Source: Deinococcales bacterium (lineage in GTDB: Bacteria; Deinococcota; Deinococci; Deinococcales; JAAFIG01). Taken from it: a stretch of DNA of 64,000 nucleotides. Below, one piece after another: positions 1 to 64,000 of this stretch. Below the pieces are notes generated by a model. The model was not told where the DNA came from and did not search any database. It was given only the letters and a program-made list of their open reading frames with translations. The position numbers and the translations under genes were made by a program. Where the stretch lies: contig JANNVX010000032.1 in the NCBI GenBank assembly GCA_031414595.1, positions 6,947 to 70,946 of the forward strand, written 5' to 3'. How positions within the stretch are numbered: the first letter of the stretch is position 1; the number at the start of each line of letters is the position of its first letter.

Positions 1-282
1 TTCCTTCGATTCTTTAAGCCTTCCGACCCGCTTGGATGGAATGGATCAAATTGTGGATATTCAGGGGTTTCGATCTCATTTGATGCTGTTGAAGTCCAAT
101 CGTTCTTTGCATGGCTGGGGCTTTAATAGTTATCAACAAGTTGCTTGTAGTTCTGATACAACTATTCCTTTTCCTAGCCTCATTCTTGGGATAACTTGGT
201 GAGATCATGATTTCAGTTCTGATTCCAGCCGCAGGAAGCGGCGAACGCCTCGGCTTAGGCGCTAAAGCATTAGGCAGTATTT

Positions 283-633
283 ATGATTAAGTCTGAGCAT
301 CCAGCAGGTGAACCAATCGCCTTTAAGCTCTTGCAAGGCTTTTTGTGGCATCCTAAAACCCTCGAGACAGTCACACTACCCACCGAATTACCTTCAGGGG
401 CGCTGATTGTCATGGACACGATAGAAGCACCGTTTGCGTTCTTTGAAGATGGCACTTGGACAGGGACTCAGGTCTTTTATCAACTGACGATTCTCGAGAT
501 TTTTGATGATTGGCTCGAGAATTCGGTGATTGCGGCTAGGGCAGTGCTTGCTTCAAACGAACTTACACCAATTCTTAATGCCACGCCAGTTGGTGTGGGT
601 TGGAGTTTATCCGAAGATTTACGTCCAGCTTAG
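283..633 (+). CDS. hypothetical acidic protein (116 aa)
   Basis: Uninterrupted ORF with a plausible composition. No motif recognised. Confidence 0.3.
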   Translation: MIKSEHPAGEPIAFKLLQGFLWHPKTLETVTLPTELPSGALIVMDTIEAPFAFFEDGTWTGTQVFYQLTILEIFDDWLENSVIAARAVLASNELTPILNATPVGVGWSLSEDLRPA

Positions 634-653
634 GTTGAAGCTCTACCCTCAGC

Positions 654-1067
654 TTAGGTTGAAGCTCTACTTTCTTTTTGTCGGGCTTCAACAATTTCTC
701 TGGTCGGGACTCGAGTCCAAACGTACCAAATGCCAATGCAGCCAAGCACAACCGTACCGATTTTTGCGACCAGTGGTGGGGCGATGATTGCGCTGATGGT
801 ACAAGAAGTGGCAATCATACAAAGCACCAAAATTTTGGTGCGGCGTTTCATGCCCAGTCCAGTGCGGTAATCTTTGACCATTTGCCCGATGACAGGTAGG
901 TTCAAAACCCATGTTTCAAAGCGTGGACTCGAGCGGGCAAAACAAGCCGCCGCCGCCACAAAAAACACTGTTCCAGGCATAACGGGTAAGTAATAGCCAA
1001 TAAAACCCAAAACCACGCAAACCCATCCAGCCGCGAACCATAACCAACGAGTGGGTGAGTTAGTCAT
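654..1067 (-). CDS. DUF454/YbaN-family inner membrane protein
   Basis: 137 aa, 3-4 TM helices. The YLPVMPGT...FF motif region is typical of YbaN/DUF454. Confidence 0.5.
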   Translation of the reverse strand: MTNSPTRWLWFAAGWVCVVLGFIGYYLPVMPGTVFFVAAAACFARSSPRFETWVLNLPVIGQMVKDYRTGLGMKRRTKILVLCMIATSCTISAIIAPPLVAKIGTVVLGCIGIWYVWTRVPTREIVEARQKESRAST

Positions 1068-1106
1068 TGGCTTAGCTTTTCCCTTTCCGGTTGGATAAAC
1101 GTCCCA

Positions 1107-1730
1107 TTATGGGTTTTGTGGGTCTGGTCGTTGTGGCATAAAAAACCACCGCTGCATACCTTCGGTGTAACCATTGCGAATTTCTGCGTAACGATTGCCG
1201 TTGCGTTTGGTAAAATAGGCAGTCAAGACATTCCAACCCTTTTGAAATTTCACATCTGAAACTTGTCGTCCTTCGCCAAAAATACAATCTTCTTTGATAA
1301 AACCTGTTCGATTGGCATAAAACCAAGCGGTTAATTTCAGGTCGCCTTGGTCAATTGCAGCTTCAAAATCGTTATTTGGAATTCGCCGACTGGTGTGCAT
1401 CATTTGTCCAATTACTCCAGAGTCATCCTTTACAATCACCGAGGCAATCGTTCCTAGTCGTAAACCAGCCGTTGCATCGCCACACGAATCATCAACTATT
1501 GGAGGCGATAGGGCATCTTCGGATAGCGTTTGAGGCAATTCAAAACTAAATTTTTTGTTTGCACCTATAGAACCTGCTTTTAGGGCAGTCTCGAGGTCAT
1601 TAAAACCATCTAAGCCAACGTATAAATCTGCCGCGCCTCCTCGGTAATCTAGGGCTTTACCTTTCCAAACCAAATTATCTGCCAGTACCGAGATTGCAAA
1701 AATCAAGATTAAGAATATCGCTCGAATCAT
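1107..1730 (-). CDS. secreted hypothetical protein
   Basis: N-terminal signal peptide MIRAIFLILIFAISVLA, 207 aa. Divergent from the amidohydrolase gene. Confidence 0.45.
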   Translation of the reverse strand: MIRAIFLILIFAISVLADNLVWKGKALDYRGGAADLYVGLDGFNDLETALKAGSIGANKKFSFELPQTLSEDALSPPIVDDSCGDATAGLRLGTIASVIVKDDSGVIGQMMHTSRRIPNNDFEAAIDQGDLKLTAWFYANRTGFIKEDCIFGEGRQVSDVKFQKGWNVLTAYFTKRNGNRYAEIRNGYTEGMQRWFFMPQRPDPQNP

Positions 1731-1753
1731 ACAAACAGATTACAATAGTTTTT

Positions 1754-3052
1754 ATGTTTGATTTGATTATTCGGGCTAAAAACATCCAGATTGGAATTGA
1801 GTCTGGTAAAATCGTCGGTCTCGAGGCTGAAATAACCAGCCCTAGCAAGTCTGAACTTAATTTTCTCGAGCTTGATGCAGTTCCAGCCGTAATTGATACC
1901 CATGTCCATTTTAACGAACCCGGAAACGAAGATTGGGAGGGCATTCAAACTGGCTCGAGTGCCTTAGCGGTCGGTGGCGGAACGGTTTTTATTGACATGC
2001 CACTCAATTCGATTCCAGTCACCACAACCAAAGCAGCCCTAACTACCAAACTCGAGTGCTTAGCCCAAAAATCCATCACTGATTATGCAGTCTGGGGTGG
2101 TTTAACCCCCGATAGTTTGCCACATCTCGAGGCAATGGCAATGGCTGGTGTGATTGGCTTTAAGGCATTTATGAGCGGCAGTGGATTGCCAGAATTTGAA
2201 CGTTCTGACGAAGAAACGTTACTCGAGGGTATGCAAATTGCGGCAGCCTTGGGCTTACCTGTAGCGGTTCATGCCGAATCTGAGCGCATCACCAGTGCCT
2301 TGAGTAAAGCTGCCAAAGTGATGGGTAAAACAGGCATCCGAGATTACTTGGATTCACGTCCGATAGAAGCCGAACTCGAGGCGATCAAAAGTGCAATTGC
2401 AATTGCTGAACAGACCAATTGTGCGCTTCACATCGTCCATATCTCAAGTGCGGCGGGTGTAGAGCTTATAACCGAAGCCAAAGCCAGAGGTGTGAATGTC
2501 ACCGCCGAAACATGCCCGCATTATTTGTGGTTTTCTGAATCCGACCTAGAACGCCTTGGGGCGGTGCTAAAATGTGCGCCTCCTGTTCGCAGGGCTGAAG
2601 AACTCGAGCAGCTTTGGGGCGTGTTTGAACAAATTGATATTCTTGGTTCTGACCACTCGCCTGCCCCGCCGAGCATGAAAACTGATTTGGATTTTTTTAA
2701 GATTTGGGGCGGTATTTCCGGGGTGCAAAGTACCTTAGAGGTGATGATGACTGCTTCTCAGGCTCGAGGCATCCCACTGGCAGCCTTGCATCAAAAACTC
2801 AGTGCTAACCCTGCCAAGCGCTTTGGTTTACAAAACAAAGGGCAACTTGCAATCGGATTTGATGCCGACATTGCCTTGGTTCAGACAATACCGTACACCC
2901 TCGAGAAAACCGATTTGCACTACCGCCATGCACAAAGCCCGTACCTTGGAGCAAGTCTTTCGGCTCGAGTCAAGCGGACTTTTTTGCGTGGCAATACAAT
3001 TTGGGACGGTCAGCAACTTCATAGAGTCCAAGTAAGTTTTTTGCGACCCTGA
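1754..3052 (+). CDS. allB: cyclic amidohydrolase, allantoinase/dihydropyrimidinase family
   Basis: Start trimmed to MFDLII. Metal-binding motif DTHVHFNEPG...WEG, and overall similarity to AllB over ~430 aa. Confidence 0.65.
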   Translation: MFDLIIRAKNIQIGIESGKIVGLEAEITSPSKSELNFLELDAVPAVIDTHVHFNEPGNEDWEGIQTGSSALAVGGGTVFIDMPLNSIPVTTTKAALTTKLECLAQKSITDYAVWGGLTPDSLPHLEAMAMAGVIGFKAFMSGSGLPEFERSDEETLLEGMQIAAALGLPVAVHAESERITSALSKAAKVMGKTGIRDYLDSRPIEAELEAIKSAIAIAEQTNCALHIVHISSAAGVELITEAKARGVNVTAETCPHYLWFSESDLERLGAVLKCAPPVRRAEELEQLWGVFEQIDILGSDHSPAPPSMKTDLDFFKIWGGISGVQSTLEVMMTASQARGIPLAALHQKLSANPAKRFGLQNKGQLAIGFDADIALVQTIPYTLEKTDLHYRHAQSPYLGASLSARVKRTFLRGNTIWDGQQLHRVQVSFLRP

Positions 3053-3090
3053 ACAATGTTTTTGTGGTCAAAACCGATTACAATTGACTT

Positions 3091-3633
3091 ATGCGATTTC
3101 TTTTTTTAATCCTAATGCTTTTCGGCTTCTCGAGTTTCACGCTGGCGCAGGATTTCTCGAGCAGCGCGGCATTGAACAGTCTAGCGGCTGTTTCGCAAAC
3201 AATCTCAAGGCTTGACCCACCTGTTTTAATGGCTCGAGATTGGGTCTTTGGCGGTTTAGAAGCTGGTTTTGCTGGTCGCACCGTCTCAACGCGCTTACTG
3301 CTTTGGTCGTTGCCGTGGATGGGCGCAAGTATCCTTGGTTTAACCCTAACCACCGATGACAAAGCCAAGGGGTTTTGGAGCATGAGCGGCGCTTGGGGAT
3401 TTATCAATAGTGCGATTGCAATGATTGGTTTTCTGACCCCAGAATCAGACCTCGAGAGCTTACGGAATTTACTGCTGATTAACGCTGGTGTAGATGTGCT
3501 GTACATCGCGGCGGGTGCGTACATGTTGTCTCGAGCCGAAGCCTATTGGCAGGGAGCAGGTTGGGGCGTGATTTTACAAGGTACTTTTTTATTGGTTTTT
3601 GATTTATGGCAGGGTTTGGCAATTCGGTTTTGA
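3091..3633 (+). CDS. hypothetical membrane protein
   Basis: Signal-like N-terminus and several hydrophobic helices. 180 aa. Confidence 0.4.
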   Translation: MRFLFLILMLFGFSSFTLAQDFSSSAALNSLAAVSQTISRLDPPVLMARDWVFGGLEAGFAGRTVSTRLLLWSLPWMGASILGLTLTTDDKAKGFWSMSGAWGFINSAIAMIGFLTPESDLESLRNLLLINAGVDVLYIAAGAYMLSRAEAYWQGAGWGVILQGTFLLVFDLWQGLAIRF

Positions 3634-3667
3634 CTCAAAGCCCATAGCCCAAAGCTCATAGCCCAAC
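3634..3667. repeat. left copy of a ~34-bp inverted repeat pair (CTCAAAGCCCATAGCNCAAAGCNCATAGC)
   Basis: About 90% identical to the reverse complement of 13617-13651. Abuts the stop codons of two convergent genes. Confidence 0.5.
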
Positions 3668-4098
3668 TATGGAATCACATATATCCCATCGCTGCGAGCC
3701 TCGAGCTTAAAGGCTGGTAATGGCTTGGCGGCTGGACCTTGAATCACTGCACCTGTTTCTAAGTTAAACAAACTGCCGTGGCAAGGGCAACCAAGTTGAT
3801 TATTGACGGGTGCGCTGACTCCACAGCCAACATGGGTGCAAACCGTAGAACGAGCAATTAAATGGATTTCGCCTTGGCTGATGCCAGCCGCTTGTGGTTT
3901 GGCAACCCTTGCAATAATGGCTGGATTGGTCTCGAGATTGAGGTTCTTAAAACTACCAACACTGGGAAATTCGCTTAAAGTCGCTACTTTTATGCCCGCT
4001 TGGGCTAGACTCGCTCCGGGGTTTTCTCGGATTGGCATACAGCCAGTCGCACCAATTGCTCCAATTGTAACTAGGGCTTCTCGTCTGGTGATTTTCAT
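3667..4098 (-). CDS. Rieske [2Fe-2S] protein with Tat signal
   Basis: Twin-arginine N-terminus MKITRREAL. Rieske boxes CTHVGC and CPCHGS. Confidence 0.75.
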   Translation of the reverse strand: MKITRREALVTIGAIGATGCMPIRENPGASLAQAGIKVATLSEFPSVGSFKNLNLETNPAIIARVAKPQAAGISQGEIHLIARSTVCTHVGCGVSAPVNNQLGCPCHGSLFNLETGAVIQGPAAKPLPAFKLEARSDGIYVIP

Positions 4099-4315
4099 AA
4101 TTCATTGTCGCACAGGCTTTCGTGAGTATTTTTTGCAACCAAGAGTCAATTGTCTCCTACCATTCAATTTTCTGTTGTCATCAAAGGCGTATGGGACAAT
4201 TCTCTGGTTGTTGCACAGTGTTGTAATTCGTATGCTGTTGCGTAATCTGCTGAACATAAGGCTGAGGTCGTCTACCTGACATAAGGTTGTTGGGGTTTCT
4301 CGAGGAGGAAGGCTG

Positions 4316-5767
4316 GTGGGTATGAGTATGCTCGAATCTGTGCGTGATCGTTTGTTTCCTGATACTCCAGACGGGTCGGCAAAGCTGTGGCTTACGTCGT
4401 CTGTGGTCTGGGGGGTTATTGGCATGACCTTTGGTGTGTTCATGGCAATTTTGTTTGTCTTTCCAGAATTCACCAAAGGTGTGCCGTGGTTGTCGTTTAG
4501 TCGGATTCGTCCGTCACACGTCAACACCGTGGTGATGTCTTGGGTTTCGATGGCAAGCATTGGCTCGATGTTTTATATGTTGCCGCGCTTATTAAAGACT
4601 CCACTGGTTTCTGAGCGTCTGGGTACGGCGGTCGGTTGGTCTTGGAACGCCTTTGCCATCTGTATTCCGCTAACACTCTTAAATGGACTATCGGAAGGGC
4701 GCGAGTGGGCGGAGCTTGTTTGGTGGATGGATTGGTGGATGTTGATTAACCTTGGCTTGGTCGGTTATTTAACCTTTGCGACTGTGGCAAGACGCACCGA
4801 ACCACAATTGTACGTCTCGGTTTGGTATTGGATGGGTTCGATGGTTGGCATGACCTTGGTCTGGATTGTTGGCAACCGAACTTTTGTACCACTAGACGGA
4901 CTTAACGATGCGATTGCCAATTGGTTCTATGCCCACGATGTATTAGGATTATGGATTACCACCATGGGCATTGGAATTATTTACTACCTGTTGCCAAAAC
5001 TAACGGCTGGCAAGAATGGCGAACCGGGCAACCCTGTCTTTAGCCATAAAATGTCCTTGATTGGGTTCTGGGGAAATTTTGCCTTCTACACGGGTATTGG
5101 GGCGCATCACATTATTCAGTCGCCAGTTCCAGAATGGCTTAAAGCCTTTGCGATTGCCTCGAGTGTTTTAATGAGCATTCCAGTCTACTCGGCAAGTGCC
5201 AATTTTTTCTTAAGCACCCAAGGGCGTTGGGAGAACTTGGCTTGGAATTTACCGCTTCGATTTGTAACCTTTGGCTGGATTATGTACGCGCTCTCGAGTT
5301 TTCAGGGCAGTTTACAAGCAGTGCGTTCAATCAACTGGTATCAGCACTTCACGGGAATTGTCAGCGCTCACGCCCATTTAGCCATGCTTGGTGGCTTTAG
5401 CGTGGTGTTGTTTGCTAGTATTTATTACTGTATTCCGCGTCTTTACAAAGTCGAGTGGTACTCTAAAAAACTCGTGGTGGTGCATTTTTGGACGTTTACG
5501 GTTTCGTTTGTAATGTTCTTTTTGGTCTGGACAACCATGGGCTTTGTACAAGCCACCAGTTGGGTCATGGGGATTAACGTCCAACAAACCGTGCCATTTT
5601 TACAACCGTTTACCTTCACCCGCATGATTGCCGCGTTAGCGATGATTTTTTCGGTTTATATTTTTGCCTATAACGTGCTGCAAACTGTGCGGAGCGCTAA
5701 ACGTCAAGAGGCTTTTTCCGGAGCCAGAATTCCTTCAGCAGTTGCGCCTGCTGCGGCGGATGATTAG
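4316..5767 (+). CDS. ccoN: cbb3-type haem-copper oxidase subunit I (CcoN-like)
   Basis: 483 aa polytopic protein. His-ligand motifs GAHH and HAH are present. Followed by CcoO. SD GGAGGAAGG lies upstream. Confidence 0.75.
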   Translation: MGMSMLESVRDRLFPDTPDGSAKLWLTSSVVWGVIGMTFGVFMAILFVFPEFTKGVPWLSFSRIRPSHVNTVVMSWVSMASIGSMFYMLPRLLKTPLVSERLGTAVGWSWNAFAICIPLTLLNGLSEGREWAELVWWMDWWMLINLGLVGYLTFATVARRTEPQLYVSVWYWMGSMVGMTLVWIVGNRTFVPLDGLNDAIANWFYAHDVLGLWITTMGIGIIYYLLPKLTAGKNGEPGNPVFSHKMSLIGFWGNFAFYTGIGAHHIIQSPVPEWLKAFAIASSVLMSIPVYSASANFFLSTQGRWENLAWNLPLRFVTFGWIMYALSSFQGSLQAVRSINWYQHFTGIVSAHAHLAMLGGFSVVLFASIYYCIPRLYKVEWYSKKLVVVHFWTFTVSFVMFFLVWTTMGFVQATSWVMGINVQQTVPFLQPFTFTRMIAALAMIFSVYIFAYNVLQTVRSAKRQEAFSGARIPSAVAPAAADD

Positions 5768-5775
5768 GAGTTTTT

Positions 5776-6699
5776 ATGCTGAATCCTAAGAATGCAATTA
5801 TCGGGCTGATGTTTATGCTCCTTGTGACTGGTGTGACCAGTTTGGTGGTCGTCGTACCCGCCGCAACTTTTAATCCTGAGCCATCAGTTGGTTTACGCAA
5901 TTACACCGAAGCCGAGTTGCGTGGGCGCGAAGTTTTTAAGCGCGAGAACTGCTATGTTTGCCATAGTCAATTTGTGCGTTTTCAAGACGAAGGTGTTGGT
6001 CCAACTTCGCAAGCTGGCGACTTTGCCTACGACAATTCAAACTTGCTCGGCACGCTGCGAAATGGTCCGGATTTGACCTATGAAGGCGGCTTATACCCGG
6101 ACGAATGGCACATTGGGCATCTAAAAGCGCCGCGTTCGTACTTACCGGGCAGCTATATGCCAAGTTACAGTTACTTAGACTCTAAAGACATCAAAGACCT
6201 TGTGGCATTTATCCAAAGCCTTGGGACACGCAATACACGAGCTTGGGACACCAAAGATGTCAATGTCCCAGAAAAGTACCGCAATCTCGAGTCTCCACTT
6301 GGTCAGACGGCAGCAAATATCGGGGCTGGGCGTGGTATTTACAACCAGAATTGCTCGGCTTGTCACGGCTTTGAGGGTCGGGCAGATGTGCCTTTGGCAA
6401 AAATGTTCTATCCAAAACCAGCCGCCAATTTCCATTTGCCTCGTTATAAAGATTTTACCGACGGACACTGGTTTAATAAAGTCGCAAGGGGCGTACCGGG
6501 AACTCGGATGCCGCGCTGGGACCAAATTCTCAATTCTGAGCAAATGTGGTATGTCGTCACCTACCTAAAGTCTTTAGCAGCAGACCAAGACCTTGTGCCG
6601 AAAGCGGGACGGGAAAAGTATTACGACAAGTCAGTTTTGCAACCCGGAACAATCAAGAAAAAGTACGAAGGCGCACCTAAAGCGGGCGGTGGTCACTAA
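5776..6699 (+). CDS. ccoO: CcoO-like monohaem subunit fused to a second c-type cytochrome domain
   Basis: N-terminal TM helix. First CYVCHSQ...GPDL...MPSY region matches the FixO/CcoO pattern. A second CSACH haem motif sits in the C-terminal half. Confidence 0.7.
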   Translation: MLNPKNAIIGLMFMLLVTGVTSLVVVVPAATFNPEPSVGLRNYTEAELRGREVFKRENCYVCHSQFVRFQDEGVGPTSQAGDFAYDNSNLLGTLRNGPDLTYEGGLYPDEWHIGHLKAPRSYLPGSYMPSYSYLDSKDIKDLVAFIQSLGTRNTRAWDTKDVNVPEKYRNLESPLGQTAANIGAGRGIYNQNCSACHGFEGRADVPLAKMFYPKPAANFHLPRYKDFTDGHWFNKVARGVPGTRMPRWDQILNSEQMWYVVTYLKSLAADQDLVPKAGREKYYDKSVLQPGTIKKKYEGAPKAGGGH

Positions 6700-6992
6700 T
6701 GAAACATTTGGCTCGAGCCTTGGTTCTTGCTTGTTTCTCGAGTTTGGCATTTGCCGACCATGTGCCGGGCGTTGGCTTAAATTACAGTGGAACTTGGGTG
6801 GTGTTGATTGCTGTTGGTGTGATTTTTTCGCTTTTGATTTTGTCTTTGTTGTGGGCAGTTTTAGATGGGCAATTTCAGAATTCTGAACGGGTTAAATTTG
6901 CAGTGGCAGAGGTTAATGAAACCGATTTTATTCCGAGTATTGAGCGTCCGCAAGGCAATCTGGGTATTCAACGTCCGCAAGGCAAGAGGTGA
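6699..6992 (+). CDS. small membrane protein with C-terminal ERPQGN repeat
   Basis: TAATG-coupled to ccoO. One TM helix. The DNA carries a tandem copy of CGTCCGCAAGGCAA. Confidence 0.4.
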   Translation: MKHLARALVLACFSSLAFADHVPGVGLNYSGTWVVLIAVGVIFSLLILSLLWAVLDGQFQNSERVKFAVAEVNETDFIPSIERPQGNLGIQRPQGKR

Positions 6993-6995
6993 GTT

Positions 6996-7154
6996 ATGGC
7001 AGAGCAGAATAAAGACAACCACGACGACAACCATACCCACGAAATTGCTGGTATTCAAGTTGGCGAGAAAAACGTGCCAACCTCAGTGATTGCTGTGATT
7101 ATTTTCATTGTCTTTTTCGCCTTAATTTCTTGGATTGCACCACAGGGGTTTTGA
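6996..7154 (+). CDS. 52-aa single-TM protein, FixP_N/CcoQ-like
   Basis: Not in the ORF track (<60 aa). HTHEIAGIQ...TM helix resembles the CcoP N-terminal segment. Its stop overlaps the start of the next gene (TGATG). Confidence 0.35.
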   Translation: MAEQNKDNHDDNHTHEIAGIQVGEKNVPTSVIAVIIFIVFFALISWIAPQGF

Positions 7155-8158
7155 TGAAAAAAATCATAACACTCTTTCTAATCTCGAGTTTAGCCGCTTG
7201 TAGCGTACCGAGTAACGCCAATAATCCAGCCAAAGAAGCCGCCAAAAAAGGGGTTTTGTACATTCGTGAAGGCGAAAAACCACTTGAATTAAAAGTCGAA
7301 GAAGGCGCATATGACTGGAAGTACCCGAAGTACCCCGAAGATTACAAAGTTGATTTGAGTAACCGCGACCAAAACAACCAAACTTATATGTCTGGGCGGG
7401 AAATCACTTACCGAGCCAAACCCGATGGTCAACATAAAATGGACACTGCCTTGGCAGAATTTGGTTCATATGCAGGTCCTTGGCTCGAGGGCGAAGAAGC
7501 CTTGCTCTTACCAGTAGCCAACCCCAATGTGGTACTGGGTGACGCTTTAATCAAGAGTTTGGGGGCAGAAATCAAGCCCGAAATGCTGCCGACACTCGAA
7601 GAAACCCCTTTTCAGGCATACTTAAAATTGCGTGAACTTGGTAAGGACACGGAAGGTCGTCACCGCACTGTAACCATCGAATTAACTGGTGTGACTAACC
7701 CTTCGAGTGGCAAGCCCGAAAATGCCGAGTACGATGTTCAACTTGATAAAGAGGCTTTATGGAGCATTGCTTACGCTTTGTACCGCAAAATTCAACCTGA
7801 CTTTAAGACCAGAATTCCAACTCGAGAAGACCCGAAAAAACTACTCGATGGCGCATTGATTTACGGCAATTGCAACATGTGTCACGGCTCGGATGGTTGG
7901 GGCTTGGGCAAGAGTGGTCATAAGTTGCAACCACACCCAGCCAATTTTCATGAGCCAAGGCGTTTGTTTAATCGTTCTGATGCCAAACTGCGTGAAGTCT
8001 TGAAGCACGGAATTTACGGAAGTGCCATGCCACCGTGGGGTGACATACTCTCTGAAAATGAAATTAACCATGTGGTGGCATATATTCGTTCTTTTTCGTA
8101 CAGTCTCGAGCCACCAGTCTTGAATGTCAAACCACGTTTTAAGGGAGGTCAGCCATGA
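7154..8158 (+). CDS. lipoprotein with C-terminal monohaem cytochrome c domain (CcoP c-domain-like)
   Basis: Lipobox LAAC. CNMCH haem motif and a C-terminal cyt-c-like tail. Start trimmed to MKKIITL. Confidence 0.6.
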   Translation: MKKIITLFLISSLAACSVPSNANNPAKEAAKKGVLYIREGEKPLELKVEEGAYDWKYPKYPEDYKVDLSNRDQNNQTYMSGREITYRAKPDGQHKMDTALAEFGSYAGPWLEGEEALLLPVANPNVVLGDALIKSLGAEIKPEMLPTLEETPFQAYLKLRELGKDTEGRHRTVTIELTGVTNPSSGKPENAEYDVQLDKEALWSIAYALYRKIQPDFKTRIPTREDPKKLLDGALIYGNCNMCHGSDGWGLGKSGHKLQPHPANFHEPRRLFNRSDAKLREVLKHGIYGSAMPPWGDILSENEINHVVAYIRSFSYSLEPPVLNVKPRFKGGQP

Positions 8159-8183
8159 ACCTGACACTCAAGGGAGGTCAACC

Positions 8184-8837
8184 ATGATTGACCGCAGAAG
8201 TATCGTGAAAGGCATCACTATTTTGCCGCTTTTAGCTGTGGCTGGTGGGATTGGAACTGCCCTTTTATCGTTTCTTAAACCGACTTGGAAACCACTGGCT
8301 TTGCCTGTCACCGAAAAACCCTTAAATGAGGACAAAGTTGTTGGCACACTCGAGGAATTTGCTAAGGATTACGACTTTAAGGCGTTTGTATTCACGCAAA
8401 TTACCGTCGAATACACGGCTCGAGGGCGGGCGGCTACCGATGTGCTTGGTTATGCGGTTCGCATCCCCAATAACAGTTTAGCCGCCGCCGATGTGGGTGT
8501 TGGACCCAGTGGCTTACGCCGAGGCTACGGCGAAACTGATTACAATGGTCAAAAGTACAGCATTGTGGTGGTCTCAAGAATTTGCGCTCATTTGGGTTGT
8601 ATTTTTGAGTACCATCAACCTGCCGAAGTTTGTTCTGGCTTTAATTACTGTGGCGGCTCTACTCCAATGTTTTCTTGTCCGTGCCATTTATCGGTCTATG
8701 ACCCAGCCCAACAGCAAGATGTGGCTGGGGTTGGTAAATTACCCGGCAAGGTTGTCTCTGGTCCTGCGCCCCGCACTCCATTTCCTTTTGATTTTGAAAT
8801 TAAAGGCAATGAAATCATCGTCAAAAGCTACGGTTAA
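8184..8837 (+). CDS. Rieske iron-sulfur protein of a bc/b6f-type complex
   Basis: SD AGGGAGG then ATG. N-terminal TM helix. Rieske boxes CAHLGC and CPCHLS. Confidence 0.75.
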   Translation: MIDRRSIVKGITILPLLAVAGGIGTALLSFLKPTWKPLALPVTEKPLNEDKVVGTLEEFAKDYDFKAFVFTQITVEYTARGRAATDVLGYAVRIPNNSLAAADVGVGPSGLRRGYGETDYNGQKYSIVVVSRICAHLGCIFEYHQPAEVCSGFNYCGGSTPMFSCPCHLSVYDPAQQQDVAGVGKLPGKVVSGPAPRTPFPFDFEIKGNEIIVKSYG

Positions 8838-8849
8838 GGAGGAATACTT

Positions 8850-10157
8850 ATGGCAGCCCCCGCAGTTCCCGCAAAAAAAGCTGTTCCAAATGTTGGGCAA
8901 AAAATCGCCCAATGGTGGACTAAAAGTGCGCGTAATTTAGATTTATTTGACGAAAACCAAACCGATAAAGTTTTAACCGACCCGTGGTACATGCTTGGTG
9001 GGATGGCGTTGTTGTTTTGGTACATCACCATTGTGACAGGCACAGTTCTGATGTTTTTTTATGTGCCGGACACCTATCAGGCATGGCGCAGTGTGCGTGG
9101 AATGTTTGAAGGTGAACAGGGTTTTATTGTTGCCCTGATTCGCAATATGCACAAATACGGCGCAGATGCACTGATTATTGCCCTAACAATGCGAATTTAC
9201 CGCATGTACTTTAGGGGTGAATTTAAGAATTACAATCAGCTTTCCTATATGCTGACAATCATTGGCTTACTTTTAGCCATGTTTAGTGGTTTAACGGGTT
9301 ACTTGCTGATTTGGAATCAACGCGCACTGTGGGCAACCAAGGTTTTTGCGACCTTCCCAACTTTTGTGGATGATTTTCACAATATCCCGACGATCAAAGT
9401 CTTCCTAGCTCCGCTTGCTTATGTTCTCGAGCATACCCTCTCGAGTCTTAAAATTGGGGCTTTGACGGCTAATTTTATGCTGGCTGGTCAAAGTATCGGT
9501 CCAGCTACTTTGACCCGTTTTTACAGCGCCCATTTTATGCTTTCGATGCTGGCAATTTTGGCAATTGAAGCCTACTTTGCCCGTAAGGGACGCGGTGGTA
9601 AAATTGGTGAAGCGGCAGCCGGTGGTGGGGCTGGGCGCTTTAAGCGGATTAATTTACCGTGGTTTGCAGTGGTTTTTTGTTTTGTAATTCTGGTGGTAGT
9701 TTCGATTTGGGTTCCAGTGGATACGGGCAGCCCCGCGAACTACAGCGTTACGCCAAATCCGATTTTGTCCGACTGGTACTTTTTGGGGTTGTACCAAATG
9801 ATGAAGTGGTGGCAACCCGCCGTGGCAACCTTACAGACCGTTTTGCTTCCCTTGGTGGCTTTTATTGTCGTCTTTTTAGATTATAGCCCCGAACGCAATC
9901 CTTGGAAACGCCCGTTCTGGACAATGGTTGGAATTTACGGATTGGTCTCATGGTTGGCGTTTAGCATCCTGATTATTCTAAACATTGCCGACATTAAACG
10001 CGACCCACCTTATGTTTACTTGGTCAGCATGATTATGCTTGGGGCTGGCGCAATTTGGCACTGGGTCTTTATGGCAGGCGAACGCAAAAAACGCTTAAAA
10101 CTCGAGGCAGAAAAAGCCGCTAAAGCTGCTCTAGCCGCCCCACAAGCGGCTGATTAA
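8850..10157 (+). CDS. cytochrome b (long form) lacking both haem bH ligands
   Basis: Cyt b/b6 helix B and D motifs are present. First His is retained (NMHKYG, SAHFML). Residues at the +14 His positions are Arg and Tyr. Confidence 0.7.
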   Translation: MAAPAVPAKKAVPNVGQKIAQWWTKSARNLDLFDENQTDKVLTDPWYMLGGMALLFWYITIVTGTVLMFFYVPDTYQAWRSVRGMFEGEQGFIVALIRNMHKYGADALIIALTMRIYRMYFRGEFKNYNQLSYMLTIIGLLLAMFSGLTGYLLIWNQRALWATKVFATFPTFVDDFHNIPTIKVFLAPLAYVLEHTLSSLKIGALTANFMLAGQSIGPATLTRFYSAHFMLSMLAILAIEAYFARKGRGGKIGEAAAGGGAGRFKRINLPWFAVVFCFVILVVVSIWVPVDTGSPANYSVTPNPILSDWYFLGLYQMMKWWQPAVATLQTVLLPLVAFIVVFLDYSPERNPWKRPFWTMVGIYGLVSWLAFSILIILNIADIKRDPPYVYLVSMIMLGAGAIWHWVFMAGERKKRLKLEAEKAAKAALAAPQAAD

Positions 10158-10174
10158 GCGAAAGGAAAGCAATC

Positions 10175-10477
10175 ATGAAAGGAAGCACTTGGCTATTTAC
10201 CCTCGCCTCATTTGTTGGTGGCATCCTTGTCTTTTCAAGTGGCTACAACCAAGTGTTGCGCTACCTCGAGCAGCCGACTTGGACGGGCTTAGCGATGATT
10301 GCTTTTTGGTTGACTTTGCTGCTGTTTTTTGTGGTTACACTGGGGTTTATTATGTATGCCGTAGACCGCAAAGCTGGCAATGTACGGGTCAAAATCGCGT
10401 TATTTGAACGTTTACTGGGTTATTCTAAAGAGGCTGTTTTGCCAGAATCTCGAGAAAAAAATAAGGAGAATTCATGA
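10175..10477 (+). CDS. small membrane protein (2 TM)
   Basis: Hydrophobic 100-aa ORF with an SD. Lies within the coupled operon. Confidence 0.4.
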   Translation: MKGSTWLFTLASFVGGILVFSSGYNQVLRYLEQPTWTGLAMIAFWLTLLLFFVVTLGFIMYAVDRKAGNVRVKIALFERLLGYSKEAVLPESREKNKENS

Positions 10478-10845
10478 AGACAATCATCGCCATACTGCTG
10501 GTTTTAGGGGCGCTCGGACTTGCGCCTTTGACCATTGGGGCGTTCGCTCACGCCAATCCAGATTTTGGAACAGTTGATAAAACCTTATCTTCCGAAAATC
10601 CATACATTGTTCGTGAGGATGGAGCGCCAAAAATTCCAGAGCTTGCGGTGAGCTTGGTTAAAATTATTCGAGATACCGAAGGGGCGATTTCTGGGGCGTT
10701 GCTGCCAAACCTAAAATCCTTCCCATTTGAACGTGGCTTTGCGTATATGGGCTTAACTGTACTGCTGACTGCGATTGCTTCGGCACTGCTTGCCGATACG
10801 CGCAGTCAAACCCTCGTTAAACCTGGCAAGAGGAGGCTGGCATAA
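10474..10845 (+). CDS. exported protein (signal peptide)
   Basis: ATGA overlap with the upstream gene. Cleavable-looking N-terminus. Confidence 0.4.
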   Translation: MKTIIAILLVLGALGLAPLTIGAFAHANPDFGTVDKTLSSENPYIVREDGAPKIPELAVSLVKIIRDTEGAISGALLPNLKSFPFERGFAYMGLTVLLTAIASALLADTRSQTLVKPGKRRLA

Positions 10846-12032
10846 TGGCAGGTTACAGCGCCGACCAAGCCCCAACTTCTCGGGACAAAGGTTTTGATGC
10901 AGGTTTAGATGGTATCCATAAAGGTGTTGTTGCCGTAGACAAAGCCATCAATAAAGTCATCCCCGAAGAGTTCAATCCGTTTTATTACTTGGGCGGCATC
11001 ACCAATGTACTTTGGGTGCTGCTTGTGCCAACCGGCATTTTCTTGTGGTTTTACTATAAACCCACCACCTCAGAAGCCTTCTCGAGTGTTGATTATTTAA
11101 CCGTACAGGTCTTTTTTGGTGGTGTGATTCGCGGTATTCATCGTTATGCTGGCAATGGCATGATTTTATTGGCGGTGCTGCACATGTTGCGTAATTTCTT
11201 CACCGACCGTTACCGAGGCTTTAGAGATATCCCTTGGGTTTCTGGAGTTATCCTCTTGTTTCTAACTGGTTTCATTGGCTTGACTGGTTATTTGTTGGTT
11301 TGGGATCAACGCGCCTTGGTCATTACCGAAGCCTTGGTACAGATTTTACGCAGTTTTGACTTGGTGGTTGCTGGATTTGGCACTTGGTTAGCCAGAGGAC
11401 TCATCGGTGGTGACGAACCGAATAATTTAACCTTGGCTCGGATGCTGTTTTTGCATGTTGGACCTGCAGTGATGGTGTTCTTTTTCTTGTGGGTGCATTA
11501 TTTGCGTTTGCACCGCCCCAAAATCTGGCCTCCGGCTTTTGTAACGCTACTGACGATTGGCGCAGTTTTATTGGTGGCTGGTTTAGCACCACTCGAGAAA
11601 ACCTTGCCCGCCACACAACCGATTGTTGAAGGACAAGCTGCCATTGTCTATGACATTTTCTATTTGCTGCCTGTATTAGCGCTCTCGAGCATCAGCGCCC
11701 CTTGGATTTTGGCGATTCTACTGCTGCTTTTTGCGGTGATGTTTATTCTGCCTTGGATTCCAGCCAAAAAACACCGTTATGTCAATGTCGCAACCGTCAC
11801 CCCAGAAAACTGTACCGGTTGTCAACTCTGTGCTATTGACTGCCCGTTTGACGCAATCGTGATGGTTCCTGGAGCAAATCCAAATCCGCGTTATACCGAG
11901 TTAGCCGTGGTCAATGATGACAAATGTGCTGAATGTGGTATTTGCGTTGGTGCTTGCCCATTCCATGCAATCAATCTCCCGCTCATGGATGAATACACTG
12001 TGCGCGATAAGGTGGTGGCGTTACTTAAATGA
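10845..12032 (+). CDS. dihaem cytochrome b domain fused to 2x[4Fe-4S] ferredoxin domain
   Basis: Helix B has H..(13)..H (GIHRY...VLHML). Helix D has H..(13)..H (FLHVG...WVHYL). C-terminal CTGCQLCAIDCP and CAECGICVGACP motifs. Confidence 0.75.
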   Translation: MAGYSADQAPTSRDKGFDAGLDGIHKGVVAVDKAINKVIPEEFNPFYYLGGITNVLWVLLVPTGIFLWFYYKPTTSEAFSSVDYLTVQVFFGGVIRGIHRYAGNGMILLAVLHMLRNFFTDRYRGFRDIPWVSGVILLFLTGFIGLTGYLLVWDQRALVITEALVQILRSFDLVVAGFGTWLARGLIGGDEPNNLTLARMLFLHVGPAVMVFFFLWVHYLRLHRPKIWPPAFVTLLTIGAVLLVAGLAPLEKTLPATQPIVEGQAAIVYDIFYLLPVLALSSISAPWILAILLLLFAVMFILPWIPAKKHRYVNVATVTPENCTGCQLCAIDCPFDAIVMVPGANPNPRYTELAVVNDDKCAECGICVGACPFHAINLPLMDEYTVRDKVVALLK

Positions 12033-12517
12033 CACAAGCAACTGAACATATCCAACCCCAAGTTTTAGCCTTGAGTGGCAAACCCAAAATTTTTGGCTTT
12101 GTCTGCGAATGGAGCTTAGGACGCACCGATTACATCCATGAAGATGGCACGGTCAAAGGCATGGAGCATATCAAAACCCTTAAAATTCCTTGCTCGGGCT
12201 TTGTGAAAACCGAATGGGTCACGGTGGCATTTGAAAATGGCGCTCAAGGTGTGTTTGTGCTGGGTTGCCCACTCGGAGATTGCCATTTTAACGAAGGTAA
12301 CTTCATTATTAACGGCAGACTCGAGCAGCACACAGGCAGAATGGTCAACCGTAAAATCATTGACGAAGCTGGGCGCGTTGCCGAGCTTTACCTTGGTGTG
12401 ACTGGCAACAACGATTTCTTTACTCAACTCGAAGACTTCACCAAGTACATCAGCGACATGCCAGCCTTGGTAGTCGCTGCCAAAAAACCTCGGGCTGCGG
12501 CAGCCAAAAAGGAGTAA
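12029..12517 (+). CDS. MvhD/FlpD-like hydrogenase iron-sulfur subunit family protein
   Basis: Cys pattern CEWS...PCSGF...GCPLGDCHF, typical of the methyl-viologen-reducing hydrogenase delta subunit family. ATGA-coupled to the upstream gene. Confidence 0.6.
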   Translation: MTQATEHIQPQVLALSGKPKIFGFVCEWSLGRTDYIHEDGTVKGMEHIKTLKIPCSGFVKTEWVTVAFENGAQGVFVLGCPLGDCHFNEGNFIINGRLEQHTGRMVNRKIIDEAGRVAELYLGVTGNNDFFTQLEDFTKYISDMPALVVAAKKPRAAAAKKE

Positions 12518-12521
12518 TCAG

Positions 12522-12725
12522 ATGGAAGAAACTGCTGTAAATTCTAAAATTCTCGAGATAAGCGGCGAATCTACCTTGGCTGTGCGACCTGAACTCGAGC
12601 AAGTTGGAACTACCGAAAAGGACTCTCGGGGGGTGGGCTATCTGATGAATTGGGTCAGTTTAATTTTACTTTTTGTGCTTTCAATGATTGCCATTGCTTG
12701 GTTTGGACCTTTTAGCGAAGTATAG
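12522..12725 (+). CDS. small C-terminally anchored membrane protein
   Basis: SD AAGGAG. One TM helix at the C-terminus. Confidence 0.35.
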   Translation: MEETAVNSKILEISGESTLAVRPELEQVGTTEKDSRGVGYLMNWVSLILLFVLSMIAIAWFGPFSEV

Positions 12726-12773
12726 CCGAGCCTCATCTTAAGTCTGGTTCTTAATCATCCAAAAAGCGTTAAA

Positions 12774-12806
12774 CTAGAGGCAACCATCAGTGGTTGCCTC
12801 TAGTTT
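12774..12806 (+). terminator. perfect 12-bp stem hairpin abutting the kinase start codon
   Basis: CTAGAGGCAACC-ATCAGT-GGTTGCCTCTAG followed by TTT, then ATG. Confidence 0.4.
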
Positions 12807-13616
12807 ATGGCAAGAATCCCTTTAACAACACCTGAGCCAGCCGAACCTTCCAATGCGATGGATAAGTTGCGTATGAGCCAAATAGAAATTATCTCGATCA
12901 CCCCATTTATTCGGCTCGAGAAGGGCAATTGGCAAGGCAAGCGTGTGCTGGTCAAACGCTTAAAAACATCCATGATGAACAACCCTGATGTGCTTGAACG
13001 CTTCGAGCGCGAAGCCGATATTCTCGAGCGGCTTGACCACCCGAATATCCCAGCCTTGATTCACCGCGAATCTGGGGTACTGATGCGCCAATACGTTGAA
13101 GGCAACACGCTTTATCATTACCTCAACACCGCCACCATAGACACCGCCTCAACTTTGCATATTGCAAGGGGTTTATTGTCGGCATTGGTGCATTCGCACG
13201 TCCGAGAAATCCTACATTTGGATGTCAAACCCGCCAATGTGCTACTCAGCGCTGACCGCCGCGTCCATCTGATTGATTTTGGATGTGCCAAAGACCTGAC
13301 TTTGGGCAGTATTACCCACCATGAAGCCCGTCTTGGCACACCGCATTACATGGCACCCGAGCAATTCAAAGGCATCCGCGATGAACAACGCTCCGACATT
13401 TACAGCGTCGGGGCAGTGATGTACGAATGCCTGATGGGACAACCACCACAACGTGACCCATTTGCATGGTTATCTGGACGTGGTGCATTACCCAAGCAAA
13501 TGCCTAAGAATAATCAGTTGGCTGATATCATCTGGAAAGCCATTCAACGCAACCCAGACCACCGATACGACGAAGCCCTTGATATGCTCGAGGCGTTAGA
13601 AGCGATTGAAGTTTAG
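12807..13616 (+). CDS. Ser/Thr protein kinase (Hanks-type)
   Basis: HLDVKPANVLL catalytic loop, DFG, and GTPHYMAPE activation segment. Confidence 0.75.
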   Translation: MARIPLTTPEPAEPSNAMDKLRMSQIEIISITPFIRLEKGNWQGKRVLVKRLKTSMMNNPDVLERFEREADILERLDHPNIPALIHRESGVLMRQYVEGNTLYHYLNTATIDTASTLHIARGLLSALVHSHVREILHLDVKPANVLLSADRRVHLIDFGCAKDLTLGSITHHEARLGTPHYMAPEQFKGIRDEQRSDIYSVGAVMYECLMGQPPQRDPFAWLSGRGALPKQMPKNNQLADIIWKAIQRNPDHRYDEALDMLEALEAIEV

Positions 13617-13651
13617 GAGAGCTATGGGCTTTGAGCTATGGGCTTTGAGGG
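13617..13651. repeat. right (inverted) copy of the ~34-bp repeat
   Basis: Its reverse complement CCCTCAAAGCCCATAGCTCAAAGCCCATAGCTCTC matches 3634-3667. Confidence 0.5.
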
Positions 13652-13695
13652 TTTACTAGCCGATTGTCTCGAGAAACCGATTCTTAGAGGAAAAA

Positions 13696-14610
13696 ATGAA
13701 ACGATTATTGACTTTCTTGGGTGTGTTTCTATTTGGCTTGGCAATTTCTCAAAGTGGCTCTCCTCTGCCCGCCAGTGCAACCCTCATCTCGAGCAAAATC
13801 ATCAACGGAATTACCGAACAAGACCTGTGGTATAAAAGCGACAATTTACGAATTCGCGGGCGGTTGTTTTTGCCAAGTGGCACGGCTCGAGTGGCTGGGG
13901 TTGTCTACAATCACGGCGGGGTTACTGGTTTATCTAACCTTGCGGCAACACGCTGCCGCGAACTGGCACAGGCTGGCTTGGCGGTCTTTGCCTCGAGCTA
14001 CCGAGGTGAGGATGGCTCGGATGGCAAAGTAGAAGTCGCCAAAGGCGAAATAGACGATGTTCTGGCTGGCTATAACTGGTTTAAGACCCACCCTCGAGTG
14101 GATGCAAAGCGCATTGCCCAATTTGGCACAAGCCACGGGGCATTGATCGGGCTTTTTAGCAGCGCAAGGGACTCGAGTTTTCGCAGTTTGGTCTTTGCTT
14201 ACGGCGTAGCCGATATTGTCGCATGGTACGAGCATTTGGTACGCACCAAGCAACTGACAAACGACCAATTGACCAAGGACACTTACGGTAACGGTCCCGC
14301 AGACCGCCCCGAAAGTTTTGCGGTTCGGATGGGTTTGAGCGCCGTCCCAAAAATCCCTGATGCCATGCCTGTGCTGATTATTCAGGGTGGAAAAGATGTG
14401 ATTGTGCCGCTTGAACAAGCCAAAGTCTTACACAGCAGCCTCAAGAAAAACGGCAAACAAAGCCAATTGAACGTTTATCCAAATAGCGAACATGGTTTTG
14501 TGATTACCCAAGAAGCGGCTGCCAAAAAAAGTAAGGTGTCTGGTCTCGAGGCTAGTCTTGCATGGTCAGACATAAAAAAATTCTTACTCGAGACAACCAA
14601 AATCAGGTAA
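13696..14610 (+). CDS. secreted alpha/beta hydrolase (dienelactone hydrolase/S9-like)
   Basis: Signal peptide. Nucleophile elbow GTSHG. C-terminal His region. Confidence 0.6.
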   Translation: MKRLLTFLGVFLFGLAISQSGSPLPASATLISSKIINGITEQDLWYKSDNLRIRGRLFLPSGTARVAGVVYNHGGVTGLSNLAATRCRELAQAGLAVFASSYRGEDGSDGKVEVAKGEIDDVLAGYNWFKTHPRVDAKRIAQFGTSHGALIGLFSSARDSSFRSLVFAYGVADIVAWYEHLVRTKQLTNDQLTKDTYGNGPADRPESFAVRMGLSAVPKIPDAMPVLIIQGGKDVIVPLEQAKVLHSSLKKNGKQSQLNVYPNSEHGFVITQEAAAKKSKVSGLEASLAWSDIKKFLLETTKIR

Positions 14611-14619
14611 ACTCGAGCC

Positions 14620-15126
14620 ATGTTATTTGCTTTGGTTGCCCTCATTATTGTGCAGCGCTTACTTGAACTGGGTCATGCTAAGCGCAACTTGGCTTGGGTA
14701 ATGGCAAATGGTGGCAAAGAATACGCAGCCGAACATTACCCTTTTATGGTTGCCTTGCACTCGAGTTGGATTGTGGCACTGCTGCTTGAGGGATGGCTAC
14801 GCGGCGCGGCTCTTTCGAGTTTATGGTGGTTGTGGCTTGGGCTTTTTTTAGTCGCTCAGGTCTTACGCTACATCGTCATCTCGAGCCTAGGTAAACTCTG
14901 GAATACCCGAATTATTATTGTGCCAAATGCAAAATTGGTACGCTCTGGGTTATACAGCTTTGTTAAACACCCCAATTATATGATTGTTGCCCTCGAGTTA
15001 TTGGTCACACCACTGATTTTTGATGCTTGGATTACAGCGATTGTTTTTAGTGTCCTGAATGCTGTTTTATTGCTAGGTTTTCGGATTCCTGCCGAAGAAC
15101 GCGCCCTCGAGACATTAAAGGGTTAA
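14620..15126 (+). CDS. isoprenylcysteine carboxyl methyltransferase-family membrane protein
   Basis: Polytopic 168-aa protein with the C-terminal ICMT/PEMT-like motif region. Confidence 0.45.
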   Translation: MLFALVALIIVQRLLELGHAKRNLAWVMANGGKEYAAEHYPFMVALHSSWIVALLLEGWLRGAALSSLWWLWLGLFLVAQVLRYIVISSLGKLWNTRIIIVPNAKLVRSGLYSFVKHPNYMIVALELLVTPLIFDAWITAIVFSVLNAVLLLGFRIPAEERALETLKG

Positions 15127-15145
15127 TGTAGCTTATAATGCCAGT

Positions 15146-16690
15146 ATGACGATTCAATTGACCAACCCTGTACCCGAAGTAGCAATGCCACTTTTTTCGC
15201 AAGCTGCCTTAGAATTTGTGACTCAACTCGAGCAGAAATTTGCAGCGCGGCGCTTGGAGTTACTGACCGCTCGAGCCGAACGCGCCAAGCGCCTAAAAAA
15301 CGGCGAATTACCGCATTTTTTGCCTGAAACAAGCAATATCAGGGAATCTGAATGGACGGTTGCACCATTGCCACAAGACCTACAAGACCGCCGTACCGAA
15401 ATAACCGGACCCGTAGACCGAAAAATGGTGATTAACGCCCTCAATTCTGGGGCAAAGGTTTTTATGGCAGATTTTGAAGATGCCAATAGTCCAACATGGT
15501 CAAACACCACGCTAGGACAAGTGAATTTGCTTGATGCCAATAAACGCATTATTTCACTCGAGCAGGGCGAAAAAACCTATGTGTTAAACCAAACCGTTGC
15601 GACTCTCAAAGTTCGTCCGCGTGGTTGGCATCTCGAGGAACGCCATGCGGTCTTGGATGGCAAGGCTGTGTCGGCTTCGCTGTTTGATTTTGGGATTTAC
15701 TTTTTTAACAATGTTGATGTGCTGCTTGGACGTGGTTCAGCCCCTTATTTTTACCTGCCTAAACTTGAATCACATCTCGAGGCAAGATTATGGAACGATG
15801 TTTTTGTCTTTGCCCAAGAATACCTTGGTGTCCCACAAGGCACGATTCGCGCCACAGTTTTAATCGAAACAATCCTCGCCTCGTTTGAAATGCACGAGAT
15901 TTTGTATGAACTGCGCCACCACTCGAGTGGCTTAAATTGCGGACGTTGGGATTATATTTTTAGTTTTATTAAAAAACTCGGTCACGACCCTAGATTTGTT
16001 CTGCCAGACCGTGCCAAAGTGACGATGGCAACCCAGATGATGCGCTCCTACTCAAAACTGGCGATACAAACCTGCCACAAGCGCAACGCCCCAGCCATCG
16101 GCGGGATGAGTGCTTTTATTCCCGTTAAAAACGATGAGGCTGCCAATGCAAAGGCATTTGAACAAGTTCGGCTTGATAAAGAACGTGAAGCTGGCGATGG
16201 TCATGACGGCACTTGGGTGGCGCACCCCGGGCTTGTCCCTGTGGCACTCGAGGTCTTTAACCGACTGATGCCGACCCCCAATCAAATCGGCAAAATTCCA
16301 GAAGGGGCTGTTTTTGAATCAGACCTTTTAATTGTTCCGACCGATGGTGTGACCCGAACTGGACTCGAGCTAAATGTTTCTGTGGCACTCCAATACTTAG
16401 AAGCATGGTTACGCGGCAGTGGGGCAGTGCCAATCAATAATTTAATGGAAGATGCGGCTACCGCCGAAATCTCGAGGGCGCAACTCTGGCAATGGGTGCA
16501 TCACAAAGTTGAACTCGAGGACAGCACAATTGTCACCCGCGACTTGGTACTACAAACCATTCAAAAGTACCTTGGACAGCTAAAAGCAGAAGGCAAACGC
16601 TTTGAAGAAGCCGCTAAACTCTTAATCAACACCACCAAAGAACCATTTGCCGAATTCTTAACCACCTCGGCGTACCAAATTCTTGAGTAA
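15146..16690 (+). CDS. aceB: malate synthase A
   Basis: Colinear with E. coli AceB, including DFEDANSPTW, GLNCGRWDYIFS and MEDAATAEISR. Confidence 0.85.
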   Translation: MTIQLTNPVPEVAMPLFSQAALEFVTQLEQKFAARRLELLTARAERAKRLKNGELPHFLPETSNIRESEWTVAPLPQDLQDRRTEITGPVDRKMVINALNSGAKVFMADFEDANSPTWSNTTLGQVNLLDANKRIISLEQGEKTYVLNQTVATLKVRPRGWHLEERHAVLDGKAVSASLFDFGIYFFNNVDVLLGRGSAPYFYLPKLESHLEARLWNDVFVFAQEYLGVPQGTIRATVLIETILASFEMHEILYELRHHSSGLNCGRWDYIFSFIKKLGHDPRFVLPDRAKVTMATQMMRSYSKLAIQTCHKRNAPAIGGMSAFIPVKNDEAANAKAFEQVRLDKEREAGDGHDGTWVAHPGLVPVALEVFNRLMPTPNQIGKIPEGAVFESDLLIVPTDGVTRTGLELNVSVALQYLEAWLRGSGAVPINNLMEDAATAEISRAQLWQWVHHKVELEDSTIVTRDLVLQTIQKYLGQLKAEGKRFEEAAKLLINTTKEPFAEFLTTSAYQILE

Positions 16691-16692
16691 AT

Positions 16693-17634
16693 TTATAACC
16701 ACGTTTGCATTTGCTTAGGTGTTAAGTTCCCACCACAAATAATCGTGGCAACTCGAGAACCAATAAATTGCGCCCGATGCTCGAGCAGTGCTGCAATACC
16801 CACCGCCCCAGACGGTTCTACCACCAAACCAAGGTGTTGATGCAGTAATTTCATTGCCTCGAGAATACTGGAATCCGAGACCAGCAAGCCATCATCCACA
16901 ATGCCGTTCATGTCTTGTACTGCCTCGAGAATCGGTTCGCGTACCCCAATCCCGTCAGCAATTGTGTTTACGCTGTCAAACCGCACAACCTTCCCAGCCC
17001 GCCAAGACTCGAGCATACTTGGCGCACCAGCCGCACAGATTGCCACCACTTTTGCCCTCGAGTTGGCTTTGATGTACCGTGCAACACCGTTTAAGAGCGC
17101 TCCGTTACCCAATGGAATCAACACCGCATCAAAATCTAAGCCACGCAGCATCTCGAGTCCGATTGTTCCCGCCCCTTCGGAAATCAGTGGCTCGAGACCA
17201 TCTTCAACCATATAGGCATTGTTTTTGATTGCCCAGCGTTTTGCCTCGAGTTTAGCGGCATCAAAATCCTCACCATACAAAATGACAGTTGCACCCAATG
17301 CCCGCATTCGCTCGAGTTTTAGCGGATTGGCATTAACACTGGCAAAAACCGTTAAATCAATACCCTTAGCACGGCAAGCATATGCCATTGCCTGACCAAA
17401 ATTCCCAGCACTGCCGCAGACCAGTTTTGCACTTTTCTCGAGACTCGAGATAAAATGACTTGCACCACGACCCTTAAAGCTGCGAACCGGATTGAGCGTC
17501 TCGATTTTGACCGTAACTCGAGTACCCAGTGCAGCATTTAGGGCTTCGGATTCGTATTGCGGGCTGTTTAGAAATTCGGCTGGAATGGTGAGCATGGCAT
17601 TTTCTATCGACTCGAGACTTAAACGATGTTTCAT
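16693..17634 (-). CDS. PLP-dependent threonine/serine dehydratase-family enzyme
   Basis: Start trimmed to MKHRL. PLP-lysine motif SFKGRGA. Confidence 0.7.
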   Translation of the reverse strand: MKHRLSLESIENAMLTIPAEFLNSPQYESEALNAALGTRVTVKIETLNPVRSFKGRGASHFISSLEKSAKLVCGSAGNFGQAMAYACRAKGIDLTVFASVNANPLKLERMRALGATVILYGEDFDAAKLEAKRWAIKNNAYMVEDGLEPLISEGAGTIGLEMLRGLDFDAVLIPLGNGALLNGVARYIKANSRAKVVAICAAGAPSMLESWRAGKVVRFDSVNTIADGIGVREPILEAVQDMNGIVDDGLLVSDSSILEAMKLLHQHLGLVVEPSGAVGIAALLEHRAQFIGSRVATIICGGNLTPKQMQTWL

Positions 17635-17658
17635 TGATAACTCCTTTATACTGAACCT

Positions 17659-17940
17659 ATGAACCTCGAGCAAATACAGCAGATTGCTGCCCGAAATCGT
17701 GTCCAACGACTCGAAATTTTTGGTTCGGCATCTCGAGGTGAAACTGCCAACGACTTTGATTTTTTGGTGCAATTTCAACCGATGCCTGTCCTTGAGCATG
17801 GTCGGGCATATTTTGCGTTGCTTGAGGAATTACGTCTGGCTTTGAATAAACCGATTGATTTACTTGAGGAAAACGCGATTGAAAATCTATTTTTTCTAAA
17901 AAGTATCGCCGCCGATAGAAAAGAGATTTATGTCGCTTGA
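17659..17940 (+). CDS. mntA: MNT-type nucleotidyltransferase antitoxin
   Basis: GSxxRGE...DxD minimal nucleotidyltransferase motif (FGSASRGETANDFDFLV). Confidence 0.7.
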   Translation: MNLEQIQQIAARNRVQRLEIFGSASRGETANDFDFLVQFQPMPVLEHGRAYFALLEELRLALNKPIDLLEENAIENLFFLKSIAADRKEIYVA

Positions 17941-18265
17941 AGCCCAAATATACGCGGCTGATATTCTCAAAGCCATTGGTTTGATTGAACGATTTACCAA
18001 GAACTTTGAGTATGAGGCGTATTGCTTGGATGTCTTGCGAATTTCGGCGGTTGAGCGTCAACTGGGTATTATTGGTGAAGCTGTGACACAAATGGTTAAA
18101 CTCAATTCGAGTTTTTCGGTTCGCAATGCAAAACAAATTATTGGGTTTCGTAATATTTTGATTCATAATTATGCTCGAGTTAGCCAAGCTGTGATTTGGA
18201 CAATTGTCATAGATGAATTACCCGTCCTAAAAATTGAATGCGAAGCAATAGTTGAATTAACCTAA
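17930..18265 (+). CDS. hepT: HepT/DUF86 toxin
   Basis: Overlaps the MNT gene. HepT R-x4-HxY-like motif (RNILIHNY). Confidence 0.7.
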   Translation: MSLEAQIYAADILKAIGLIERFTKNFEYEAYCLDVLRISAVERQLGIIGEAVTQMVKLNSSFSVRNAKQIIGFRNILIHNYARVSQAVIWTIVIDELPVLKIECEAIVELT

Positions 18266-19380
18266 GTACAGAACTCCTTGATGGTTTCAAACAAATTGTT
18301 GGTTAATGTTTCCAAACTGGTTAAGTCCACCCATTCGGTTTTGGCATGAGCGCCGTCGCCTATCACACCGTACATGACTGTATCTATACCAGCCGCTTGC
18401 ATCAGCGCGGCATCTGCCCAGTAGCTTGCACCAGAAATTTTTGCACCAGTTTTGCATTGCAGAATCTCGAGGATAACAGCGTCTGGCGGAGTCGCGAGCG
18501 GGTGGCGCTCGAGACCAATTTGATAACTGGCTTTGAAGGTCGGGTCAGCCGCACGGCAGGTCTCGAGGATTGCCTGAATTTCGTTTTGTAGGGTTGCCGC
18601 GTTTTCATTTGGAATGGTGCGCCGTTCAAGCTCGAGGACACACTGCGCGGGGTAACTCGAGCGCTCCTCTCCTCCACTGATATGGCTGGCATGAAGGCTT
18701 CCAGTGCCTAGAAGTGGATGCGGTGAATCTAAACGCAATTGTGTATCTAACTTCTCGAGTTCGATTAAAACCCGTCCCATTTTGGCAATCGCATCCACCC
18801 CCAAATGTGGTCTCGAGCCGTGCGCCGCTACACCGTGGGTGGTGATGGTTGCCCAAACAAAACCTTTGTGGGCGGTGACAATCTCAAGTTCGGTAGGTTC
18901 GATCACGATTCCAGCATCGGCAGTAAAGTGCCGCAACACTTCTTCTGTGCCAATACTCGAGTCTTCTTCATCGCTTACACAGGCAACAATAATATCGCCA
19001 CGCAGTCCAAGTTTTTTGGCTCGAGAAGCCGCAATCAGCATGGCAGCAACGCCGCTTTTCATGTCGTAACTACCACGCCCGAACATTTTGCCGTTTTCAA
19101 CTCGAGGCTCGAGCGCGTTGCCTTCGTAACCCGCAATCGTCACAGTATCCAAATGCCCATTGAGCATCAGGCTACGCCCACCACCCGTGCCTTTGGCAAC
19201 ACCAACCACACTTGGGCGACCTGCCGTGTCCTCGAGCCAATGGGTGGTAAAGCCGTTTTGCTCGAGCCAGTGCTGCACGAATTTAGCAATGTTCGTTTCG
19301 CCAGCCCCGCCAGTCACTAAACTAGGATTGACGCTGTTAATAACAATCAGTTGCTCGAGAAGTTTTTGGGAGTCGGTCAT
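18262..19380 (-). CDS. M20 family metallopeptidase (ArgE/DapE-like)
   Basis: GHLDTV and GRGSYDMKSG motifs. Start trimmed to MTDSQKL. Confidence 0.75.
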   Translation of the reverse strand: MTDSQKLLEQLIVINSVNPSLVTGGAGETNIAKFVQHWLEQNGFTTHWLEDTAGRPSVVGVAKGTGGGRSLMLNGHLDTVTIAGYEGNALEPRVENGKMFGRGSYDMKSGVAAMLIAASRAKKLGLRGDIIVACVSDEEDSSIGTEEVLRHFTADAGIVIEPTELEIVTAHKGFVWATITTHGVAAHGSRPHLGVDAIAKMGRVLIELEKLDTQLRLDSPHPLLGTGSLHASHISGGEERSSYPAQCVLELERRTIPNENAATLQNEIQAILETCRAADPTFKASYQIGLERHPLATPPDAVILEILQCKTGAKISGASYWADAALMQAAGIDTVMYGVIGDGAHAKTEWVDLTSLETLTNNLFETIKEFCT

Positions 19381-19595
19381 ATTGGTATGTAATATACTAC
19401 TTGAAGAAACTTGGGTTTGCAAGTCGTATCTATGCTTATTTTTAATTACTGATCGTAAAAAATTTGTGCTAGGCTCGAGTTATAGCGGGAGTCGCAATTT
19501 CTTTCAGTCGTAAAAATCTGGAGGCGGTGCTGTTATTCTCGCCAATTATTTATAGCCATGAATCATCAGTAAATTGCGATTCATACCGCTTTAGA

Positions 19596-19631
19596 CGCAT
19601 ATTTAAGCCAAGGTTGTGACTCGAGTATAAT
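19596..19631 (+). promoter_or_regulatory. candidate sigma70 promoter (TTTAAG-18 nt-TATAAT)
   Basis: Perfect -10 hexamer at 19626-19631, about 60 nt upstream of the small ORF. The -35 element is weak. Confidence 0.3.
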
Positions 19632-19689
19632 TTTTAACCGCGATGTTTTCTTGAAAATACATCTGCTCACACTCAGCCAAAGGAGTCGC

Positions 19690-19830
19690 ATGAAAGACAG
19701 TCATAAAGACCAGAAAATTCCGTATCAAACTCCAAAACTCGAGGGGTTAGGCGTATTTGTGGCGCTCATCGGTGGTTCACCGATTCGTGTGCCAATTCAA
19801 CTCGAAGTGCCAGTAAAAGGAGAAAAATAA
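19690..19830 (+). CDS. 46-aa small protein, translationally coupled to the downstream lipoprotein
   Basis: SD AAAGGAG. ORF MKDSHKDQKIPYQTPKLEGLGVFVALIGGSPIRVPIQLEVPVKGEK. Its stop overlaps the next start (TAATG). Confidence 0.35.
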   Translation: MKDSHKDQKIPYQTPKLEGLGVFVALIGGSPIRVPIQLEVPVKGEK

Positions 19831-21725
19831 TGAAAAACCCCATAAATTACCTAGCAACTGCCTTTGTTGCCGCCATTGCCTTAGCCGCCTGTACGCAAAC
19901 CAGTCCTCAACCACAACAAGTTCTCGGGCTGATGCGAATTGGTTTTCAAGTTGACTCAAGCGGTGTAAGTTCAAACGCCAAATTGCAACCACAAACCCTG
20001 ACAGGCACAGCCAGTGGAATCCAAATGAAGTTAATTAACACCAGTACCTTCACGACTGGCACAAGGGGTTCTGGCGGTGAGCGCTGGGTCAGTGCAACCT
20101 ATGACATTCGCAACGCCACCACTGGCGGCACAGCCTATACAAGCGCCAACAGCAACATCAGTTTTCTGGCGGTTAGCACGGCAACCAGTCTTGGTGAAAG
20201 TGCGATTGCCGATATGAAAAGTTACGGCGGCACACTTTTGACCACGCCAGCCTTGGCGCAGTCGTTTAAGCCCACCCACGGAATGCGCTACAACGCCCTA
20301 GGCAACACAGTCGAAACCAGTTCTGGGGCAGAGGATTTTCAGGTCTTTGATGAATCTGAAGTCTCGAGCTTTGCCACGGCGGGTGTTGTCCCCATCAATT
20401 ATGGTTTTGTGGTCAGGCGCACCAGTGCTAACCCGACAAGCCGCACCTTAGCTGCCAACCCAAGCACCAATTTATTCGAGGGGCGGGTCACATTGGCGGT
20501 GCGTTTTCCATTGCAAGCCACCATCTCGGATGACCCATTTACCTTTTCAATGGACTTTTTGGTGGTCACAGACGACCAGACCAGAGTCACCCAAAGTCTC
20601 GAGCAACAAGCCCTCAACAGCCTTCCAAGTCAGACAGCCCAATTGACGGGGGCAGTGGTCAATACCCTACCCGGCTCGACCGACACTACCGCGACCAACC
20701 GTTTTGTTCCAAGTGTGCGTTTGGCACGGGCGGTGGGTGCGCCAACTGCGATTTATTTAGTTCAAGCACCAACAACCATTAACGTCTCGAGTAACGCCGA
20801 CAGTGGCGCTGGAACACTACGCAGTGCGATTCAAAACATTGCTTCTGGAGGCACAATCAACCTAAATAGCATTAACGGTCAGAACATCACGCTTTTAAGT
20901 ACCTTGGTGATTGGTAAAAGCCTGACAATCACCAATACCAACGCCACACCAACGGCGGCTGTACTGGGTGGGGCAACTGCTTTTAACAGCAGCAATGTGC
21001 GTGTTTTTAACATTCAAAGCGGCAATACTGTAACCCTAAGCAACTTCACCATCGGTAATGGTTATGTTTCTGGCAGTTCTGCACAAGGGGCGGCAATTCT
21101 AAACGCTGCTACACTGACATTAAGCAACATCAGGGTACAAAATAATCAAGCCCAAGGTGGTGTGGGTAGCAATGGCACGCCTGGTTTTAATGGGGGTCAA
21201 GATGGTGGGGTCGGAGGCGCGGCGCAAGGCGGCGCAATCTATAATTCTGGCGCATTAACAATTAACTCGATCAGCCTGTTTAGTGGTAATAGGGCGATTG
21301 GTGGTATCGGTGGTTCAGGCGCGGCTGGGTCTCAGGTGAATAGTTTTCCCAATGGTCTGGGCGGACTGGGCGGAACTGCCCAAGGCGGAGCGATTTTTAA
21401 TGCCAGCACTGCTACACTGAGCATCAATACTGTCACCTTTAACACCAATAATGCCACGGGTGGACAAGGCGGAGCGCCGGGTAATGCACTGGGTGGTTCA
21501 GGTCAACAAACTTATGGCAAAGGTGGTTCTGGTGGAAACGCCAACGGCGGCGCAGCTTTCAATGCCAACGCTACGGCTGGTTCTGCCACAGCCGTGACTG
21601 TGACTTACGGAACAGTCGCCAATGCCAATACGGTTATTGGTGGGCTTGCTGTGCAAGGTGGAACACCACTTGGGACAAATAATGGAACAAATGGAACAAC
21701 CAGCAGTCCGAATGCAAATTTCTAA
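19830..21725 (+). CDS. lipoprotein with PMP-like parallel beta-helix repeats (GGAI/FxxN) and Gly-rich tail
   Basis: Lipobox LAAC. Repeated GGAI(Y/F)N and FNxN motifs. GGxGG tracts. Confidence 0.6.
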   Translation: MKNPINYLATAFVAAIALAACTQTSPQPQQVLGLMRIGFQVDSSGVSSNAKLQPQTLTGTASGIQMKLINTSTFTTGTRGSGGERWVSATYDIRNATTGGTAYTSANSNISFLAVSTATSLGESAIADMKSYGGTLLTTPALAQSFKPTHGMRYNALGNTVETSSGAEDFQVFDESEVSSFATAGVVPINYGFVVRRTSANPTSRTLAANPSTNLFEGRVTLAVRFPLQATISDDPFTFSMDFLVVTDDQTRVTQSLEQQALNSLPSQTAQLTGAVVNTLPGSTDTTATNRFVPSVRLARAVGAPTAIYLVQAPTTINVSSNADSGAGTLRSAIQNIASGGTINLNSINGQNITLLSTLVIGKSLTITNTNATPTAAVLGGATAFNSSNVRVFNIQSGNTVTLSNFTIGNGYVSGSSAQGAAILNAATLTLSNIRVQNNQAQGGVGSNGTPGFNGGQDGGVGGAAQGGAIYNSGALTINSISLFSGNRAIGGIGGSGAAGSQVNSFPNGLGGLGGTAQGGAIFNASTATLSINTVTFNTNNATGGQGGAPGNALGGSGQQTYGKGGSGGNANGGAAFNANATAGSATAVTVTYGTVANANTVIGGLAVQGGTPLGTNNGTNGTTSSPNANF

Positions 21726-21734
21726 GTAACCAAA

Positions 21735-21770
21735 AAAAGCACCGCCTCATACTCGAGGGTGGTGCTTTTG
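21735..21770 (+). terminator. rho-independent terminator
   Basis: AGCACCGCC...GGTGGTGCT stem followed by TTTTG. Confidence 0.5.
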
Positions 21771-21816
21771 GCTGCTCGAGCGCACCATTTAGAAAAACTT
21801 TGGCTATACTCTATTT

Positions 21817-24549
21817 ATGACCCCAGAAGAACGCGCCAGATTCCGCATAGACCAACAACTGCTGGCATCTGGTTGGGTTCTACAAAACAAAGATGAGTTT
21901 AATCGCACGGCTGCTTTTGGGGTGGCGGTGCGTGAATTTGCCTTGTTAAACGGCGAAGCTGATTATTTGCTGTTTGTGGATGGTAAAGCCATTGGGGTTC
22001 TCGAGGCAAAACCAGTTGGCACGACCCTTTCTGGGGTGGCAGAACAAACCAAGAAATACCTCGAAGGAGTACCGCCGCACCTCGCCAAACACAGTGCCAA
22101 TTTGCCTTTTGGCTTTGAAAGTACAGGACAAGAAACGTTTTTAATAGATACCCGAGACCCGAATGCCCGTTCAAGGCGAATTTTTCAAATCCACCGCCCA
22201 GAAACCCTGCTCGAGTGGGTGCGGCAGCCAACGACCTTACGAACCCGTTTAAGCCAGTTACCAAGCGTAGACAAAAACGGTTTGCGCTTATGCCAAATAG
22301 AGGCAGTTGGCGGACTCGAGCAGAGTTTAAGCCAGAATAAACCCCGCGCTTTAATTCAGATGGCAACCGGCAGCGGCAAAACCTTTACTGCCGTGACCAG
22401 CAGTTACCGCTTGATAAAACAGGCTGGCGCAAAACGAATTTTGTTCTTGGTAGACCGCAACAATTTAGCCAAACAAACCCTCGCCGAATTCCAGCAATAC
22501 ACCACCCCAGACGATGGGCGCAAATTTAGTGAACTCTACAATGTCCAGATGCTACAAGGTAAACGCCTAGACCCTGTAGCCAAAGTAGTGATTGGCACAA
22601 TCCAGCGCCTTTTTAGTATGCTTAAAGGCGAAGAGATAGACGATGAACTCGATAACAAAAGCCTGCATGAACTGGGGATTAAAGACCAAAAACCCAAAGA
22701 AGTGATGTATAACCCCGAGATTCCGATAGATTCTTTTGATTTTATTATTATTGACGAATGCCACCGCAGCATTTATAACCTCTGGCGTGGGGTTCTCGAG
22801 TATTTTGATGGGTTTTTGATTGGTTTAACCGCCACCCCAAGTAAACAAACGATTGGCTTTTTTAACCAGAACCTTGTGACCGAATACGCCTACAGCCAAG
22901 CCGTCAAAGATAATGTCAATGTGGATTACGATGTCTACCGCATTAAAACCCAAATTGGCGAATTTGGGGCAACCATCGAACAAGGCGAATACATTGATAA
23001 ACGCGACCGCCAAACCCGCCGTAAACGCTGGGAGGCACTGGACAATGACCTTGAATACACAGGCAAAGAACTTGACCGCAGCGTTGTAGCGGTCAGCCAA
23101 ATCCGCACCGTGATTCGCACCTACAAAGAAAAACTGCTCGAGATTTTCCCAGAGCGCAGCCATACCCCAAAAACCCTGATATTTGCTAAAACCGATAGCC
23201 ATGCCGAAGATATTGTTGAAATTGTGCGTGAAGAATTTGGCAAAGGCAATGATTTTTGTAAAAAAATAACCTACCGCACAACCGAAGACCCCGAAACGTT
23301 GATCAAAGAATTTCGCAACAATTATTATCCACGAATTGCCGTGACCGTAGACATGATTAGCACTGGCACAGACATTAAACCACTCGAGGTGCTGCTGTTT
23401 ATGCGCGATGTTGCCAGCGCTGTCTACTTTGAACAAATGAAGGGACGCGCCACCCGCACCATCCATCCAGACGAACTCAAAGCCGTCACCCCAGATGCCA
23501 AACACAAAACCCATTTTGTGCTGGTGGACGCAGTGGGCGTAACCGAAACAATCAAAACCGATTCTAAACCACTCGAGCGCTTACCGAGTATTCCCTTTGC
23601 CAAAATCCTGCAAAAAATTGCCATGGGCGACACCAGCTTAGAAACCATCTCGAGTTTAGCCAGCCGTTTAACCCGACTTGATAAAAAACTAAGCGAAACC
23701 AGCCGCGATGCACTGGAAGTCCACGCCAAAAAAGACCTCAAAACCGTTGTTGCAAACCTCATTCGCGCCACCGACCCAGACAGCATCGAAGCCCACGCCA
23801 TAACCCAAACGGGCAACCCCAACCCAAGCGATTTGCAATACGACCAAGCCCAATCTGACTTAGCCGAAAATGCCGCCCAGCCATTTAATAACCCAGAATT
23901 CAGGCGTTTACTCGAGGACATCCAACGCGATAGCGAACAAACCATAGACACCGTCACCCAAGACCAAGTGCTGTATGTCGGCTACGATTTTGACAAAGCC
24001 AGACGGATGGTACAAACATGGCAAGACTTTATCGAACAACACAAAAACGAACTGACGGCACTGCAAATTATTTACAACCAACCCAAGCAACAACAAAAAC
24101 TGACCTTTGCCGCAATCCAACAACTTGCCAGCGCCATCGAGCAGCCACCGTACTATTTAACCCCAGAAAATGTTTGGAAAGCCTACGAAAACCTCGAGCA
24201 AACCCGAGTGAAAAGCAGCCACAACCCGCAGCGCCTCCTAACCGACCTTGTAGCCTTGGTGCGCTTTACAACTGGGCAAGACACGATGCTAACACCATTT
24301 ATGGACACCGTACAACACCGTTTTCAGACATGGCTAAGTCTGCAACAATCGAGCGGCACAGCTTTTAGTACAGAACAACTCGAGTGGCTAGGCATGATCC
24401 GAGACCACATTGCCAGCAGTGCTGCGATTGAGATTCAAGACCTCGAACTCAGCCCGTTTCACCAACGCGGTGGGGCATACAAAGCCGTACAATTATTTAA
24501 GAACATCAGACCACTGCTCGAGGAACTCAACACGACCCTGAGTGCATAA
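21817..24549 (+). CDS. hsdR: type I restriction enzyme R subunit
   Basis: Walker A TGSGKTFT. DEAH-box DECHRS. Helicase C motifs. 910 aa. Confidence 0.85.
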   Translation: MTPEERARFRIDQQLLASGWVLQNKDEFNRTAAFGVAVREFALLNGEADYLLFVDGKAIGVLEAKPVGTTLSGVAEQTKKYLEGVPPHLAKHSANLPFGFESTGQETFLIDTRDPNARSRRIFQIHRPETLLEWVRQPTTLRTRLSQLPSVDKNGLRLCQIEAVGGLEQSLSQNKPRALIQMATGSGKTFTAVTSSYRLIKQAGAKRILFLVDRNNLAKQTLAEFQQYTTPDDGRKFSELYNVQMLQGKRLDPVAKVVIGTIQRLFSMLKGEEIDDELDNKSLHELGIKDQKPKEVMYNPEIPIDSFDFIIIDECHRSIYNLWRGVLEYFDGFLIGLTATPSKQTIGFFNQNLVTEYAYSQAVKDNVNVDYDVYRIKTQIGEFGATIEQGEYIDKRDRQTRRKRWEALDNDLEYTGKELDRSVVAVSQIRTVIRTYKEKLLEIFPERSHTPKTLIFAKTDSHAEDIVEIVREEFGKGNDFCKKITYRTTEDPETLIKEFRNNYYPRIAVTVDMISTGTDIKPLEVLLFMRDVASAVYFEQMKGRATRTIHPDELKAVTPDAKHKTHFVLVDAVGVTETIKTDSKPLERLPSIPFAKILQKIAMGDTSLETISSLASRLTRLDKKLSETSRDALEVHAKKDLKTVVANLIRATDPDSIEAHAITQTGNPNPSDLQYDQAQSDLAENAAQPFNNPEFRRLLEDIQRDSEQTIDTVTQDQVLYVGYDFDKARRMVQTWQDFIEQHKNELTALQIIYNQPKQQQKLTFAAIQQLASAIEQPPYYLTPENVWKAYENLEQTRVKSSHNPQRLLTDLVALVRFTTGQDTMLTPFMDTVQHRFQTWLSLQQSSGTAFSTEQLEWLGMIRDHIASSAAIEIQDLELSPFHQRGGAYKAVQLFKNIRPLLEELNTTLSA

Positions 24550-24564
24550 GGGTAGAATACCGTC

Positions 24565-24852
24565 ATGGATACCCAAGCCATACAGCAGATTCTAGGGCAA
24601 CACCAAGCCGAACTTCGGGCGTTTGGTGTGCGCGAACTGCTTTTGTTTGGCAGCACTGCCCGAGGCGAAGCCACGCCGCAAAGCGACCTAGATTTTTTGG
24701 TCGAACTCGAGCGATACACACTAACCGATTTTATGGGCTTAAAATTTGCACTCGAAGAATGGTTTGGTCAAAAAATAGATTTAGGGACTCGAGCCAGCCT
24801 AAAACCGATACTGAGCGCCGAAGTCGAAAAGGACTTACGCCGTGTCGCGTAA
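24565..24852 (+). CDS. mntA: MNT-type nucleotidyltransferase antitoxin (second copy)
   Basis: FGSTARGEATPQSDLDFLV motif. Confidence 0.7.
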   Translation: MDTQAIQQILGQHQAELRAFGVRELLLFGSTARGEATPQSDLDFLVELERYTLTDFMGLKFALEEWFGQKIDLGTRASLKPILSAEVEKDLRRVA

Positions 24853-25192
24853 ACTAGAATTGTATTTAATCGATATTCTCGAGGCAATAGCGCGATTAAA
24901 GTTATTTACCAAAGGCTTTGACCAAGAAGCCTACCTGAATTCGTTGCTGGTACGAGATGCGAGCTTTCGCAATTTTATGGTTATTGGCGAGGCAGTTAAG
25001 CAAATTTCCGATGAATCTCGAGCTAAACACCCAACAGTACCTTGGAAATCTATTGCGGGTTTACGAGATTTATTAGCCCATGAGTATTTTAGAACCGATG
25101 ATCGAATTTTATGGAATGTAATTGAAAAAGAACTAGACCCACTCAAAGAAGCAGTCTTGGCACTTCTAGCAGCAAGCAAGGCTGACCGATGA
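24842..25192 (+). CDS. hepT: HepT/DUF86 toxin (second copy)
   Basis: GTG start overlapping the MNT gene. RDLLAHEY motif. Confidence 0.7.
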   Translation: MSRKLELYLIDILEAIARLKLFTKGFDQEAYLNSLLVRDASFRNFMVIGEAVKQISDESRAKHPTVPWKSIAGLRDLLAHEYFRTDDRILWNVIEKELDPLKEAVLALLAASKADR

Positions 25193-26727
25193 CCCTAACC
25201 AAAACGCAACCCGATTTTTTTGCAGTTCTGACAGGCGCACAAGCCACAGCTGCCCCCGCGTTGCAGGAGTTACCAATGAACTGGGAATGGGCAAAACTCG
25301 AGGATGTTTATAAAATTGTTGGTGGTGGAACTCCTGCAACTGCAAATCAAGAGTTTTGGAATGGAGATATTCCGTGGATCACCAGTGCTGATATTACTGA
25401 TTCTGGCGAAATAAATCCCAGAAAGTTCATTACAGAGATTGGTGTAAAAAATTCACCAATTAACATTATTCCCGAGGGCGCAATTGTCATTGCTACTCGA
25501 GTGAGTTTGGGTAAGATTGCAATTGCACCAACAAAACTTACTTTCAGTCAAGATTGCCAAGGATTGTTGGCAGAAATTCAAGTTCTCGAGCCAGCTTTTG
25601 CATTGCATTTTTTAGCAACAGAAGCAAAAAAGTTTCAGTACATTAGTCGTGGTACTACGATTTCGGGAATTACAAAAAAACAGCTTTCAGAACTGAATGT
25701 GCGTGTCCCGCCGCTTCTCGAGCAGAAACGAATTGTGGCTAAACTCGAGGAATTACTATCCGAACTCGAGTTTGGGGTCAAAACCCTAAAAATTGCTTTG
25801 GCAAAAGTCAAAAAATACCGTCAGAGTGTGCTTAAAGCTGCCGTTCAAGGCGATTTATCCAAGGCGTGGCGTGAAGCCCAAGGCGGTTCGCTCGAGCCAG
25901 CCAGTGTGTTGTTAAAAAAAGTCTTACTCGAGCGCCAACAAAAATGGATTCTCGAGCAGCAAGCCAAGGGCAGGAAAAATGCGAAGTACACCGAGCCACA
26001 AGCCCCAGACTCGAGCGGTTTGGCGGAATTACCAGAAGGTTGGGTCTGGACAACAGCAGGATATATTTGTGACTGTATTGTTCCAAATCGTGATAAGCCT
26101 CAATCTTTTACAGGCGACATACCTTGGATTACGATTCCAGATTTTGATTCAAGTAACCTACATATTTCCAAGGCTAAATCTGGTTTAGGTTTAACTCGAG
26201 AAGAAGTTGAGAAATATCGAGCAAGATTGATTCCAGTAAACAGCGTCATTATGACTTGTGTGGGTCGTTTTGGAATAGCAGCAACCACTAAACAAGAATG
26301 CGTAATCAATCAGCAACTTCACGCTTTTCTATTTGTTCCTGAGTTGATTCCTGAGTATTTGACAATTGTTTTAATAACTCAAAAATCCTACATGGATAAG
26401 AAGGCAAACGCGACAACAATTGCTTACTTAAATAAGGAAAGTTGTAACAGCGTTCCTCTCCCTCTTCCCCCGCTCGAGGAACAAGCCTTTATTGTCTCCC
26501 AAGTCGAAGCGAAACTATCTGCCACCGACCATCTCGAGAACAGCATCAAAGCCAATTTGCTACGGGCGGAACGCTTGCGGGCAAGTACGCTCAATATGGC
26601 GTTTCGTGGTGAGCTTGTCGCCCAAGACGCAACGGATGAACCGGCGGCGGTACTGCTCGAGCGGATACGCGGTTTGCGGGCAGAGGCGGGACGTAAGAAG
26701 TTGCCTAAAAAATCATCTAGCCCTTAA
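25189..26727 (+). CDS. hsdS: type I R-M specificity subunit
   Basis: Two AT-rich target-recognition domains separated by conserved helical spacers (LPPLLEQKRI / LPLPPLEEQ). Confidence 0.8.
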   Translation: MTLTKTQPDFFAVLTGAQATAAPALQELPMNWEWAKLEDVYKIVGGGTPATANQEFWNGDIPWITSADITDSGEINPRKFITEIGVKNSPINIIPEGAIVIATRVSLGKIAIAPTKLTFSQDCQGLLAEIQVLEPAFALHFLATEAKKFQYISRGTTISGITKKQLSELNVRVPPLLEQKRIVAKLEELLSELEFGVKTLKIALAKVKKYRQSVLKAAVQGDLSKAWREAQGGSLEPASVLLKKVLLERQQKWILEQQAKGRKNAKYTEPQAPDSSGLAELPEGWVWTTAGYICDCIVPNRDKPQSFTGDIPWITIPDFDSSNLHISKAKSGLGLTREEVEKYRARLIPVNSVIMTCVGRFGIAATTKQECVINQQLHAFLFVPELIPEYLTIVLITQKSYMDKKANATTIAYLNKESCNSVPLPLPPLEEQAFIVSQVEAKLSATDHLENSIKANLLRAERLRASTLNMAFRGELVAQDATDEPAAVLLERIRGLRAEAGRKKLPKKSSSP

Positions 26728-26743
26728 TCAGCTATAATTTCGT

Positions 26744-26983
26744 ATGCTTCAGACTTTGTTTACAGTGGGTGACGGCACGGCGGTAATTATTCTAGCCGAT
26801 TTACTCAAGCGGTACGGCTTAAAAGCTGGGGATTTGGTCAATTTGCTCAGTACCGAAGCAGGAATTGCAATTGTACCAGAAACGGGTTTAGACCCAAGTT
26901 TTGAAAATGCCTTACGCACCATTTCGAGAGAACGCCATGAATTGTTTCAACGCCTTACTGACTTTGATACACAAAAACCATGA
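26744..26983 (+). CDS. small AbrB/SpoVT-like protein
   Basis: 79 aa. A swapped-hairpin-like VGDGTAVIIL...GLKAGDLV segment. Embedded between hsdS and hsdM. Confidence 0.35.
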   Translation: MLQTLFTVGDGTAVIILADLLKRYGLKAGDLVNLLSTEAGIAIVPETGLDPSFENALRTISRERHELFQRLTDFDTQKP

Positions 26984-27026
26984 GGTTCGTTGCATTTTGG
27001 CTCGAGTCTCGGGTTAGCATGGGCGC

Positions 27027-28496
27027 ATGAGTTCAGCTTCGGCATTGGTTTCTAAAGTTTGGAGTCTCGCCCATGTATTGCGGGACGATGGTGTCAGTTA
27101 CGGCGATTACCTCGAGCAGATTACGCTTTTGGTGTTTCTAAAAATGGCGCAAGAAGATTTTGAATTGACTTCTGGTTTTGTGGATTTGCCAGTGCGAACC
27201 ACCAATCCCGAAGTGCTTTCTTGGTCGGAGTTGCGCTCAAAAAGTGGTGTGGCACTCGAGAACTATTACCGTTATGTGCTGACCACTTTAAGTACCCATA
27301 CGGGTTTACTCGGGGTTATTTTTCGTAAAGCCCAAAACAAAATTCAAGACCCCGCCAAACTCGAGCGGGTGATTAAACTTATCGATGGTGAGGTTTGGCG
27401 GGCATTGGATGTTGATGTCAAAGGCGAAATCTATGAGGGTTTACTCGAGCGCAACGCCAAGGATATTAAAAGCGGAGCGGGGCAGTATTTTACGCCGCGC
27501 CCTTTAATAGATGCGATGGTACTGGTCTGCCGTCCGCAATTGGGGTACAAAATCGCTGACCCCGCCTGTGGTACGGCTGGTTTTTTGATTGCGGCGCATC
27601 AGTTTATTTTGAACAGCAAACAAAACCTCAATGCCGAACAGCGCCGAGTTTTGCGCGAAGAAATGTTTTTTGGGGTGGACATTGTGGATAGCGTGGTGCG
27701 TTTGGCGGCGATGAATATGTATTTGCATGGCATCGGTGGCGAAGCCGAATCGTTGGTGCGTGCCGATGATTCATTGCGTTCTAAACCGAGTACCTTGGTG
27801 GATTTGGTGTTGACCAATCCGCCTTTTGGTAAAAAAAGCAGCATCCGAATTATCAACGAAGAAGGCGACGAGGAACGCGAAGCCCTGACCTACTCGAGGG
27901 ATGATTTTTGGGCAACCACCAGCAATAAACAACTTAATTTTGTACAACACATTGTCAATATGCTTAAAATTGGTGGCTTGGCGGCGGTGGTGCTGCCAGA
28001 CAATGTGTTATTCGAGGGCGGCACGGGCGAAACAATTCGTAAGAATCTCTTAAAAACCTGCGATGTCCATACATTGCTGCGGCTTCCAACTGGGATTTTT
28101 TATGCCCAAGGGGTCAAAGCCAATGTTTTGTTCTTTGAGCGCAAGGCTGGCTCAGACACCGCCCAAACACAGCAACTTTGGGTCTACGATTTACGCACCA
28201 ATCAGCATTTCACCTTAAAAGAAAATCCGCTTTTACCCAAGCACCTGACCGACTTTATCGCTTGTTACAACCCAGAAAACCGCTTTGAACGTTTTGAAAC
28301 CGAGCGCTTTAAGGCATTTAGCTACACCGATTTAATGGCAAGGGACAAAGCCAACTTGGATATTTTTTGGCTGCGAGATGAATCGCTCGAGGAATCCGAT
28401 AACTTACCCGCCCCAAGTATTCTAGCCCAAGAAATCATGGATGATTTAGAAAGTGCCATGACCGCTTTTAGCAATGTGGCTGAATCGCTAAATTAA
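27027..28496 (+). CDS. hsdM: type I R-M N6-adenine DNA methyltransferase
   Basis: HsdM N-terminal domain. SAM motif DPACGTAGF. Catalytic NPPF. Confidence 0.85.
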   Translation: MSSASALVSKVWSLAHVLRDDGVSYGDYLEQITLLVFLKMAQEDFELTSGFVDLPVRTTNPEVLSWSELRSKSGVALENYYRYVLTTLSTHTGLLGVIFRKAQNKIQDPAKLERVIKLIDGEVWRALDVDVKGEIYEGLLERNAKDIKSGAGQYFTPRPLIDAMVLVCRPQLGYKIADPACGTAGFLIAAHQFILNSKQNLNAEQRRVLREEMFFGVDIVDSVVRLAAMNMYLHGIGGEAESLVRADDSLRSKPSTLVDLVLTNPPFGKKSSIRIINEEGDEEREALTYSRDDFWATTSNKQLNFVQHIVNMLKIGGLAAVVLPDNVLFEGGTGETIRKNLLKTCDVHTLLRLPTGIFYAQGVKANVLFFERKAGSDTAQTQQLWVYDLRTNQHFTLKENPLLPKHLTDFIACYNPENRFERFETERFKAFSYTDLMARDKANLDIFWLRDESLEESDNLPAPSILAQEIMDDLESAMTAFSNVAESLN

Positions 28497-28550
28497 CCAC
28501 TTCTCGAGCCACCACAAAACCGCGTATAATCGCAGAATGCAAACAGTTTT

Positions 28551-28934
28551 GTGGAGGAAGACGTGAAAGGCACAATCAACGTCACAGAAAATGCCCTCGC
28601 CAGTTTACTTGGTCTAGCGGCGCATGAAGTTCCGGGTGTGGTTGGTATGGCACCGGCAAACCTCAAAGAAGGGATTCAAAAAATTCTTGGACAACCACAG
28701 TCTCGAGATGGCGTGGTCGTGGCTGGCGAAGGCACAACCCGTACTTGCGAAATCTTTGTGGTGGTGGCGTTTGGTACAGCCATTCATGCTGTGGCAGAAA
28801 ATGTCAAAGACCGTATTGTGCATACCGCCAAAGCCCTTGCTGGGATTGAACTCTCGAGTGTGCGGGTGCATGTGGTCGGGGTGGCTAAACCGGGTGCAAA
28901 TAACGTGAAGAAAAAAGGGGCGCGAGGTGGATAA
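28551..28934 (+). CDS. Asp23/Gls24 family protein
   Basis: Typical alkaline-shock-protein N-terminus. Paired with a DAK2 gene. Confidence 0.7.
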   Translation: MEEDVKGTINVTENALASLLGLAAHEVPGVVGMAPANLKEGIQKILGQPQSRDGVVVAGEGTTRTCEIFVVVAFGTAIHAVAENVKDRIVHTAKALAGIELSSVRVHVVGVAKPGANNVKKKGARGG

Positions 28935-30522
28935 CATAACCAGTCAGCAATTAGCCGAGTGCTTTATTTACGCCACCGACTGGCTTGGCGTGTACAAAGA
29001 AGAAACCAATGCCCTAAATGTCTATCCTGTGCCAGACGGCGATACAGGCACAAACATGCACCTCACCATGCAGAGTGTGCGCCGTGAACTCGATGTCGCC
29101 AACCATGCCAATATGCCCGATGTGACAAGGGCTATTTCTTATGGTTCGTTGCTGGGCGCTCGGGGCAACAGTGGTGTAATTTTAAGTCAACTCTTAAAAG
29201 GCTTTGCCGAAGTGGTACGCGAACAAAGCAGCATTAGCGCCCAAACCCTGACCGAAGCCTTAGAACGCGCCACCAAAATTGGGTATGCCGCCGTGATGAA
29301 GCCCGTCGAAGGGACAATTCTGACCGTGGCTAGGGAGACCGCCGAAGCTGCTCGGGCAGCGCTCACTGCCAATCCGAATCTGAATGTCCTCGAGTTGCTG
29401 CAAATGGCATTAAAAGGCGGGTATATTAGTCTCGAGAACACCACCAATTTACTGCCAGTGCTAAAACAAGCCGGCGTGGTGGATTCTGGCGGGGCTGGTT
29501 TTTTACATGTACTCAAAGGCATTGAAGCCAAACTCACTAACTTGCCACTGCCCGAAGCACCGTTAATTGAATCTTACGCCCAAGACCAATTTGAAAACGA
29601 GGAATTTGGCTACTGCACAGAATTCCTGCTCGAGAATGCGGTTAAATCGGCAACCGAAATCCGTGAAATTGTTCAAGAATTTGGTGATAGTTTACTGGTT
29701 GTCGGCGCAGAAGGTTTTGTCAAAGGGCATATTCACACCGATAACCCCGATGCGCTGCTGGCAACCGTGGCACGCTACGGCAAAATGATTCGCTCAAAAA
29801 TTGAGGATATGTCTGAGCAGCACACCGAAATTCTTGCGATGGCAGGCGCAGCCAGCAAAGCCGAAACGCCAACAACAGGTGCGGTTGCGGTGGTTTCGGG
29901 GTACGGACTGGTCAAGGTTTTTCGCAGTCTCGGGGTGCGGATTATTTCGGGTGGGCAAACCCAAAACCCCAGTGTCCAAGATATTCTCGATGCTGCCAGA
30001 AGTGTTGAGTCTGATGATGTGATTGTCTTGCCAAACAACAAAAATGTGATTATGGCAGCCCAAAAAGCCGCCGAACTCGAGACCGAAAAACGGCTTCATG
30101 TGATACCAACCCGCACACTTGGGCAGGGCTTGGGGGCAGCCTACCGCTACCTCAAAGACAACACCAGTGCCGAACTCATCCCAGAAATGACCGAAGGTAG
30201 TTCTCGAGTCCTAACTTTTGAAGTCACAAAGGCAAGCCGCACCGCCACCATAGACGGACTAGAAATTAAAGAAGGCGAAGTGATTGGACTGCGTGACGAT
30301 GTACTGGTTTACAACGGCGGCACAGCCGAACAAGCGGTCCTCGAGATGCTCAAAGGTTCATACACGATGCAAGAAATTGTCACAGTCTTTACTGGACCAA
30401 ATGTAAGTGCCGAAACCGCCGAAGGGCTGGTCTCGAGTATTCACGAAACCCTACCGCAACTTGGGGTTGAAGTCATGACGGGCGGACCCGATTTATACGA
30501 TTACCTTGTGACCATGGAGTAA
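28927..30522 (+). CDS. DAK2 domain fusion protein (YloV family)
   Basis: DGDTGTNM Dak2 motif. 531 aa. GTG start overlapping the asp23 end. Confidence 0.75.
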   Translation: MDNITSQQLAECFIYATDWLGVYKEETNALNVYPVPDGDTGTNMHLTMQSVRRELDVANHANMPDVTRAISYGSLLGARGNSGVILSQLLKGFAEVVREQSSISAQTLTEALERATKIGYAAVMKPVEGTILTVARETAEAARAALTANPNLNVLELLQMALKGGYISLENTTNLLPVLKQAGVVDSGGAGFLHVLKGIEAKLTNLPLPEAPLIESYAQDQFENEEFGYCTEFLLENAVKSATEIREIVQEFGDSLLVVGAEGFVKGHIHTDNPDALLATVARYGKMIRSKIEDMSEQHTEILAMAGAASKAETPTTGAVAVVSGYGLVKVFRSLGVRIISGGQTQNPSVQDILDAARSVESDDVIVLPNNKNVIMAAQKAAELETEKRLHVIPTRTLGQGLGAAYRYLKDNTSAELIPEMTEGSSRVLTFEVTKASRTATIDGLEIKEGEVIGLRDDVLVYNGGTAEQAVLEMLKGSYTMQEIVTVFTGPNVSAETAEGLVSSIHETLPQLGVEVMTGGPDLYDYLVTME

Positions 30523-30524
30523 AT

Positions 30525-31343
30525 GTGAATTTTGCCCAGACCCTACACACCCGAATGCTCGAGAAAAACACCCGCCTTTGCTTGGGCTTAGACCCGCGGC
30601 TCGAGTTACATCAAAATAGTGTCGAAAAGGTTGAGCAGCACTGCTTAGACATTCTCGAGACTTGTGCCGACTTAGTGGCTTGCGTCAAACCAAACCTTGC
30701 TTATTACGAAGCCATGGGCATAGCGGGAATGGTGCTGCTCGAGAAAATCTGTGCTTTAGCACGGGTTATGGGCATCCCCGTTATTTTGGACGGCAAACGC
30801 GGTGATTTTCCAAGTACCGCCGAAGCCTACGCCAAGGCATGGCTAACTGGGCAACACGCAGGCAGTGCTTTAACTATGAATCCATTTTTAGGGTTTGAAA
30901 CCATCGAAACTTTTTTAAGTGCAGCAACAGAAAATTCTGGGGCAATTTTTGTGCTGGTCAAAACCAGTAACCCCGGTTCTCGAGACCTTCAAGACCTCGA
31001 GACCAAAAACGGCACGGTTGCAGAGGTGATTGCAACCTATCTCGAGACTCAGACCCAAGGTGTTTACGGCACAGTTGGGGCAGTGGTTGGGGCAACCCAT
31101 GCAAGGCAACTTGAGGCTTGGCGTAAGCTGATGCCGAATGTTTTGTTGTTATTGCCCGGGCTTGGCGCTCAGGGGGCAAAGGCTACGGATTTGGCGGCGG
31201 CATTTGACAAAAGTGGTTTGGGAGCGGTTGCCAGTGCCTCGAGAGCGATTGAGTATGCAAGTATGGGTTCGGATTTTGCTGTGGCTGCTCGAGATGCGGC
31301 GTTGGACTTACGGGATGAACTGAATCAAGCCCTTGGAAAATAA
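30525..31343 (+). CDS. pyrF: orotidine-5'-phosphate decarboxylase (type 2)
   Basis: 272 aa. Conserved KxN LAYYEA region and DGKRGD. Confidence 0.8.
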   Translation: MNFAQTLHTRMLEKNTRLCLGLDPRLELHQNSVEKVEQHCLDILETCADLVACVKPNLAYYEAMGIAGMVLLEKICALARVMGIPVILDGKRGDFPSTAEAYAKAWLTGQHAGSALTMNPFLGFETIETFLSAATENSGAIFVLVKTSNPGSRDLQDLETKNGTVAEVIATYLETQTQGVYGTVGAVVGATHARQLEAWRKLMPNVLLLLPGLGAQGAKATDLAAAFDKSGLGAVASASRAIEYASMGSDFAVAARDAALDLRDELNQALGK

Positions 31344-31404
31344 GTTTCGAGAAAACCAAAACAGGCAAATAAAAAGTCTCGAGACACGAGGTAAACTTAT
31401 CCAT

Positions 31405-31917
31405 ATGTACACGATTAACGACCCAGTATTTGGAAAACTTGAACGACACGGACAAACTTGGCGCGGAAGCTACTGGTTTGAAGCATTACAGCGTGATATT
31501 GAGGTCAATTTATCCTATCAGGACAAGGATTCTCCAAATGAAAAAGAACAAGCTAATTTCCTAAATTTCAAAACTCAAATCGGGCTGATTTTTCCTGCTT
31601 TTGAAAAGGCTTTATTTCATTTTCTCACAGAAAATACTGAATTTTATCGTCAACAGAACAACGGGTGGGAACAAGAAAGTGATATACCTACTCTGAAAAA
31701 CGCCGCAGAAGTTTGGGAAAATCTCGAAATCATGCACATCGAAATTGACTCCGAAAACTATCAAGACATCTGTATCACCCTGATTTGTGATTTCAAATGG
31801 GAAGTAGAACACGGAATTGATATTGACTTCTACAACAATCAAATTGGTATTGCTGAAGGCGGCGCTCACTGGGACGACAAAACACACTATGATTTTGAAG
31901 GTAATCCAATCGAGTGA
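31405..31917 (+). CDS. AT-rich orphan hypothetical protein
   Basis: GC is much lower than in neighbouring genes. SD GAGG then ATG. No recognisable motif. Confidence 0.4.
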   Translation: MYTINDPVFGKLERHGQTWRGSYWFEALQRDIEVNLSYQDKDSPNEKEQANFLNFKTQIGLIFPAFEKALFHFLTENTEFYRQQNNGWEQESDIPTLKNAAEVWENLEIMHIEIDSENYQDICITLICDFKWEVEHGIDIDFYNNQIGIAEGGAHWDDKTHYDFEGNPIE

Positions 31918-31963
31918 TGAAGCTACGGCTTCTCGGGAAGTCAAAGCTCGAACAATCGGGAAG

Positions 31964-32246
31964 CCCCTCTCCCGACTCGCTTAGGCTCGCTACCCTCCCC
32001 CAAACTGCGCTTCGCTGGGGGAGGGTCTGGATTTCGGGCTTTTAATTTTATTTCCGTAAGAAGTGTTTTTAGAACTATGTTTTTGGTTCTTTACCAAAAA
32101 CCAAAGCAAAAAATAACCCGAACAACCCTCTCCCGCGCTTTTTGGTGACTACAACAGACCGAGCGAAGCTCGTGGAAACGCAGGAGAAAAGTAACAAGCA
32201 GTCTAATAGGGTAACGAGCCTAGGCGAGTTGGGTGAGGGTTGGGGC
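31964..32246. repeat. MITE-like element: inverted copies of CCCNACTCGCNTAGGCTCGNTACCC flanking ~190 bp
   Basis: The terminal ~35-bp repeats are inverted with respect to each other. The same motif recurs at 39409-39492. Internal hairpin CCCTCCCCC...GGGGGAGGG. Confidence 0.45.
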
Positions 32247-32354
32247 GCGGTACAGACAATTCATTGTGTACAACAGGTTTTTGTTATTCTACACTATAAA
32301 TCCCCTTAAGTTGATGCCTATGGGTTGGTGAAAATTCTTTGAAATAACAGCGTA

Positions 32355-33869
32355 CTATTTACGGATTCTTACAAGGTCGTTCAGTACACCATCTAAGCCG
32401 TTGGTCACGGTTAGAGTTTGGACTTTTTCAATGATTCTTTCCAGTGCCTCGAGTTCTTTAAGACGCAATGCCACAGGGTTGTCTTCCATGACTTTAGCGG
32501 TGTTCAGCAAATTGCGGGTAGCGGCAGTTTCTTCGCGGCGACGAATCAAGTTGGCTTGGGCTTGTTTTTCGGCTTCAACCACTTTGGCAAGGATGGTTTT
32601 CATTTCGCCGGGCAAAATAATGTCTTTGACACCAACGCTCTCGAGTTGCATTCCTAGCCCCTCGAGTTTGGCGCGAACGATGCTGGCAATATCGCTGTCC
32701 AAGGCTGTTTTTTCCTCGAGTAGCGTATCTAAGCTCTTTGTGCCAATCACACTGCGGAGTGCAAATTGCAGTTCTTTGTACAAAAATGCCACAAAATCTG
32801 AGAGTTGGGCAAATGCCAGTAGTGGCTCGAGAACACGGTAGCCAGCCGTGAGATTCACACGTAGCGCAACTTTATCTTTGGTCAAGATTTCCTGTCCGCC
32901 AACCTCCAAGTTTTGCAAGCGCAAATCGGTGGCGGCGACTCGCACGCTGCGTCCGACTTTCCAGAAGGCATGAACCCCAACATTCAGTGGGCGCTCGAGT
33001 TTTCCATCTAGGAACAATGCGCCTTGGTGGTACTCTGGAACAAGGGCGTATTCGATAAAATTCTCGAGTGGTGTGCCTTTGGCATTCTTGGCGAGGGTTT
33101 GGGGGACATTCAAATCGCTGGTCTCGAGAATTTCAACTTTGGTGGCTTGGTCAAGCATTACCAAAGTATTGCTGCTTGGGGCAAAGGCACTGACAATGGC
33201 TGCACTGCGGCGGATAATCGCAACTTGCGTATCGGTCAGTTCTAGGCGGGTGAATTGCTCGAGCCACTCTGGGTTTTTAGCCAAAATAGCTTCGGCAACG
33301 TTTTTGGCAAGTGGAGCAGCCACAGTTTGCAAGGCAGTCGCAATATCTTCAAGTCCACGCCAGTAAACTCGGCGCTCACCGCTCGGCACAAGGTCTCGCA
33401 CTACGCCGCCTCGAGTCACAATTGCAAATTGCAAGGCAGCAGGGGCAACTTCGGTGAAGTATTTGGTGAGGACTGCTTTGTTACGAACTTGAGCCAGCAC
33501 CGCTCCAGTCTCGAGCAGAACGCCATCCGTAATGTTCAAAGTCAGAACTTTTAGGGCAGTAAATCCTTTCCAGAACAAGGCTTGAGTATTCGGAGCGACC
33601 ACATCGAGGATTTCATCACCTCGAGCAATCAAGGCGACTTCTAAAGCATTGGTTTGTACTGCTTCAAAGTGCTTGCCCACCACATCAGAACGGCGCTCGA
33701 GTAAAAAACTGGTCAGTCCATGCTCAAACCGAGTCCCTTGTGGAAAACGTTCAACGCTGTAACCAGAGCCATAAACCGTGTTTGCGCCAGCCTCGAGAAT
33801 ACGAATAAAACGACCGTGACGGGTGAGAATGCCTTTTTCAATGTCTTTCATTGGAAAATTTTGAATCAT
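32355..33869 (-). CDS. SPFH/Band-7 domain protein with ~300-aa N-terminal repeat extension
   Basis: The C-terminal half has SPFH core and coiled-coil motifs (EAEKQAQANLIRRRE...NPVALRLKELEAL). Start trimmed to MIQNF, preceded by AAAGAGG. Confidence 0.6.
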   Translation of the reverse strand: MIQNFPMKDIEKGILTRHGRFIRILEAGANTVYGSGYSVERFPQGTRFEHGLTSFLLERRSDVVGKHFEAVQTNALEVALIARGDEILDVVAPNTQALFWKGFTALKVLTLNITDGVLLETGAVLAQVRNKAVLTKYFTEVAPAALQFAIVTRGGVVRDLVPSGERRVYWRGLEDIATALQTVAAPLAKNVAEAILAKNPEWLEQFTRLELTDTQVAIIRRSAAIVSAFAPSSNTLVMLDQATKVEILETSDLNVPQTLAKNAKGTPLENFIEYALVPEYHQGALFLDGKLERPLNVGVHAFWKVGRSVRVAATDLRLQNLEVGGQEILTKDKVALRVNLTAGYRVLEPLLAFAQLSDFVAFLYKELQFALRSVIGTKSLDTLLEEKTALDSDIASIVRAKLEGLGMQLESVGVKDIILPGEMKTILAKVVEAEKQAQANLIRRREETAATRNLLNTAKVMEDNPVALRLKELEALERIIEKVQTLTVTNGLDGVLNDLVRIRK

Positions 33870-34165
33870 AATAAACCTCTTTAAGTACAAGGCTAGAAAC
33901 CTTGCCTTTCGCCTTTATCTTTGCCTGCTTTGTCTCGAGTATTTCGGGTCTCAAATGGGCTACTTGGCGCGTGTTCGCTGGGTGGAAAGCGTCTCGAGCA
34001 AATGTTCTGCTCGAGGTGGCATTTCTGGTGGGCGAATCGGTGCTTTGTGCCGATGCGAGACTCGAGGCTTTGGGCTTTACTTTGGGTTTCCCCTTAGTTT
34101 GGCTTCTTGCAACTCGAGACAAAACAGGTGCTGCTTGTGTTGCGTAATTTTTCCGTTTCAAGGAA

Positions 34166-34239
34166 AGTGATTTATGGGAGTCGAACCCATTACCGTCAGT
34201 TTACAAGACTGATGCTCTAACCAGTTGAGCTAAAACCTT
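34166..34239 (-). tRNA. tRNA-Thr(UGU)-like; acceptor stem does not pair as read
   Basis: D-arm GCTCAACTGGTTAGAGC. Anticodon loop CUUGUAA. T-arm ATGGGTTCGACTCCCAT. 5' AAGGTTT against 3' AAATCAC gives only 3 bp. Confidence 0.4.
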
Positions 34240-34241
34240 GG

Positions 34242-34327
34242 TAAAAGATGCAGGATTTGAACCTGCTTGCCCTTGCGGGCGCTCGTTTTTCAGACGAGTG
34301 CGTTTATCCAGTATCCGCCAATCTTTT
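34242..34327 (-). tRNA. type II (long variable arm, Leu-like body) tRNA with apparent GAA anticodon
   Basis: Acceptor AAAAGAT/ATCTTTT. D-arm TGGCGGA...CGC. Anticodon arm CTCGT-CUGAAAA-ACGAG. Variable hairpin GCCCGCAAGGGC. T-arm GCAGGTTCAAATCCTGC. Followed by ACCA. Confidence 0.5.
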
Positions 34328-34330
34328 TTT

Positions 34331-34405
34331 GGTGAAAGGAATCGAACCTCTGACCTCTCGAGTGGTTTACCCATCCCAAGCGCTCTGCCCATCTAAGCTA
34401 CACCG
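34331..34405 (-). tRNA. tRNA-like element; anticodon arm unresolved
   Basis: Canonical T-arm GGTTCGATTCC and D-arm GCTT-AGATGGGCA-GAGC. Only a 4-bp acceptor (GGTG/CACC). The 3' end abuts the next tRNA. Confidence 0.3.
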
Positions 34406-34601
34406 TTTATCTTTGTGCGATATGCAGATTAAGCATGGCTTAAAAGCATCGGCGGGGCATACAGAACCCCAAACCACAGCACGAGATGTAGGAAGTGTAC
34501 TCGAGCAGATGAAGTTGCACATGACTGTTTTAGCTTAGGTTTGGGGTACGCCATTTACTTAGAATTTATCCTGAAATTAAGTGCTGCGAGCAATAGTATT
34601 G

Positions 34602-35537
34602 TTACTTTAATACTTGAATTAACAAAGCAGGGTCGTAATTTCCTCCCGAGACGATACAAACTGTTTTACCGACTGGCTTAAAGGCTTGGCTGCGAATTGC
34701 GGCGGTGGTTAGTGCGCCCGTTGGTTCGACGGCTAATTTGGTCTCGAGAAAGAGGTGTTTCATGGCTTCATAAACAGCCTCTTCGGAAACAGTGATGATG
34801 TCGTCCACCAGCCTACTGATAATTCCAAAATTCAGCACCCCAATCCCTTGAGTTCGCACCCCGTCGCAAATGGTTCGGGTCACTAAACTGGCATCCCATG
34901 AACGGCGTTCTTTAGCGTAAAACGATTCTCTGGCATCGGCGGCGAGTTCGGGTTCTACCCCAATCACACGGGTTTTGGGCGATAAGGCTTTGATGCTGGT
35001 CGCAATTCCAGCCAATAAGCCGCCACCACCAACACAGACCAGCACGGTATCCACATCTTCTAAATCCGAAAGTATCTCGAGTCCGATTGTACCTTGCCCA
35101 GCAATCATTCGGGCATCATCGAATGGGGCAATATACTCGAGACCTTTTTGATCCCGAATGTCCATAGCAACTTTCATTCGTTTGTCCGAGGCATTGGGAC
35201 AGCGCACAATCTCTGCGCCCCAAGCCGCCGTTCGATCTACTTTAATTTGTGGGGCGTTGTGTGGAATCACAATTGTGGCTGGAATGTCGTGCATAAAGGC
35301 AGCCGCCGCCACCCCTTGGGCATGATTTCCGCTCGAGTCTGCCACCACACCACGCGCTCGAGTTTCGGGGTCTAGGCTCGAGATGGCATTGTATGCCCCA
35401 CGAAACTTAAAACTTCCAGTCACTTGCAGATTTTCGGGTTTTAACCAAATCCCGTTCTCGAGTGGTAAAAGCGGTGTGTGCCTTGCAAAACCTTTGATTC
35501 TCGAGGCTGCCATTTGCACATCTTCTAAGGTAATCAC
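34602..35537 (-). CDS. threonine dehydratase (catabolic-type, ~311 aa)
   Basis: PLP motif SFKFRGAYN. Gly-rich PLP phosphate loop. Start taken as GTG after GGAG (MITLEDVQ). Confidence 0.7.
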   Translation of the reverse strand: MITLEDVQMAASRIKGFARHTPLLPLENGIWLKPENLQVTGSFKFRGAYNAISSLDPETRARGVVADSSGNHAQGVAAAAFMHDIPATIVIPHNAPQIKVDRTAAWGAEIVRCPNASDKRMKVAMDIRDQKGLEYIAPFDDARMIAGQGTIGLEILSDLEDVDTVLVCVGGGGLLAGIATSIKALSPKTRVIGVEPELAADARESFYAKERRSWDASLVTRTICDGVRTQGIGVLNFGIISRLVDDIITVSEEAVYEAMKHLFLETKLAVEPTGALTTAAIRSQAFKPVGKTVCIVSGGNYDPALLIQVLK

Positions 35538-36658
35538 AGTTTGTACTCCGTGAATGGAGCAACGTCTGGTTGACCATTGGACACCCACATCGTTCGCGTC
35601 TCGAGATTCATAATCACACCACAAATTGTGGCAACGCGGTCTTCTACGGGTTCTTCGGTGTTTGGGTAACGACAAATTCCATCTGGGTCATCGTCGCGGT
35701 CAGCTAGGAATTCCTTAAAATCCTCGAGTTTTAATGGGCGGCGCTCTTGGAGCAGTTCGGTCATGCGTTTTTGGCGGTGATAACTGTGCGGGCGGCGTTC
35801 AGAGGGCGGCTCGATGATGTTTAGGCTTTGCGGGTCTAAGAAATGATTGGTGTGCGCCATGCTGCCCTGATGACACGAAACGGCGCGAATCCCATGTGGG
35901 GCAGTTTCAAAATCAATGGCTTGGTCTGGGGCAAGTGCGACCATAAAATTGGTGCTACAGGCTTTTGTACCATCGTCTATGACGCTTTTTGCTTGCTCGA
36001 GCGAGGTCGAGCGCAGAATTTCCCAGCAGCGTGCATGGGTCGGACGGGCTTCCCGAGACCAATCGTCGTCCATACTGGTTAGCCCCGAGATGCACAAACC
36101 TAATCCAGCACTGTTCAAACCCAGTTTTGGGGCAAAAATTCCTGCTTCGGTAAACCCAAGCGTCTCGAGTCCATCGTGGTGCTTGGTACGCAGTAATGCC
36201 CCTTTGACATTTTCAATCCAATCCCAATTCTGACCCATCGTTAATTGCCCGCTTGCGGTGGCTTCTGGCAATGCCGCAAATAATGTACAACCATCTGGAC
36301 GGCGATGCTCGGGCGAAGCAGTCACCCTTGTCAAACCGTTCTTCTCGAGTCCAACCGTACCGTACTGATAATACAGAATTTCGTAGCGAGCGTTTAAGGC
36401 GGCAATCTCAAAGAAATTACGCCCAGAACTCTGCGAAATCCCGCGCATCCCTTCAGAAAAGGCTGGCGAAAACTTCTCAAAATGCCGAGCGATCTTCGCC
36501 GCCATTGATAGGGTCTGTTCACGGGTCAGTTTGGCTTCTTTTTCAAAACGGTAAAAGTACAATTCAATATTATGCTCGATTAAATCTTTTAGTGCCTCAC
36601 CGTGGGCTAAGCCCTGCTCGAATGGCGTGCCGGATAATTCCACAAGTCTAAAAGTCAT
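35534..36658 (-). CDS. peptidase C45 / acyl-CoA:6-APA acyltransferase-like Ntn hydrolase
   Basis: Autoproteolytic DG|CT site (PDGCTLFAA). Start trimmed to MTFRLVEL. Confidence 0.6.
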   Translation of the reverse strand: MTFRLVELSGTPFEQGLAHGEALKDLIEHNIELYFYRFEKEAKLTREQTLSMAAKIARHFEKFSPAFSEGMRGISQSSGRNFFEIAALNARYEILYYQYGTVGLEKNGLTRVTASPEHRRPDGCTLFAALPEATASGQLTMGQNWDWIENVKGALLRTKHHDGLETLGFTEAGIFAPKLGLNSAGLGLCISGLTSMDDDWSREARPTHARCWEILRSTSLEQAKSVIDDGTKACSTNFMVALAPDQAIDFETAPHGIRAVSCHQGSMAHTNHFLDPQSLNIIEPPSERRPHSYHRQKRMTELLQERRPLKLEDFKEFLADRDDDPDGICRYPNTEEPVEDRVATICGVIMNLETRTMWVSNGQPDVAPFTEYKL

Positions 36659-36727
36659 GCGGTAAGCATACCTTGACTCGAGGGCAGACACATACGAGAA
36701 ATGGCGCAGTAAAACCGCTAAACCGTA

Positions 36728-36749
36728 GGGGCAAGGCATGCCTTGCCCC
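36728..36749 (-). terminator. perfect 22-bp palindrome GGGGCAAGGCATGCCTTGCCCC
   Basis: Located downstream of csaB on the minus strand. A T-rich stretch follows on that strand. Confidence 0.35.
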
Positions 36750-36771
36750 GCAAGAGAAGCGTTTTATGTCC

Positions 36772-36852
36772 TCTAGCGCCCATGCAAAGCTGGTTCTAGC
36801 GCCCATGCAAAACTGGTTCTAGCGCCCATGCAAAACTGGCTCTAGCGCGGGC
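36772..36852. repeat. tandem repeat, 23 bp x ~3.5 (TCTAGCGCCCATGCAAAACTGGT)
   Basis: Three full units plus a partial one. They span the csaB stop codon and its last ~19 codons. Confidence 0.65.
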
Positions 36853-37791
36853 TTTCATGGCTTCTACAGCTTCCCAATTCGGTTGGTCATTTCTTAGTAT
36901 CGCTGCCTCGAGAACGCCAATATCAAAGCTGGTAGGTAACTCGAGGGCGCTGACATCACGGCAAAAGCCTTGAACTTTGGGGTCATAAGAGATTCCATAA
37001 AAAGGAACTCGAGCCGCCGCCGCCAGAATCACTGCATGAAGGCGCACACCAATGACTGCACCACTGCTTGCAATCAGTTCTAATGCCCGAGCAGGATTAG
37101 CGGTGTTTTCGATGCGGGTATTGGGGATTCCTTCAAAGGCTTTCAGTTCATCGTCATCCCAACCGGGTTGGAAACCAAGCGCCACAATATTTTTACCTTG
37201 TTGTACCAATTTTTTAGCGAGTTCGACGAGGCAATCAGTGGCAGCCGCTTGTCCTTCACGTGGGGCAATCAGGATTTGATTTGGGTTTTGGGTCACACCA
37301 ACTGGTTTTTCCAAGAGTAGCGCAGGGTCGCCGCCAAGTTGCACCGCCACGCCCAATTTCTCGAGCAGTGCAAAACTGCCAGTGTCACGGACAATACTGG
37401 TTACGCCACGCAAGGACGCGGCTACTCGAGCCTGCCCCTGAGTGGACAATGGTCCGATGCTTTGGTTAAACACCGCCACCCGCTTGCCGAGCATTTTTGC
37501 CGAACCAATAATGCCAAGGTAATAAGTCAGGGTGCGGCTCGAGGTTTTGTCTTGCAGTAAGCCACCGCCACCAGACAAGACCACATCGGCGCTGAAGATA
37601 GCCAGTGGTGTTTGTATTGGACTCATGCGTTTGACTGACTTAACACCGTATAAAGCAGTTGTTTCGGCTGGGTTGGCACTCAGCACCGTGACTGTATGCC
37701 CAAGCCGAGTTAATTCTCTGGTGATGGCAAGGCAAATGGCTTCATCGCCAGTGTTCTTAAAACCGTAATAACCACAAAGTAAAATCTTCAT
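36796..37791 (-). CDS. csaB: polysaccharide pyruvyl transferase (CsaB-like)
   Basis: N-terminal ILLCGYYGxxNxGDEAI motif. 331 aa. Confidence 0.65.
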   Translation of the reverse strand: MKILLCGYYGFKNTGDEAICLAITRELTRLGHTVTVLSANPAETTALYGVKSVKRMSPIQTPLAIFSADVVLSGGGGLLQDKTSSRTLTYYLGIIGSAKMLGKRVAVFNQSIGPLSTQGQARVAASLRGVTSIVRDTGSFALLEKLGVAVQLGGDPALLLEKPVGVTQNPNQILIAPREGQAAATDCLVELAKKLVQQGKNIVALGFQPGWDDDELKAFEGIPNTRIENTANPARALELIASSGAVIGVRLHAVILAAAARVPFYGISYDPKVQGFCRDVSALELPTSFDIGVLEAAILRNDQPNWEAVEAMKARARASFAWALEPVLHGR

Positions 37792-39269
37792 TTTGTTTTT
37801 TTCTTACGACGGCGTTTATGCTTTTTGTCAAAGTTGGCTGGAACTGGGACAGCATTGGGTTTTTCTCGAGGTGGCGTGTTGTGATCAAAAACAGGCAAAA
37901 GCGCTAACCAAGGCTGGGCGGGTTTAGCCAGTACCTCAAGAATTTGTGTGCCGTAGCGCTCGAGTTTTTTGACCCCGATGCCTTTTATCTGGCTGCATTC
38001 TTCTAAGTTGCGCGGGGTTTCTTGGGCTAATTCAGCAAGAATAGCGTTACTTAAAACCAAAAAGCGGCTGATGCCCTCAGTGTTGGCGGTTGTGTCGCGC
38101 CATGTCCGAAGCTGAAGAAAGCGGTCTAAAGTGGGGTTGTCCATGCCAATGCTCACATCGTCTAGGGCTGGTAATGGTGGATGGGCTGCGCCTTCGGGTT
38201 CGTCTAACTCGAGTGGTTCGGGTTCGGGGGTGACTTCAAAAGCGGCATCTAATGCCGGCTCGAGAACCCGCCAAGTGTCAAGGACATCTTCTAAGCCAAG
38301 GCTTAAACGCACCAAGCAATCGGATAAACCTAAACCAAGTGGCTCGAGGGCGCGGTGACTGGTGCGGTTGGGAATACAAACGGTGTTTTCGGCGCTGGCA
38401 ATCCAGTCGAGCGTTTCAAAGTGCCGTAATTTATCTACAAAGGCTTTGGCGGCTTCGGGAACAGCAAATTCAAGAGCAATCAGCGAACCATTCATCTCGC
38501 GTCCGTCACGGGTTAAGTTGGTTTCAGAACTCGGATAGGTTATACCGATAATCGCGGCATGGCTTTCGATTTTGGGTAAAACCGTGAGTGCCGAAGCCGT
38601 TTGGCGCTCGAGACGTACCGAGAGGGTTTTTAAGCCGCGTAAGGCACTGCCACAAACTTGGGCGTTGGGTCTTGCGCCCACAGTGTCTCGGTGTCCGCGA
38701 AGGCGCTCTAGGAGGTCTTCGGAGCGCCCCATGATTGCCCCAAATGCCAAGGTGCTGTCACCTGTCAGTGACGAGGCACTGGTGTAAATCACGGCATCTA
38801 TGGCGAACTCGAGCGGGCGACAGGCAAACATCGTCAGAACCGAATTGTCCACCACCAATAACGCACCTGCCTGATGGACTTTTGAAGCCAGTTTACTCAA
38901 ATCGAACGCCGTTAAAGTTGCCGAAGTTGGATTTTCAACAAAGACCAGACTTGTGCCGTCAAATGAAACTTCGGGGCTGGTCAGGTCGTTGAATTCAATT
39001 TCAATATCAAATTCGGACAAAGCACTAAACGCCCGTACCGCAAATCCAGAGGACTCCGAGTGCAACATCACTTTGTCATTTGGGCGCAACAAGCGCCCCA
39101 AGGCATCCAAAGCGGCTCTTCCTGAAGAAAATGCCACACTCCACGCGCCGCGACCAGACAAACCACTGCCCTCGAGTACCCCAAGGCGAGCTTCTAACTG
39201 CGCCAATGGGTTCGGAAGGTGATTTTCGGCGCGGACAGCCAGACTATCAAAACGCAAACCGTCGTCCAT
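37788..39269 (-). CDS. Cys/Met-metabolism PLP-fold domain (catalytic Lys replaced by Ser) fused to an HRDC domain and polybasic tail
   Basis: LVVDNS and SSGRAAL motifs are present. YTSASSLTGDST aligns to HSATKYLGGHSD. C-terminal HRDC (RFLVLSNAILAELAQ...IKGIGVKKLERYG). Tail KKHKRRRKKKTK. Confidence 0.6.
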   Translation of the reverse strand: MDDGLRFDSLAVRAENHLPNPLAQLEARLGVLEGSGLSGRGAWSVAFSSGRAALDALGRLLRPNDKVMLHSESSGFAVRAFSALSEFDIEIEFNDLTSPEVSFDGTSLVFVENPTSATLTAFDLSKLASKVHQAGALLVVDNSVLTMFACRPLEFAIDAVIYTSASSLTGDSTLAFGAIMGRSEDLLERLRGHRDTVGARPNAQVCGSALRGLKTLSVRLERQTASALTVLPKIESHAAIIGITYPSSETNLTRDGREMNGSLIALEFAVPEAAKAFVDKLRHFETLDWIASAENTVCIPNRTSHRALEPLGLGLSDCLVRLSLGLEDVLDTWRVLEPALDAAFEVTPEPEPLELDEPEGAAHPPLPALDDVSIGMDNPTLDRFLQLRTWRDTTANTEGISRFLVLSNAILAELAQETPRNLEECSQIKGIGVKKLERYGTQILEVLAKPAQPWLALLPVFDHNTPPREKPNAVPVPANFDKKHKRRRKKKTK

Positions 39270-39408
39270 GCTTTTTCATCATAACCCGTTTTGGGGGGGC
39301 GTAAGTCAAGGGGGCAAAAACAGGGTGCATCTCAAGATTGGGGTTGCCTATAAATTAGCTCTCTGACAGCCTCCTAAAAGTAAATCGAATCATTATCCGC
39401 TCCTAAAG

Positions 39409-39492
39409 CCCTCTCCCAACTCGCTTAGGCTCGTTACCCTCTCCCGCGTGCGGGAGAGGGTCGTTGCGAGTTCACGAGCAACGGGGAGAGGG
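39409..39492. repeat. third copy of the CCCAACTCGCTTAGGCTCGTTACCC element with adjacent hairpins
   Basis: Same core as the MITE ends at 31964 and 32246. Followed by hairpin CCCTCTCCCGC-GTG-CGGGAGAGGG. Confidence 0.45.
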
Positions 39493-39565
39493 TTTTAGGT
39501 CTTCATTCTGTGACAAAAACCCCCAATTCTGAGATGCACCCCGAAAAACACGGCATAATAGGCGC

Positions 39566-41794
39566 ATGAAGTTAAGCGAATTTAATCCCCTCAACTGGAA
39601 TCCTAAACGTTGGGCAAGTTATGTACCTTTTGGGATTGGTCAACAGCGCCCCAATAATTATCTCGAGGTTTTTAGGGCAGCTTGGGAATCCAAGGATAAT
39701 TTGGGCTATGCTTGGAAAGTCCTGAATGAAGGTGTCTGTGACGGCTGCGCCCTTGGCACAAGCGGCTTAAAAGATTGGACACTGGACGGGATTCACCTCT
39801 GTAACATCCGTTTGCGTTTGTTGCGCCTAAATACCATGCCCGCTCTCGAGACCGCTTGGCTTGGTGATGTCTCGGCACTACGGGCGCTCTCGAGTAAAGA
39901 ACTGCGCGACCTTGGGCGTTTACCATTTCCAATGCGCCGTAAGAAAAACCAAACAGGATTCTCGAGAATTACATGGGATGAGGCACTGGATGCGATTGCA
40001 ACTCGAGTCAAAGATACATCAGCACGGCGGATGGGCTTTTTTTTAACCTCGAGAGGCATGACCAACGAAGGCTACTACACCGTACAGAAAGCAGTTCGAG
40101 CAATCGGGTCTAACTGCATAGACAACGCGGCACGGCTCTGTCACAGCCCTAGTACCGTCGCCCTCAAACAAACCCTTGGGATTGTTGCCACAACTTGTTC
40201 TTATACTGACTGGATTGGTTCGGATGTGGTGGTTTTTATTGGTAGCAACGTGGCGACCAATCAGCCAGTGGCGACCAAATACCTGCACCATGCCAAGGTT
40301 GCTGGCACAAAAGTGGTTTGTGTCAATGCTTACCGCGAACCCGGAATGGAGCGTTACTGGGTCCCCAGTGCGCCAGAGAGTGCCGTTTTTGGAACTAAAA
40401 TCACTGATTCGTTTTATTTGGTCAATACGGGCGGTGATGCGGCTTTTTTAAGTGGAGTCTTAAAGCACATCTTGCACCTTGGACTCGAGAACAAAGAATT
40501 TGTAGAAGCACGCACATCAGGTTTTGATGCCTTAAGAATTCATCTCGAGGCGTTGGACTGGGCGGAACTTGAAACCAGTAGCGGCTCGAGTGTTACCGAA
40601 ATGCAAGAATTAGCGCTACAACTCGGCTCTGCCAAGACTGGCGTTTTGGTTTGGAGTATGGGCGTGACCCAGCATTTTTGTGGTGAGGACACGGTACGAG
40701 CGATTGTCAATCTTGGTTTAGCGCTTGGTTGGGTCGGACGAGACAAATGCGGTTTAATGCCAATTCGCGGACATTCTGGGGTGCAAGCTGGCGCAGAAAT
40801 GGGTGCATACAGCACGATGCTGCCCGGTGGTCTCAATCCATCCGAAGAAAATTATGTGGCACTCGAGCAGCAATACGGTTTTAGCCTGTCTCGAGAGTCT
40901 GGACTGACCGTTCCAGAAATGATAGATGCAGCTTTTAACCAAGAACTCGATTTACTATTTGCAGTTGGCGGTAATTTTCTCGAGGTGCTGCCCGACCCGA
41001 ATTACGTGGCTGTGGCATTAGAGCAAGTGCCTTTGCGGGTGCATATGGACTTGGTGCTGTCGAGTCAAATGCTGCTTGATGGCGAAGACGTGATTGTCTT
41101 ACCCGCAATGACACGCTATGAAATTGCTGGCGGTGTGACCGAAACCAGTACCGAACGCCGCGTGATTTACAGCCCCGAAATTATTGGACACCGAATCCCA
41201 GAAGCTCGAGCCGAACTCGATGTCTTTATGGATTTAGCCCGTCGGGTTCGCCCAGAAATGGCAGCCCAACTGACTTTTAAGAATACCCAAGCCATCCGTG
41301 AAGAAATTGCTCGAGTCATCCCTAGTTACAACGGCATTGAACATTTAGCCAAACAAGGCGACCAATTTCAAATGTCTGGGCGACACTTATGCGAAGGTGG
41401 TATTTTTAAGACCCCAGACACAAAAGGGCGATTTAGCGTGGTTCATCCCTCGAGCAGTGCCGTTCCAGAAGGATTTTTTAGGTTATCCACACGACGCGGA
41501 AAACAATTTAATTCGATGATTCATGAACATAAAGACAGCATCAATGGGGCAATGCGTGACTCGGTGCTGATGAGTGTTGTGGATGCAGCTAACCTAGGAC
41601 TCAAAAATGGGGACGCGGTAGAACTGAAGTCAACCCACGGTAGCATGTTAGCTCGAGTCTGGATTGCCAATGTTAAACCCAGCAATCTTCAAGTTCACTT
41701 TCCGGAAGGCAATGTGCTGCTCGATAAATCCAAGCGCTCGGCACAAAGTCATATCCCAGATTACAATGCACTGGTGCAAATCACTCGAGTCTAG
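39566..41794 (+). CDS. FdhF/YdeP-family molybdopterin oxidoreductase
   Basis: Colinear with E. coli YdeP, including the CHSPS...GSN region and the C-terminal MoCo-binding domain. 742 aa. Confidence 0.75.
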   Translation: MKLSEFNPLNWNPKRWASYVPFGIGQQRPNNYLEVFRAAWESKDNLGYAWKVLNEGVCDGCALGTSGLKDWTLDGIHLCNIRLRLLRLNTMPALETAWLGDVSALRALSSKELRDLGRLPFPMRRKKNQTGFSRITWDEALDAIATRVKDTSARRMGFFLTSRGMTNEGYYTVQKAVRAIGSNCIDNAARLCHSPSTVALKQTLGIVATTCSYTDWIGSDVVVFIGSNVATNQPVATKYLHHAKVAGTKVVCVNAYREPGMERYWVPSAPESAVFGTKITDSFYLVNTGGDAAFLSGVLKHILHLGLENKEFVEARTSGFDALRIHLEALDWAELETSSGSSVTEMQELALQLGSAKTGVLVWSMGVTQHFCGEDTVRAIVNLGLALGWVGRDKCGLMPIRGHSGVQAGAEMGAYSTMLPGGLNPSEENYVALEQQYGFSLSRESGLTVPEMIDAAFNQELDLLFAVGGNFLEVLPDPNYVAVALEQVPLRVHMDLVLSSQMLLDGEDVIVLPAMTRYEIAGGVTETSTERRVIYSPEIIGHRIPEARAELDVFMDLARRVRPEMAAQLTFKNTQAIREEIARVIPSYNGIEHLAKQGDQFQMSGRHLCEGGIFKTPDTKGRFSVVHPSSSAVPEGFFRLSTRRGKQFNSMIHEHKDSINGAMRDSVLMSVVDAANLGLKNGDAVELKSTHGSMLARVWIANVKPSNLQVHFPEGNVLLDKSKRSAQSHIPDYNALVQITRV

Positions 41795-41812
41795 GCATGT
41801 TAGGCTATCGCC

Positions 41813-42979
41813 ATGAAAATCCATGTGATTGTGCTGGATAGTGTTGGGGTCGGCGCACTGCCTGACGCGCATTTGTTCTCGAGTAGCCCGAGCCACCCAC
41901 GCGGCGACGAGGGTTCGCACACAATCAATCATATCTTAGAGCAAACCCAAATTAAATTACCGAATCTCGAGGGGCTAGGTTTGGGCTGGATTCCAACCGT
42001 CAAGGCGGCTCGAGTACCAAATCCCACAGGCAGTTATGGGCGAATGCTTGAGGTCAGTAAAGGCAAAGACACCAGCACGGGGCATTGGGAATTTATGGGA
42101 ATCCAACTCGAGCATCCGTTTCAAGTTTTCCCAGACGGTTATCCAAAACCAGTCATGGATGCCTTCGGTAACGCCATCGGACGCGGTTGGTTGTGCAATA
42201 AGCCGTACAGTGGCACAGATGTGATTCGAGATTACGGGGCGCAACACCTCGAGACGGGTTTTCCAATCGTTTATACCAGTGCTGATAGTGTTTTTCAGAT
42301 TGCCACCCACGAAGACCGTGTGCCACTGGACACCTTGTATCGTTGGTGCAAAGAAGCCCGAGCGATTTTACAAAATGAGTTTGCCGTGGCTCGAGTGATT
42401 GCCCGTCCGTTTCGTGGGACTCATCCGTTTGAGCGGGCGAGTGAGCATCGCAAGGATTATTCGCTTGTGCCGCCACCAAATGCTCTGGATGCTTTATTTG
42501 AGGCAAAGTTTGATGTGATTGGGCTTGGTAAAATCCCAGATATTTATGCTGGGCGTGGCTTTACCCAGAGTATTCACACCGACAATAACGATGATGGTAT
42601 CCAGAAAATGCTAGGTGTGATGCGCTCTGATTTTCATGGTTTGGCGTTTCTAAACTTGGTGGACTTTGATGCCAAGTATGGTCATCGGCGTGATGTCCTT
42701 GGCTATGCCCATGCCTTAGAAACCTTTGATGCCCAACTCCCCGAAATTCTGGCGGCTGTCTCGAGTGGTGACAGGCTCTACATTGTTTCTGACCACGGCA
42801 ACGACCCAACATGGTTTGGTTCAGACCACACCCGAGAACACGCCATGCTGTTAGCCTACAGCCCCAATATGCCTTCTCGAGACCTAGGGGAACGCACTAC
42901 CTTTGCCGACCTAGCTGCTACGATTTGTGCTGGCTTAAATGTGCCGTGGTCTGGACATGGAACAAGTTTTGAAGGTTAA
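41813..42979 (+). CDS. deoB: phosphopentomutase
   Basis: N-terminal VIVLDSVG. Metalloenzyme-superfamily motifs. ~390 aa. Confidence 0.8.
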
Positions 42980-43010
42980 AAGGCGAAGGTCTTTTGCTTT
43001 TCGCCTTTTG
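42978..43010 (+). terminator. rho-independent terminator (AAAGGCGAA...TTCGCCTTT + TTTTG)
   Basis: 9-bp stem followed by a T-tract, immediately after the deoB stop. Confidence 0.5.
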
Positions 43011-43017
43011 CCCTTCT

Positions 43018-43785
43018 TCACATCACTGTTGCATTACTGGCATTTCGGATGGTGTCCCGTTCCCAAATTAAATCGCGCAGTAACCAACCTGAACCATTGA
43101 TTTCAATTTCACCAGTCCGTACCGCTTCAATTAAATAAGTTCTGAGTGTGTCAATCCGAAAACCAAGCTCGAGTAAATCGAGAATTCGGCGTTTGCCATC
43201 CAAGTAAGTTGGAATGGTTTGCAGGGTGTACCCTTCGCTGTTGCCTTTTCGGGCGGCTGGATGCTGGATTTTCATCCCCATCCAAGCAAATTTATCGAGC
43301 AGCATCAATACTTTACTAGGAATTAACGGCATCACTCGAGTGGTCACCTCAAAAGCACTGGCTTCTAAAGTACGGGCAACCGTTCGGATACTTTTACCAC
43401 CCTGAAAAGGATGTGGCGTGTCTTGGACTGTGCCGTTGTAATCGAGCATACGGCTGGGGCTGCCGATTATTGGTAGCATCCGCGCCCATTCATCGTTGAC
43501 CCTTGCCCAATCGGTCATCAGGGTCGGAAAAGCAAGGTTAAATTGGGCTACGACTGATTGACTCGATGGAGTAAAACGAAAATTGCCATCGCTGGCATGA
43601 AGTACAAAACTCTGCACCGCTTCTAAACCGCCCCAATCGAGGATGTTACCAGCAATCACTTCACCTTGGACAATGCTCAGTGCCAAAGGCAATTCGGCGG
43701 CGACTTGCAAACGCCCAGATTGCTTGGTCAGGTTTATCAGTTCTAGTACACTCGAGAGTGGTGTGTCACGCAGGTTGCCTTCCAT
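43018..43785 (-). CDS. DUF4388 (PatA-N-like) domain protein
   Basis: GNLRDTPLSSVLELINLTKQSGRLQV matches the DUF4388 N-terminal motif. Start at ATG after AAAGGTGG. Confidence 0.45.
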   Translation of the reverse strand: MEGNLRDTPLSSVLELINLTKQSGRLQVAAELPLALSIVQGEVIAGNILDWGGLEAVQSFVLHASDGNFRFTPSSQSVVAQFNLAFPTLMTDWARVNDEWARMLPIIGSPSRMLDYNGTVQDTPHPFQGGKSIRTVARTLEASAFEVTTRVMPLIPSKVLMLLDKFAWMGMKIQHPAARKGNSEGYTLQTIPTYLDGKRRILDLLELGFRIDTLRTYLIEAVRTGEIEINGSGWLLRDLIWERDTIRNASNATVM

Positions 43786-44671
43786 GATCCACCTTTCCCC
43801 CCAGTTCGTAACCACTTGCAATGGGCAACTCTAGTATACGTGAAGCAAATTTTAGAAGTGGGACTTTCACACTGTCAACTTGGTTTACTTCACAAATTGC
43901 AGCCACACTTGGACCTGCCCCAGATAAAAAAGCGGCTAACGCGCCAGCTTCTAGGGCGGCGGCTATCGTCTCGAGCAGATTTGGTACAAATTGGGCGCGG
44001 TACGGTTGGTGGATGGTGTCTTGACAGGCTTCACGCAGCAATTCATAGCGCCCAGCACTTAAGGCAGCTACCCATAGCGCAGTCCGGGAAGCATTAAAAA
44101 TTGTATCGGCTTGGCTATATTGATTTGGCAAGGCGGCTCTGGCTTCGGAGGTTTTCAACAAAAAGTCTGGAATCGCAAACACGGCTCGCCAAGACTCTGG
44201 GACAGCTAAACTGACCGACAAAGGTAAATCGCCTTTCATCGCACTGGCAGTAAAACCCCCTAATACGGCTGGCGCAACATTATCGGGGTGTCCCTCGAGG
44301 GCGGCGCAAACCCTGAGTACCCCTTCGCGTCCAAGACGACCACCCAGCACATCATCGGCTAAGGCTGCTCCCCCGACCAAGGCGGCACTTGAACTGCCCA
44401 GCCCTCGAGCCAAGGGAATCGGATTTTGGCAAGTTATTCTGGCGGCTGGTGGCTCGAGACCAAGGCTTCTAAAGGCGGCGTTCCAGCCAGCGTGCATCAG
44501 GTTATTTTCGGGGTCTACTGTGCCGTCGCCAGCGTAAATAAATTCTGGTTTCTGGCTAGGTTCTACCCTAGCACTTAAATAAAGTCCTACCGCTAAGCCA
44601 AGGCAATCAAACCCTGGTCCTAAGTTGGCAATGGTGGCGGGAACGCGAATCGAAACTGGAGCAAAATCCAT
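43766..44671 (-). CDS. thrB: homoserine kinase
   Basis: GHMP kinase motif PxGSGLGSSAA (ARGLGSSSAA). N-terminus VPATIANLGPGFDCLG. Confidence 0.8.
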   Translation of the reverse strand: MDFAPVSIRVPATIANLGPGFDCLGLAVGLYLSARVEPSQKPEFIYAGDGTVDPENNLMHAGWNAAFRSLGLEPPAARITCQNPIPLARGLGSSSAALVGGAALADDVLGGRLGREGVLRVCAALEGHPDNVAPAVLGGFTASAMKGDLPLSVSLAVPESWRAVFAIPDFLLKTSEARAALPNQYSQADTIFNASRTALWVAALSAGRYELLREACQDTIHQPYRAQFVPNLLETIAAALEAGALAAFLSGAGPSVAAICEVNQVDSVKVPLLKFASRILELPIASGYELGGKVDHGRQPA

Positions 44672-44807
44672 GACACTCGTATTTGTACCATCTCAAGGAC
44701 ACGACGTACAGCCTTGCAGCGAGAGTAGACTTATAACCATCACCTAAGATGAGGCTAAGTAAGGAAGCAAATTTAAGTTGAGGTATCAATACGAAGAAAA
44801 CATGTGT

Positions 44808-44832
44808 AGGGGCAGACCCCTGTGTCTGCCCT
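44808..44832. repeat. GC-rich hairpin repeat (GGGGCAGACCCCTGTGTCTGCCC)
   Basis: 8-bp stem. Related hairpins at 57693-57714 and 57746-57770. Confidence 0.4.
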
Positions 44833-44895
44833 GCTGAGAATTGGTTAAGAGTAATTTGGCTTTCCTACTTACCAAGCAGTCAGTGGATTTTTGGT

Positions 44896-45894
44896 TTAGT
44901 CTATAAAGACACCAGCCCGTTGTAACTCGAGCTTGGCTTCTTCGAGTACCTTGGCGTAGCTTTGGGCAAACGGTAGGTTAATTGTCGCCCCAGCCGCCGG
45001 AACATGCCCACCGCCACCGCAGGCAATGGCAATGTTCTGGGCGCTGACCCCGCTTTTAGAACGCAAACTGACTTTGACCGAATCGCCGTAATCCTTAAAT
45101 AAACAAGCCACGACCGTTCCTTCGGCGTTGCGAATGTAATTAACTAAACTTTCGACATCCTCCCAAGAAGCCCCTAAGCGCGTCAGCATTGCCGAATTCA
45201 CAAAAGCCGTGACCATCTTGCCGGACAGCGGAAATTCTATTGTTGAGTAGACCTCGGCTTGGAGTTTATAAAACGAATGCGGTTGAGAAGCCAGGGCTTC
45301 GTTAATTTTAACTAAACTGACCCCGGAAGAAAGTAAATCAGCCGCCGCATGAAGCACCGAAGTATCGGTGTTGCTATTACGAAAAAAACCAGTATCGGTC
45401 AGAATACCTGTCAGCAATGGCTCGCTGATTGTGGGGTTAAGTTCCACGCCAAGCGCCACTACCAAATCTTTAACCATTAAGGCACAAGCGGCTTTATCTG
45501 GACTGACCAAAGCAATTTCGCCAAAACGTGGATTAGAACCATGATGGTCAATGTTAATGATTGGAATACCAGCTTGGTTCATTGGCACACCATCTACCCT
45601 CGAGACCTCGGCGCTGTCCACCACCAAAAGCAGTGCGCCGTCTGGCAGTACCTCGAGTTTGGGGGTCAGTTCATCTGTCCCAGCCATCCATTCTAAGTAA
45701 CGCGGCGGCACACCAACCGGCAGTACCGTCTTGCCGATAGCGGCTAAGGCTCGAGAAGCCCCTAAAACACTGCCAATCGCATCTCCGTCAGGGTCTACAT
45801 GGGCGGCAATCACAATTGTGCCAGTGTGGGATTTAAGTCGCTCGGCAATTGCAACTAATTTTGTCTGATAATTGGGGTCAATCGAATTATTCAT
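44896..45894 (-). CDS. nrnA: DHH-family oligoribonuclease/pAp phosphatase
   Basis: DHH motifs HVDPDGDAIGS and DHHGSN. DHHA1 motif GGGGH. Confidence 0.75.
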   Translation of the reverse strand: MNNSIDPNYQTKLVAIAERLKSHTGTIVIAAHVDPDGDAIGSVLGASRALAAIGKTVLPVGVPPRYLEWMAGTDELTPKLEVLPDGALLLVVDSAEVSRVDGVPMNQAGIPIINIDHHGSNPRFGEIALVSPDKAACALMVKDLVVALGVELNPTISEPLLTGILTDTGFFRNSNTDTSVLHAAADLLSSGVSLVKINEALASQPHSFYKLQAEVYSTIEFPLSGKMVTAFVNSAMLTRLGASWEDVESLVNYIRNAEGTVVACLFKDYGDSVKVSLRSKSGVSAQNIAIACGGGGHVPAAGATINLPFAQSYAKVLEEAKLELQRAGVFID

Positions 45895-46002
45895 GAATTC
45901 CTTTCGTGCAGTAAAACCGCAAACACCACCAGTTTACCCTACAAGCCATCAAAGCGTGAAATTTTTACTAGGCGCAGCTTTCAAAAATGGTAGGCTTAGA
46001 CG

Positions 46003-47445
46003 ATGAAAAAAGTCTTTTTAAGCCTTGCCTTTTGCGTTTGTATTGCCACCCAAGGCTTTGCCAGTCCAGCCGTAGAACTCTTTAACCAAGCCGCCAATTT
46101 TATCGAAACCCAGTATTTTGGACCCAGCACCGTGGCTATTCCAGCCTTATTAGAAAAATACCGCAACGAAGTCGCCCTGGTTTGTTTACGCAGCGCCAAC
46201 CCAGAAGAATGCAGTTATGAAAAAATTGAACCGGTTATTGCCAAGTTATTTGCCGACCTCCAAGACGGACATGCCTATTACTTAAATGCCGAAGCGGTGC
46301 GCCAAGAAAACGCCAATCGCCAAGGACAAGCCATTACGCCACGCCCAGCCCTAGGACTTCGCTTCTCGAGTTTTTGCGATACCCCCAACGGCACATGTGA
46401 GTATGACAGCGAAAATAACTTAAGCAGCCAAATTCTACGCGACCAACTGGTCACTCGAGTCACGATTGGTAGCCCATCCGAAGCAGCCGGGGTTCGCTAC
46501 GGAGACCGTCTGGTGGGCTACAACAACACCCTTTTCTCGAGTTTTGCGACCCTCGCAGAATACCAAAAGTTTCGGGCTGACCTGACTCCAAAAGTCCAAG
46601 CCGGCGAAGACATCACCCTGAACTTGCTACGCGGCGAAAATCGTCAAGCCATTAACATCAAGTACAAAGGCGCACTTTTTAACACCAGCCAAATGCCCGT
46701 CCTCGAGATGCGCCCCGACGGAATTGCGGTTCTGACTGTCCGAGATTATCAGATTCGCGGTGTCGGACAACAGATTCATAATTTAATCCGCCAAGCCGAA
46801 GCTCAAAATGCCAAAGGGATTATTTTTGAACAACGTCAAAATGGCGGCGGCAGTGTCTTTGAAATGATGTTGGCAGTTGGTGCATTTATAGCAAACCCAG
46901 ACCCATTTCGGTTTGTACCACGTTACAACCCCGACAGCAACAGCATTGAATTTGGCTACCAAGCTGGAAATGCCACCGTCCGTTACGGCACTGGTATTTT
47001 ACAAATTGGCTCGAGCGTTAGTGACCCAATTACGACTCGCTTACCAATGGTGACTTTGGTAGATGGTAACTGTGCTTCTGGTTGTGAGTATTTTGCTAAC
47101 TATATCCAGCGCCACCAGCGCGGCGTGGTGATTGGTGCAAAAACAGCTGGGGTCGGCAACAGCAATACGGCTCGTTTTGCCTTAATTAACGGTGGCTCGG
47201 CGGGTATACCAACCCTGCGTGCTTTCTGGCTTGATGGCACTGGATTACCCGCTTTTGCCACTGCCGACCAAAAACTCCCAGAACTCGAGTGGAATTTATT
47301 TAACACCGGACGAGACCAAGCCATGTTACTGGCACTGAACAGCTTAAAACAAAATCCGAGTCTGCAAACTCGAGAAGCACCGATTCCAACAGCCCTACAA
47401 CAAGAAATTTGGCAACGCCAATACCCAAATCAAAGACTCGAATAA
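46003..47445 (+). CDS. S41-family C-terminal processing peptidase (secreted)
   Basis: Signal peptide. PDZ-like GSPSEAAGVRYGDRL. NGGG loop. GNCASGCE catalytic Ser region. Confidence 0.65.
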   Translation: MKKVFLSLAFCVCIATQGFASPAVELFNQAANFIETQYFGPSTVAIPALLEKYRNEVALVCLRSANPEECSYEKIEPVIAKLFADLQDGHAYYLNAEAVRQENANRQGQAITPRPALGLRFSSFCDTPNGTCEYDSENNLSSQILRDQLVTRVTIGSPSEAAGVRYGDRLVGYNNTLFSSFATLAEYQKFRADLTPKVQAGEDITLNLLRGENRQAINIKYKGALFNTSQMPVLEMRPDGIAVLTVRDYQIRGVGQQIHNLIRQAEAQNAKGIIFEQRQNGGGSVFEMMLAVGAFIANPDPFRFVPRYNPDSNSIEFGYQAGNATVRYGTGILQIGSSVSDPITTRLPMVTLVDGNCASGCEYFANYIQRHQRGVVIGAKTAGVGNSNTARFALINGGSAGIPTLRAFWLDGTGLPAFATADQKLPELEWNLFNTGRDQAMLLALNSLKQNPSLQTREAPIPTALQQEIWQRQYPNQRLE

Positions 47446-47480
47446 ATAAAAAAAGGGCGACTAAGAAGCTCGCCCTTAAA
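47446..47480 (-). terminator. hairpin AAGGGCGA...TCGCCCTT with T-tract on the minus strand
   Basis: Lies between the convergent S41 peptidase and substrate-binding-protein genes. Confidence 0.5.
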
Positions 47481-47489
47481 TCACAACAA

Positions 47490-48401
47490 TTACTTCTTGG
47501 CAGCCGCAGCTTGGGCTTCACGAACAATGTCGTAATCGCTGTCTTTAGCGGTCACAAGGTATTCTATACGGTAGAGGTCACGCAGTAATTTGCGGCTTTC
47601 TGGTTTGGAGCGCATGGCAAGCAAGGCATTGGTCACCAGTGTGACGGTATCTTTACAACTGCTTTGGAAGTTACGACGCACCGAAACAGTATCACCGGGG
47701 ATTGGCTTAGAGTATGCCAAAACACGAATTTTAGCTTGTTGGGCTGGGTCGCTTAGGTACTGTGTCCAAGAACCACTTGTGCCTTTGGTGTTGTTAGAAA
47801 AAGTTGCCCCAACATCAACTGTACCGTTCAAGACACTAAAGACCACGGCATCATGTCCACCGGCAAAAACTTGTTTGGCAAATAATTTATCGGCATCGAG
47901 TTTATTAGCAATTAAAGTGGCTTTAGGAAAAGTGTAACCAGCCGCGCTGTTTGGATCTACCCAAGCGATACTCGAGCCTTGAAGGTCTTGGAGGGTACGA
48001 AAACGGCTGTCTGAACGCACAATAAAGGCTGACCAGTAATAAGGACCGCCTTCTCGAGACGATTTTAGTAAGACATTGGCAATGCCTTCTTTGGCTGCGT
48101 CCACATAACCAACTGGGTTTAACCAAGCAAAGTCCAGTTGACCAGAACGCATGGCTTCGATTAAGCCACGGTAATCTTGGGCAACTGTGGCTTTGACTTC
48201 AACACCACGAATTGTTTCCTCGAGATAATTGGCAATCGGTTTAGCACTGGCAAGAACTTTAGTGGCATCTTGGGCGGGGTTAAAGCCCATGCGGATGACT
48301 TTGCAGTTTTCTGCACCTTGTGCCACAGTTGGCAAATTCGAGATAGCTAAGGTGCTAAGGGCGGCGATTGCGCTGGCGACACCAAAAACGATTTTTTTCA
48401 T
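47490..48401 (-). CDS. phosphonate/phosphate-type ABC transporter substrate-binding protein (PhnD-like)
   Basis: Start trimmed to MKKIVFG after GGAGGAAAAT. Signal peptide. PhnD/SsuA family features. Confidence 0.6.
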   Translation of the reverse strand: MKKIVFGVASAIAALSTLAISNLPTVAQGAENCKVIRMGFNPAQDATKVLASAKPIANYLEETIRGVEVKATVAQDYRGLIEAMRSGQLDFAWLNPVGYVDAAKEGIANVLLKSSREGGPYYWSAFIVRSDSRFRTLQDLQGSSIAWVDPNSAAGYTFPKATLIANKLDADKLFAKQVFAGGHDAVVFSVLNGTVDVGATFSNNTKGTSGSWTQYLSDPAQQAKIRVLAYSKPIPGDTVSVRRNFQSSCKDTVTLVTNALLAMRSKPESRKLLRDLYRIEYLVTAKDSDYDIVREAQAAAAKK

Positions 48402-48667
48402 ATTTTCCTCCAAAAAAGCTCGGCAACCAACAGACTTGGTTGCTACTAGGAGCAGACTATACAATTTTTACTCGAGCCATGCCGATAATTAGACTCGAGT
48501 CTATTTCATAATCCCTAACATCACCATTACTAAAACGGCAATTCCACCAAGCGTATTGACAACCGCCACGATTCGCATAAAGTTGCGCTGTATGGGCGGC
48601 ACCTTAGGTAGCACCGAAAAATAAAACATTCCAAAGCCTAAGAGTGCCACACCAAGAATCAGCGAAG

Positions 48668-49177
48668 TCATGTGCAGGGTCCACGCTCGGCGAGTTCATA
48701 GAAACCCTTGTTGTCGCCGTCGGTTATCAGTTCCTTGGCTTTACCGCCGGTCAAACCAGCCGCTTCATTGGCAGCCCAATTCATAAATTCACGGTTAAAG
48801 CCACTGTAACCACGGATAATTTTGCCATCCATACCAATTAAATAAATAGTTGGCAAAAACTTTGCGCCATACAACCCAGCCACAGCACAATTGTCGTGAG
48901 CCACTGGCATTTTTAAGTACAAGTTCTCGCCTTCGCCGACATACGTTTTGGTTTCCTCGAGCCGCCCTTCGGACAGCACCCAAACGGGGACACTTGGCGC
49001 AATTTCTGCCCAACGACGTAAGTACCCCACAACCAAGCGACTGGCGTTGATGACTGGATGGGCAAAAACCAACAAGACGGGAGCTTTGGATAGAGCTGCA
49101 CTTAAATCTAGGGTAACGCCGTTCAAATCGGTGGTGGTAAAATGCGGGGCAACTGTTCCCGCTTCAAGTATTTGCAT
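48668..49177 (-). CDS. redoxin (AhpC/TSA)-fold protein lacking active-site cysteines
   Basis: Start trimmed to MQILEAG after AAAGGAGA. Thioredoxin-fold pattern APHF...VLLVF, but HPVINAS replaces the CxxC position. Confidence 0.45.
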   Translation of the reverse strand: MQILEAGTVAPHFTTTDLNGVTLDLSAALSKAPVLLVFAHPVINASRLVVGYLRRWAEIAPSVPVWVLSEGRLEETKTYVGEGENLYLKMPVAHDNCAVAGLYGAKFLPTIYLIGMDGKIIRGYSGFNREFMNWAANEAAGLTGGKAKELITDGDNKGFYELAERGPCT

Positions 49178-49229
49178 AATCATTCTCCTTTTAGCAAGCG
49201 GTATTGTAACAGGCAAACGCAGGGCAATT

Positions 49230-50399
49230 TTACTTGGTTGGTGGGGCGCTCTGAATGGCTTTAACCACCGTTCCGGGGTACTGAGCGGTTTTGTACTGCA
49301 AGACATAATAATCGGCGGTTTGCCTGTCGCCATTGGCATTTAAGCGAATCCTTCCCGTCACTCCATCCCACTCGAGGGCGCGAACGGTACTGGCAACCTC
49401 GGCTCGAGATGGCAGTTTTTTGTTTTTCTCAAAAAGCTGGGCAACCGCTTCTAAAATCATATTGCTGGCATCAAAAGCATAGGGCGAATAGGTTTCTGGT
49501 GGACTTTGAAAAGCAGTTGTATAACGCTGCACAAAACCCTTGACATCACGTCCGCGTAAACCCAAAACAGGTCCCGCCGTAGAGGTAAAATAGACACCTT
49601 TAGCGGCTGCGCCCGCTAAACCAACAAAATTAGAATTGTCCAAACCATCTGGTCCAACAAATGCGGCTCGAGCTTGACTTAAAACTAGATTCTTGACCAA
49701 ATCTGCCCCTTGAACCTCTGTGCCGCCATAATAAATTACTTCGGGGTTATAGAGTTTAATCTGTTGGGTCACAGCCGCCAGTGCAGCTGTGCTGAGTTTA
49801 CCTTTGGGATTAGTGATAAACCCCACCACCGCTAAACCAATTGCCTTTGCTCGTTTTTGAAATGCCTGAGCGATTCCTAAACCGTAAGCATCGCCATCGT
49901 TAATCACCAAAACCCGACGGGCTTTTAAGGAACTGCGAATAAACTCGGCAGCCACAGGACCTTGCACATCATCACGCCCACAAACTCGGTTGACAAAACT
50001 TAAACCTTGGTCGGTGACTAAGGGATTGGTATTTGAAGGCGAAACCAGTACCAAATTAGCACTTTTATAAATCGGTAATGCCTCGAGGGTCACACCACTG
50101 TTCATATGACCGACCAGACCTAAAACACGGCTATCAATCACAATTTTACGCGCCACCAACACCCCTGTGGCTGGCAGGGCTTGGTCATCCAAAGCCAGTA
50201 ACTCGAGTTTAAGCCCGAGTTTTGTAAACCGAGACTGCGCCTCCAAGACCGCTAACTGCGCCCCATTGCGAACCGTAGTACCAGTGTTGGCTTGTTCACC
50301 AGAAAGCGGCGCAGCCACCGCCAAGCGCACCACTGGCACGGACTGCCCCAAAGCTGAGGTGATCAGCGCCAGCCCCACCAATCCAAAAAACCATTTCAT
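49230..50399 (-). CDS. ABC transporter substrate-binding protein (branched-chain amino acid, LivJ-like)
   Basis: Signal peptide. Periplasmic-binding type I fold signature. 389 aa. Confidence 0.7.
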   Translation of the reverse strand: MKWFFGLVGLALITSALGQSVPVVRLAVAAPLSGEQANTGTTVRNGAQLAVLEAQSRFTKLGLKLELLALDDQALPATGVLVARKIVIDSRVLGLVGHMNSGVTLEALPIYKSANLVLVSPSNTNPLVTDQGLSFVNRVCGRDDVQGPVAAEFIRSSLKARRVLVINDGDAYGLGIAQAFQKRAKAIGLAVVGFITNPKGKLSTAALAAVTQQIKLYNPEVIYYGGTEVQGADLVKNLVLSQARAAFVGPDGLDNSNFVGLAGAAAKGVYFTSTAGPVLGLRGRDVKGFVQRYTTAFQSPPETYSPYAFDASNMILEAVAQLFEKNKKLPSRAEVASTVRALEWDGVTGRIRLNANGDRQTADYYVLQYKTAQYPGTVVKAIQSAPPTK

Positions 50400-50431
50400 T
50401 CTAGGCAGTATAGCAAAGCGTAAGATAAAGC

Positions 50432-51322
50432 GTGGCTGTCTTTATTGTTAATAAACCCCTAGGCTGGACTTCATTTGATGTGGTCGCTAAAGCCAGAAAA
50501 TTACTCAGTACAAAACGCATCGGGCATACAGGAACACTCGACCCACTGGCGACGGGTGTGCTGGTGCTATTAACCGATGAAAGCACCAAACTTGTGCCGT
50601 ACTTAGAGATTGCCGACAAGGACTATTTGGCGTTTATCAGTTTAGGCGCAAGTACCCCAACGCTCGATGCCGAAGGACCAATTCTCGAGACTATGCCTGT
50701 CGAAAACATATCCCCTTGGAGAGTAGAAGAAGTTCTTGAAAAATTTACAGGTAAACAAATGCAGCTTCCTCCAAATTACAGTGCTATTCATATTAACGGA
50801 CAACGGGCTTATGACCTTGCAAGGGCTGGAAAAGAAGTCAAACTCGAGCTTAGAGAAGTGAATATTAAGCGCTTGATACTGCTTGGTTCAATGGATTCAA
50901 TGCAGGAAGCTCACCGTTATTCTGATTCACAATTTCCGACTCAACTAGGTGAACTTCTAACCCTTACGCTCGAGATTAGCGTTTCGAGCGGTACATACAT
51001 CCGCAGTTTAGCCCGTGACCTCGGTGTTGCCCTTGGTACAGCGGCGCATTTGGGCGGTTTGGTACGCACCCGAGTTGGCAAGTTTAACTTAAGCCAAGCC
51101 ATTGCCCTCGAGCAACTAGAACCCAGCCTAGGACTACCCGACTTAAGCGCCCTTGAGTACCCTGTCATCGAACTTAGCGCCAAAGAAGCCCGAGACCTCA
51201 AAGACGGCAAACGCATCCCAAACCCAAACCTAGGGCGCTATACCGTCACTTTTGACGATAAGCTGATTGCCATCGCCGAAGCCGACGGCTCGAGCCTAAA
51301 AGCCCTGCGCGTTTGGCAGTGA
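50432..51322 (+). CDS. truB: tRNA pseudouridine(55) synthase
   Basis: GHTGTLDPLATGVL catalytic motif. PUA-less 296-aa form. Confidence 0.85.
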   Translation: MAVFIVNKPLGWTSFDVVAKARKLLSTKRIGHTGTLDPLATGVLVLLTDESTKLVPYLEIADKDYLAFISLGASTPTLDAEGPILETMPVENISPWRVEEVLEKFTGKQMQLPPNYSAIHINGQRAYDLARAGKEVKLELREVNIKRLILLGSMDSMQEAHRYSDSQFPTQLGELLTLTLEISVSSGTYIRSLARDLGVALGTAAHLGGLVRTRVGKFNLSQAIALEQLEPSLGLPDLSALEYPVIELSAKEARDLKDGKRIPNPNLGRYTVTFDDKLIAIAEADGSSLKALRVWQ

Positions 51323-51368
51323 GAAGGCGAAGGGCAAAGGGCAAAGGGCGAAAGTAAAAACCTTTGCC
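51323..51368. terminator. hairpin/repeat GAAGGGCAAAGGGCAAAGGGCGAAAG...CCTTTGCC
   Basis: Lies between convergent truB and the HD-GYP gene. Related to the repeat at 42990-43015. Confidence 0.4.
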
Positions 51369-52612
51369 TATTTCGTATCATTGCGAGCAATTAACTCAGC
51401 GATGATATTGCGGTCAATCTCACCACTGAGATTGATTTGCAGCACCGCTTCAGAAACCTTTTGATCGGACATGGCTTCAATAAAAAGCGGCACAAGTTCG
51501 GGGTCAAAATGTGTGCCAATGTCTTTTTTGAGAATTTCAAAAGTGGCTTCCCAAGACTTGGGGGTGCTGTAGGGGCGGGCGGTGGTCATGGCATCAAAAG
51601 CATCGGAAATACCAACCATTCGGGCTAATAACGGAATATCCGTGCCAGATAAGCCATCAGGGTAGCCGCGTCCATCCCAGCGTTCATGGTGCGAACGGAT
51701 TGAAGAGAGAATCCCTTCAAAACCCTTGGTGTTATTGCGAAGTAGCTTTTCGCCAATGACGGTGTGCTGCTCGAGAATGGTGCGTTCTTCTTGGGTCAGT
51801 TGTCCAGTTTTATGGAGATACACATCTCGAATACCAATTTTACCGATGTCATGGACAAAACCAGCAAATAACGCCCGCTCGAGGTCAGCAGTATCCCAAT
51901 TTAATTTCTCGGCGAGTTTACGGGTGTACAAGCCCACCCTGTCCGAATGACCAGCCGTGTACTCATCCCGAGCTTCAAGGGTATTGAGCATCATTTTGAC
52001 CAAATTGACATAATTTTCGTGTTCTTGTTGGATACTTCGGGCTAAAGTAACAGCCACACCTGCTTGCGCCGCAAAGCCATTTAAGATGCTCGAGTCGGAT
52101 TCAGTAAAGGCGCGTTGGGTGAATTGCGTATCGACATACAAGACCCCAATCACATCATCCCGCGCTCGAAGCGGCACTGCCAAGACACTGCGAATATCCA
52201 GTGCCAGAATGCTTTCTGAGGCACTATGCCCCATGTCTTCTTGGACATTGGTGGTGATGATGCTCTGTTTGGTGGTCACAACCCGTTCCAAGAGCGTCCT
52301 CGAGACTTGCACCTCATCGTGTGAATCTTTAGAACAACTGTCCACCACTTGCACCGAACCATGCTCGACTAAGGCAAGCGCTCCTCGGTCTGCCTGCATT
52401 AAACGCACTGCTTCGGTCAGCATGTCCTGAAAAAGCGTAATCACATCGAAACTATCACGCACCCCAGATAATTTCATGCCTAAGCTCTGAAAAGCAGTCA
52501 GCGCACTGCGCTCCGCCTCGAGTTCACGCACAATGGTACGCACCCGCCCGCCAACTTGTGGCGGAAGCAAAGACGAAATTTGAGAAAGTTGCTCGAGAGG
52601 ACTGGCAGGCAC
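51368..52612 (-). CDS. GAF + HD-GYP domain c-di-GMP phosphodiesterase-type protein
   Basis: HDIGKI and HHERWDGRGYPDGL motifs. N-terminal GAF-like domain. Confidence 0.75.
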   Translation of the reverse strand: MPASPLEQLSQISSLLPPQVGGRVRTIVRELEAERSALTAFQSLGMKLSGVRDSFDVITLFQDMLTEAVRLMQADRGALALVEHGSVQVVDSCSKDSHDEVQVSRTLLERVVTTKQSIITTNVQEDMGHSASESILALDIRSVLAVPLRARDDVIGVLYVDTQFTQRAFTESDSSILNGFAAQAGVAVTLARSIQQEHENYVNLVKMMLNTLEARDEYTAGHSDRVGLYTRKLAEKLNWDTADLERALFAGFVHDIGKIGIRDVYLHKTGQLTQEERTILEQHTVIGEKLLRNNTKGFEGILSSIRSHHERWDGRGYPDGLSGTDIPLLARMVGISDAFDAMTTARPYSTPKSWEATFEILKKDIGTHFDPELVPLFIEAMSDQKVSEAVLQINLSGEIDRNIIAELIARNDTK

Positions 52613-52775
52613 AATCCTAGTTTACTCGAGAATTGGAATTAAATGGGCGAATTTGCACACAGTTGCTTGAACCACAATAAAAAAGCCCGAGCGCTTAGGC
52701 TCGAGCTTTTTAGATATTCACAAAATTTTTAATCAACTCGAGAAAAAATGGCTACCTCGAGACTCCTAGCCCTTA

Positions 52776-54797
52776 CTATCCGCCAACATGAATCATCGGG
52801 CGGCGTTTGGCATCTGGTTCGCTACGGCGCAGGATTTCTCGGGTAATCGGGGCAGTGTCGCCTTCACCAAATAGCACATAACGCATCAGGTGACGCAACG
52901 GATTACCGTCCGACCAAGTGAAATAACAATGCGGTTGCAAATGCGTTTCGTCGCGGATGTACAGCAAAAACGCAGCTATCGCGTTTGGTACGGCTGGGGC
53001 TTTGACCCGCATGATGCGGTACTTGCCGCAATCGCCGCTCAGTTCTACGCCCCGAATCCGCAGCACATCTTCAAAGTCGGAAGCATCGGAAATTTCGACC
53101 TCGAGAAAGACCACAGGTTCGCGTTCTTCGATGTGGTGGTCTTCGCGTTGGCGCAGTTCTTTGTCGTAGTATTCGGCTTCTGCCCCTGTTTGTTTACGGT
53201 TAGCAATAATCCGCAATTCGCCGTGGGCAAGGTCATCAATAAATTTTTGGGCGGTGGCATCAAGTTCAATTTTGGTGGCACGTAACTCGAGACTGCGAAA
53301 TGTCCTCGAGAGCAAGCTAACCAGCACAATCCCCGCGATAAAAATACCCGCGATTCGTAAGCCGTCGGGTCGGTCAATGATGTTGGTAATCGTCGCAAAG
53401 AGCATGATTGCGGTAATAATTGCAAACATGATGGTTGAACCAACCTGCCCTTTTTTACGCGCCGATAAGGTCACCGCAATGGCAGCACTCGAGAACAACG
53501 CCAGCACACCTGTGGCATACGCGCCAGCTTGAGCGGTCACATCGGCATTAAAGGCGATGGTCACAATCGCACTGATGACCGTAAATAAAATAACCAGTGG
53601 TCGGTTGGCTCGCGCCCAGTCTGGTGCCATACCGTAGCGTGGTAAGTAACGCGGCACAAGGTTTAAGAGGGCTGCCACAGCACTAGCGCCAGCGAACCAA
53701 AGAATCAGAATTGTACTGATGTCATAAAGTGTGCCAAAGCCGTCGCCTAGAAATTTATGGGCTAAGTAGGCAAGGGCGCGTCCGTATGCCTCTCCGCCTT
53801 TTTGAAATTCTTCGGCTGGAATAATTAAAGTCGTAATAATACTTGAAGCCATCAGATAAACACTCATGATTAACGCAGCAACAGTCAAGAGTTTTTTGGC
53901 ATTGCGGATTCGCCCAAGTGGTTTTTTGGGGTTATCATTGGCGTTTCCTTTGACCAATGGAATCACTGCTACACCTGTTTCAAATCCGGATAACCCAAGG
54001 GCTAATTGTGGAAACAGTAAAAATGATGCTGCAAACAATGCCACGGGATTATCCACCCGTAAACTAATCAGGTTTTGCCAATCTGGAAGGTAATTGGGAT
54101 GGGTAAAAATTTCATAAACTGATCGAAAAATAACCACCGCGTTTAAGCCCAAAAAGACAATCACCAAGACCACAGCAATGCCAATCGCTTCCGAAAAACC
54201 CTTTAAGAAGACTGCGCCGAGCAGAAAAATTAGCACCAGTGTGATAATCACGGCTTTACCTTCAACATACTGATGAACAAACGGGTTCTCGATGATGTGC
54301 GCCGCCGCATCCGAAGCCGACAAGGTAATCGTGATGATAAACCCAGTCATGGCAAATCCAAGCAACACCAAAACCGTTAATTTTCCTGCCCACCAAGCCA
54401 GCAACGACTCGAGCATAGACAAACTGCCCTGCCCATGCGGACTTTCAGCAGCCACTCGGCGGTACATTGGCAATGCCCCAAAGAGTGTCACCAAGACCAA
54501 AATCAGGGTTGCAAACGGTGACAATGCACCAGCCGCCAACGCCGCCAACGCTGGTTGATAACCGAGTGAGGAGAAGTAATCCACACCCGTCAAACACATG
54601 ACTTTCCACCAAGGCTGGGTATGGTGCTGTGCCGCCACCTCGGATTCGGATTCAAATGCCCCTTCGGGTTCTTTTGCACCCTCGAGCAACCACTCTTTTA
54701 AGCCGTGTGGATGTTCGCTGTGTGCCGCCGTAGAATCAATTTTTTGTTCGCTCATTTTGCTCCCGTCGCCAAAAGGCAACAGGCTATTGTACGCCAT
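52776..54797 (-). CDS. APC-superfamily amino-acid permease with ~200-aa C-terminal cytoplasmic domain
   Basis: ~12 TM helices. The hydrophilic C-terminal region has no recognised motif. Confidence 0.55.
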
Positions 54798-54841
54798 AAA
54801 GCCTAGGAAAGTTCCAGATTGTTAGACTAAGCTGTTGTCCC

Positions 54842-55405
54842 TCATACAGTATCGGGATTGGTACGAACTCCAGTATCGGAATTGGTACGAACTCCAGTAT
54901 CGGGATTGGGACGAACTCCAGTATCGGGATTAAACACCGATTCGGTTAAGCACTCAGCCATAAAAGTCTCGAGCAGAGTCAGCATGGCACGGGCGGGTTG
55001 TTCACCACCCAATTTTTCTAAGACTCGAGCCAAGGCAAGTCGGCGGTTCAAAACCAGACGTTCGACCAATTCTCTGCCTTTGCTGGTTAATCGCACCCGA
55101 ATGGTACGGGCATCTCCGTTGTCTCGGTGTCGTTCTGCCAGAAAACGCTCGGTCAGTCTATCCACAGCTTTGGTGGCGGCTGGGTAAGAAATATGTAAGC
55201 CAGTGGCAATTTGTCCAACTGGAAACCCAGCATCGTCTTTGTTTAATCCCGCCAAAAAACGCAGGGTACGCAATTGGGCGGTGCTGACTTCATCGCTTTC
55301 ACCTAAAATCTGCTCGAGTAAACGGCGTTCAAAAACCTCTTCGATAATTTCGGGCAATTGGGCTAAAGCGCGTTCAAGTTCGGCAAGGGTGTCAATTTCG
55401 GGCAT
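54842..55405 (-). CDS. MarR-family transcriptional regulator with C-terminal PDTGVRT(N) repeats
   Basis: wHTH region (LTSKGRELVERL). The C-terminus is encoded by 24-bp tandem repeats. Confidence 0.65.
   Translation of the reverse strand: MPEIDTLAELERALAQLPEIIEEVFERRLLEQILGESDEVSTAQLRTLRFLAGLNKDDAGFPVGQIATGLHISYPAATKAVDRLTERFLAERHRDNGDARTIRVRLTSKGRELVERLVLNRRLALARVLEKLGGEQPARAMLTLLETFMAECLTESVFNPDTGVRPNPDTGVRTNSDTGVRTNPDTV
54847..54933. repeat. tandem repeat 24 bp x ~3.6 (CAGTATCGGGATTGGTACGAACTC)
   Basis: Three near-identical units plus a partial one. They code for the MarR C-terminal octapeptide repeats. Confidence 0.65.
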
Positions 55406-55411
55406 AAGGAT

Positions 55412-56056
55412 TCATAAAGTCTCGAGCCAACGCGGTAAAAAATGCTCTGTCACCAGCGCAGCACGTTCAGCGGCTTTGGGTAGAAAATCGCTGTAAGTCA
55501 GCGCAGCTTCATCATTGGCACTGTCCGAAATGACCCGAATTAAAACCATTGGGACATTAAAATCATCCGCCACTTGCAATGCCGCCGCGCCTTCCATTTC
55601 CACCGCATCTGCCATAAAAGTTTGTTGTAACCACAGGCTTTTTTGGCTGTTGGCAAGAAAAGCATCTCCCGTTACAACCCGCCCAAGCCTCGAGTGATAC
55701 CCAAGTTCTCGAGCCGCCTCAAGTGCCAGGGCAGTACCTTGGGTATGCGTGGCAATTGCGCCGCGTCCATCGTTGAGTGTGCCAAGCTGACCGCCGTTAA
55801 TTGGGGTTAAATCTACATCCCATTGCAGCGCATCTTTAGCCACCAAAACACTGAGTTGGGCAAGGTCTGGTGATAATCCGCCAGCCACACCGACAAAAAC
55901 AATTCCAGACGGGCGATACTCGAGAATCGCCTTGGTGGTGGCACTGGCAGCCGCCACTTTGCCAACGCCTGTACCAATAATTGGTATATCTGGGAGAACT
56001 CGCGTTAGGGCAGCCGTTTCTGAACCCATTGCCGCCAGAATAATAATTTTAGACAT
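55412..56056 (-). CDS. MTA/SAH nucleosidase family (Pfs/MqnB-like)
   Basis: Colinear with E. coli Pfs, including GIGKVAAA, SGDAF and VEMEGAA. Start trimmed to MSKIIIL after AAGGAG. Confidence 0.6.
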   Translation of the reverse strand: MSKIIILAAMGSETAALTRVLPDIPIIGTGVGKVAAASATTKAILEYRPSGIVFVGVAGGLSPDLAQLSVLVAKDALQWDVDLTPINGGQLGTLNDGRGAIATHTQGTALALEAARELGYHSRLGRVVTGDAFLANSQKSLWLQQTFMADAVEMEGAAALQVADDFNVPMVLIRVISDSANDEAALTYSDFLPKAAERAALVTEHFLPRWLETL

Positions 56057-56202
56057 GGTACTCCTTAAACAGTATTCACAAAATTCGTAGAATTTTGGCG
56101 AGCTATGCGAGTAGAAGAAAAGTACAGTGTTGATGGGTGTGAAGACTCTTTGGAGCGAAGCGGAAAATAGTCGGAACATTTAATTAACACTGTACTTGGT
56201 AT

Positions 56203-56889
56203 TTACTGCGGGGTAAAAGCTGGTGGGGTGGCTTTACCACCCGGCGGTAAGGCTGCCAGAATATCCCATTTGTTATCCGAACGCAGCCGCACATCATAGC
56301 CATTGCTGGCAAGTTCACCCTCGAGCAGATTCCACCCTGATTGCATCGGCAAATTATAACGGTAATAGCCTTTTGCACCCGTGGCACTGTCTTGGGTTTC
56401 CACCAAACGGGCTTCGGAACTAACCAACAGCACTTTATAACGAAAAAATGCCCTTAAGTTTGGGTCTGTGTTTGGGGCAAATAAGGTCGCCTCGAGTTGT
56501 GGTTCACCACTGTCGAGCAAACTGTTTTTATTTTGGTCATCGTACATTAAAAATTTTGTCTCCGCCCCTAAAATACTTTCAGGCAAACGACCATCCCCAT
56601 GTACCAACTGTGCATCTTTTAATGAAACTGGTGGCACAGCAATTCCACTTGGTAACTCGAGACGGTACTGACCATTGGTGACAGCGCTTTCTGCCACACT
56701 TGTGCCAGCCACAATTAAAGCCACCCGAAGATTATCCACCGCTTGCGGCGCAATTGCCTTACCTTCAAGAACCCGAGCCTGTACCGAAAAACCCGAAGCG
56801 ACTGGGTTGCCGACAGGTTTAGGGCGACTAAACAAAAAAGCCGCAACAAGGGCTAAAACAATCACAACGGCTGGAATAAAACGATTCAT
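56203..56889 (-). CDS. membrane-anchored exported protein (paralogue 1)
   Basis: N-terminal TM helix. Pro-rich C-terminus. Shares GWNL and other blocks with the next gene. Confidence 0.4.
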   Translation of the reverse strand: MNRFIPAVVIVLALVAAFLFSRPKPVGNPVASGFSVQARVLEGKAIAPQAVDNLRVALIVAGTSVAESAVTNGQYRLELPSGIAVPPVSLKDAQLVHGDGRLPESILGAETKFLMYDDQNKNSLLDSGEPQLEATLFAPNTDPNLRAFFRYKVLLVSSEARLVETQDSATGAKGYYRYNLPMQSGWNLLEGELASNGYDVRLRSDNKWDILAALPPGGKATPPAFTPQ

Positions 56890-56964
56890 CACTTGATTAT
56901 TGACAGATTAGAGATGAGATAGAAAAGCCAAGGTGTCACAGATTTGTGACACCTTGGCTAAAAT

Positions 56965-57546
56965 TTAATAGCCTTGTGAGGCAAAAACCTCGAGTTGCAC
57001 ACCCTCAATTCGTTCGACCCGTTTGGTTTCGATTACTTTACCCAGTTCGATAGCCACCAAGTTCCAACCAGCCTCTAGGGTTAAATCAAAACCACGATCC
57101 CCTTGTACCCGAAAACGCGACTCGGCATAAATAATGATTAAGTTACCGCGTCCACGGGTCAGGGTCGTCTCGAGCAGTTTATCGCCAGCCCCAAACGAAC
57201 CATTTCTATCGGCATCGTTATAGCCACGCAGCATCGCCCTAACCGCCCGTGCTTGCCCAGTGATTTTGACATCTCCTAATAAGCCGGGCCAGTCCAGAGC
57301 ATCACTCGAGAGTGCGCCTAGGCTACTGGCAATTGGCGCAGCATCAGGAATAGAAAGTGCAAAACTGGTGTTCGGCACAACCGAAATCAATTCTTTGCTG
57401 GGATTGCCGTTTCTATCCACCAAAAACGCCGCAATTCGCAAGTTCTGGATGGCAGCCGAGGTTTTAACTGAGCCACTCACCCCAAGCGGGGCAGCCAAAG
57501 CAAAAGCGATTAAAAATACGGTGATAACAGCCAATAATTTTTTCAT
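56965..57546 (-). CDS. membrane-anchored exported protein (paralogue 2)
   Basis: Start trimmed to MKKLLAV. Same architecture as 56203-56889. Confidence 0.4.
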   Translation of the reverse strand: MKKLLAVITVFLIAFALAAPLGVSGSVKTSAAIQNLRIAAFLVDRNGNPSKELISVVPNTSFALSIPDAAPIASSLGALSSDALDWPGLLGDVKITGQARAVRAMLRGYNDADRNGSFGAGDKLLETTLTRGRGNLIIIYAESRFRVQGDRGFDLTLEAGWNLVAIELGKVIETKRVERIEGVQLEVFASQGY

Positions 57547-57692
57547 GGTGATACCCGTTTTCGCTGGCGGAATCCACGCTTGGCGATGTAGGGATGCTCC
57601 AACCATGACCTTAGCACGATTTTCGCGTTTGACATGAGAAACTAAGCACTGAATAAAGACTCCGATACAGTCTCTTTATCATCGTTGTCACA

Positions 57693-57770
57693 GGACAGAC
57701 ACAGGGGTCTGTCCCTACAGTCTTAGGGTAAAAAGTGCGTTAGGTAGGGGCGAACCCCCGTGTTCGCCCT
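57693..57770. repeat. two GC hairpins of the GGGNNGAC-CCCNGTG family
   Basis: GGACAGACACAGGGGTCTGTCC and GGGGCGAACCCCCGTGTTCGCCC(TG)TTTTT. The second is terminator-like. Confidence 0.4.
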
Positions 57771-57857
57771 GTTTTTCTATTCACATATTCAACAAAAATC
57801 CTAAAATCAAAACCTTTCGGAAACTCTAAATTCCCGATGGCACAAATGAGATAACGT

Positions 57858-58439
57858 TCAAGAAACTAAAGACTCCAAGGTCTCGAGAATCAACTTGACC
57901 GCTTTGGTTTGGTACTTTAAGGGCAAAAAAGGCTCAGATTTTGACAGTGCCAAGGTTTCATCGCTGGGCAAGTGTAAAAAACCACTGGGTAAATCTGGAT
58001 ATAACGCCCGAGCCAAGAAAAACACCTGATTGCACAAAAAAGCCCCTGCCGAAAAGGATAAATCTACGGGGACGCGATTTAATTTTAGGGCTGCTTGAAG
58101 GCTTGTCAGTGGCAAACTCGAGAACAGGGCATCAGGGGCATTTTCAAAGATTCGCTTGCCCTGCTGCACCAAGCCAGAATTATCTGGAATTCGGTACTCG
58201 AGCCAGTTAATTGCCACTTTCTCGAGTGCCAAACGGGTTTTACCTCGAGCCAAGCCGAGCATTAACAGTGCTTTAGGTTTGGTCTCCTCAATTGCCATTT
58301 TGAGCGCGGCTTGAATTTGTGCGCCATCCACTGGCAGAATTCGCACTGCCACATCTGCCGATTCTAATGCTTTAGCCACGGTTGCACTTGGATTATGGGT
58401 ATCACCACCAAAAGGCTCGAAGCCAGTAAGTAAAATCAT
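57858..58439 (-). CDS. pcp: pyroglutamyl-peptidase I
   Basis: N-terminal LLTGFEPFGG. The Cys/His catalytic region of peptidase C15 is conserved. Confidence 0.75.
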   Translation of the reverse strand: MILLTGFEPFGGDTHNPSATVAKALESADVAVRILPVDGAQIQAALKMAIEETKPKALLMLGLARGKTRLALEKVAINWLEYRIPDNSGLVQQGKRIFENAPDALFSSLPLTSLQAALKLNRVPVDLSFSAGAFLCNQVFFLARALYPDLPSGFLHLPSDETLALSKSEPFLPLKYQTKAVKLILETLESLVS

Positions 58440-58459
58440 GCTGTAGTATAAATTGAATT

Positions 58460-60175
58460 ATGCCGCTTTTACCTTCGGACATTATTCCGAGTATCTCAAC
58501 TCGTCAAGAACTTGTTAGGGTGGCTCAAGGACTCGAGCCAGCCGATTTGTGCATCCTCAACGCCCGAATTGTGGATGTCCACACCTTGACTATTTTTCGT
58601 GGGGCGGTCGCTATAAAAAGCGGTTTTATTGCCTCGGTCGGGACAGCCTTAACTGCCGCCCAGACATTTGACGCAAACGGTATGTACCTTACGCCCGGAC
58701 TGATAGATGCCCATATCCACATCGAAAGCTCACTTTTAACGCCGCGCCGATTTGCCGAAACGGTTGTGCCTCGCGGTACAGTTGGCGTGGTTTGCGAACC
58801 GCACGAAATCGCCAATGTGATTGGCATGGCTGGAATTCGGGCGATGCTTGAGGCTGGAATGCAAACCCCATTATCAATTTGGGCAAGTGTGCCATCTTGT
58901 GTTCCTGCCAGTGCTTTTGAAGCCAGTGGTGCAAAGATTGGCGCAAGCGAAGTTAAAATTGCCCTCGAGTTGGCTGGGGTGCTTGGGCTTGCCGAAATGA
59001 TGAATTACCCCGGAGTCTTAAATCTCGAGCCAAAGGTCTGGGAAATTTTAGAAGCTGCCCAAGGTCAGCGCCTTGATGGTCATGCGCCCGGGGTGAGCGG
59101 TGCAGCATGGCAGGCTTATGTGTCAGCAGGACTCGAGTCCGACCATGAAACAGTAAACCAAGCCGAAGCCTTTGAACGTCTGCGTTCTGGGACTTGGCTA
59201 ATGGTGCGCGACGGCAGTGCGGCTCGCAATCTCGAGGCGTTAGCGCCGTTAATAGCACGCTTAAGACCTTCTCGAGCAATGCTGATTACCGATGATGCCG
59301 ATGCGGCTGAATTGCTTGAGGATGGACACTGCGACCGCTTATTACGCAAAGCCATTGCTTGCGGTATCCCCGCGCCGTTAGCAGTGCGAATGCTGACTTT
59401 AGCCCCGTCCGAGTATTGGCGCATTCCCAACCGAGGCGCAATTGCCGCCGGTCAAATTGCCGATTTGGTTTTATTTGATACTTTAGAGACCGCCAACGCC
59501 CAAATTGTCTGGCGCTCTGGTAAAATCGTGGCTCGAGACGGCAAATTATTAGAAACACCAGAAGGTTTTAGCTTTCCAGAACAAGCCTTAAAAAGTGTGC
59601 GCTTACCAAAAAACATTTCACTCGAGACTGGCGTAAAATCCCAACCAATTATTGGGGTTCACCCAGACCAGATTCGCACCGATAAATTGCCCGAGATAAA
59701 AATTGGCGCTGCCGACCCAGACCAAGACCTTATAAAATTGGTGGTCATCGAACGACATTCGGGACAAGGCAAGACTGGCATCGGTTTTGCCAAAGGCATC
59801 GGGCTAAAACGCGGCGCAATTGCCCAAACCTTTGCCCATGATGCCCACAACATTATTTGCGCTGGTGTGACCAACTCGGATATGGAGCTTGCCATTCGCA
59901 CCCTAGAGACCATCCAAGGTGGCGTGGTGATTGTGGCAGACGGAACGGTTTTAGCGCGTCTCGAGTTACCCGTGGCTGGTCTGATGTCCGATGCACCCGC
60001 CCAAGATGTGGTGGCTGCCCAGCGCAAGCTCGAGGCTGTTGCCCATGAACTGGGGTGTACGTTGTCGCATCCGATTGTGACTTTGGCATTTTTGGCTTTA
60101 ACCGTCATTCCAAGCCTAAAAATAACTGAGCAGGGCTTATTTGATGTTGAGCAGTTTAAGTTACTCGAGCCGTAG
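58460..60175 (+). CDS. ade: adenine deaminase
   Basis: Amidohydrolase motif PGLIDAHIHIESS. ~570 aa, typical of Ade. Confidence 0.8.
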   Translation: MPLLPSDIIPSISTRQELVRVAQGLEPADLCILNARIVDVHTLTIFRGAVAIKSGFIASVGTALTAAQTFDANGMYLTPGLIDAHIHIESSLLTPRRFAETVVPRGTVGVVCEPHEIANVIGMAGIRAMLEAGMQTPLSIWASVPSCVPASAFEASGAKIGASEVKIALELAGVLGLAEMMNYPGVLNLEPKVWEILEAAQGQRLDGHAPGVSGAAWQAYVSAGLESDHETVNQAEAFERLRSGTWLMVRDGSAARNLEALAPLIARLRPSRAMLITDDADAAELLEDGHCDRLLRKAIACGIPAPLAVRMLTLAPSEYWRIPNRGAIAAGQIADLVLFDTLETANAQIVWRSGKIVARDGKLLETPEGFSFPEQALKSVRLPKNISLETGVKSQPIIGVHPDQIRTDKLPEIKIGAADPDQDLIKLVVIERHSGQGKTGIGFAKGIGLKRGAIAQTFAHDAHNIICAGVTNSDMELAIRTLETIQGGVVIVADGTVLARLELPVAGLMSDAPAQDVVAAQRKLEAVAHELGCTLSHPIVTLAFLALTVIPSLKITEQGLFDVEQFKLLEP

Positions 60176-60370
60176 TTTTATTTGTGCCAAGCAATCACAA
60201 ATAAAACAAATCGAATTTAGACTTGGGTTCAAAAAGTAAAATAGGTCTAGCAAACACTGTCAGGAACATGACAATTGCCTGACAAATTCAAATAGCCAAA
60301 AAACCTAGTTAAAAATAATTTGCCAGATGAAAACAAAATGTGTTTACATACGCCACGGAGGATTTACCCC

Positions 60371-61135
60371 ATGAACAAATTTTTGAAAGCACTAACTGTA
60401 CTAGCCGCCACCGTTGCCCTCTCGAGTCCAGCATCCGCCCAACTGAGCGGATTTTTGTCGTTAGATACCTTTTTCCCTGGACCAGCGTTTAGCGCCCGTC
60501 TTGGTTTAAACTATGGTTTAGACTTAAATGCCAACACTTCCGCAACTCTTGGCTTTCGCTATAACTTCAACTTTAATGTTGAATCTAGTGCAAGTGTTTT
60601 TGCTCGAGTAGATTCATCTGTCAGTGACAAGCTCACCATTGGTGGCACATTGATCCTAAGCCTTAGCAGCATTGGTACAGGAAATAACTTTGGTGTTACC
60701 CTACGTCCTTACGCAAGCCTAACCTTGGTTGAATCAGACACTTTCTTTGTGGCTGGCACATTGTACTTAAATGTTCCAATCATTCCAGCCTTTGCGCTGC
60801 AACCGTGGTTGGCGATTGATGCTTCTTACAGCATGGGTGCATTGGGCGTGGATTTTGGCGTGGAAGCCGATTTCCAAATCATCCCATCATTCCGCTTTGA
60901 CGGCATTTATGGCTATGTCCATGCTAACTACGACATCAACAGCCCATTACGTGTCTTTGGTGGACTTGGTTTTTACACCGATTTTAGCGGATTCTTCTTT
61001 GATGGTGTCTACAGCACGGATTTCCGTGGGTTATACGCTGGCTTACGCTACAACCTCTCAAATGCTTTTGCTGCTCGTTTGACCACTGGTTACAACGGCG
61101 GTTTCTACGTTACCTTAACTGGCATTTTGCGCTAA
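60371..61135 (+). CDS. secreted protein, possible outer-membrane beta-barrel
   Basis: GGAGG then ATG. Signal peptide ending ASA. Alternating hydrophobic pattern rich in aromatic residues. Confidence 0.35.
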   Translation: MNKFLKALTVLAATVALSSPASAQLSGFLSLDTFFPGPAFSARLGLNYGLDLNANTSATLGFRYNFNFNVESSASVFARVDSSVSDKLTIGGTLILSLSSIGTGNNFGVTLRPYASLTLVESDTFFVAGTLYLNVPIIPAFALQPWLAIDASYSMGALGVDFGVEADFQIIPSFRFDGIYGYVHANYDINSPLRVFGGLGFYTDFSGFFFDGVYSTDFRGLYAGLRYNLSNAFAARLTTGYNGGFYVTLTGILR

Positions 61136-61181
61136 TTTTCAAAACAAGAAAACCCCCCGCCAATTGGCGGGGGTTTTACAT

Positions 61182-62585
61182 TTACTTATTCAAAGTGTGA
61201 ATACTACGCTTATGGGTGGCTTCGGCAACCTCGAGCATCAGTTCCGATAAGGTTGGGTGTGGGTGAATCGTCAGGGCAATATCATCCACCACTGCGCCCA
61301 TCTCGAGGGCAAGACAGGCTTCGCCAATAATATCCGAAGCATTTGCCCCAATCGCATGAACCGCCAAAACCACATCGGTTTCTTCGTCGGCAATCATTTT
61401 GACCAAGCCTTCGCTCGAGCCTAGGGTTAATGCCCTGCCAAGCGCCGCTAATGGGAACTTACCGATTTTAAGGTTATAGCCTTTGGCACGAAGTTCTTCT
61501 TCGGTTGGTCCGACCCAAGCCACTTCTGGACTGGTGTAGACCACGCCTGGCACAGCCACTGCATCGTTAAGACTGGTTTTGCCAGCGCAACGCTCGGCGG
61601 CAACAATTCCGTCCTTCATGGCTTTATGGGCAAGCCAAACACCTTGCACCACATCGCCAATCGCGTAAATTCCCGGTACGTTGGTCTCTAAAGTTTGTGG
61701 ATTGATGTCAATTGCGCCTTTCTCGAGAAAACGCACGCCTAGCTCCTCGAGTCCAATGCCCTTGCCAACTGGGTGACGACCAACCGCACTGACAATTCGG
61801 TCAAAAATTTCGGTGCGTTTTTCTTTGTTCTCGAGATTTTCGATTTCGACATGCAGACCATCGGATTTTTTGGTAAATCCAACCACACCAGTCTTGCCAA
61901 AAATTTTGATCCCTTGTTTTTTATAGGATTTCTGGGCTTCTTTAGCAATTTCTTCATCTACGCCAGCCAGCACCTTAAAGGGTTCAACCACGGTCACTTG
62001 GCTGCCAAGGCGGTTATAAATCGTGGCAAACTCGAGTCCGATCACACCACCGCCAATACATAAAACACGGGCTGGAATGGTTTCTGGGATAATTAAAGCA
62101 CTGGTGCTATCAGTAATATCAGTGCCGTCCACTGGAAAAGTTTTTAAGTGATTTGGCGCTCCGCCCGTGGCAATAATCAGGTTATCAAATTCAATTTCTT
62201 CAGTGCCTTTTTTGCCAGTCACAACCGCCACATTGCGGCTTTTAAGTTTAGCTTCACCCTCGAGCATCGTCACGCCGTTACCTTTAAGCAGCCCAGCCAC
62301 ACCACCACTTAATTTTTTAACAATACCGTCTCGGTACTTATTAACTGCCTTTAGGTCGAGGTTCATCTCCAAGATATTTAAGCCAAAATCCTTGCCATGC
62401 TGCGCGTTATAAACTTCTTGCCCAACATGCAGCAGGGCTTTGGTTGGAATACACCCGACATTCAAGCAAACCCCACCCCAAAATTCTCGTTCGGCAATGG
62501 CTACTTTTAAGCCCATCTGTGCCGCCCGAATTGCTGCGTGATACCCGCCCGGTCCTGCTCCAATCACAAACACGTCGTAACGCAT
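61182..62585 (-). CDS. lpdA: dihydrolipoyl dehydrogenase
   Basis: GAGPGGY FAD motif. Redox-active disulfide GGVCLNVGCIPTK. Start trimmed to MRYDVFV. Confidence 0.85.
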   Translation of the reverse strand: MRYDVFVIGAGPGGYHAAIRAAQMGLKVAIAEREFWGGVCLNVGCIPTKALLHVGQEVYNAQHGKDFGLNILEMNLDLKAVNKYRDGIVKKLSGGVAGLLKGNGVTMLEGEAKLKSRNVAVVTGKKGTEEIEFDNLIIATGGAPNHLKTFPVDGTDITDSTSALIIPETIPARVLCIGGGVIGLEFATIYNRLGSQVTVVEPFKVLAGVDEEIAKEAQKSYKKQGIKIFGKTGVVGFTKKSDGLHVEIENLENKEKRTEIFDRIVSAVGRHPVGKGIGLEELGVRFLEKGAIDINPQTLETNVPGIYAIGDVVQGVWLAHKAMKDGIVAAERCAGKTSLNDAVAVPGVVYTSPEVAWVGPTEEELRAKGYNLKIGKFPLAALGRALTLGSSEGLVKMIADEETDVVLAVHAIGANASDIIGEACLALEMGAVVDDIALTIHPHPTLSELMLEVAEATHKRSIHTLNK

Positions 62586-62648
62586 GATTATCTCCTTGGC
62601 TCGAGAAGCCTCGAGCAACATCTTATTTTAACGCTTCTCGAGTAGACT

Positions 62649-63269
62649 TTGGGCATGACACAAACATTAGAGCGACCACAAAAACAACCCGAGCCAATGA
62701 ATGTTGTCCAAAACCAACCAAGACCTGTTGGGCAGTCTCGAGTTTTACCATTAACTGTTGTGCAGTACGAAGCCCTTATCGAACAAGGGTTAATGCCAGA
62801 GCGAGTCGAACTGATTAAAGGAGCAATAACGATTATGGCACCAATGGGAGATGCACACATTATTTCACTTGATGGTTTTGCCGACATTTTAAGGCAAAAA
62901 TTTCGGACTCGAGCCAGAATTACATCACAAACACCAGTCCGATTGACCGAGGCTTTTGGCGAACCCGAACCAGATTTTATGCTTTGTAAATTAGGCTCTA
63001 AAGGCGTGACCAACCCCGAAGATGTGCTTTTAGTGATTGAAATTTCAAAAAGCACATTGGATACTGACCGCGCTGACAAACTACCAATGTACGCCCAGCA
63101 CAGTATTTCAGAAGTCTGGATTCATAACCTGAACAACAATAATTTAGAGGTTTACCGCAACCCGCGTCTGGTCTCGAGTGGCTGGGCTTATGATGCGCCA
63201 ATTGTCTTTGAACATGGACAGCAGGTTGCTCCACTTGCCTTTCCCGAAGATTTGCTCGAGTGGTGGTGA
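62649..63269 (+). CDS. Uma2-family (DUF820) putative endonuclease
   Basis: PD-(D/E)xK-like core with PDFML...EVW motifs typical of Uma2. Confidence 0.6.
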   Translation: MGMTQTLERPQKQPEPMNVVQNQPRPVGQSRVLPLTVVQYEALIEQGLMPERVELIKGAITIMAPMGDAHIISLDGFADILRQKFRTRARITSQTPVRLTEAFGEPEPDFMLCKLGSKGVTNPEDVLLVIEISKSTLDTDRADKLPMYAQHSISEVWIHNLNNNNLEVYRNPRLVSSGWAYDAPIVFEHGQQVAPLAFPEDLLEWW

Positions 63270-63308
63270 TAATGTGGTACAAAATTGTTTTTGTGGTACA
63301 CTTAGCCC

Positions 63309-63542
63309 ATGAACACGGTACGCCTCGAGCCTGAACTCAAAGCCAAAATCCAGAAACTCGCCCAATTACAAAATATCACCCAATCAGAATTACAACGCCG
63401 AGCGCTTGAATTGTATGTTGAACAAACAGCAGTTGTACAAAGCCGATTCGAGGATATGTTCGGTGTAGCTAGTGGTTCAGCAGAATTATCTGAACACGTC
63501 AAAGAAGAATTTGCCTTACTGATGGCACAAAAACATGACTGA
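63309..63542 (+). CDS. ribbon-helix-helix type antitoxin (VapB/ParD-like)
   Basis: 77 aa with an N-terminal RHH-like segment. Overlaps the PIN gene. Confidence 0.45.
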   Translation: MNTVRLEPELKAKIQKLAQLQNITQSELQRRALELYVEQTAVVQSRFEDMFGVASGSAELSEHVKEEFALLMAQKHD

Positions 63543-63882
63543 AATTCTGATTGATACAGGACCAATTTTAGCGGCGCTGAATCGGCAAGACAAACACCAT
63601 CTTTTTGCCGTAGAAACCATGCGTCAATACAATCAGCCTTTTTTGACGACTGTCGCAGTAATGACTGAAGTCATGTACCTGACGCAACAACGACTCGGTT
63701 GGTACGCTGCCGAAAAATTACTAGAAATTGTCAACCGTGGTGATATTATTGTACAGCACATTGGTCTTGCCGATTTTCAAAGAATTTCTGTACTGATGAA
63801 AAAATACCTTGATTTACCAATGGATTTTGCTGATGCAACCCTTGTGGCACTGGCAGAACGCTTAGGATTTGTCCCAGAATAA
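63535..63882 (+). CDS. vapC: PIN-domain toxin (VapC-like)
   Basis: N-terminal ILIDTGPILA with a conserved Asp. Acidic residues downstream. 115 aa. Confidence 0.6.
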   Translation: MTEILIDTGPILAALNRQDKHHLFAVETMRQYNQPFLTTVAVMTEVMYLTQQRLGWYAAEKLLEIVNRGDIIVQHIGLADFQRISVLMKKYLDLPMDFADATLVALAERLGFVPE

Positions 63883-64000
63883 CTTCCCGATTTCAAGAAT
63901 AGTGTCATTCGGTTCTCGGTTTGGTAAAGTCATTTGAATGCAGACCTACTCACTAAAAGTCAAAAATATGATGTTACGGCTGTACCAGTCACTTAATGAA

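Follow-up and report, generated by a model that had tools for sequence, protein, structure and literature searches.

A Rieske/cytochrome b operon with a predicted mono-haem cytochrome b and a ferredoxin-bearing second cytochrome b, downstream of cbb3-type oxidase genes

Introduction

What does a Rieske/cytochrome b operon do with two unlike cytochromes b, one of which carries a ferredoxin domain and is followed by an MvhD-like protein, and in which direction do electrons run through the additional iron-sulphur clusters? Such an operon is found at positions 8184-12725 of the window, the whole 64,000-nucleotide stretch of DNA from an uncultured Deinococcales bacterium that was analysed here. A sequence-only reading had described it as an unorthodox set including a Rieske protein, two cytochrome b paralogues, a ferredoxin fusion and an MvhD-like protein, located directly downstream of a cbb3 oxidase. 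Pfam searches agree with this description: all genes are present and the Rieske, cytochrome b (twice), Fer4 and FlpD calls hold.

Results

Organization of the operon

The region from the Rieske gene to the last small membrane gene includes seven ORFs, rather than the nine counted initially, all on the plus strand. Overlaps of the TAATG or ATGA type had been thought to couple all of them; they are found at three of the six junctions (ATGA, TAATG and ATGA), while the remaining junctions leave 12, 17 and 4 nt between genes. Tight packing already begins upstream of the Rieske gene at ccoN (4316), where further TAATG and TGATG overlaps occur, and the genetic coupling to a cbb3-type oxidase is borne out. 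The transcription unit probably starts at this oxidase gene and ends at a hairpin past 12725. Its features are as follows.

4316..5767, plus strand: divergent C-family (cbb3-type) haem-copper oxidase subunit I, CcoN-like (Pfam COX1, 4e-68)
5776..6699, plus strand: CcoO (FixO) extended by a second cytochrome c domain of class I (Pfam FixO 7.8e-35, Cytochrom_C 1.8e-20)
6699..6992, plus strand: small membrane protein, 97 amino acids, weakly FixS/CcoS-like (FixS E value of 0.013 only)
6996..7154, plus strand: small single-TM protein, 52 amino acids (one hydrophobic segment)
7154..8158, plus strand: cytochrome c lipoprotein of class I with one haem (C-terminal Pfam Cytochrome_CBB3 match, 1.5e-10)
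8184..8837, plus strand: Rieske [2Fe-2S] protein with a twin-arginine signal or anchor (Pfam Rieske)
8850..10157, plus strand: long 8-TM cytochrome b, cyt b1 (Cytochrome_B 1.5e-20, Cytochrom_B_C 7e-5)
10175..10477, plus strand: m100, small 2-TM membrane protein (homologues in equal position in other loci)
10474..10845, plus strand: m123, exported or membrane protein (signal-like N-terminus and C-terminal TM segment)
10845..12032, plus strand: cyt b-Fd, di-haem cytochrome b (helices A-F) with a 2x[4Fe-4S] ferredoxin domain (Cytochrome_B 1.9e-28, Fer4 2.4e-11)
12029..12517, plus strand: MvhD/FlpD-type protein (PF02662, 2.6e-20, 73 bits, cut-off 22.3)
12522..12725, plus strand: m67, small single-TM protein (one hydrophobic segment, residues 41-59)
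12770..12807, no strand: perfect inverted repeat of 17 bp, the probable 3' boundary of the unit

The CcoN-like protein, encoded by the first gene of the unit, also matched the ccoN model TIGR00780 at 1.7e-72, under the curated cut-off of that model. The ccoO gene follows after 8 nt and overlaps by TAATG the gene for the 97-amino acid protein, which recurs in Deinococcales and Melainabacteria loci. The 52-amino acid protein may be a CcoQ-like subunit of the oxidase; loci of Deinococcales, Melainabacteria and Holophagaceae also have it between their oxidase and cytochrome c genes. The cytochrome c ORF was listed from a TTG at 7130, and its likely start is the ATG at 7154, which forms a TGATG junction; the translation shows a lipobox (LAAC) and a CNMCH motif, and the protein probably either corresponds to cytochrome c1 or passes electrons on to the oxidase. 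The hairpin at the other end of the unit has a T-tract on its minus-strand side only, and may act as a plus-strand terminator.

A ribosome binding site, GGGAGGT, precedes the ATG of the Rieske gene. The Pfam score of the Rieske protein (17.1 bits) is below the 20.3 cut-off and the assignment is carried by the CxHxxC and CxCH cluster boxes (C134, H136, C139, C165, C167 and H168), which are invariant in 63 orthologues. As for the small proteins, m100 matched no Pfam or NCBIfam family, but phmmer found homologues in equal position in many loci of several phyla (47 loci in the BLAST cluster), consistent with a conserved accessory subunit. The m123 gene overlaps those of m100 (ATGA) and cyt b-Fd (TAATG), and its phmmer homologues occur in Deinococcales loci only, other phyla having an unrelated small ORF at that position. 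The last gene, m67, is also present in Deinococcales loci.

Distribution and gene order

The gene neighbourhoods of 80 loci from other genomes were compared. The order cytochrome c, Rieske, cyt b1, m100, cyt b-Fd, FlpD is conserved in at least six phylum-level groups: the uncultured Deinococcales that are the source of the window, Melainabacteria, Holophagaceae, Armatimonadota, Sysuimicrobiota and Symbiobacterium. In 59 of 61 informative loci the cyt b-Fd gene has the Rieske and cyt b1 genes directly upstream. The proposed co-occurrence of cyt b-Fd with FlpD was confirmed, FlpD being directly downstream in 74 of 75 loci. This association is far beyond chance. Among the 48 loci whose flanks are long, 36 have the CcoN-like oxidase gene upstream of the bc genes; the bc-type core of Sysuimicrobiota and of some Firmicutes MAGs has no oxidase gene within 10 kb. 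No HdrA, hydrogenase, other flavoprotein or cytoplasmic donor was found conserved near the operon in any phylum.

Cyt b1 is predicted to bind a single haem

Residue alignment to cytochrome b6 (2zt9_A) shows that both n-side haem ligands of cyt b1 are replaced: His100 of b6 aligns to R115, and the position of His202 is occupied by Tyr (Y242) or Phe. Both are replaced in all 187 sequences checked. The helix-B position is R or K in 67 of 67 genome orthologues and in 120 of a second set of 121 aligned sequences (the window protein and 120 database clusters), the remaining one being gapped. On the other hand, the p-side ligands H101 and H228, the sole two conserved His columns of the family alignment, and the motif SDWY are invariant in both sets. 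As judged from these residues, cyt b1 carries only the outer haem bp, the inner haem having been lost, and appears to retain a complete quinol-oxidation (Qo) site. The mono-haem cyt b1 is the most telling feature of the operon and had gone unremarked in the sequence-only reading.

Cyt b-Fd and FlpD are predicted to form an iron-sulphur arm

In cyt b-Fd the four haem ligands H99, H113, H204 and H218 and eight Cys are invariant among 108 sequences. Its Qo-like motif is degenerate (YDIFY in the window, xD[WVLI][FL][FY] in the family), with the Asp, D270, conserved in 77 of 80. The two cytochromes b thus show complementary losses, cyt b1 keeping Qo and losing bn, and cyt b-Fd keeping bn while its Qo degenerates. 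No conserved Qi residues were recognised in cyt b-Fd; H223, equivalent to bovine H201, is present in the window and is not conserved in the family. The AF2 model (pLDDT 89.6) has six TM helices A-F followed by the ferredoxin fold, and a Foldseek search with cyt b-Fd returned bc1/b6f cytochrome b matches only, none fused to a ferredoxin. The ferredoxin domain is predicted to lie on the cytoplasmic (n-) side, because the chain emerges there after helix F in every bc1 structure.

The FlpD gene has an ATGA overlap with that of cyt b-Fd. The protein aligns to MvhD (5odc_D) at 1.4e-14, and its C26, C55, C80 and C85 are invariant across 76 orthologues; it would be the cytoplasmic end of the arm, presumably with a [2Fe-2S] cluster. 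Single polypeptides including Cytochrome_B, Fer4 and FlpD, in that order, were found in 9 of 10 long matches scanned, and a fused relative is 35% identical to the window cyt b-Fd over 373 residues (E 1e-70). The HdrA2 C-terminus is likewise collinear with the ferredoxin domain plus FlpD. The six-TM-then-ferredoxin fold and the single-chain fusions support the assignment of both modules, as predicted cytoplasmic parts, to the second cytochrome b, with which the arm probably forms one functional unit. The fused sister clade and the retention of all four haem ligands in cyt b-Fd, with its 2x[4Fe-4S] domain on the cytoplasmic side, are, together with the mono-haem cyt b1, three points beyond the earlier description.

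Of 51 loci with a fused gene, 44 to 49 have it in a COX2-COX1-(UbiA)-SCO1 operon; it follows the copper chaperone gene SCO1 in 49 of them, and often a haem O synthase-like UbiA gene, and a Rieske gene was never found in these loci. Two Vampirovibrionales loci (L031 and L039) have cyt b-Fd and FlpD with no Rieske or cyt b1 gene within reach. An iron-sulphur-armed cytochrome b can therefore function outside a Rieske complex. In three relatives (L082, L083 and L088) a NuoF-like NADH/FMN subunit gene lies between two such cytochrome b genes, with no adjacent Rieske gene; on thermodynamic grounds, flow there without bifurcation would be only from NADH to the haems.

Comparison with known systems

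The operon shares with canonical bc1, b6f and Thermus FbcCXFB-type complexes a Rieske protein with both cluster boxes, a c-type cytochrome gene, and the cytochrome b fold, with the N-terminal as well as the C-terminal domain and with SDWY as its motif of the P[DE]WY type. It differs from them in having two unlike cytochrome b genes instead of one, of which the one with the Qo site is without haem bn/bH ligands, and the other lacks helices G-H and adds 2x[4Fe-4S], and in the presence of an MvhD-like subunit. Unlike b6f, it lacks the haem ci cysteine, with Tyr or Met at the position of Cys35 of b6. The bc1-cbb3 supercomplexes of Rhodobacter capsulatus and Pseudomonas aeruginosa (PDB 8smr, 6xi0) show a similar pairing of complex III and cbb3 oxidase, which in the window is already present at the operon level; their bc1, unlike the window's complex, is a homodimer with four haems that has Qi sites and is devoid of an iron-sulphur arm.

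MvhD of Mvh-Hdr, FlxD, the MvhD domain of QmoB, and HdrA2 share with the window the FlpD fold, the four Cys and a relay beside 4Fe-4S domains, in HdrA2 in collinear Fd-MvhD order. In contrast to Mvh-Hdr and Flx, the window has no HdrA, hydrogenase or Flx partner, and the anchor is a bc-type cytochrome b instead of a NarI/HdrE-type one. Qmo illustrates that MvhD modules can serve quinone-linked membrane complexes. In engineered heterodimeric bc1 with cross-inactivated monomers, bL-to-bL transfer can sustain turnover. A Pyrobaculum cytochrome b is missing one haem bH ligand (PMC4122944). Unlike either, the window's complex would have an asymmetry that is natural, conserved across phyla and paired with a dedicated second subunit.

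The cluster had not been recognised as a described complex. While no structure or family model describes it, it has been mentioned in passing (10.1101/531145, PMC6349859), and its fused relatives have been listed (PMC4122944). The "PDWF-FeS clade" of Magnetospirillum magneticum and Turneriella parva was listed as fused cytochrome b-4Fe4S-MvhD proteins, never studied (Kao and Hunte 2014, PMC4122944). They share a di-haem bc-type cytochrome b, the 4Fe-4S domain and MvhD, in equal order, with 35% identity to the window protein. They differ in having all modules in one polypeptide, with an extra TM helix and outer domain, where the window has separate cyt b-Fd and FlpD, and in occurring in COX2-COX1-(UbiA)-SCO1 operons with no Rieske or mono-haem partner instead of with cbb3 and Rieske genes. 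The "complex III-IV operon" of Melainabacteria (Soo et al. 2017, via 10.1101/531145 and PMC6349859) corresponds to this cluster, with a C-family oxidase, a Rieske protein and two cytochromes b in Vampirovibrio (L036) and Obscuribacter (L062). The two citing papers regard it as a complex III of ordinary or b6f-like kind and make no mention of the missing haem ligands or of the ferredoxin and MvhD parts.

Discussion

We tentatively favor, at somewhat less than an even chance, an asymmetric Rieske/cytochrome b complex that is an obligate heterodimer, normally paired with a cbb3-type oxidase, in which two different cytochromes b divide the work of a Q cycle and the iron-sulphur arm is an inlet. 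Cyt b1 and the Rieske protein would oxidise menaquinol at Qo, one electron passing through the Rieske center and the cytochrome c lipoprotein to the cbb3 oxidase and O2. As cyt b1 has no inner haem, the only exit for the second electron would be a hop from its bp to the bp of cyt b-Fd, and such a transfer would require a heterodimer or at least tight contact. The bn haem of cyt b-Fd would adjoin a cluster chain in the cytoplasm, made up of the two [4Fe-4S] centers of the ferredoxin domain and the presumed [2Fe-2S] center of the MvhD-like protein, and most likely still reduces quinone at the inner side; this inner site is an assumption, since no conserved Qi residues were recognised. A low-potential cytoplasmic donor may feed electrons through the arm to that site, possibly ferredoxin in its reduced form or, by way of a flavoprotein whose gene lies elsewhere, NAD(P)H. 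The NuoF-like subunit gene between the cytochrome b genes of the three relatives speaks for this direction. A ferredoxin-to-cytochrome b6f route of this kind has been proposed for cyclic electron flow.

The sequence-only reading had the current run the opposite way, from quinol to a low-potential acceptor such as ferredoxin. Nothing in the sequence supports that direction, and thermodynamics would favor a donor: with a menaquinol-type Qo, and the electron crossing against the membrane potential, reduction of such an acceptor would be unfavourable. A more general form, in which the second Qo electron bifurcates through bp, bp', bn and the arm to ferredoxin, to NAD(P)+ via an unlinked flavoprotein or to a higher-potential acceptor, with no inner quinone site, is in our estimation unlikely, at something over one chance in five. 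It fits a complex that gave up the Q cycle, as the inner haem and hence Qi are lost in cyt b1, cyt b-Fd has no conserved Qi-type residues, and the arm is placed where Qi chemistry would occur; anammox Rieske/cytochrome b complexes with NAD(P)-linked subunits reportedly have been proposed to work likewise. However, menaquinol (about -74 mV) with a low-potential Rieske center would leave the second electron at roughly -270 mV, from which ferredoxin (-400 mV) would be unreachable and NAD+ marginal. Moreover, the hosts, apparently aerobic heterotrophs or predators, would have no evident use for it, an acceptor enzyme conserved nearby was not found, and, were this the sole complex III, half of the respiratory electrons would need a cytoplasmic sink.

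The operon could also encode two separate machines, which we consider about a one-in-five prospect. The Rieske/mono-haem complex would oxidise quinol without a Q cycle, both electrons going to the Rieske center in turn with bp as a transient store, and cyt b-Fd/FlpD would be a quinone-linked redox loop or a transmembrane wire between cytoplasm and outer face. The loci with the cyt b-Fd/FlpD pair alone and the Rieske-less sister clade in its oxidase operons agree with this, the conserved Qo-like Asp suggests that cyt b-Fd has a quinone site of its own, and SoxC of Sulfolobus, a cytochrome b homologue serving an oxidase without a Rieske protein, is a precedent; the SoxC model NF041076 was among the family-model matches. 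Yet the near-constant co-location of both cytochrome b genes across at least six phylum-level groups and their complementary losses are poorly explained by independent complexes, and sequential two-electron transfer to the Rieske center is a slow bypass reaction in known bc1 enzymes. Finally, it is improbable, well below the preceding readings, that cyt b-Fd and FlpD are an assembly or maintenance factor of the haem-copper oxidase, conveying cytoplasmic reductant across the membrane to the outer face, for instance for copper reduction or to keep Sco/CuA-type thiols reduced. There is a loose analogy to CcoG, an iron-sulphur protein that serves cbb3 oxidases as a cupric reductase; in both clades the module accompanies oxidase operons, the sister-clade gene follows SCO1, often with UbiA, and a weakly FixS-like gene lies within the window operon. 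But the genes of the window's clade sit among respiratory subunit genes and not beside biogenesis genes, the Sysuimicrobiota and Firmicutes loci have the core with no oxidase gene nearby, and the inner-haem loss of the partner cytochrome b would be left unexplained.

Vampirovibrio chlorellavorus, which has the operon, is described as possessing a single complete chain of complexes I-IV and no cytochrome c oxidase other than cbb3 (PMC4451040). The main flux of respiration therefore probably runs through the products of this operon. If so, low-potential electrons would need to be recycled to quinone. The operon represents an uncharacterized variant of respiratory complex III that is found in at least six bacterial phyla.

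Organization of the operon

The forward strand of the window includes twelve tightly packed genes between nucleotides 4316 and 12725. They encode, in this order:

4316-12725 (+), the whole unit, which begins with a divergent cbb3-type oxidase subunit I, a FixO-cytochrome c fusion, two small membrane proteins and a cytochrome c lipoprotein, and continues with seven genes that start with the Rieske gene and include the following four
8184-8837 (+), Rieske protein
8850-10157 (+), long cytochrome b (435 aa) with N- and C-terminal domains according to Pfam
10845-12032 (+), cytochrome b-ferredoxin fusion, cyt b-Fd (395 aa), with a cytochrome b N-domain followed by a 2x[4Fe-4S] domain according to Pfam
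12029-12517 (+), FlpD/MvhD-like protein (162 aa)

A sequence-only reading of this DNA had described nine ORFs from the Rieske gene to the last gene, all of them translationally coupled. Seven are counted here; three of their six junctions do overlap (ATGA, TAATG and ATGA), and at the other three the genes are 4 to 17 nt apart. The domain assignments of that reading agreed with the Pfam scan for the Rieske protein (17 bits, a weak match under the cut-off), both cytochromes b, the 2x[4Fe-4S] domain and FlpD, and the Fer4-type and FlpD matches, on which the proposal depended, both hold. The FlpD match exceeds its curated threshold (PF02662, 73.1 bits versus a cut-off of 22.3). The Pfam and NCBIfam collections include no model specific to the complex, whose proteins fall short of every curated NCBIfam cut-off. 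Genes of this kind are currently annotated in genomes as plain "cytochrome b" and "hydrogenase iron-sulfur subunit". The oxidase has the subunits of the C family, a CcoN-type subunit I (COX1, 4e-68) and a FixO-type mono-haem subunit (FixO, 7.8e-35). Since both score far under the NCBIfam equivalog cut-offs, it is considered a divergent member of the cbb3 type.

The unit is followed by a hairpin consisting of a perfect 17-bp inverted repeat (12770-12807), which overlaps the ATG of a downstream Ser/Thr kinase gene (12807-13616). A Ser/Thr kinase gene is found 3' of the operon in every Deinococcales locus that extends that far. Just upstream of the operon and divergently transcribed is a gene (3667-4098, -) for a small Rieske-domain protein of 143 aa with a twin-arginine/lipoprotein-like N-terminus; it was dropped as a part of the complex because it is common only to the window and its closest relative, L002. 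Elsewhere the window includes a 631-aa ORF (19830-21725, +) that matched no Pfam family at E <= 1e-5, and a type I restriction-modification system (21817-28496) composed of HsdR (21817-24549), HsdS (25189-26727) and HsdM (27027-28496), with two small ORFs between HsdR and HsdS.

The long cytochrome b has lost the ligands of one haem

The long cytochrome b was aligned residue by residue to the cytochrome b6 of solved b6f structures. In b6, His86 and His187 bind the outer, p-side haem (bp) and correspond to H101 and H228; His100 and His202, which bind the inner, n-side haem (bn), align to R115 and to Y242/F243. The substitution was followed through two sets of sequences, the first of 67 genome orthologues and the second of 121 (the window protein and 120 database clusters). 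The helix-B bn position is Arg or Lys in all of them, save one gap in the second set, and the helix-D position is nearly always Tyr, Phe or Arg in both. No histidine of the family other than H101 and H228 is conserved; thus the subunit that bears the quinol-oxidation (Qo) site does not have the four histidines that hold two b haems, and it is cyt b-Fd that does. The empty bn pocket includes, besides the invariant Arg/Lys (R115, helix B), an invariant Glu (E240, helix D), and a salt bridge between R115 and E240 may fill it. As the protein is unable to hold haem bn, it should also be without the inner quinone-reduction (Qi) site.

The P[DE]WY motif of the ef loop is present as SDWY, with P replaced by S, and is invariant in 187 long cytochrome b sequences. 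In the Rieske protein the cluster and disulfide boxes (CxHxGC and CxCH) are intact, as C134, H136, C139, C165, C167 and H168 do not vary among 63 orthologues. To judge from these residues, the long cytochrome b would keep everything required for quinol oxidation with the Rieske protein. The cytochrome b survey of Kao and Hunte dropped all sequences short of any of the four histidines, which would explain why the mono-haem family was overlooked; the single such case it mentions is a Pyrobaculum cytochrome b without one bH ligand (PMC4122944).

The cytochrome b-ferredoxin protein and FlpD

The reverse pattern is found in cyt b-Fd. Its haem histidines H99, H113, H204 and H218 and the eight cysteines of its two CxxCxxCxxxC(P) motifs are all invariant in 108 homologues, and its Qo-like motif is degenerate (xD[WVLI][FL][FY]; YDIFY in the window), the Asp alone being retained (77/80). 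The AF2 model made with an alignment of 108 sequences (pLDDT 89.6, pTM 0.85) has helices A to F, a ten-residue linker and a ferredoxin fold; with a 13-sequence alignment the pLDDT of the ferredoxin domain was only 63. In every bc1 and b6f structure known to us the chain is on the n-side past helix F, and the clusters of cyt b-Fd should therefore be cytoplasmic. The closest solved chain by sequence is cytochrome b6 (5e-33), and a Foldseek search of the PDB returned solely bc1/b6f cytochromes b, none with a ferredoxin fusion. No conserved Qi-type residues could be assigned in cyt b-Fd, where the H201-equivalent varies. A Qi site of the b6f/Firmicutes type with haem ci was rejected because the Cys35 position is occupied by Tyr or Met.

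FlpD can be aligned with MvhD from the Mvh-Hdr structure (5odc_D, 1.4e-14), and none of its four cysteines varies among 76 orthologues. Together, the ferredoxin domain and FlpD, referred to as the Fe-S arm, are collinear with the C-terminal part of HdrA2.

Conservation and spread

With the cyt b-ferredoxin protein as query, at least 412 relatives were detected among genomes sampled at one per species. Neighbourhoods were counted in the best 80 of these by searching the window proteins against the ORFs of the loci, which belong to Deinococcales MAGs, Armatimonadota, Sysuimicrobiota, Firmicutes including Symbiobacterium thermophilum, Melainabacteria (Vampirovibrio and Obscuribacter) and Holophagaceae. 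Two of them, L001 and L002, are 99% and 95% identical to the window, which comes from an uncultured Deinococcales bacterium. Throughout these 80 loci the order cytochrome c, Rieske, long cytochrome b, small membrane protein, cyt b-Fd, FlpD is kept. The Rieske and long cytochrome b genes lie directly upstream of cyt b-Fd in 59 of the 61 informative loci, and FlpD is the next gene downstream in 74/75. We also considered an ordinary bc1 complex accompanied by a spurious extra ORF, and rejected it since at least six phylum-level groups share both the gene order and the loss of the ligands.

Genes for a cbb3 oxidase lie within 10 kb of the bc core in 39 of 48 loci (36 upstream; three downstream, in Armatimonadota and Sysuimicrobiota). 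The conserved core is therefore the bc-type cluster, and the oxidase linkage is common without being universal. In Sysuimicrobiota and Armatimonadota loci (L010, L013, L023 and similar ones) genes for CcmB, CcmE and CcmF precede the core, a polyprenyl synthase gene comes after it, and the oxidase genes, where present, are downstream of FlpD and not upstream of the core. Two Vampirovibrionales genomes include the cyt b-Fd/FlpD pair alone (L031:9977-12105 and L039:3787-5391), with no Rieske or mono-haem cytochrome b gene within reach; in L031 a very large ORF (4556-8671) adjoins the pair.

A sister clade of fused proteins

A word-indexed search with FlpD recovered close relatives only. An exhaustive search brought up proteins of 480 to 706 residues that carry Cytochrome_B, Fer4 and FlpD domains in one chain and in that order (9 of the 10 scanned), and are 35% identical to the window cyt b-Fd over 373 residues. 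These are the "PDWF-FeS clade", to which Kao and Hunte devoted one sentence (PMC4122944). The fused proteins (L086-L165, L081-L083) also have one more TM helix and, at the C-terminus, a domain of about 130 aa. SCO1 precedes the fused gene in 49 of the 51 metagenomic loci that span 9 kb or more, and in most of the 51 the fused gene ends a COX2-COX1-(UbiA)-SCO1 operon; a Rieske gene was found in none of them. Two distinct architectures thus link the cyt b-ferredoxin-MvhD module to haem-copper oxidase operons. In three sister-clade loci a gene for a NuoF-like NADH/FMN subunit lies between two fused-type cytochrome b genes; all these paralogues retain the four histidines.

Search for a cytoplasmic partner

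No HdrA, [NiFe] hydrogenase or Flx-type flavoprotein gene is found alongside the MvhD-like gene in the window or the 80 related loci. A NuoF-like gene occurs in the three sister-clade loci alone; tblastn with a NuoF-like protein gave no match in the window and the 80 loci. All-against-all clustering of the neighbourhood ORFs yielded just ccm, polyprenyl synthase and cell-shape genes, with no partner candidate, and Pfam scans across the remainder of the window revealed no relevant partner gene.

Comparison with known systems

The window complex shares with Rieske/cytochrome b complexes the Rieske protein, the Qo motif, the c-type cytochrome and the fold, but its Qo subunit lacks the four histidines that define them, and we know of no characterised complex III with its added subunits. 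Unlike the PDWF-FeS clade, it has MvhD as a separate, ATGA-coupled gene, a Rieske protein and the motif YDIFY; it is a sister group of that clade and not a member. Anammox-type Rieske/cytochrome b complexes have an NAD(P) oxidoreductase subunit and multihaem cytochromes, whereas the window operon includes neither a flavoprotein nor a multihaem gene. A separate Rieske/cytochrome b cluster that resembles the anammox type, with a multihaem cytochrome c and a Fer4_20/Pyr_redox_2 flavoprotein, is present in L082 (16003-21349, -), on a contig that also carries the fused cyt b-Fd-FlpD genes, 4 kb away. In contrast to Qmo/Hdr/Nar-type systems there is no NarI/HdrE-type anchor, the window cytochromes b matching only bc1/b6f in sequence and fold. 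A literature search found no study of the complex; in the accessible literature the cluster figures only as the "complex III-IV operon" of Melainabacteria, described in generic terms or as b6f-like. The complex is widespread and uncharacterised.

Proposed mechanism

One reading of these observations is a Rieske/cytochrome b complex that is heterodimeric by nature and of necessity, in which a mono-haem Qo cytochrome b would be combined with a di-haem cytochrome b that has its inner haem wired to a cytoplasmic arm, inter-monomer haem transfer would be essential, and complex III would be coupled directly to a soluble cytoplasmic carrier; the cyt b-ferredoxin-MvhD module would be a hitherto unrecognised oxidase-operon accessory in many phyla. 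We hold this reading to be evenly poised between right and wrong. The heterodimer of the long cytochrome b and cyt b-Fd is putative, and the complementary losses, Qo kept and bn lost in one protein, bn kept and Qo decayed in the other, are what would be expected of a homodimer turned heterodimer. The mono-haem subunit would be specialised for quinol oxidation, and the second electron would need an acceptor beyond Qo. Because bp is the sole haem of the long cytochrome b, this electron could exit only via bp of the neighbouring cytochrome b; the distance between the two bL haems of a bc1 dimer is short enough for inter-monomer transfer. From bp of cyt b-Fd it would pass to bn of the same protein, and from there to an inner quinone site or to the Fe-S arm, a predicted cytoplasmic chain of 2x[4Fe-4S] and [2Fe-2S] clusters.

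The direction of flow through the arm separates two versions of the model. The sequence-only reading had the arm deliver electrons to a low-potential acceptor such as ferredoxin, and an outlet or bifurcation role is a rival to be considered. A ferredoxin sink is disfavoured by the energetics, since about -400 mV would be required after the membrane crossing and a menaquinol Qo site offers about -270 mV before the cost of crossing. We favour an inner quinone site with the Fe-S arm as inlet, for reasons that are all inferential. Ferredoxin-type and MvhD-type clusters usually have potentials far more negative than haem bn, and electrons should therefore flow from arm to haem. In the Rieske-less relatives with the NuoF-like subunit inward flow would be forced, because quinol cannot reduce NAD+. 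Vampirovibrio also appears to have no complex III but this one to feed the only cytochrome c oxidase of its respiratory chain (PMC4451040), and half of the respiratory electrons cannot simply go to a cytoplasmic sink.

Several points speak against the inlet model, and because of them its rivals stand: Qi-type residues are not recognisably conserved, two Vampirovibrionales loci have the lone cyt b-Fd/FlpD pair, the sister clade functions without a Rieske protein, and no conserved cytoplasmic partner is nearby. Besides the outlet, these rivals include two independent complexes encoded by one operon, against which the complementary losses in the two cytochromes b speak, and a role in oxidase biogenesis, suggested by SCO1 as the constant neighbour of the fused gene in the sister clade.

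Significance

Whether electrons cross between the halves of complex III, and of what importance this is in vivo, has been argued for decades, with engineered enzymes. If the heterodimeric reading is true, this operon would be a natural case in which the crossing is compulsory. It would also place a complex III in direct exchange with cytoplasmic iron-sulfur chemistry, which has been discussed mainly for cytochrome b6f and cyclic photosynthetic electron flow. Melainabacteria are the non-photosynthetic sisters of Cyanobacteria. Those that respire appear to have no complex III but this one, and its mechanism therefore bears on the evolution of aerobic respiration and of b6f-type complexes in that lineage.

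What the first reader, a model, noticed from the sequence alone, without database searches (positions are those of the whole stretch)
8850..10157. Cytochrome b paralogue lacking both haem bH histidine ligands
The canonical ligands are H…13 residues…H in helix B and again in helix D. In this protein the first His of each pair is present (NMHKYG, SAHFML). The +14 positions are Arg (ALTMRIY) and Tyr (EAYFARK). The paralogue at 10845-12032 retains all four His residues. The first cytochrome b is therefore predicted to bind only haem bL and to lack the n-side haem. This would preclude a classical Q-cycle through this subunit.
Basis: seen in the sequence. Interest (0 to 1): 0.65.

Follow-up and report, generated by a model that had tools for sequence, protein, structure and literature searches.

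The report
Cytochrome b missing its inner haem
This respiratory operon encodes a cytochrome b that has lost both ligands of its inner (n-side) haem and always sits beside a second, two-haem cytochrome b fused to iron-sulfur clusters, which suggests a natural split version of complex III found in hundreds of bacterial species and apparently not yet described.

Summary
The 435-aa ORF at 8850-10157 (Q1) is a full-length, 8-helix cytochrome b. It keeps the haem bL histidines (H101, H228). At the bH positions it has Arg115 and Tyr242, and no other His lies within reach.

This is a family trait, not a one-off. All 83 related loci examined, and every 50%-identity representative scoring at least 114 bits that covers both ligand positions, have R/K at B+14, an invariant Glu at D+12 and a [S/P]DWY Qo motif. 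dN/dS is 0.01-0.03.

The gene lies in a tightly packed operon: cbb3-like oxidase, cyt c, Rieske, Q1, two small membrane proteins, Q2 and an MvhD/FlpD [2Fe-2S] protein. Q2 is a four-His cytochrome b (helices A-F) fused to a 2x[4Fe-4S] ferredoxin. Q2 and FlpD follow Q1 in 63 of 65 loci with enough flank, across at least six phylum-level groups.

Conservation is complementary: Q1 is conserved on the p side, Q2 on the n side.

My best reading is inferred, not shown. Q1 and Q2 form a heterodimer. Q1 supplies the Qo site and bL. Q2 supplies the transmembrane haem pair and a cytoplasmic Fe-S exit. This would be a natural counterpart of engineered cross-inactivated bc1. A sister operon wires the same core to an NAD(P)-binding flavoprotein.

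I found no description of this in the searchable literature.

The parts
4316..5767 (+). Haem-copper oxidase subunit I, cbb3 (C-family)-like CcoN
   Evidence: Pfam COX1 E=4e-68. NCBIfam ccoN scores 245 bits, below the curated cutoff. Syntenic in 58/60 loci with enough upstream flank.
5776..6699 (+). CcoO/FixO fused to a second c-type cytochrome domain (two CxxCH motifs)
   Evidence: Pfam FixO E=8e-35 plus Cytochrom_C. Cys59/62 and Cys193/196.
6699..6992 (+). Small one-helix membrane protein of the oxidase part
   Evidence: ORF overlaps the stop of the preceding gene. One hydrophobic segment. Conserved only within the Deinococcales clade.
7130..8158 (+). Lipoprotein-type monohaem cytochrome c, the presumed acceptor of the Rieske protein
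   Evidence: Pfam Cytochrome_CBB3/Cytochrom_C on residues 240-321, CxxCH at 248-252. Syntenic.
8124..8837 (+). Rieske [2Fe-2S] protein with a twin-arginine anchor
   Evidence: Boxes CAHLGC (154-159) and CPCH (185-188), conserved in 80-82/82 loci. Weak Pfam/NCBIfam Rieske hits. Present upstream of Q1 in 79/79 loci.
8850..10157 (+). Q1: full-length 8-helix cytochrome b with bL ligands only
   Evidence: Pfam Cytochrome_B N and C domains. AF2 model pLDDT 79, pTM 0.80. Foldseek matches bc1 cytochrome b, TM 0.55-0.71.
8940..8954 (+). Q1 n-side acidic motif D31-L-F33-D34-E35, a family signature of unknown role
   Evidence: D 82/83, F 81/83, D 83/83, E 83/83.
9150..9152 (+). Q1 His101, helix B ligand of haem bL
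   Evidence: 83/83 His. Aligned to b6 His86.
9192..9194 (+). Q1 Arg115 at the helix B position of the haem bH ligand
   Evidence: R 72, K 11, His 0 of 83. Aligned to the bH/bn His of b6 and of Q2.
9531..9533 (+). Q1 His228, helix D ligand of haem bL
   Evidence: 83/83 His. Aligned to b6 His187.
9567..9575 (+). Q1 Glu240-Ala-Tyr242: invariant Glu at D+12 and a non-His residue at the helix D bH ligand position
   Evidence: E 83/83. D+14 is Y 60, R 19, W 2, H 1, F 1.
9768..9779 (+). Q1 Qo-site motif SDWY, in place of PEWY/PDWY
   Evidence: 83/83 for each of the four residues. PDWY in a sister subclade.
10175..10477 (+). Small membrane subunit conserved across phyla between Q1 and Q2
   Evidence: Alignment A2 has Y61, G68, V70 and L76 invariant in Deinococcales, Vampirovibrionales and the L081/L082 lineage. 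The L086 small protein also matches.
10474..10845 (+). Second small membrane subunit (two hydrophobic segments), weakly conserved
   Evidence: ATGA overlaps on both sides. Positional equivalents in other phyla.
10845..12032 (+). Q2: dihaem cytochrome b (helices A-F) fused to a cytoplasmic 2x[4Fe-4S] ferredoxin domain
   Evidence: b6 E=5e-33 with four His aligned. Pfam Cytochrome_B plus Fer4. Four His and eight Cys conserved in all complete sequences. AF2 pLDDT 82, pTM 0.78. hhalign to the Q1 family over helices A-F.
12029..12517 (+). FlpD/MvhD-type [2Fe-2S] electron-transfer protein, cytoplasmic
   Evidence: Pfam FlpD E=3e-20, above cutoff. MvhD of the Hdr-Mvh complex 5ODC_D E=1.4e-14 with Cys motifs aligned. 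Four Cys in 65/65. No hydrophobic segment.

Best explanation
Q1 is the quinol-oxidising half of a split Rieske/cytochrome b complex.

Proposed electron paths:
- Q1 keeps the p-side machinery: the Qo pocket with an SDWY motif, haem bL and the interface for the Rieske protein. It has lost haem bH and any n-side quinone site.
- Quinol, probably menaquinol, is oxidised at Q1.
- One electron goes through the Rieske cluster and the cytochrome c to the co-encoded cbb3-like oxidase.
- The other electron reduces haem bL of Q1. It cannot travel inward within Q1, so it crosses the dimer interface to haem bL of Q2.
- Q2 is a dihaem cytochrome b whose own Qo region has degenerated. It carries the electron across the membrane (bL to bH) and passes it to its fused 2x[4Fe-4S] domain and the MvhD-like [2Fe-2S] protein on the cytoplasmic side.
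- From there the electron reaches a cytoplasmic partner, or a quinone bound at the n side of Q2.

The working unit is therefore a Q1:Q2 heterodimer with one Rieske protein. It would be a natural equivalent of engineered cross-inactivated bc1 dimers.

What is shown: loss of the ligands, the operon, the co-occurrence and the complementary conservation.

What is inferred: the physical Q1-Q2 pairing, the bL-to-bL hop, the direction of flow and the final acceptor.
For: 1. Both bH ligands are absent in all 83 loci. They are also absent in every 50%-identity representative above 114 bits that covers both positions. The bL ligands, R98 and the Qo region are invariant.
2. The helix-C glycine beside the n-side haem is lost in Q1 (12/83) and kept in Q2 (74/75).
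3. The genes from CcoN to FlpD are packed with gaps of -35 to +17 nt, with one gap of 137 nt, and ATGA overlaps run from the small subunits through Q2 to FlpD.
4. Q2 and FlpD follow Q1 in 63/65 loci with at least 3 kb downstream. Rieske precedes Q1 in 79/79. The loci are labelled Deinococcales, Vampirovibrionales/Melainabacteria, Fimbriimonadaceae, Holophagaceae/Solibacteraceae, Symbiobacterium, Anaerolineae and a Proteobacteria MAG.
5. The pairing persists where the oxidase is absent (L081-L083). It also persists in a separate bH-less lineage with an ADWY motif (L089).
6. Conservation is complementary. Q1 invariants cluster on the p side. Q2 invariants cluster on the n side (R116, T120, R122, R127, W131, R221, P225), and its Qo-like motif is degenerate or deleted.
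7. Q2 aligns with Q1 over helices A-F, so it retains the helices that form the dimer core in bc1.
8. Experimental precedent exists. In R. capsulatus, symmetric bH knock-out (H212N) abolishes function. A fused dimer with H212N in one half and a Qo knock-out in the other supports growth through the bL-bL bridge (PMC4152375).
9. In the sister operon L090/L091 the same core is joined to a polyferredoxin, an AsrA/HydB-like and an AsrB/HydG/PyrK-like FAD/NAD(P)-binding subunit. This shows that the Fd/FlpD end is a cytoplasmic electron port.
Against: - Nothing here shows that Q1 and Q2 touch. The structure tool returns no coordinates and accepts no complexes.
- Two Vampirovibrionales loci (L070, L071) have Q1 but no Q2 or FlpD within the fetched flank.
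- No bc1- or b6f-type Qi residues are recognisably conserved in Q2. The window operon encodes no cytoplasmic partner for FlpD, so the fate of the electron is open.
- Energetics are tight. An electron that has crossed the membrane against the membrane potential has little driving force left for low-potential acceptors. This is my inference from textbook potentials.
- Haem content has not been measured for any member.
- Most taxon labels come from metagenome-assembled genomes.
Confidence: 0.5

Rival explanations
1. Q1 works without Q2, as a homodimer with the Rieske protein. It is a simple, non-Q-cycle quinol:cytochrome c oxidoreductase. Haem bL only parks the second electron, which returns through the Qo site to the Rieske centre. 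Both electrons then go to the oxidase, giving 1 H+/e- instead of 2. Q2-FlpD is a separate quinone-linked module that happens to share the operon.
For: Q1 has everything needed for Qo chemistry. Two loci lack Q2 in the flank. Bypass reactions of this type are known for bc1, from my own knowledge of the field.
Against: Q2 and FlpD co-occur with Q1 in 63/65 loci and in three different operon types. The Q2 p side is degenerate, so Q2 alone has no obvious quinol site. Symmetric bH knock-outs of bc1 do not support growth (PMC4152375). Strong conservation of bL would be hard to explain for a dead-end cofactor.
Confidence: 0.17
2. The same Q1:Q2 complex runs mainly in the opposite sense. A cytoplasmic reductant feeds electrons through FlpD and the ferredoxin domain into the Q2 haems. 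The reductant would be NAD(P)H in the L090-type operon and an unknown donor here. The electrons reduce quinone at the n side of Q2, or complete quinone reduction at Qo together with the Rieske branch (reverse or confurcating operation).
For: The sister operon carries an NAD(P)-binding flavoprotein chain. Downhill flow from NAD(P)H to menaquinone is thermodynamically easy (inference). Reverse-running bc1 complexes are discussed by Kao and Hunte (PMC4122944).
Against: In the window the core is fused to a terminal oxidase and a cytochrome c, which fits forward quinol oxidation. Outward electron flow through the haems would dissipate membrane potential (inference). No Qi signature is present in Q2.
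Confidence: 0.15
3. Q1 still holds an n-side cofactor with unconventional ligation. This could be a haem held by Tyr, Lys or Glu, or a tightly bound quinone that acts as a relay, so that Q1 remains a complete transmembrane wire.
For: R118, the Arg that binds a bH propionate in canonical cytochrome b, is invariant. So is Glu240, and the helix-A glycine G50 is kept.
Against: D+14 varies between Y, R, W, H and F, and B+14 between R and K, which is not the pattern of a metal ligand. Arg is not a haem ligand. The helix-C glycine is mostly replaced. Only two His columns are conserved in the whole protein.
Confidence: 0.08
4. Q1 is a decaying or non-functional duplicate.
For: Loss of two normally invariant ligands.
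Against: dN/dS is 0.014-0.031. About 70 positions are at least 97% conserved across at least six phylum-level groups. There is a strong RBS. 506 loci were found among GTDB species representatives.
Confidence: 0.01

Closest known systems
Canonical Rieske/cytochrome b complexes (bc1, b6f, bcc)
   Same: Q1 has the 8-helix cytochrome b fold, the bL bis-His site and a xDWY Qo motif. It has an adjacent Rieske protein and cytochrome c and is coupled to a haem-copper oxidase.
   Different: Q1 has no bH ligands and no recognisable Qi site. A second cytochrome b paralogue with Fe-S clusters and an MvhD-like subunit belong to the same operon. The Qo motif is SDWY. No protein of the cluster reaches an NCBIfam curated cutoff.
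Engineered cross-inactivated bc1 dimers of Rhodobacter (Ekiert et al. 2014, PMC4152375)
   Same: One half lacks haem bH (H212N) and the other half lacks a working Qo site. Function relies on the bL-bL bridge. Q1 and Q2 show the same two defects in nature.
   Different: Those are laboratory mutants of a homodimer with a normal Qi site. Here the two halves are separate, long-diverged genes (35% identity over helices A-C). The n-side exit is an Fe-S chain. The heterodimer itself is not demonstrated.
'PDWF-FeS clade' of cytochrome b (Kao and Hunte 2014, PMC4122944)
   Same: [quoted passage not shown] Q2 relatives have xDWF-like motifs.
   Different: That clade was described as lacking a Rieske protein in the cluster. 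Here a Rieske protein and a bH-less cytochrome b are always present. Kao and Hunte removed every sequence lacking any of the four His before analysis, so Q1-type partners could not have appeared in their survey.
Anammox Rieske/cytochrome b complexes with NAD(P) oxidoreductase subunits (Kuenenia Kustd1480-85, Kuste4569-74; PMC12954380)
   Same: A Rieske/cytochrome b core has a cytoplasmic Fe-S flavoprotein module. The proposed use of Qo bifurcation is to send the low-potential electron to a cytoplasmic acceptor instead of a Qi site. The L090-type sister operon has an NAD(P)-binding subunit.
   Different: The anammox cytochromes b are modelled there with the expected bP, bN and cN hemes as homodimers. 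Here the haems are divided between two paralogues, there is no cN cysteine (FYYLGG / WYMLGG), and the window operon has no NAD(P) subunit.
Other cytochromes b reported to lack a bH/bn ligand: Pyrobaculum cytochrome b (PMC4122944) and cyanobacterial short 'subfamily K' (PMC5600118)
   Same: These are natural loss of an n-side haem ligand, noted in passing, with function unknown.
   Different: They lose a single ligand, in narrow lineages of different subfamilies. No partner dihaem cytochrome b-ferredoxin was reported.
Melainabacterial 'complex III/IV fusion' operon (Matheus Carnevali et al. 2019, PMC6349859, citing Soo et al.)
   Same: This is the same gene neighbourhood: a type C haem-copper oxidase next to petB/petC-like genes in Melainabacteria and Obscuribacter. 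Vampirovibrio and Obscuribacterales loci are in my set.
   Different: It was annotated there as cytochrome b6f-like complex III. That paper does not mention the missing haem ligands, the second cytochrome b-ferredoxin or FlpD.
QmoC plus the MvhD domain of QmoB, and the HdrA2 C-terminus
   Same: A membrane dihaem cytochrome b is joined to a [4Fe-4S] domain and works with an MvhD-type [2Fe-2S] module. The Q2 ferredoxin domain plus FlpD are colinear with HdrA2 residues 571-777. The Qmo comparison rests on my own knowledge.
   Different: The cytochrome b family differs (b6-type here, NarI/HdrE-type in Qmo). There is no HdrA-like flavoprotein in the window.

Membership tests
Cytochrome b of Rieske/cytochrome b complexes | Cytochrome b fold with N-terminal four-helix bundle and C-terminal domain | tested here: met
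   Pfam PF00033, PF13631 and PF00032 are above cutoff. The AF2 model matches bc1 cytochrome b chains at TM 0.55-0.71.
Cytochrome b of Rieske/cytochrome b complexes | Bis-His ligation of haem bL (helix B and helix D first His) | tested here: met
   H101 and H228 are aligned to the b6 bp ligands and are 83/83 conserved.
Cytochrome b of Rieske/cytochrome b complexes | Bis-His ligation of haem bH (second His in helices B and D) | tested here: not met
   R115 and Y242 occupy these positions. There are 0/83 His at B+14 and 1/83 at D+14. No other His is within reach.
Cytochrome b of Rieske/cytochrome b complexes | Qo motif P-E/D-W-Y in the ef loop | tested here: inconclusive
   SDWY is invariant, and PDWY occurs in a sister subclade. 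The acidic residue and WY are kept but the Pro is replaced. SDWY is absent from the Kao and Hunte survey.
Cytochrome b of Rieske/cytochrome b complexes | Adjacent Rieske iron-sulfur protein | tested here: met
   CxHxGC...CxCH protein immediately upstream; present in 79/79 loci.
Cytochrome b of Rieske/cytochrome b complexes | Functional Qi (quinone reduction) site | tested here: inconclusive
   No bH is present in Q1. In Q2, a His at +5 from the bH ligand is not positionally conserved, and there is no Asp/Lys pair as in bc1. Binding cannot be judged from sequence.
Cytochrome b6 (b6f-type, with haem cn) | Cys of the CxGG motif that binds haem cn | tested here: not met
   Q1 has WYMLGG and Q2 has FYYLGG, aligned to b6 FYCLGG.
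Cytochrome b-FeS fusion ('PDWF-FeS clade') | Cytochrome b fused to a 4Fe-4S domain, with an MvhD/FlpD gene | tested here: met
   Applies to Q2 and FlpD: Pfam Fer4 families plus FlpD; eight Cys and four Cys conserved.
Cytochrome b-FeS fusion ('PDWF-FeS clade') | No Rieske protein in the cluster (as described by Kao and Hunte) | tested here: not met
   A Rieske gene is present in every locus.
cbb3-type (C-family) cytochrome c oxidase | CcoN (COX1 fold) with an adjacent CcoO/FixO | tested here: met
   Pfam COX1 and FixO.
cbb3-type (C-family) cytochrome c oxidase | Equivalog-level match to ccoN/ccoO | tested here: not met
   TIGR00780 scores 245 bits against a cutoff of 583. TIGR00781 scores 117 against 201. 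This is a divergent member, and oxygen reduction was not tested.
MvhD/FlpD [2Fe-2S] electron-transfer proteins | FlpD domain with the conserved cysteines | tested here: met
   PF02662 scores 73 bits against a cutoff of 22. 5ODC_D E=1.4e-14 with Cys motifs aligned. Four Cys in 65/65.
Anammox-type bifurcating Rieske/cytochrome b complexes | NAD(P) oxidoreductase subunit encoded in the cluster | tested here: not met
   It is absent from the window operon. It is present only in the sister operon L090/L091.

The most novel reading that the evidence does not exclude
This family is an obligate natural heterodimeric complex III with two distinctive properties. First, the haem bL-to-bL 'bus bar' is the only route for the low-potential electron. 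Second, that electron is not recycled into the quinone pool. It is exported through a haem-[4Fe-4S]-[2Fe-2S] wire to cytoplasmic acceptors. The acceptor would be NAD(P)+ in the L090-type operon and an unidentified partner in the cbb3-linked type. That would make it a Q-cycle-free, quinol-based electron-bifurcating enzyme, widespread in Melainabacteria, Deinococcota, Acidobacteriota and Armatimonadota.
Probability: 0.25. Interest if true: 0.9.

Novelty: new variant of a known kind. Interest (0 to 1): 0.75.

Why it matters
The four haem-ligating histidines of cytochrome b are treated as invariant. One large survey discarded every sequence lacking one of them, on the grounds that such a protein could not complete a Q cycle (PMC4122944).

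This family keeps a perfectly conserved Qo site and has systematically lost haem bH. It has 506 loci among GTDB species representatives. It includes the 'complex III' used in arguments about how relatives of Cyanobacteria acquired aerobic respiration.

If the Q1:Q2 heterodimer is real, three things follow:
- It is a natural experiment on inter-monomer electron transfer, a point debated for bc1 for two decades.
- It gives a tractable system for asking whether Qo-site bifurcation can feed cytoplasmic Fe-S chains, as proposed but unproven for anammox complexes.
- Metabolic reconstructions that score these genes as a standard proton-pumping complex III, or as cytochrome b6f, may assign the wrong stoichiometry or function.

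Tried and rejected
1. Alternative ligand one helical turn away. Rejected: there is no His in residues 102-130 or 229-271, and only two His columns are conserved in the family.
2. b6-type 14-residue spacing in helix D. Checked: D+15 is F, V or I.
3. Pseudogene or relaxed selection. Rejected by dN/dS of 0.014-0.031.
4. An R115-E240 salt bridge filling the bH pocket. Not testable, because structure prediction returns no coordinates. D+12 and D+14 lie on different helix faces, so I leave this as speculation.
5. A Q1-linker-Q2 fusion model to test the heterodimer. Not attempted.
6. Inter-protein covariation. About 65 pairs are too few.
7. Literature. Ten full-text searches found no description of a bH-less cytochrome b in this operon. 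Only the Pyrobaculum and cyanobacterial subfamily K remarks turned up. Dibrova et al. 2013 (PMC3839093) is not held. Soo et al. 2017 and ten Brink et al. 2013 were not returned by any of these searches.
8. Another, canonical cytochrome b in the window. None was found among the ORFs scanned. The rest of the genome could not be searched.
9. Solved structures of close relatives. None exist: the best PDB hits are ordinary b6/bc1 chains at E = 1e-22 for Q1 and 5e-33 for Q2.
Full report
**1.

The ORF at 8850-10157 (+) encodes 435 aa behind a strong AAGGAGG ribosome-binding site.

- Pfam finds both the N-terminal and the C-terminal cytochrome b domains.
- An AlphaFold2 model built on 29 homologues (pLDDT 79, pTM 0.80) superposes on full-length cytochrome b of solved bc1 complexes at TM 0.55-0.71.
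- HMMER alignment to solved cytochrome b6 puts H101 on the bp ligand and R115 on the bn ligand of helix B. It puts H228 on the bp ligand of helix D.
- BLASTP against the neighbouring paralogue aligns helices A-C without gaps, with R115 opposite H113.
- A profile-profile comparison of the two families (probability 100%, E = 1.3e-45) aligns Y242 with H218.
- The protein has only five histidines. The b6-type +15 position is Phe.
- The paralogue at 10845-12032 (Q2) matches cytochrome b6 at E = 5e-33 with all four His in place.

**2. It is a family trait under strong selection**

- All 120 best homologues in the 5.8-billion-protein search that cover helix B have R or K at B+14. All have Glu at D+12. 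At D+14 most have Tyr and a few have Arg, His or Trp.
- A scan of one genome per GTDB species found 506 loci.
- In the 83 loci I hold, the counts are as follows:
  - H101, H228, R118, E240 and each residue of the Qo motif S-D-W-Y: 83/83
  - B+14: R 72, K 11
  - D+14: Y 60, R 19, W 2, H 1, F 1
  - the helix-C glycine that packs against the n-side haem: kept in only 12/83, against [S/T]G in 74/75 Q2 sequences
- An exhaustive HMMER pass over 1.84 billion representatives shows a clean boundary. Every representative at or above 114 bits that covers both positions has the R/K...E pattern, with SDWY or PDWY. From 111 bits down the sequences are almost all ordinary four-His cytochromes b with PEWY, PDWY or APWY. 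Among those, P0286, P0352 and P0361 also lack a bH ligand.
- dN/dS against close relatives is 0.014-0.031.
- The window itself belongs to an uncultured Deinococcales clade, with 97-99% identity to three Deinococcales or Deinococcota MAG contigs.

**3. The surroundings**

The genes from 4316 to 12517 are packed with gaps of -35 to +17 nt, plus one gap of 137 nt. In order, they are:

| Position | Product |
|---|---|
| 4316-5767 | cbb3-like CcoN |
| 5776-6699 | CcoO fused to a second c domain |
| 6699-6992 | small membrane protein |
| 7130-8158 | lipoprotein cytochrome c |
| 8124-8837 | Tat-anchored Rieske protein |
| 8850-10157 | Q1 |
| 10175-10477 | small membrane protein |
| 10474-10845 | small membrane protein |
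| 10845-12032 | Q2 |
| 12029-12517 | FlpD/MvhD-type protein |

- Q2 is a cytochrome b truncated after helix F and fused to a 2x[4Fe-4S] ferredoxin domain. The positive-inside rule and the absence of any signal place that domain in the cytoplasm.
- FlpD aligns with MvhD of the Hdr-Mvh complex, including its four cysteines.
- The ferredoxin domain plus FlpD are colinear with the C-terminus of HdrA2.
- None of the cluster's proteins reaches an NCBIfam curated cutoff.

**4. Co-occurrence**

- Rieske precedes Q1 in 79/79 loci.
- Q2 and FlpD follow Q1 in 63/65 loci with at least 3 kb downstream.
- CcoN lies upstream in 58/60.
- The first small protein is recognisably conserved across phyla.
- The two loci without the oxidase (L081, L082) carry ccm genes, a dihaem cytochrome c, Rieske, a Q1-type cytochrome b (R at B+14; F or W at D+14; E at D+12; SDWY), two small proteins, Q2 and FlpD.
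- A separate bH-less lineage (P0352, ADWY) is followed directly by a Q2-type gene.
- Exceptions are L070 and L071, which have no Q2 in the flank.

**5. Division of labour**

- Invariant positions of Q1 concentrate on the p side: the bL surroundings, the cd and ef loops, and TPxPILSDWYFL. Its n side keeps only a few charged residues, among them the D31-x-F-D-E35 motif, R118, E240 and R266.
- Q2 is the reverse. Its n-side B-C and D-E loops are invariant (R116, T120, R122, R127, W131, R221, P225). Its Qo-like motif is x-D-[W/A/L/V/I]-[F/L/W], and it is deleted altogether in L090.
- Q1 therefore looks like a Qo/bL specialist and Q2 like a transmembrane and n-side specialist.
- Q2 retains helices A-F. 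From established bc1 structures, the dimer core and the bL-bL contact lie in this part of the protein.
- The simplest way to give the Q1 bL electron somewhere to go is a Q1:Q2 heterodimer that uses the bL-bL bridge.
- This is exactly the geometry forced in Rhodobacter by cross-inactivation. A dimer with H212N (no bH) in one half and a Qo knock-out in the other supports photosynthetic growth. Symmetric H212N does not (PMC4152375).
- This step is inference. I could not obtain coordinates or model a complex.

**6. The cytoplasmic end**

- In the PDWY subclade, the operon L090/L091 reads: Rieske, Q2-type (four His, eight Cys), FlpD, a polyferredoxin, an AsrA/HydB/ShyB-like Fe-S subunit, an AsrB/HydG/PyrK-like FAD/NAD(P)-binding [2Fe-2S] subunit, a bH-less Q1-type cytochrome b, and two small proteins.
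- The ferredoxin/FlpD end of Q2 is thus a port to cytoplasmic redox chains, in that variant NAD(P)(H).
- This parallels the anammox Rieske/cytochrome b complexes with NAD(P) oxidoreductase subunits. For those, Qo bifurcation towards NAD(P)H has been proposed (PMC12954380).
- The window operon encodes no such partner, so both the acceptor and the direction of flow remain open.
- My own estimate from textbook potentials runs as follows. With menaquinol, the bifurcated electron starts near -300 mV or lower, and it loses much of that in crossing the membrane. Quinone or mid-potential acceptors are therefore easier targets than NAD(P)+, unless the Rieske potential is unusually high.

**7. Relation to what is known**

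- Q1 fails one defining test of canonical cytochrome b (bH ligation) and meets the others. I file it as a new variant of the Rieske/cytochrome b kind, not as a standard member.
- Q2 plus FlpD match the 'PDWF-FeS' architecture noted by Kao and Hunte. That clade was described as lacking a Rieske protein, and their pipeline removed every sequence missing one of the four His. This would have hidden Q1-type partners.
- Single-ligand losses were mentioned for Pyrobaculum and for a short cyanobacterial subfamily K, without functional context.
- The Melainabacterial 'complex III/IV fusion' was reported as petB/petC next to a type C oxidase. That paper does not mention the missing haem, Q2 or FlpD.
- Ten literature searches found no description of the arrangement. 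The library lacks many subscription papers, so prior mention elsewhere cannot be excluded.

**8. Caveats**

- Haem occupancy, subunit contacts, quinone type and activity are all unmeasured.
- Most taxon labels come from MAGs.
- Only the best 80 of 506 loci, plus 11 from other look-ups, were examined.
- Flanks are at most 10 kb, so 'absent' means absent from the flank.

Noticed in passing
window 3667-4098 (-): A second, small (143 aa) Tat-signal Rieske-type protein (CTHVGC...CPCHGS) is encoded divergently just upstream of the oxidase operon. NCBIfam gives weak matches to QcrA, PetC and the arsenite oxidase small subunit.
   Followed up: partly
L090 946-8471 and L091 4661-12186: A sister operon joins Rieske, a Q2-type cytochrome b-ferredoxin and FlpD to a polyferredoxin. 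It also carries AsrA/HydB-like and AsrB/HydG/PyrK-like NAD(P)-binding subunits, and a bH-less PDWY cytochrome b with a 100-300 aa charged insertion in the A-B loop.
   Followed up: partly
window 10175-10477; L084 7364-7687; L081 8527-8811: The first small membrane protein between Q1 and Q2 is conserved across phyla (Y61, G68, V70 and L76 invariant; Y-x-V-[DE]...G-x-V...L-[FY]-[ED]-W). It has no Pfam or NCBIfam family.
   Followed up: partly
window 9363-9452 (Q1 residues 172-201): The Q1 cd loop has an insertion of about 30 aa relative to cytochrome b6. It is longer and Trp-rich (WYWPWEG) in Vampirovibrionales. It lies over the Qo side.
   Followed up: no
window 8631-8651 (Rieske C170, C176): The Deinococcales-clade Rieske proteins carry two extra cysteines between the two cluster-binding boxes (18/82 loci).
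   Followed up: no
L070 and L071 (Vampirovibrionales MAGs): Q1, Rieske and the oxidase are present but no Q2 or FlpD lies within the fetched flank. In L071 the strand changes about 1 kb after Q1. In L070 only the lack of tblastn hits was checked.
   Followed up: partly
proteins P0286, P0352, P0361; L089 151-2435: Further isolated cytochrome b representatives outside the main family also lack one or both bH ligands. P0352 is followed by a Q2-type gene. The contexts of P0286 and P0361 were not examined.
   Followed up: partly
window 21817-28496: A type I restriction-modification system: a 910-aa HsdR-like helicase, an HsdS specificity subunit and an HsdM methylase.
   Followed up: no
window 39566-41794 (+): A molybdopterin oxidoreductase catalytic subunit (Pfam Molybdopterin plus Molydop_binding), a possible additional respiratory enzyme.
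   Followed up: no
window 12807-13616 (+): A Ser/Thr protein kinase-like gene follows FlpD after a 289-nt gap. It is syntenic only within the Deinococcales clade (six loci).
   Followed up: no

Follow-up and report, generated by a model that had tools for sequence, protein, structure and literature searches.

The analyzed window, a 64,000-nucleotide stretch of DNA from an uncultured Deinococcales bacterium, contains a cluster of genes on the + strand in the order cbb3-type oxidase, cytochrome c, Rieske protein, full-length cytochrome b, two small membrane proteins, a cytochrome b-ferredoxin fusion, and an FlpD-family protein. Hereafter, the full-length cytochrome b (8850..10157) is referred to as cytb1 and the cytb-Fer4 fusion ORF (10845-12032) as bFer4. 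The first gene of the cluster (4316..5767) encodes a CcoN-like subunit I of a haem-copper oxidase of the C family (cbb3 type), matched by Pfam COX1 (4.1e-68) and by the NCBIfam ccoN model (1.7e-72, under the equivalog cut-off); an oxidase subunit I gene was found 5' of the module in 47/80 related loci. Next comes a fusion (5776..6699) of CcoO/FixO with a second monohaem cytochrome c domain (CYVCH, CSACH), with matches to Pfam FixO (7.8e-35) and Cytochrom_C (1.8e-20) and to the NCBIfam model for the bifunctional cbb3 subunit II/cytochrome c (3.3e-47). An ORF at 6699..6992, located after the oxidase genes and before the cytochrome c gene, encodes a small membrane protein of 97 aa with a single hydrophobic segment, as judged by hydropathy, and without a match in a Pfam search; small genes at the equivalent position were also seen in two other loci (L081 and L082). 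The subsequent monohaem cytochrome c (7130..8158; CNMCH) is membrane or lipid anchored, with a hydrophobic segment at its N-terminus and a Pfam Cytochrome_CBB3 match (1.5e-10) spanning aa 246-319. Its position in the cluster is kept across related loci, and it is likely the equivalent of cytochrome c1/f, linking the Rieske protein to the oxidase.

The Rieske [2Fe-2S] protein (8124..8837) has an N-terminal anchor containing RR, although translation may actually begin at M21 (8184). While the Pfam Rieske match is weak (0.0063), box I (CAHLGC) and box II (CPCHLSVY) are present, and none of the residues C154, H156, C159, C185, C187, or H188 varies among 64 orthologues. Box II carries the S-Y signature, with S190 present in 64/64 orthologues and Y192 in 61/64, and the rule quoted in PMC4122944 predicts a potential of >260 mV for Rieske proteins of this type.

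The product of cytb1 contains both the N and C domains of a full-length cytochrome b (Pfam Cytochrome_B, Cytochrom_B_N_2, and Cytochrom_B_C). Its p-side haem ligands are kept and 100% conserved, and its Qo motif (SDWYF) is invariant. Both n-side haem ligands are missing: in their place, helix B has Arg and helix D has Tyr, and direct reading of the sequence finds one His in each of these two helices. At the position equivalent to H113 of bFer4, 69 locus orthologues contain Arg (59) or Lys (9) and zero His, and 119 database homologues contain Arg (102) or Lys (17). Similarly, the H218-equivalent position is taken by Y, F, R, or L, with His in just 2 members of each set, so that across about 190 cytb1 homologues the inner-haem ligand positions are Arg/Lys and Tyr/Phe. 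Lacking these ligands, cytb1 should therefore have no quinone-reduction (Qi) site. The helix-A Gly, which in cytochrome b normally leaves space for the inner haem, is retained.

Two small membrane proteins, assigned from ORFs and hydropathy, separate cytb1 from bFer4: sm1 (10175..10477; 100 aa) and sm2 (10474..10845; 123 aa), the latter with hydrophobic segments at its N- and C-terminus. In nearly every related locus, this gap is likewise occupied by two small TM genes without CxxCH. The sm2 stop codon overlaps the start of bFer4 by one base (TAATG), with an AGGAGG sequence 9 nt upstream. The 395-aa bFer4 protein comprises a b/b6-type dihaem cytochrome with helices A-F (Pfam Cytochrome_B, PF00033, aa 36-224; 1.9e-28, 100 bits versus a cut-off of 27.2) and a C-terminal 2x[4Fe-4S] domain. 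This Fer4 subdomain (11784..11990, +; aa 314-382) is recognized by Pfam models Fer4 (PF00037; 43.4 bits versus a cut-off of 21.1) and Fer4_7 (PF12838; 41.1 bits versus a cut-off of 27, aa 322-375) and contains the motif CxxCxxCxxxCP twice, as CTGCQLCAIDCP and CAECGICVGACP. In homologue sets of 22, 75, and 78 sequences, which reach down to ~36% identity, all 8 Cys are invariant, as are the haem ligands H99, H113, H204, and H218; the His pairs, on helix B and helix D, are 14 positions apart and align with the His of b6. On this basis, bFer4 should bind two haems b, one close to either face of the membrane.

An AlphaFold2 (AF2) model of bFer4 (pLDDT, 89.2; pTM, 0.84) consists of six TM helices followed by a Fer4 fold and, in agreement with hydropathy, shows that helices A-F lead directly into the soluble domain, whereas the catalytic cytochrome b of a canonical bc1/b6f complex has helices A-G or A-H, in one chain or together with subunit IV. 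A cytoplasmic location of the Fe-S domain was supported by the N-in/C-in arrangement derived from b6/bc1 homology, by the K/R bias, and by the AF2 model. A periplasmic Fe-S domain was ruled out by the even helix count, the charge bias, the AF2 model, and the lack of a signal peptide in the FlpD protein. The nearest PDB relatives of the haem domain are cytochromes b6 (1q90_B; 4.8e-33, ~34% identity over helices A-D); the best-matching cytochrome b from a bc1 complex scored 5.5e-17. NCBIfam models cytb_ExtP (NF040969; 142 bits versus a cut-off of 290) and cytochrome b6 (NF002990; 130 bits versus a cut-off of 325) both match below threshold, and the NCBIfam search yielded no model naming bFer4. 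In a Foldseek search against the PDB, only ordinary bc1/b6f cytochromes b were retrieved, with no solved chain containing the fusion. Membership of bFer4 in the NarI/HdrE family was ruled out, since all haem-domain matches in Pfam and NCBIfam are to cytochrome b, b6, ExtP, SoxC, or QcrB. Additionally, a third haem of the b6f type (haem cn) was ruled out, the CxGG position being YLGG, without Cys. Residue H223, at the place equivalent to the bc1 Qi His, is variable (H, R, T, or S). The Qo-like ef motif is degenerate (YDIFY, compared to P[ED]W[YF] in canonical bc1/b6f complexes), with Asp in 76/78 homologues; given this near-invariant Asp, bFer4 could possibly have a quinone site of its own. The best-conserved part of the protein is its n-side surface, made up of the N-terminal helix, the BC loop, and the end of helix D.

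Overlapping bFer4 by ATGA (12029-12032) is a gene (12029..12517, +) for a 162-aa soluble protein of the MvhD/FlpD family, with a clear match to Pfam FlpD (PF02662; 2.6e-20, 73.1 bits versus a cut-off of 22.3) and no hydrophobic segment by hydropathy. Residues C26, C55, C80, and C85 are invariant in 76-77/77 orthologues and align with Cys residues of MvhD (5odc_D; 1.4e-14), two additional Cys of which (CCNWC) are not kept. The protein most likely carries a [2Fe-2S] cluster, which would form the end of the wire. In the NCBIfam HdrA2 model, positions 571-639 are covered by the Fer4 part of bFer4 and the stretch directly after by the FlpD protein; moreover, single polypeptides of the type Cytochrome_B-Fer4-FlpD exist elsewhere, and a representative of these (P0256) is colinear with bFer4 (35% identity, 1e-70), with the FlpD domain directly following. 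Taken together, bFer4 and FlpD make up a putative wire that leads from the p (outer) side of the membrane to the cytoplasm.

The initial annotation had described this gene pair as a dihaem cytochrome b fused to two complete [4Fe-4S] motifs and overlapping an MvhD/FlpD-like gene with a four-Cys pattern, all of which was borne out, and neither of the two refuting outcomes that it named (a periplasmic Fe-S domain or loss of the conserved Cys) was observed. The HdrE/NarI logic that it invoked holds as an analogy only and not as a family assignment, the haem domain being that of a cytochrome b/b6. The Rieske/cytochrome b context that it reported is indeed present, but the absence of both n-side haem ligands from cytb1 had been missed.

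The last gene of the cluster, sm3 (12522..12725, +), encodes a 67-aa small membrane protein with a C-terminal TM segment; its sequence is conserved among Deinococcales loci, and a gene of 43-47 aa is found at its position in L081 and L082. Between the end of the cluster and the start codon of a kinase gene, abutting the latter, a palindromic hairpin with a perfect 17-bp stem (12770..12807) was found by pattern matching and marks a possible operon boundary. The functional role associated with the MvhD/FlpD family is to connect HdrA with either a formate dehydrogenase or a hydrogenase. Genes for a flavoprotein, a hydrogenase, or Hdr were found neither in the cluster nor in positions 1..47445 of the window, and none are conserved in the 80 related loci; a search of this part of the window outside the cluster for a redox partner turned up only genes with housekeeping functions, one molybdopterin oxidoreductase gene, and a type I R-M system. 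Clustering of ORFs from the 80 loci revealed no partner gene 3' of FlpD that is common to lineages. Rather, the genes at this position are lineage specific (kinase, response regulator, or ribosomal), with a Ser/Thr kinase in 8 Deinococcales loci and a response regulator in 25 other loci, and with signaling genes absent in Melainabacteria.

The homologue search revealed relatives at 402 genome loci, a conservation far beyond chance. On the basis of tblastn and phmmer searches, an FlpD gene is located 3' of bFer4 in 78/80 loci; the lower figure obtained from ORFs (64/76) is an undercount caused by over-extended ORF starts in high-GC loci. Directly 5' of bFer4, Rieske and cytb1 genes are present in 61/63 loci with sufficient flank. 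The cluster recurs in Melainabacteria, Armatimonadota, Holophagaceae, and Symbiobacterium, among others, and a search begun from cytb1 homologues retrieves the same operon. Spanning at least six phyla, the adjacency of cytb1/Rieske and bFer4 is tight and ancient. Two Vampirovibrionales loci (L030 and L038) encode bFer4 and FlpD with no Rieske or cytb1 gene within 8 kb.

The two cytochromes b have complementary cofactors, and their conservation is split between the Qo side and the n side. Conservation of the Qo-lining cd1 helix is 0.79 in cytb1 and 0.55 in bFer4, and that of the ef motif is 0.86 and 0.57, respectively. The reverse applies to the n-side BC loop (0.74 in bFer4 and 0.59 in cytb1) and to helix A (0.73 in bFer4 and 0.56 in cytb1). 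Since cytb1 lacks the n-side haem ligands, bFer4 would be the sole transmembrane route for a low-potential electron.

We speculate that cytb1 and bFer4 pair as a heterodimer at the core of a single Rieske/cytochrome b complex, in which the low-potential electron would pass from outer haem to outer haem and leave through the Fe-S wire to a cytoplasmic acceptor, a reading of the sequences that we prefer and consider quite possible, although somewhat less likely than not. Quinol, presumably menaquinol, would be oxidized at the Qo site of cytb1, with the first electron flowing via the Rieske protein and cytochrome c to the cbb3 oxidase and O2. The second electron would reach the outer haem of cytb1, hop to the outer haem of bFer4, and continue via the inner haem of that subunit and its pair of [4Fe-4S] clusters to the FlpD cluster and from there to a cytoplasmic acceptor, for which ferredoxin, flavodoxin, or a flavoprotein would be candidates; outward flow is the presumed direction. 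With the inner haem of cytb1 lost, one electron per quinol would probably leave to the cytoplasm rather than being recycled. The complex would thus run no Q cycle but a quinone-based electron bifurcation that exports the low-potential electron, as proposed for anammox complexes. Haem bL-to-bL transfer between bc1 monomers was shown experimentally (PMC4330944), and Hauser et al. (PMC12954380) argue that, where a high-potential Rieske protein works with menaquinone, the p-side haem must have a very low potential and be capable of reducing low-potential acceptors. Counting against the heterodimer are the ef-motif Asp of bFer4, the helix-A Gly of cytb1, the lack of a conserved gene 3' of FlpD, the absence of a flavoprotein, hydrogenase, or Hdr gene from positions 1..47445 of the window, the Vampirovibrionales loci in which bFer4 and FlpD stand apart from Rieske/cytb1, and the fused relatives, whose gene cluster reportedly has no Rieske (PMC4122944). 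We are more doubtful about the stronger version of this proposal, namely, that an obligate natural heterodimer of a Qo-only, mono-haem subunit and a haem/Fe-S exit wire is hard-wired to the cbb3 oxidase and would carry out O2-driven bifurcation toward ferredoxin-level reductant. The hosts in such a reading would be aerobic or microaerobic bacteria, including non-photosynthetic sisters of cyanobacteria.

Alternatively, the cluster might encode two separate machines that are merely co-expressed, with bFer4/FlpD (probably a homodimer) as a self-contained wire that links the quinone pool to a redox partner in the cytoplasm, in a redox loop like NarI-NarH, HdrE-HdrD, and QmoC, and with Rieske/cytb1 acting as a simplified quinol:cytochrome c oxidoreductase without a Q cycle. 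The pair may indeed work alone, since it occurs by itself in L030 and L038 and since fused cytb-Fer4-MvhD proteins were reported without a Rieske gene nearby (PMC4122944); in addition, bFer4 retains helices C-F along with the ef-motif Asp, making a p-side quinone site of its own possible. Nevertheless, the p-side haem of cytb1 would then be a dead end in all lineages despite its fully conserved ligands, the adjacency is tight and ancient (61/63 loci, at least six phyla), and the p-side pocket elements are far less conserved in bFer4 than in cytb1, and we consider this arrangement unlikely.

To a similar degree, we find it improbable that the wire runs inward, from a cytoplasmic reductant (e.g., reduced ferredoxin) via FlpD and then the [4Fe-4S] clusters to the bFer4 inner haem, for n-side quinone reduction or for feeding of the oxidase. 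Such an arrangement would correspond to the cyclic flow from ferredoxin into cytochrome b6f, but with the connection hard-wired. While the closer match of the bFer4 haem domain to b6 than to bc1 and its well-conserved n-side surface fit this direction, and PMC5600118 discusses the entry of electrons from ferredoxin into b6f on its n side, the haem-cn motif CxGG is replaced by YLGG and the bc1 Qi His position is variable. Moreover, an exit on the p side would dissipate proton-motive force, and the loss of the cytb1 inner haem would be left unexplained. Finally, we regard it as very improbable that cytb1 binds an inner haem via unusual ligands or sustains a normal Q cycle by another route, with bFer4/FlpD in an accessory, regulatory, or redox-sensing role (e.g., toward the downstream kinase or two-component genes): the retained helix-A Gly and the kinase and response regulator genes would suit this, but several of the residues at the variable cytb1 ligand positions (R/K; Y/F/R/L) are unable to ligate haem, the signaling genes are lineage dependent and missing in Melainabacteria, and the invariance of 4 His and 8 Cys in bFer4 is what one expects of a working electron wire.

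Several known systems share parts of this architecture. Like cytochrome b6, bFer4 has the four conserved His, but it has YLGG instead of CxGG, carries helices E and F fused on rather than in a subunit IV, lacks helix G, and has an added C-terminal Fe-S domain; its helix D His spacing is 14, as in bc1, compared to 15 in b6. The NarI/NarH, HdrE/HdrD, and QmoC modules also use two stacked haems to lead electrons to a cytoplasmic Fe-S chain (QmoC being a cytochrome b-FeS fusion and QmoB having an MvhD-like domain) but belong to another cytochrome fold and family, and no catalytic partner gene is found near bFer4. Closest in module order is the PDWF-FeS clade of Kao and Hunte (2014; PMC4122944), a cytochrome b fused to Fer4 and MvhD, with function unassigned there and no Rieske in the gene cluster. 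Shared with that clade is the succession of helices A-F with four His, an xDWF-like ef motif, 2x[4Fe-4S], and MvhD. However, the ef motif of bFer4 is YDIFY and not PDWF, its MvhD is a separate, translationally coupled gene, and the neighbouring genes of the pair include those for a Rieske protein, an oxidase, and another cytochrome b. Any cytochrome b missing one of the four His was left out of the Kao and Hunte data set (PMC4122944), and the cytb1 type was therefore never analyzed there.

The anammox complexes Kuste4569-4574 and Kustd1480-1485 (PMC12954380) similarly combine a b6-like Rieske/cytochrome b with an n-side Fe-S module, and the pairing of a high-potential Rieske protein with menaquinone is shared in the present reading; for these complexes, bifurcation at Qo was proposed to direct the second electron away from Qi and toward a low-potential acceptor in the cytoplasm. 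In contrast to the cluster described here, their module is an FAD/NAD(P) oxidoreductase subunit, of which there is none in our cluster, the models of their cytochromes b are homodimeric and contain haem cn in addition to both haems b, and their high-potential branch ends in multihaem cytochromes rather than in an O2 reductase (PMC12954380). The proposed cross-dimer hop is the step demonstrated with engineered asymmetric bc1 dimers (PMC4330944), which are homodimers made asymmetric by mutation; if our model is true, the present asymmetry would be natural, obligate, and based on two genes. Physical coupling of complex III to a cbb3 oxidase is known from bc1-cbb3 supercomplexes (PMC10556555 and PMC7876108). 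In the literature searched, we found no description of a complex of Rieske, mono-haem cytochrome b, cytochrome b-Fer4, and MvhD proteins, and both the Rieske/oxidase context and the mono-haem partner of the cytb-Fer4-MvhD type appear to be undescribed.

As for the implications, the gene content points to a quinol-oxidizing subunit for which recycling at Qi is structurally impossible, and the only exit visible for the low-potential electron is bFer4, wired to cytoplasmic iron-sulfur clusters. To our knowledge, textbook complex III enzymes are all symmetric dimers in which this electron is recycled at the Qi site (Q cycle). The cluster is present in Symbiobacterium thermophilum and Vampirovibrio chlorellavorus, which can be grown, making the question open to experiment. 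If the heterodimer is true, the complex would be a natural experiment on inter-monomer haem-haem transfer, hitherto studied only in engineered bc1, and an aerobic counterpart of the anammox Rieske/cytochrome b complexes, whose proposed bifurcation is itself still unproven. A Melainabacteria complex III-IV operon was reportedly described by Soo et al. in Science in 2017. Should the heterodimer model hold, the "complex III-IV operon" found in Melainabacteria, in Armatimonadota, and in their relatives would receive a new reading, because current pipelines label it an ordinary bc or b6f complex.

Two plus-strand ORFs, 10845 to 12032 (395 amino acids, aa; here bFer4, a cytochrome b fused to a 2x[4Fe-4S] domain) and 12029 to 12517 (162 aa; FlpD), are present in the stretch given in the initial annotation (10845 to 12517), and their ATGA overlap was confirmed by direct reading of the sequence. 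Since the small gene 5' of bFer4 ends in TAATG, overlapping the bFer4 start, and AGGAGG lies 9 nt upstream of that start, the small gene, bFer4 and FlpD are translationally coupled. Both CxxCxxCxxxCP motifs named earlier were found in bFer4, and Pfam matches to Cytochrome_B (1.9e-28, aa 36 to 224), several Fer4 families (aa 314 to 382) and, in the 162-aa ORF, FlpD (2.6e-20) bore out the domain interpretation of a cytochrome b/b6 family protein with a ferredoxin domain and an MvhD-family partner. The proposed likeness to NarI/HdrE holds as a logic only; as the identity of bFer4, a NarI/HdrE-type cytochrome was rejected in favor of the cytochrome b/b6 family.

bFer4 and FlpD belong together as a single unit. 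A FlpD search of 1.84 billion representatives returned proteins of ~500 to 700 aa with FlpD at residues ~370 to 500, which are, according to Pfam, Cytochrome_B-Fer4-FlpD single chains. The database protein P0256 is colinear with bFer4 through the haem domain, helices E/F, the LDWFY motif and Fer4 (35% identity, 1e-70), with its FlpD domain beginning immediately afterwards, and in the NCBIfam HdrA2 model the Fer4 domain of bFer4 and FlpD correspond to consecutive segments (positions 571 to 639 and 644 to 771). The cytochrome b-Fer4-MvhD fusion type is already on record as the "PDWF-FeS clade" of Magnetospirillum magneticum and Turneriella parva, whose gene clusters lack a Rieske protein and were assigned no function (Kao & Hunte 2014, PMC4122944). 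Two single chains of ~700 aa, P0256 and P0278, have an additional transmembrane segment and, at the C-terminus, a domain of ~150 aa that has no Pfam match and would face the outside of the membrane.

Structures of the bc1/b6f family have their N-terminus and the end of helix D facing the cytoplasm (n side). The solved structure nearest to the bFer4 haem domain is cytochrome b6 (1q90_B, 4.8e-33; best bc1 cytochrome b, 5.5e-17), and Foldseek against the PDB returned ordinary cytochromes b only, with the fusion in no solved chain. A confident AlphaFold2 model built from 75 sequences (pLDDT 89.2, pTM 0.84) contains helices A (45 to 70), B (92 to 120), C (128 to 152), cd (155 to 187), D (194 to 219), E (231 to 247), a short ef (271 to 279) and F (285 to 304), followed by a ferredoxin fold; as the transmembrane helices number six, the N-terminus and the Fe-S domain share one side of the membrane. 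The distribution of K/R fits this topology, with four in the BC loop, three within 8 residues of the DE loop and KKHR after helix F on the n side, none in the AB loop and one in the EF loop. Together with a hydropathy profile of FlpD that contains no hydrophobic segment, family homology, helix number and K/R distribution therefore place the Fe-S domain and FlpD in the cytoplasm, and a periplasmic Fer4 domain, the concern raised in the initial annotation, is rejected on homology, charge bias and the model.

Among 507 bFer4 homologues from a database search, the two-domain architecture is unchanged down to ~36% identity. Alignments of 22, 75 and 78 sequences show no variation at the haem-ligand His residues H99 and H113 (helix B) and H204 and H218 (helix D), nor at any of the eight Cys. 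FlpD residues C26, C55, C80 and C85, each aligned to a Cys in the solved MvhD subunit 5odc_D, are invariant in 76 to 77 of 77 orthologues; the MvhD CCNWC stretch has two other Cys, for which these orthologues keep no equivalent. Loss of Cys, the other outcome that could have spoken against the Fe-S assignment, is therefore not what the alignments of bFer4 and FlpD show.

At bFer4, the window shares 99% identity with a contig (L001) from an uncultured Deinococcales MAG. The genes from 4316 to 12725 are all on the plus strand, with small gaps or overlaps between them, and encode, in order, a CcoN-like oxidase subunit I, a CcoO-cytochrome c fusion, a small membrane protein, a cytochrome c, a Rieske protein, a full-length cytochrome b (cytb1), two small membrane proteins, bFer4, FlpD and another small membrane protein. 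A bFer4 relative is encoded at 402 loci (genomes, one representative per species), the best 80 of which were examined; these come from Deinococcales, Armatimonadota, Sysuimicrobiota/Fervidifonticultor, Holophagaceae, some Proteobacteria MAGs, Bacillota (including Symbiobacterium thermophilum) and Melainabacteria (Vampirovibrio chlorellavorus, Obscuribacter phosphatis). FlpD lies 3' of bFer4 in 78/80, and cytb1 and the Rieske gene lie immediately upstream in 61/63 loci whose flank is long enough, nearly always separated from bFer4 by two small membrane-protein genes without CxxCH. The oxidase genes precede these genes in most lineages and follow them in the Armatimonadota/Sysuimicrobiota type. 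A search started from two distant cytb1 homologues led to the same 11- to 12-gene operon, evidently the Melainabacteria "complex III/IV" arrangement mentioned previously, with its genes taken as b6f subunits (PMC6349859). Two Vampirovibrionales MAG loci (L030, 7977 to 10105; L038, 3787 to 5391) contain bFer4 and FlpD, and within 8 kb there is no gene for a Rieske protein, cytb1 or an oxidase; in L030, the two genes are ~580 bp apart, beside an RNA polymerase subunit gene.

Downstream of FlpD, no gene is conserved across lineages in the best 80 of 402 loci. A Ser/Thr kinase gene (12807 to 13616 in the window) follows the cluster in every Deinococcales locus (eight; L002 to L008 and L029), a LuxR-type response regulator gene takes its place ~1.7 kb downstream in 25 loci of the Armatimonadota/Sysuimicrobiota type, and rpsP is the downstream gene in Vampirovibrionales; the kinase and response regulator may connect respiration with signalling, or their position may be coincidental. 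The stretch that separates the kinase ATG from the cluster's last small gene contains a perfect palindrome (12770 to 12807; 17-bp stem, 4-nt loop), which may represent an operon boundary or a regulatory hairpin. On the other side, next to the oxidase gene but on the other strand, is a gene for a small second Rieske-domain protein (3667 to 4098, minus strand; kept in L002 at 69% identity), which has an RR signal peptide and, following the hydrophobic stretch, a Cys; the neighbouring gene encodes a DUF6992 membrane protein (3091 to 3633, plus strand). No obvious redox partner of FlpD was found in positions 1 to 47445 of the window; a molybdopterin oxidoreductase catalytic subunit (39566 to 41794; Pfam Molybdopterin, Molydop_binding) lies ~27 kb from the cluster, with no evidence in the window of a link between them. 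Elsewhere, two short overlapping ORFs (17659 to 18265) with the motifs GSxxRG...DFD and RNILIH, read by eye, look like a candidate nucleotidyltransferase/HEPN (MNT-HEPN type) toxin-antitoxin pair, and a 631-aa ORF without a Pfam match (19830 to 21725) precedes a type I restriction-modification system (21817 to 28496; HsdR-like, 21817 to 24549; HsdS, 25189 to 26727; HsdM, 27027 to 28496).

The upstream cytochrome b, cytb1 (8850 to 10157, plus strand), has Pfam N- and C-terminal cytochrome b domains and is automatically annotated as an ordinary "cytochrome bc complex cytochrome b subunit," as are all of its ~190 homologues. Direct reading revealed one His each in helices B and D (IRNMHKYGADALIIALTMRIY and YSAHFMLSMLAILAIEAYF). 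In an alignment with bFer4 and Chlamydomonas b6, the p-side (outer) ligands are conserved (68/69 and 69/69), whereas the n-side positions hold R (59) or K (9) and Y (46), F (13), R (6), L (2) or H (2) in the same 69 sequences, and R (102) or K (17) and Y (108), R (8), W (1) or H (2) in an independent set of 119 database homologues. Since several of these residues are unable to ligate haem, the family, with ~190 homologues across phyla, is best read from its sequences as a mono-haem cytochrome b without an inner haem and, hence, without a Qi site. Kao & Hunte excluded every sequence lacking any one of the four His (PMC4122944), so their survey missed this type. The Qo elements are the most conserved parts of cytb1: mean conservation is 0.79 for cd1 (WNQRAFWAtKV) and 0.86 for ef (LSDWYFLaLYQ; SDWYF invariant), versus 0.55 and 0.57 in bFer4, and the reverse holds for the n-side BC loop (RvWFTDRyr.yR..pW; 0.74 in bFer4 versus 0.59) and helix A (0.73 versus 0.56). 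In cofactors and in constraint, then, the two paralogues complement each other.

The quinone of cultured Deinococcales is menaquinone. The Rieske protein (8124 to 8837) carries the S-Y signature after CPCH (CPCH-L-S-V-Y; S in 64/64, Y in 61/64), for which a potential of >260 mV is predicted (PMC4122944) and, by that rule, would apply here. In the survey of Kao & Hunte, xDWY motifs occurred only alongside Rieske proteins of the low or mid-minus type (PMC4122944), so an S-Y Rieske protein with an xDWY-type cytb1 is an unusual combination. Hauser et al. argue that pairing a high-potential Rieske protein with menaquinone entails a very low p-side haem potential, sufficient for the reduction of low-potential acceptors (PMC12954380), an argument that would cover the bFer4 cluster if menaquinone is its quinone.

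In bFer4 and FlpD, two haems, two [4Fe-4S] sites and one MvhD-type site form a wire from the p side to the cytoplasm, co-encoded with a Rieske protein, cytochromes c, a cbb3-type oxidase and cytb1, which is able to oxidise quinol and unable alone to send the second electron inward. We infer that cytb1 and bFer4 would each supply one half of the usual cytochrome b dimer: the high-potential electron would go to O2 and the low-potential electron from the outer haem (bp) of cytb1 to bp of bFer4, its inner haem (bn), the Fe-S clusters, FlpD and a cytoplasmic acceptor. A bp-bp hop between monomers is known in engineered bc1 (PMC4330944). This is the preferred reading, at somewhat less than even confidence; its strongest form, an obligate heterodimeric, bifurcating complex III exporting low-potential electrons, is less probable still. 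The reading is weakened by the retention in cytb1 of the helix-A Gly, which usually provides space for the inner haem, and by a near-invariant Asp in the degenerate ef motif of bFer4. Given that the pair stands alone in the two Vampirovibrionales loci and that the fused PDWF-FeS clade lacks a Rieske protein, bFer4 and FlpD may instead be an autonomous quinone-to-cytoplasm wire. Sequence does not reveal the direction of electron flow, and a wire feeding electrons inward, analogous to ferredoxin input into b6f, is another, less probable alternative; against it, bFer4 has neither the haem-cn Cys nor a conserved bc1-type Qi His.

For a bifurcating dimer of cytb1 and bFer4, the same logic has been proposed, and is still unproven, in anammox complexes (PMC12954380); unlike there, O2 reduction would be the coupled reaction of the bFer4 cluster, and a ferredoxin/MvhD module would take the place of an NAD(P) reductase. 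Apparently undescribed so far is the fixed association, in at least six phyla, of the fusion with an inner-haem-less cytochrome b, a Rieske protein and a cbb3-type oxidase.
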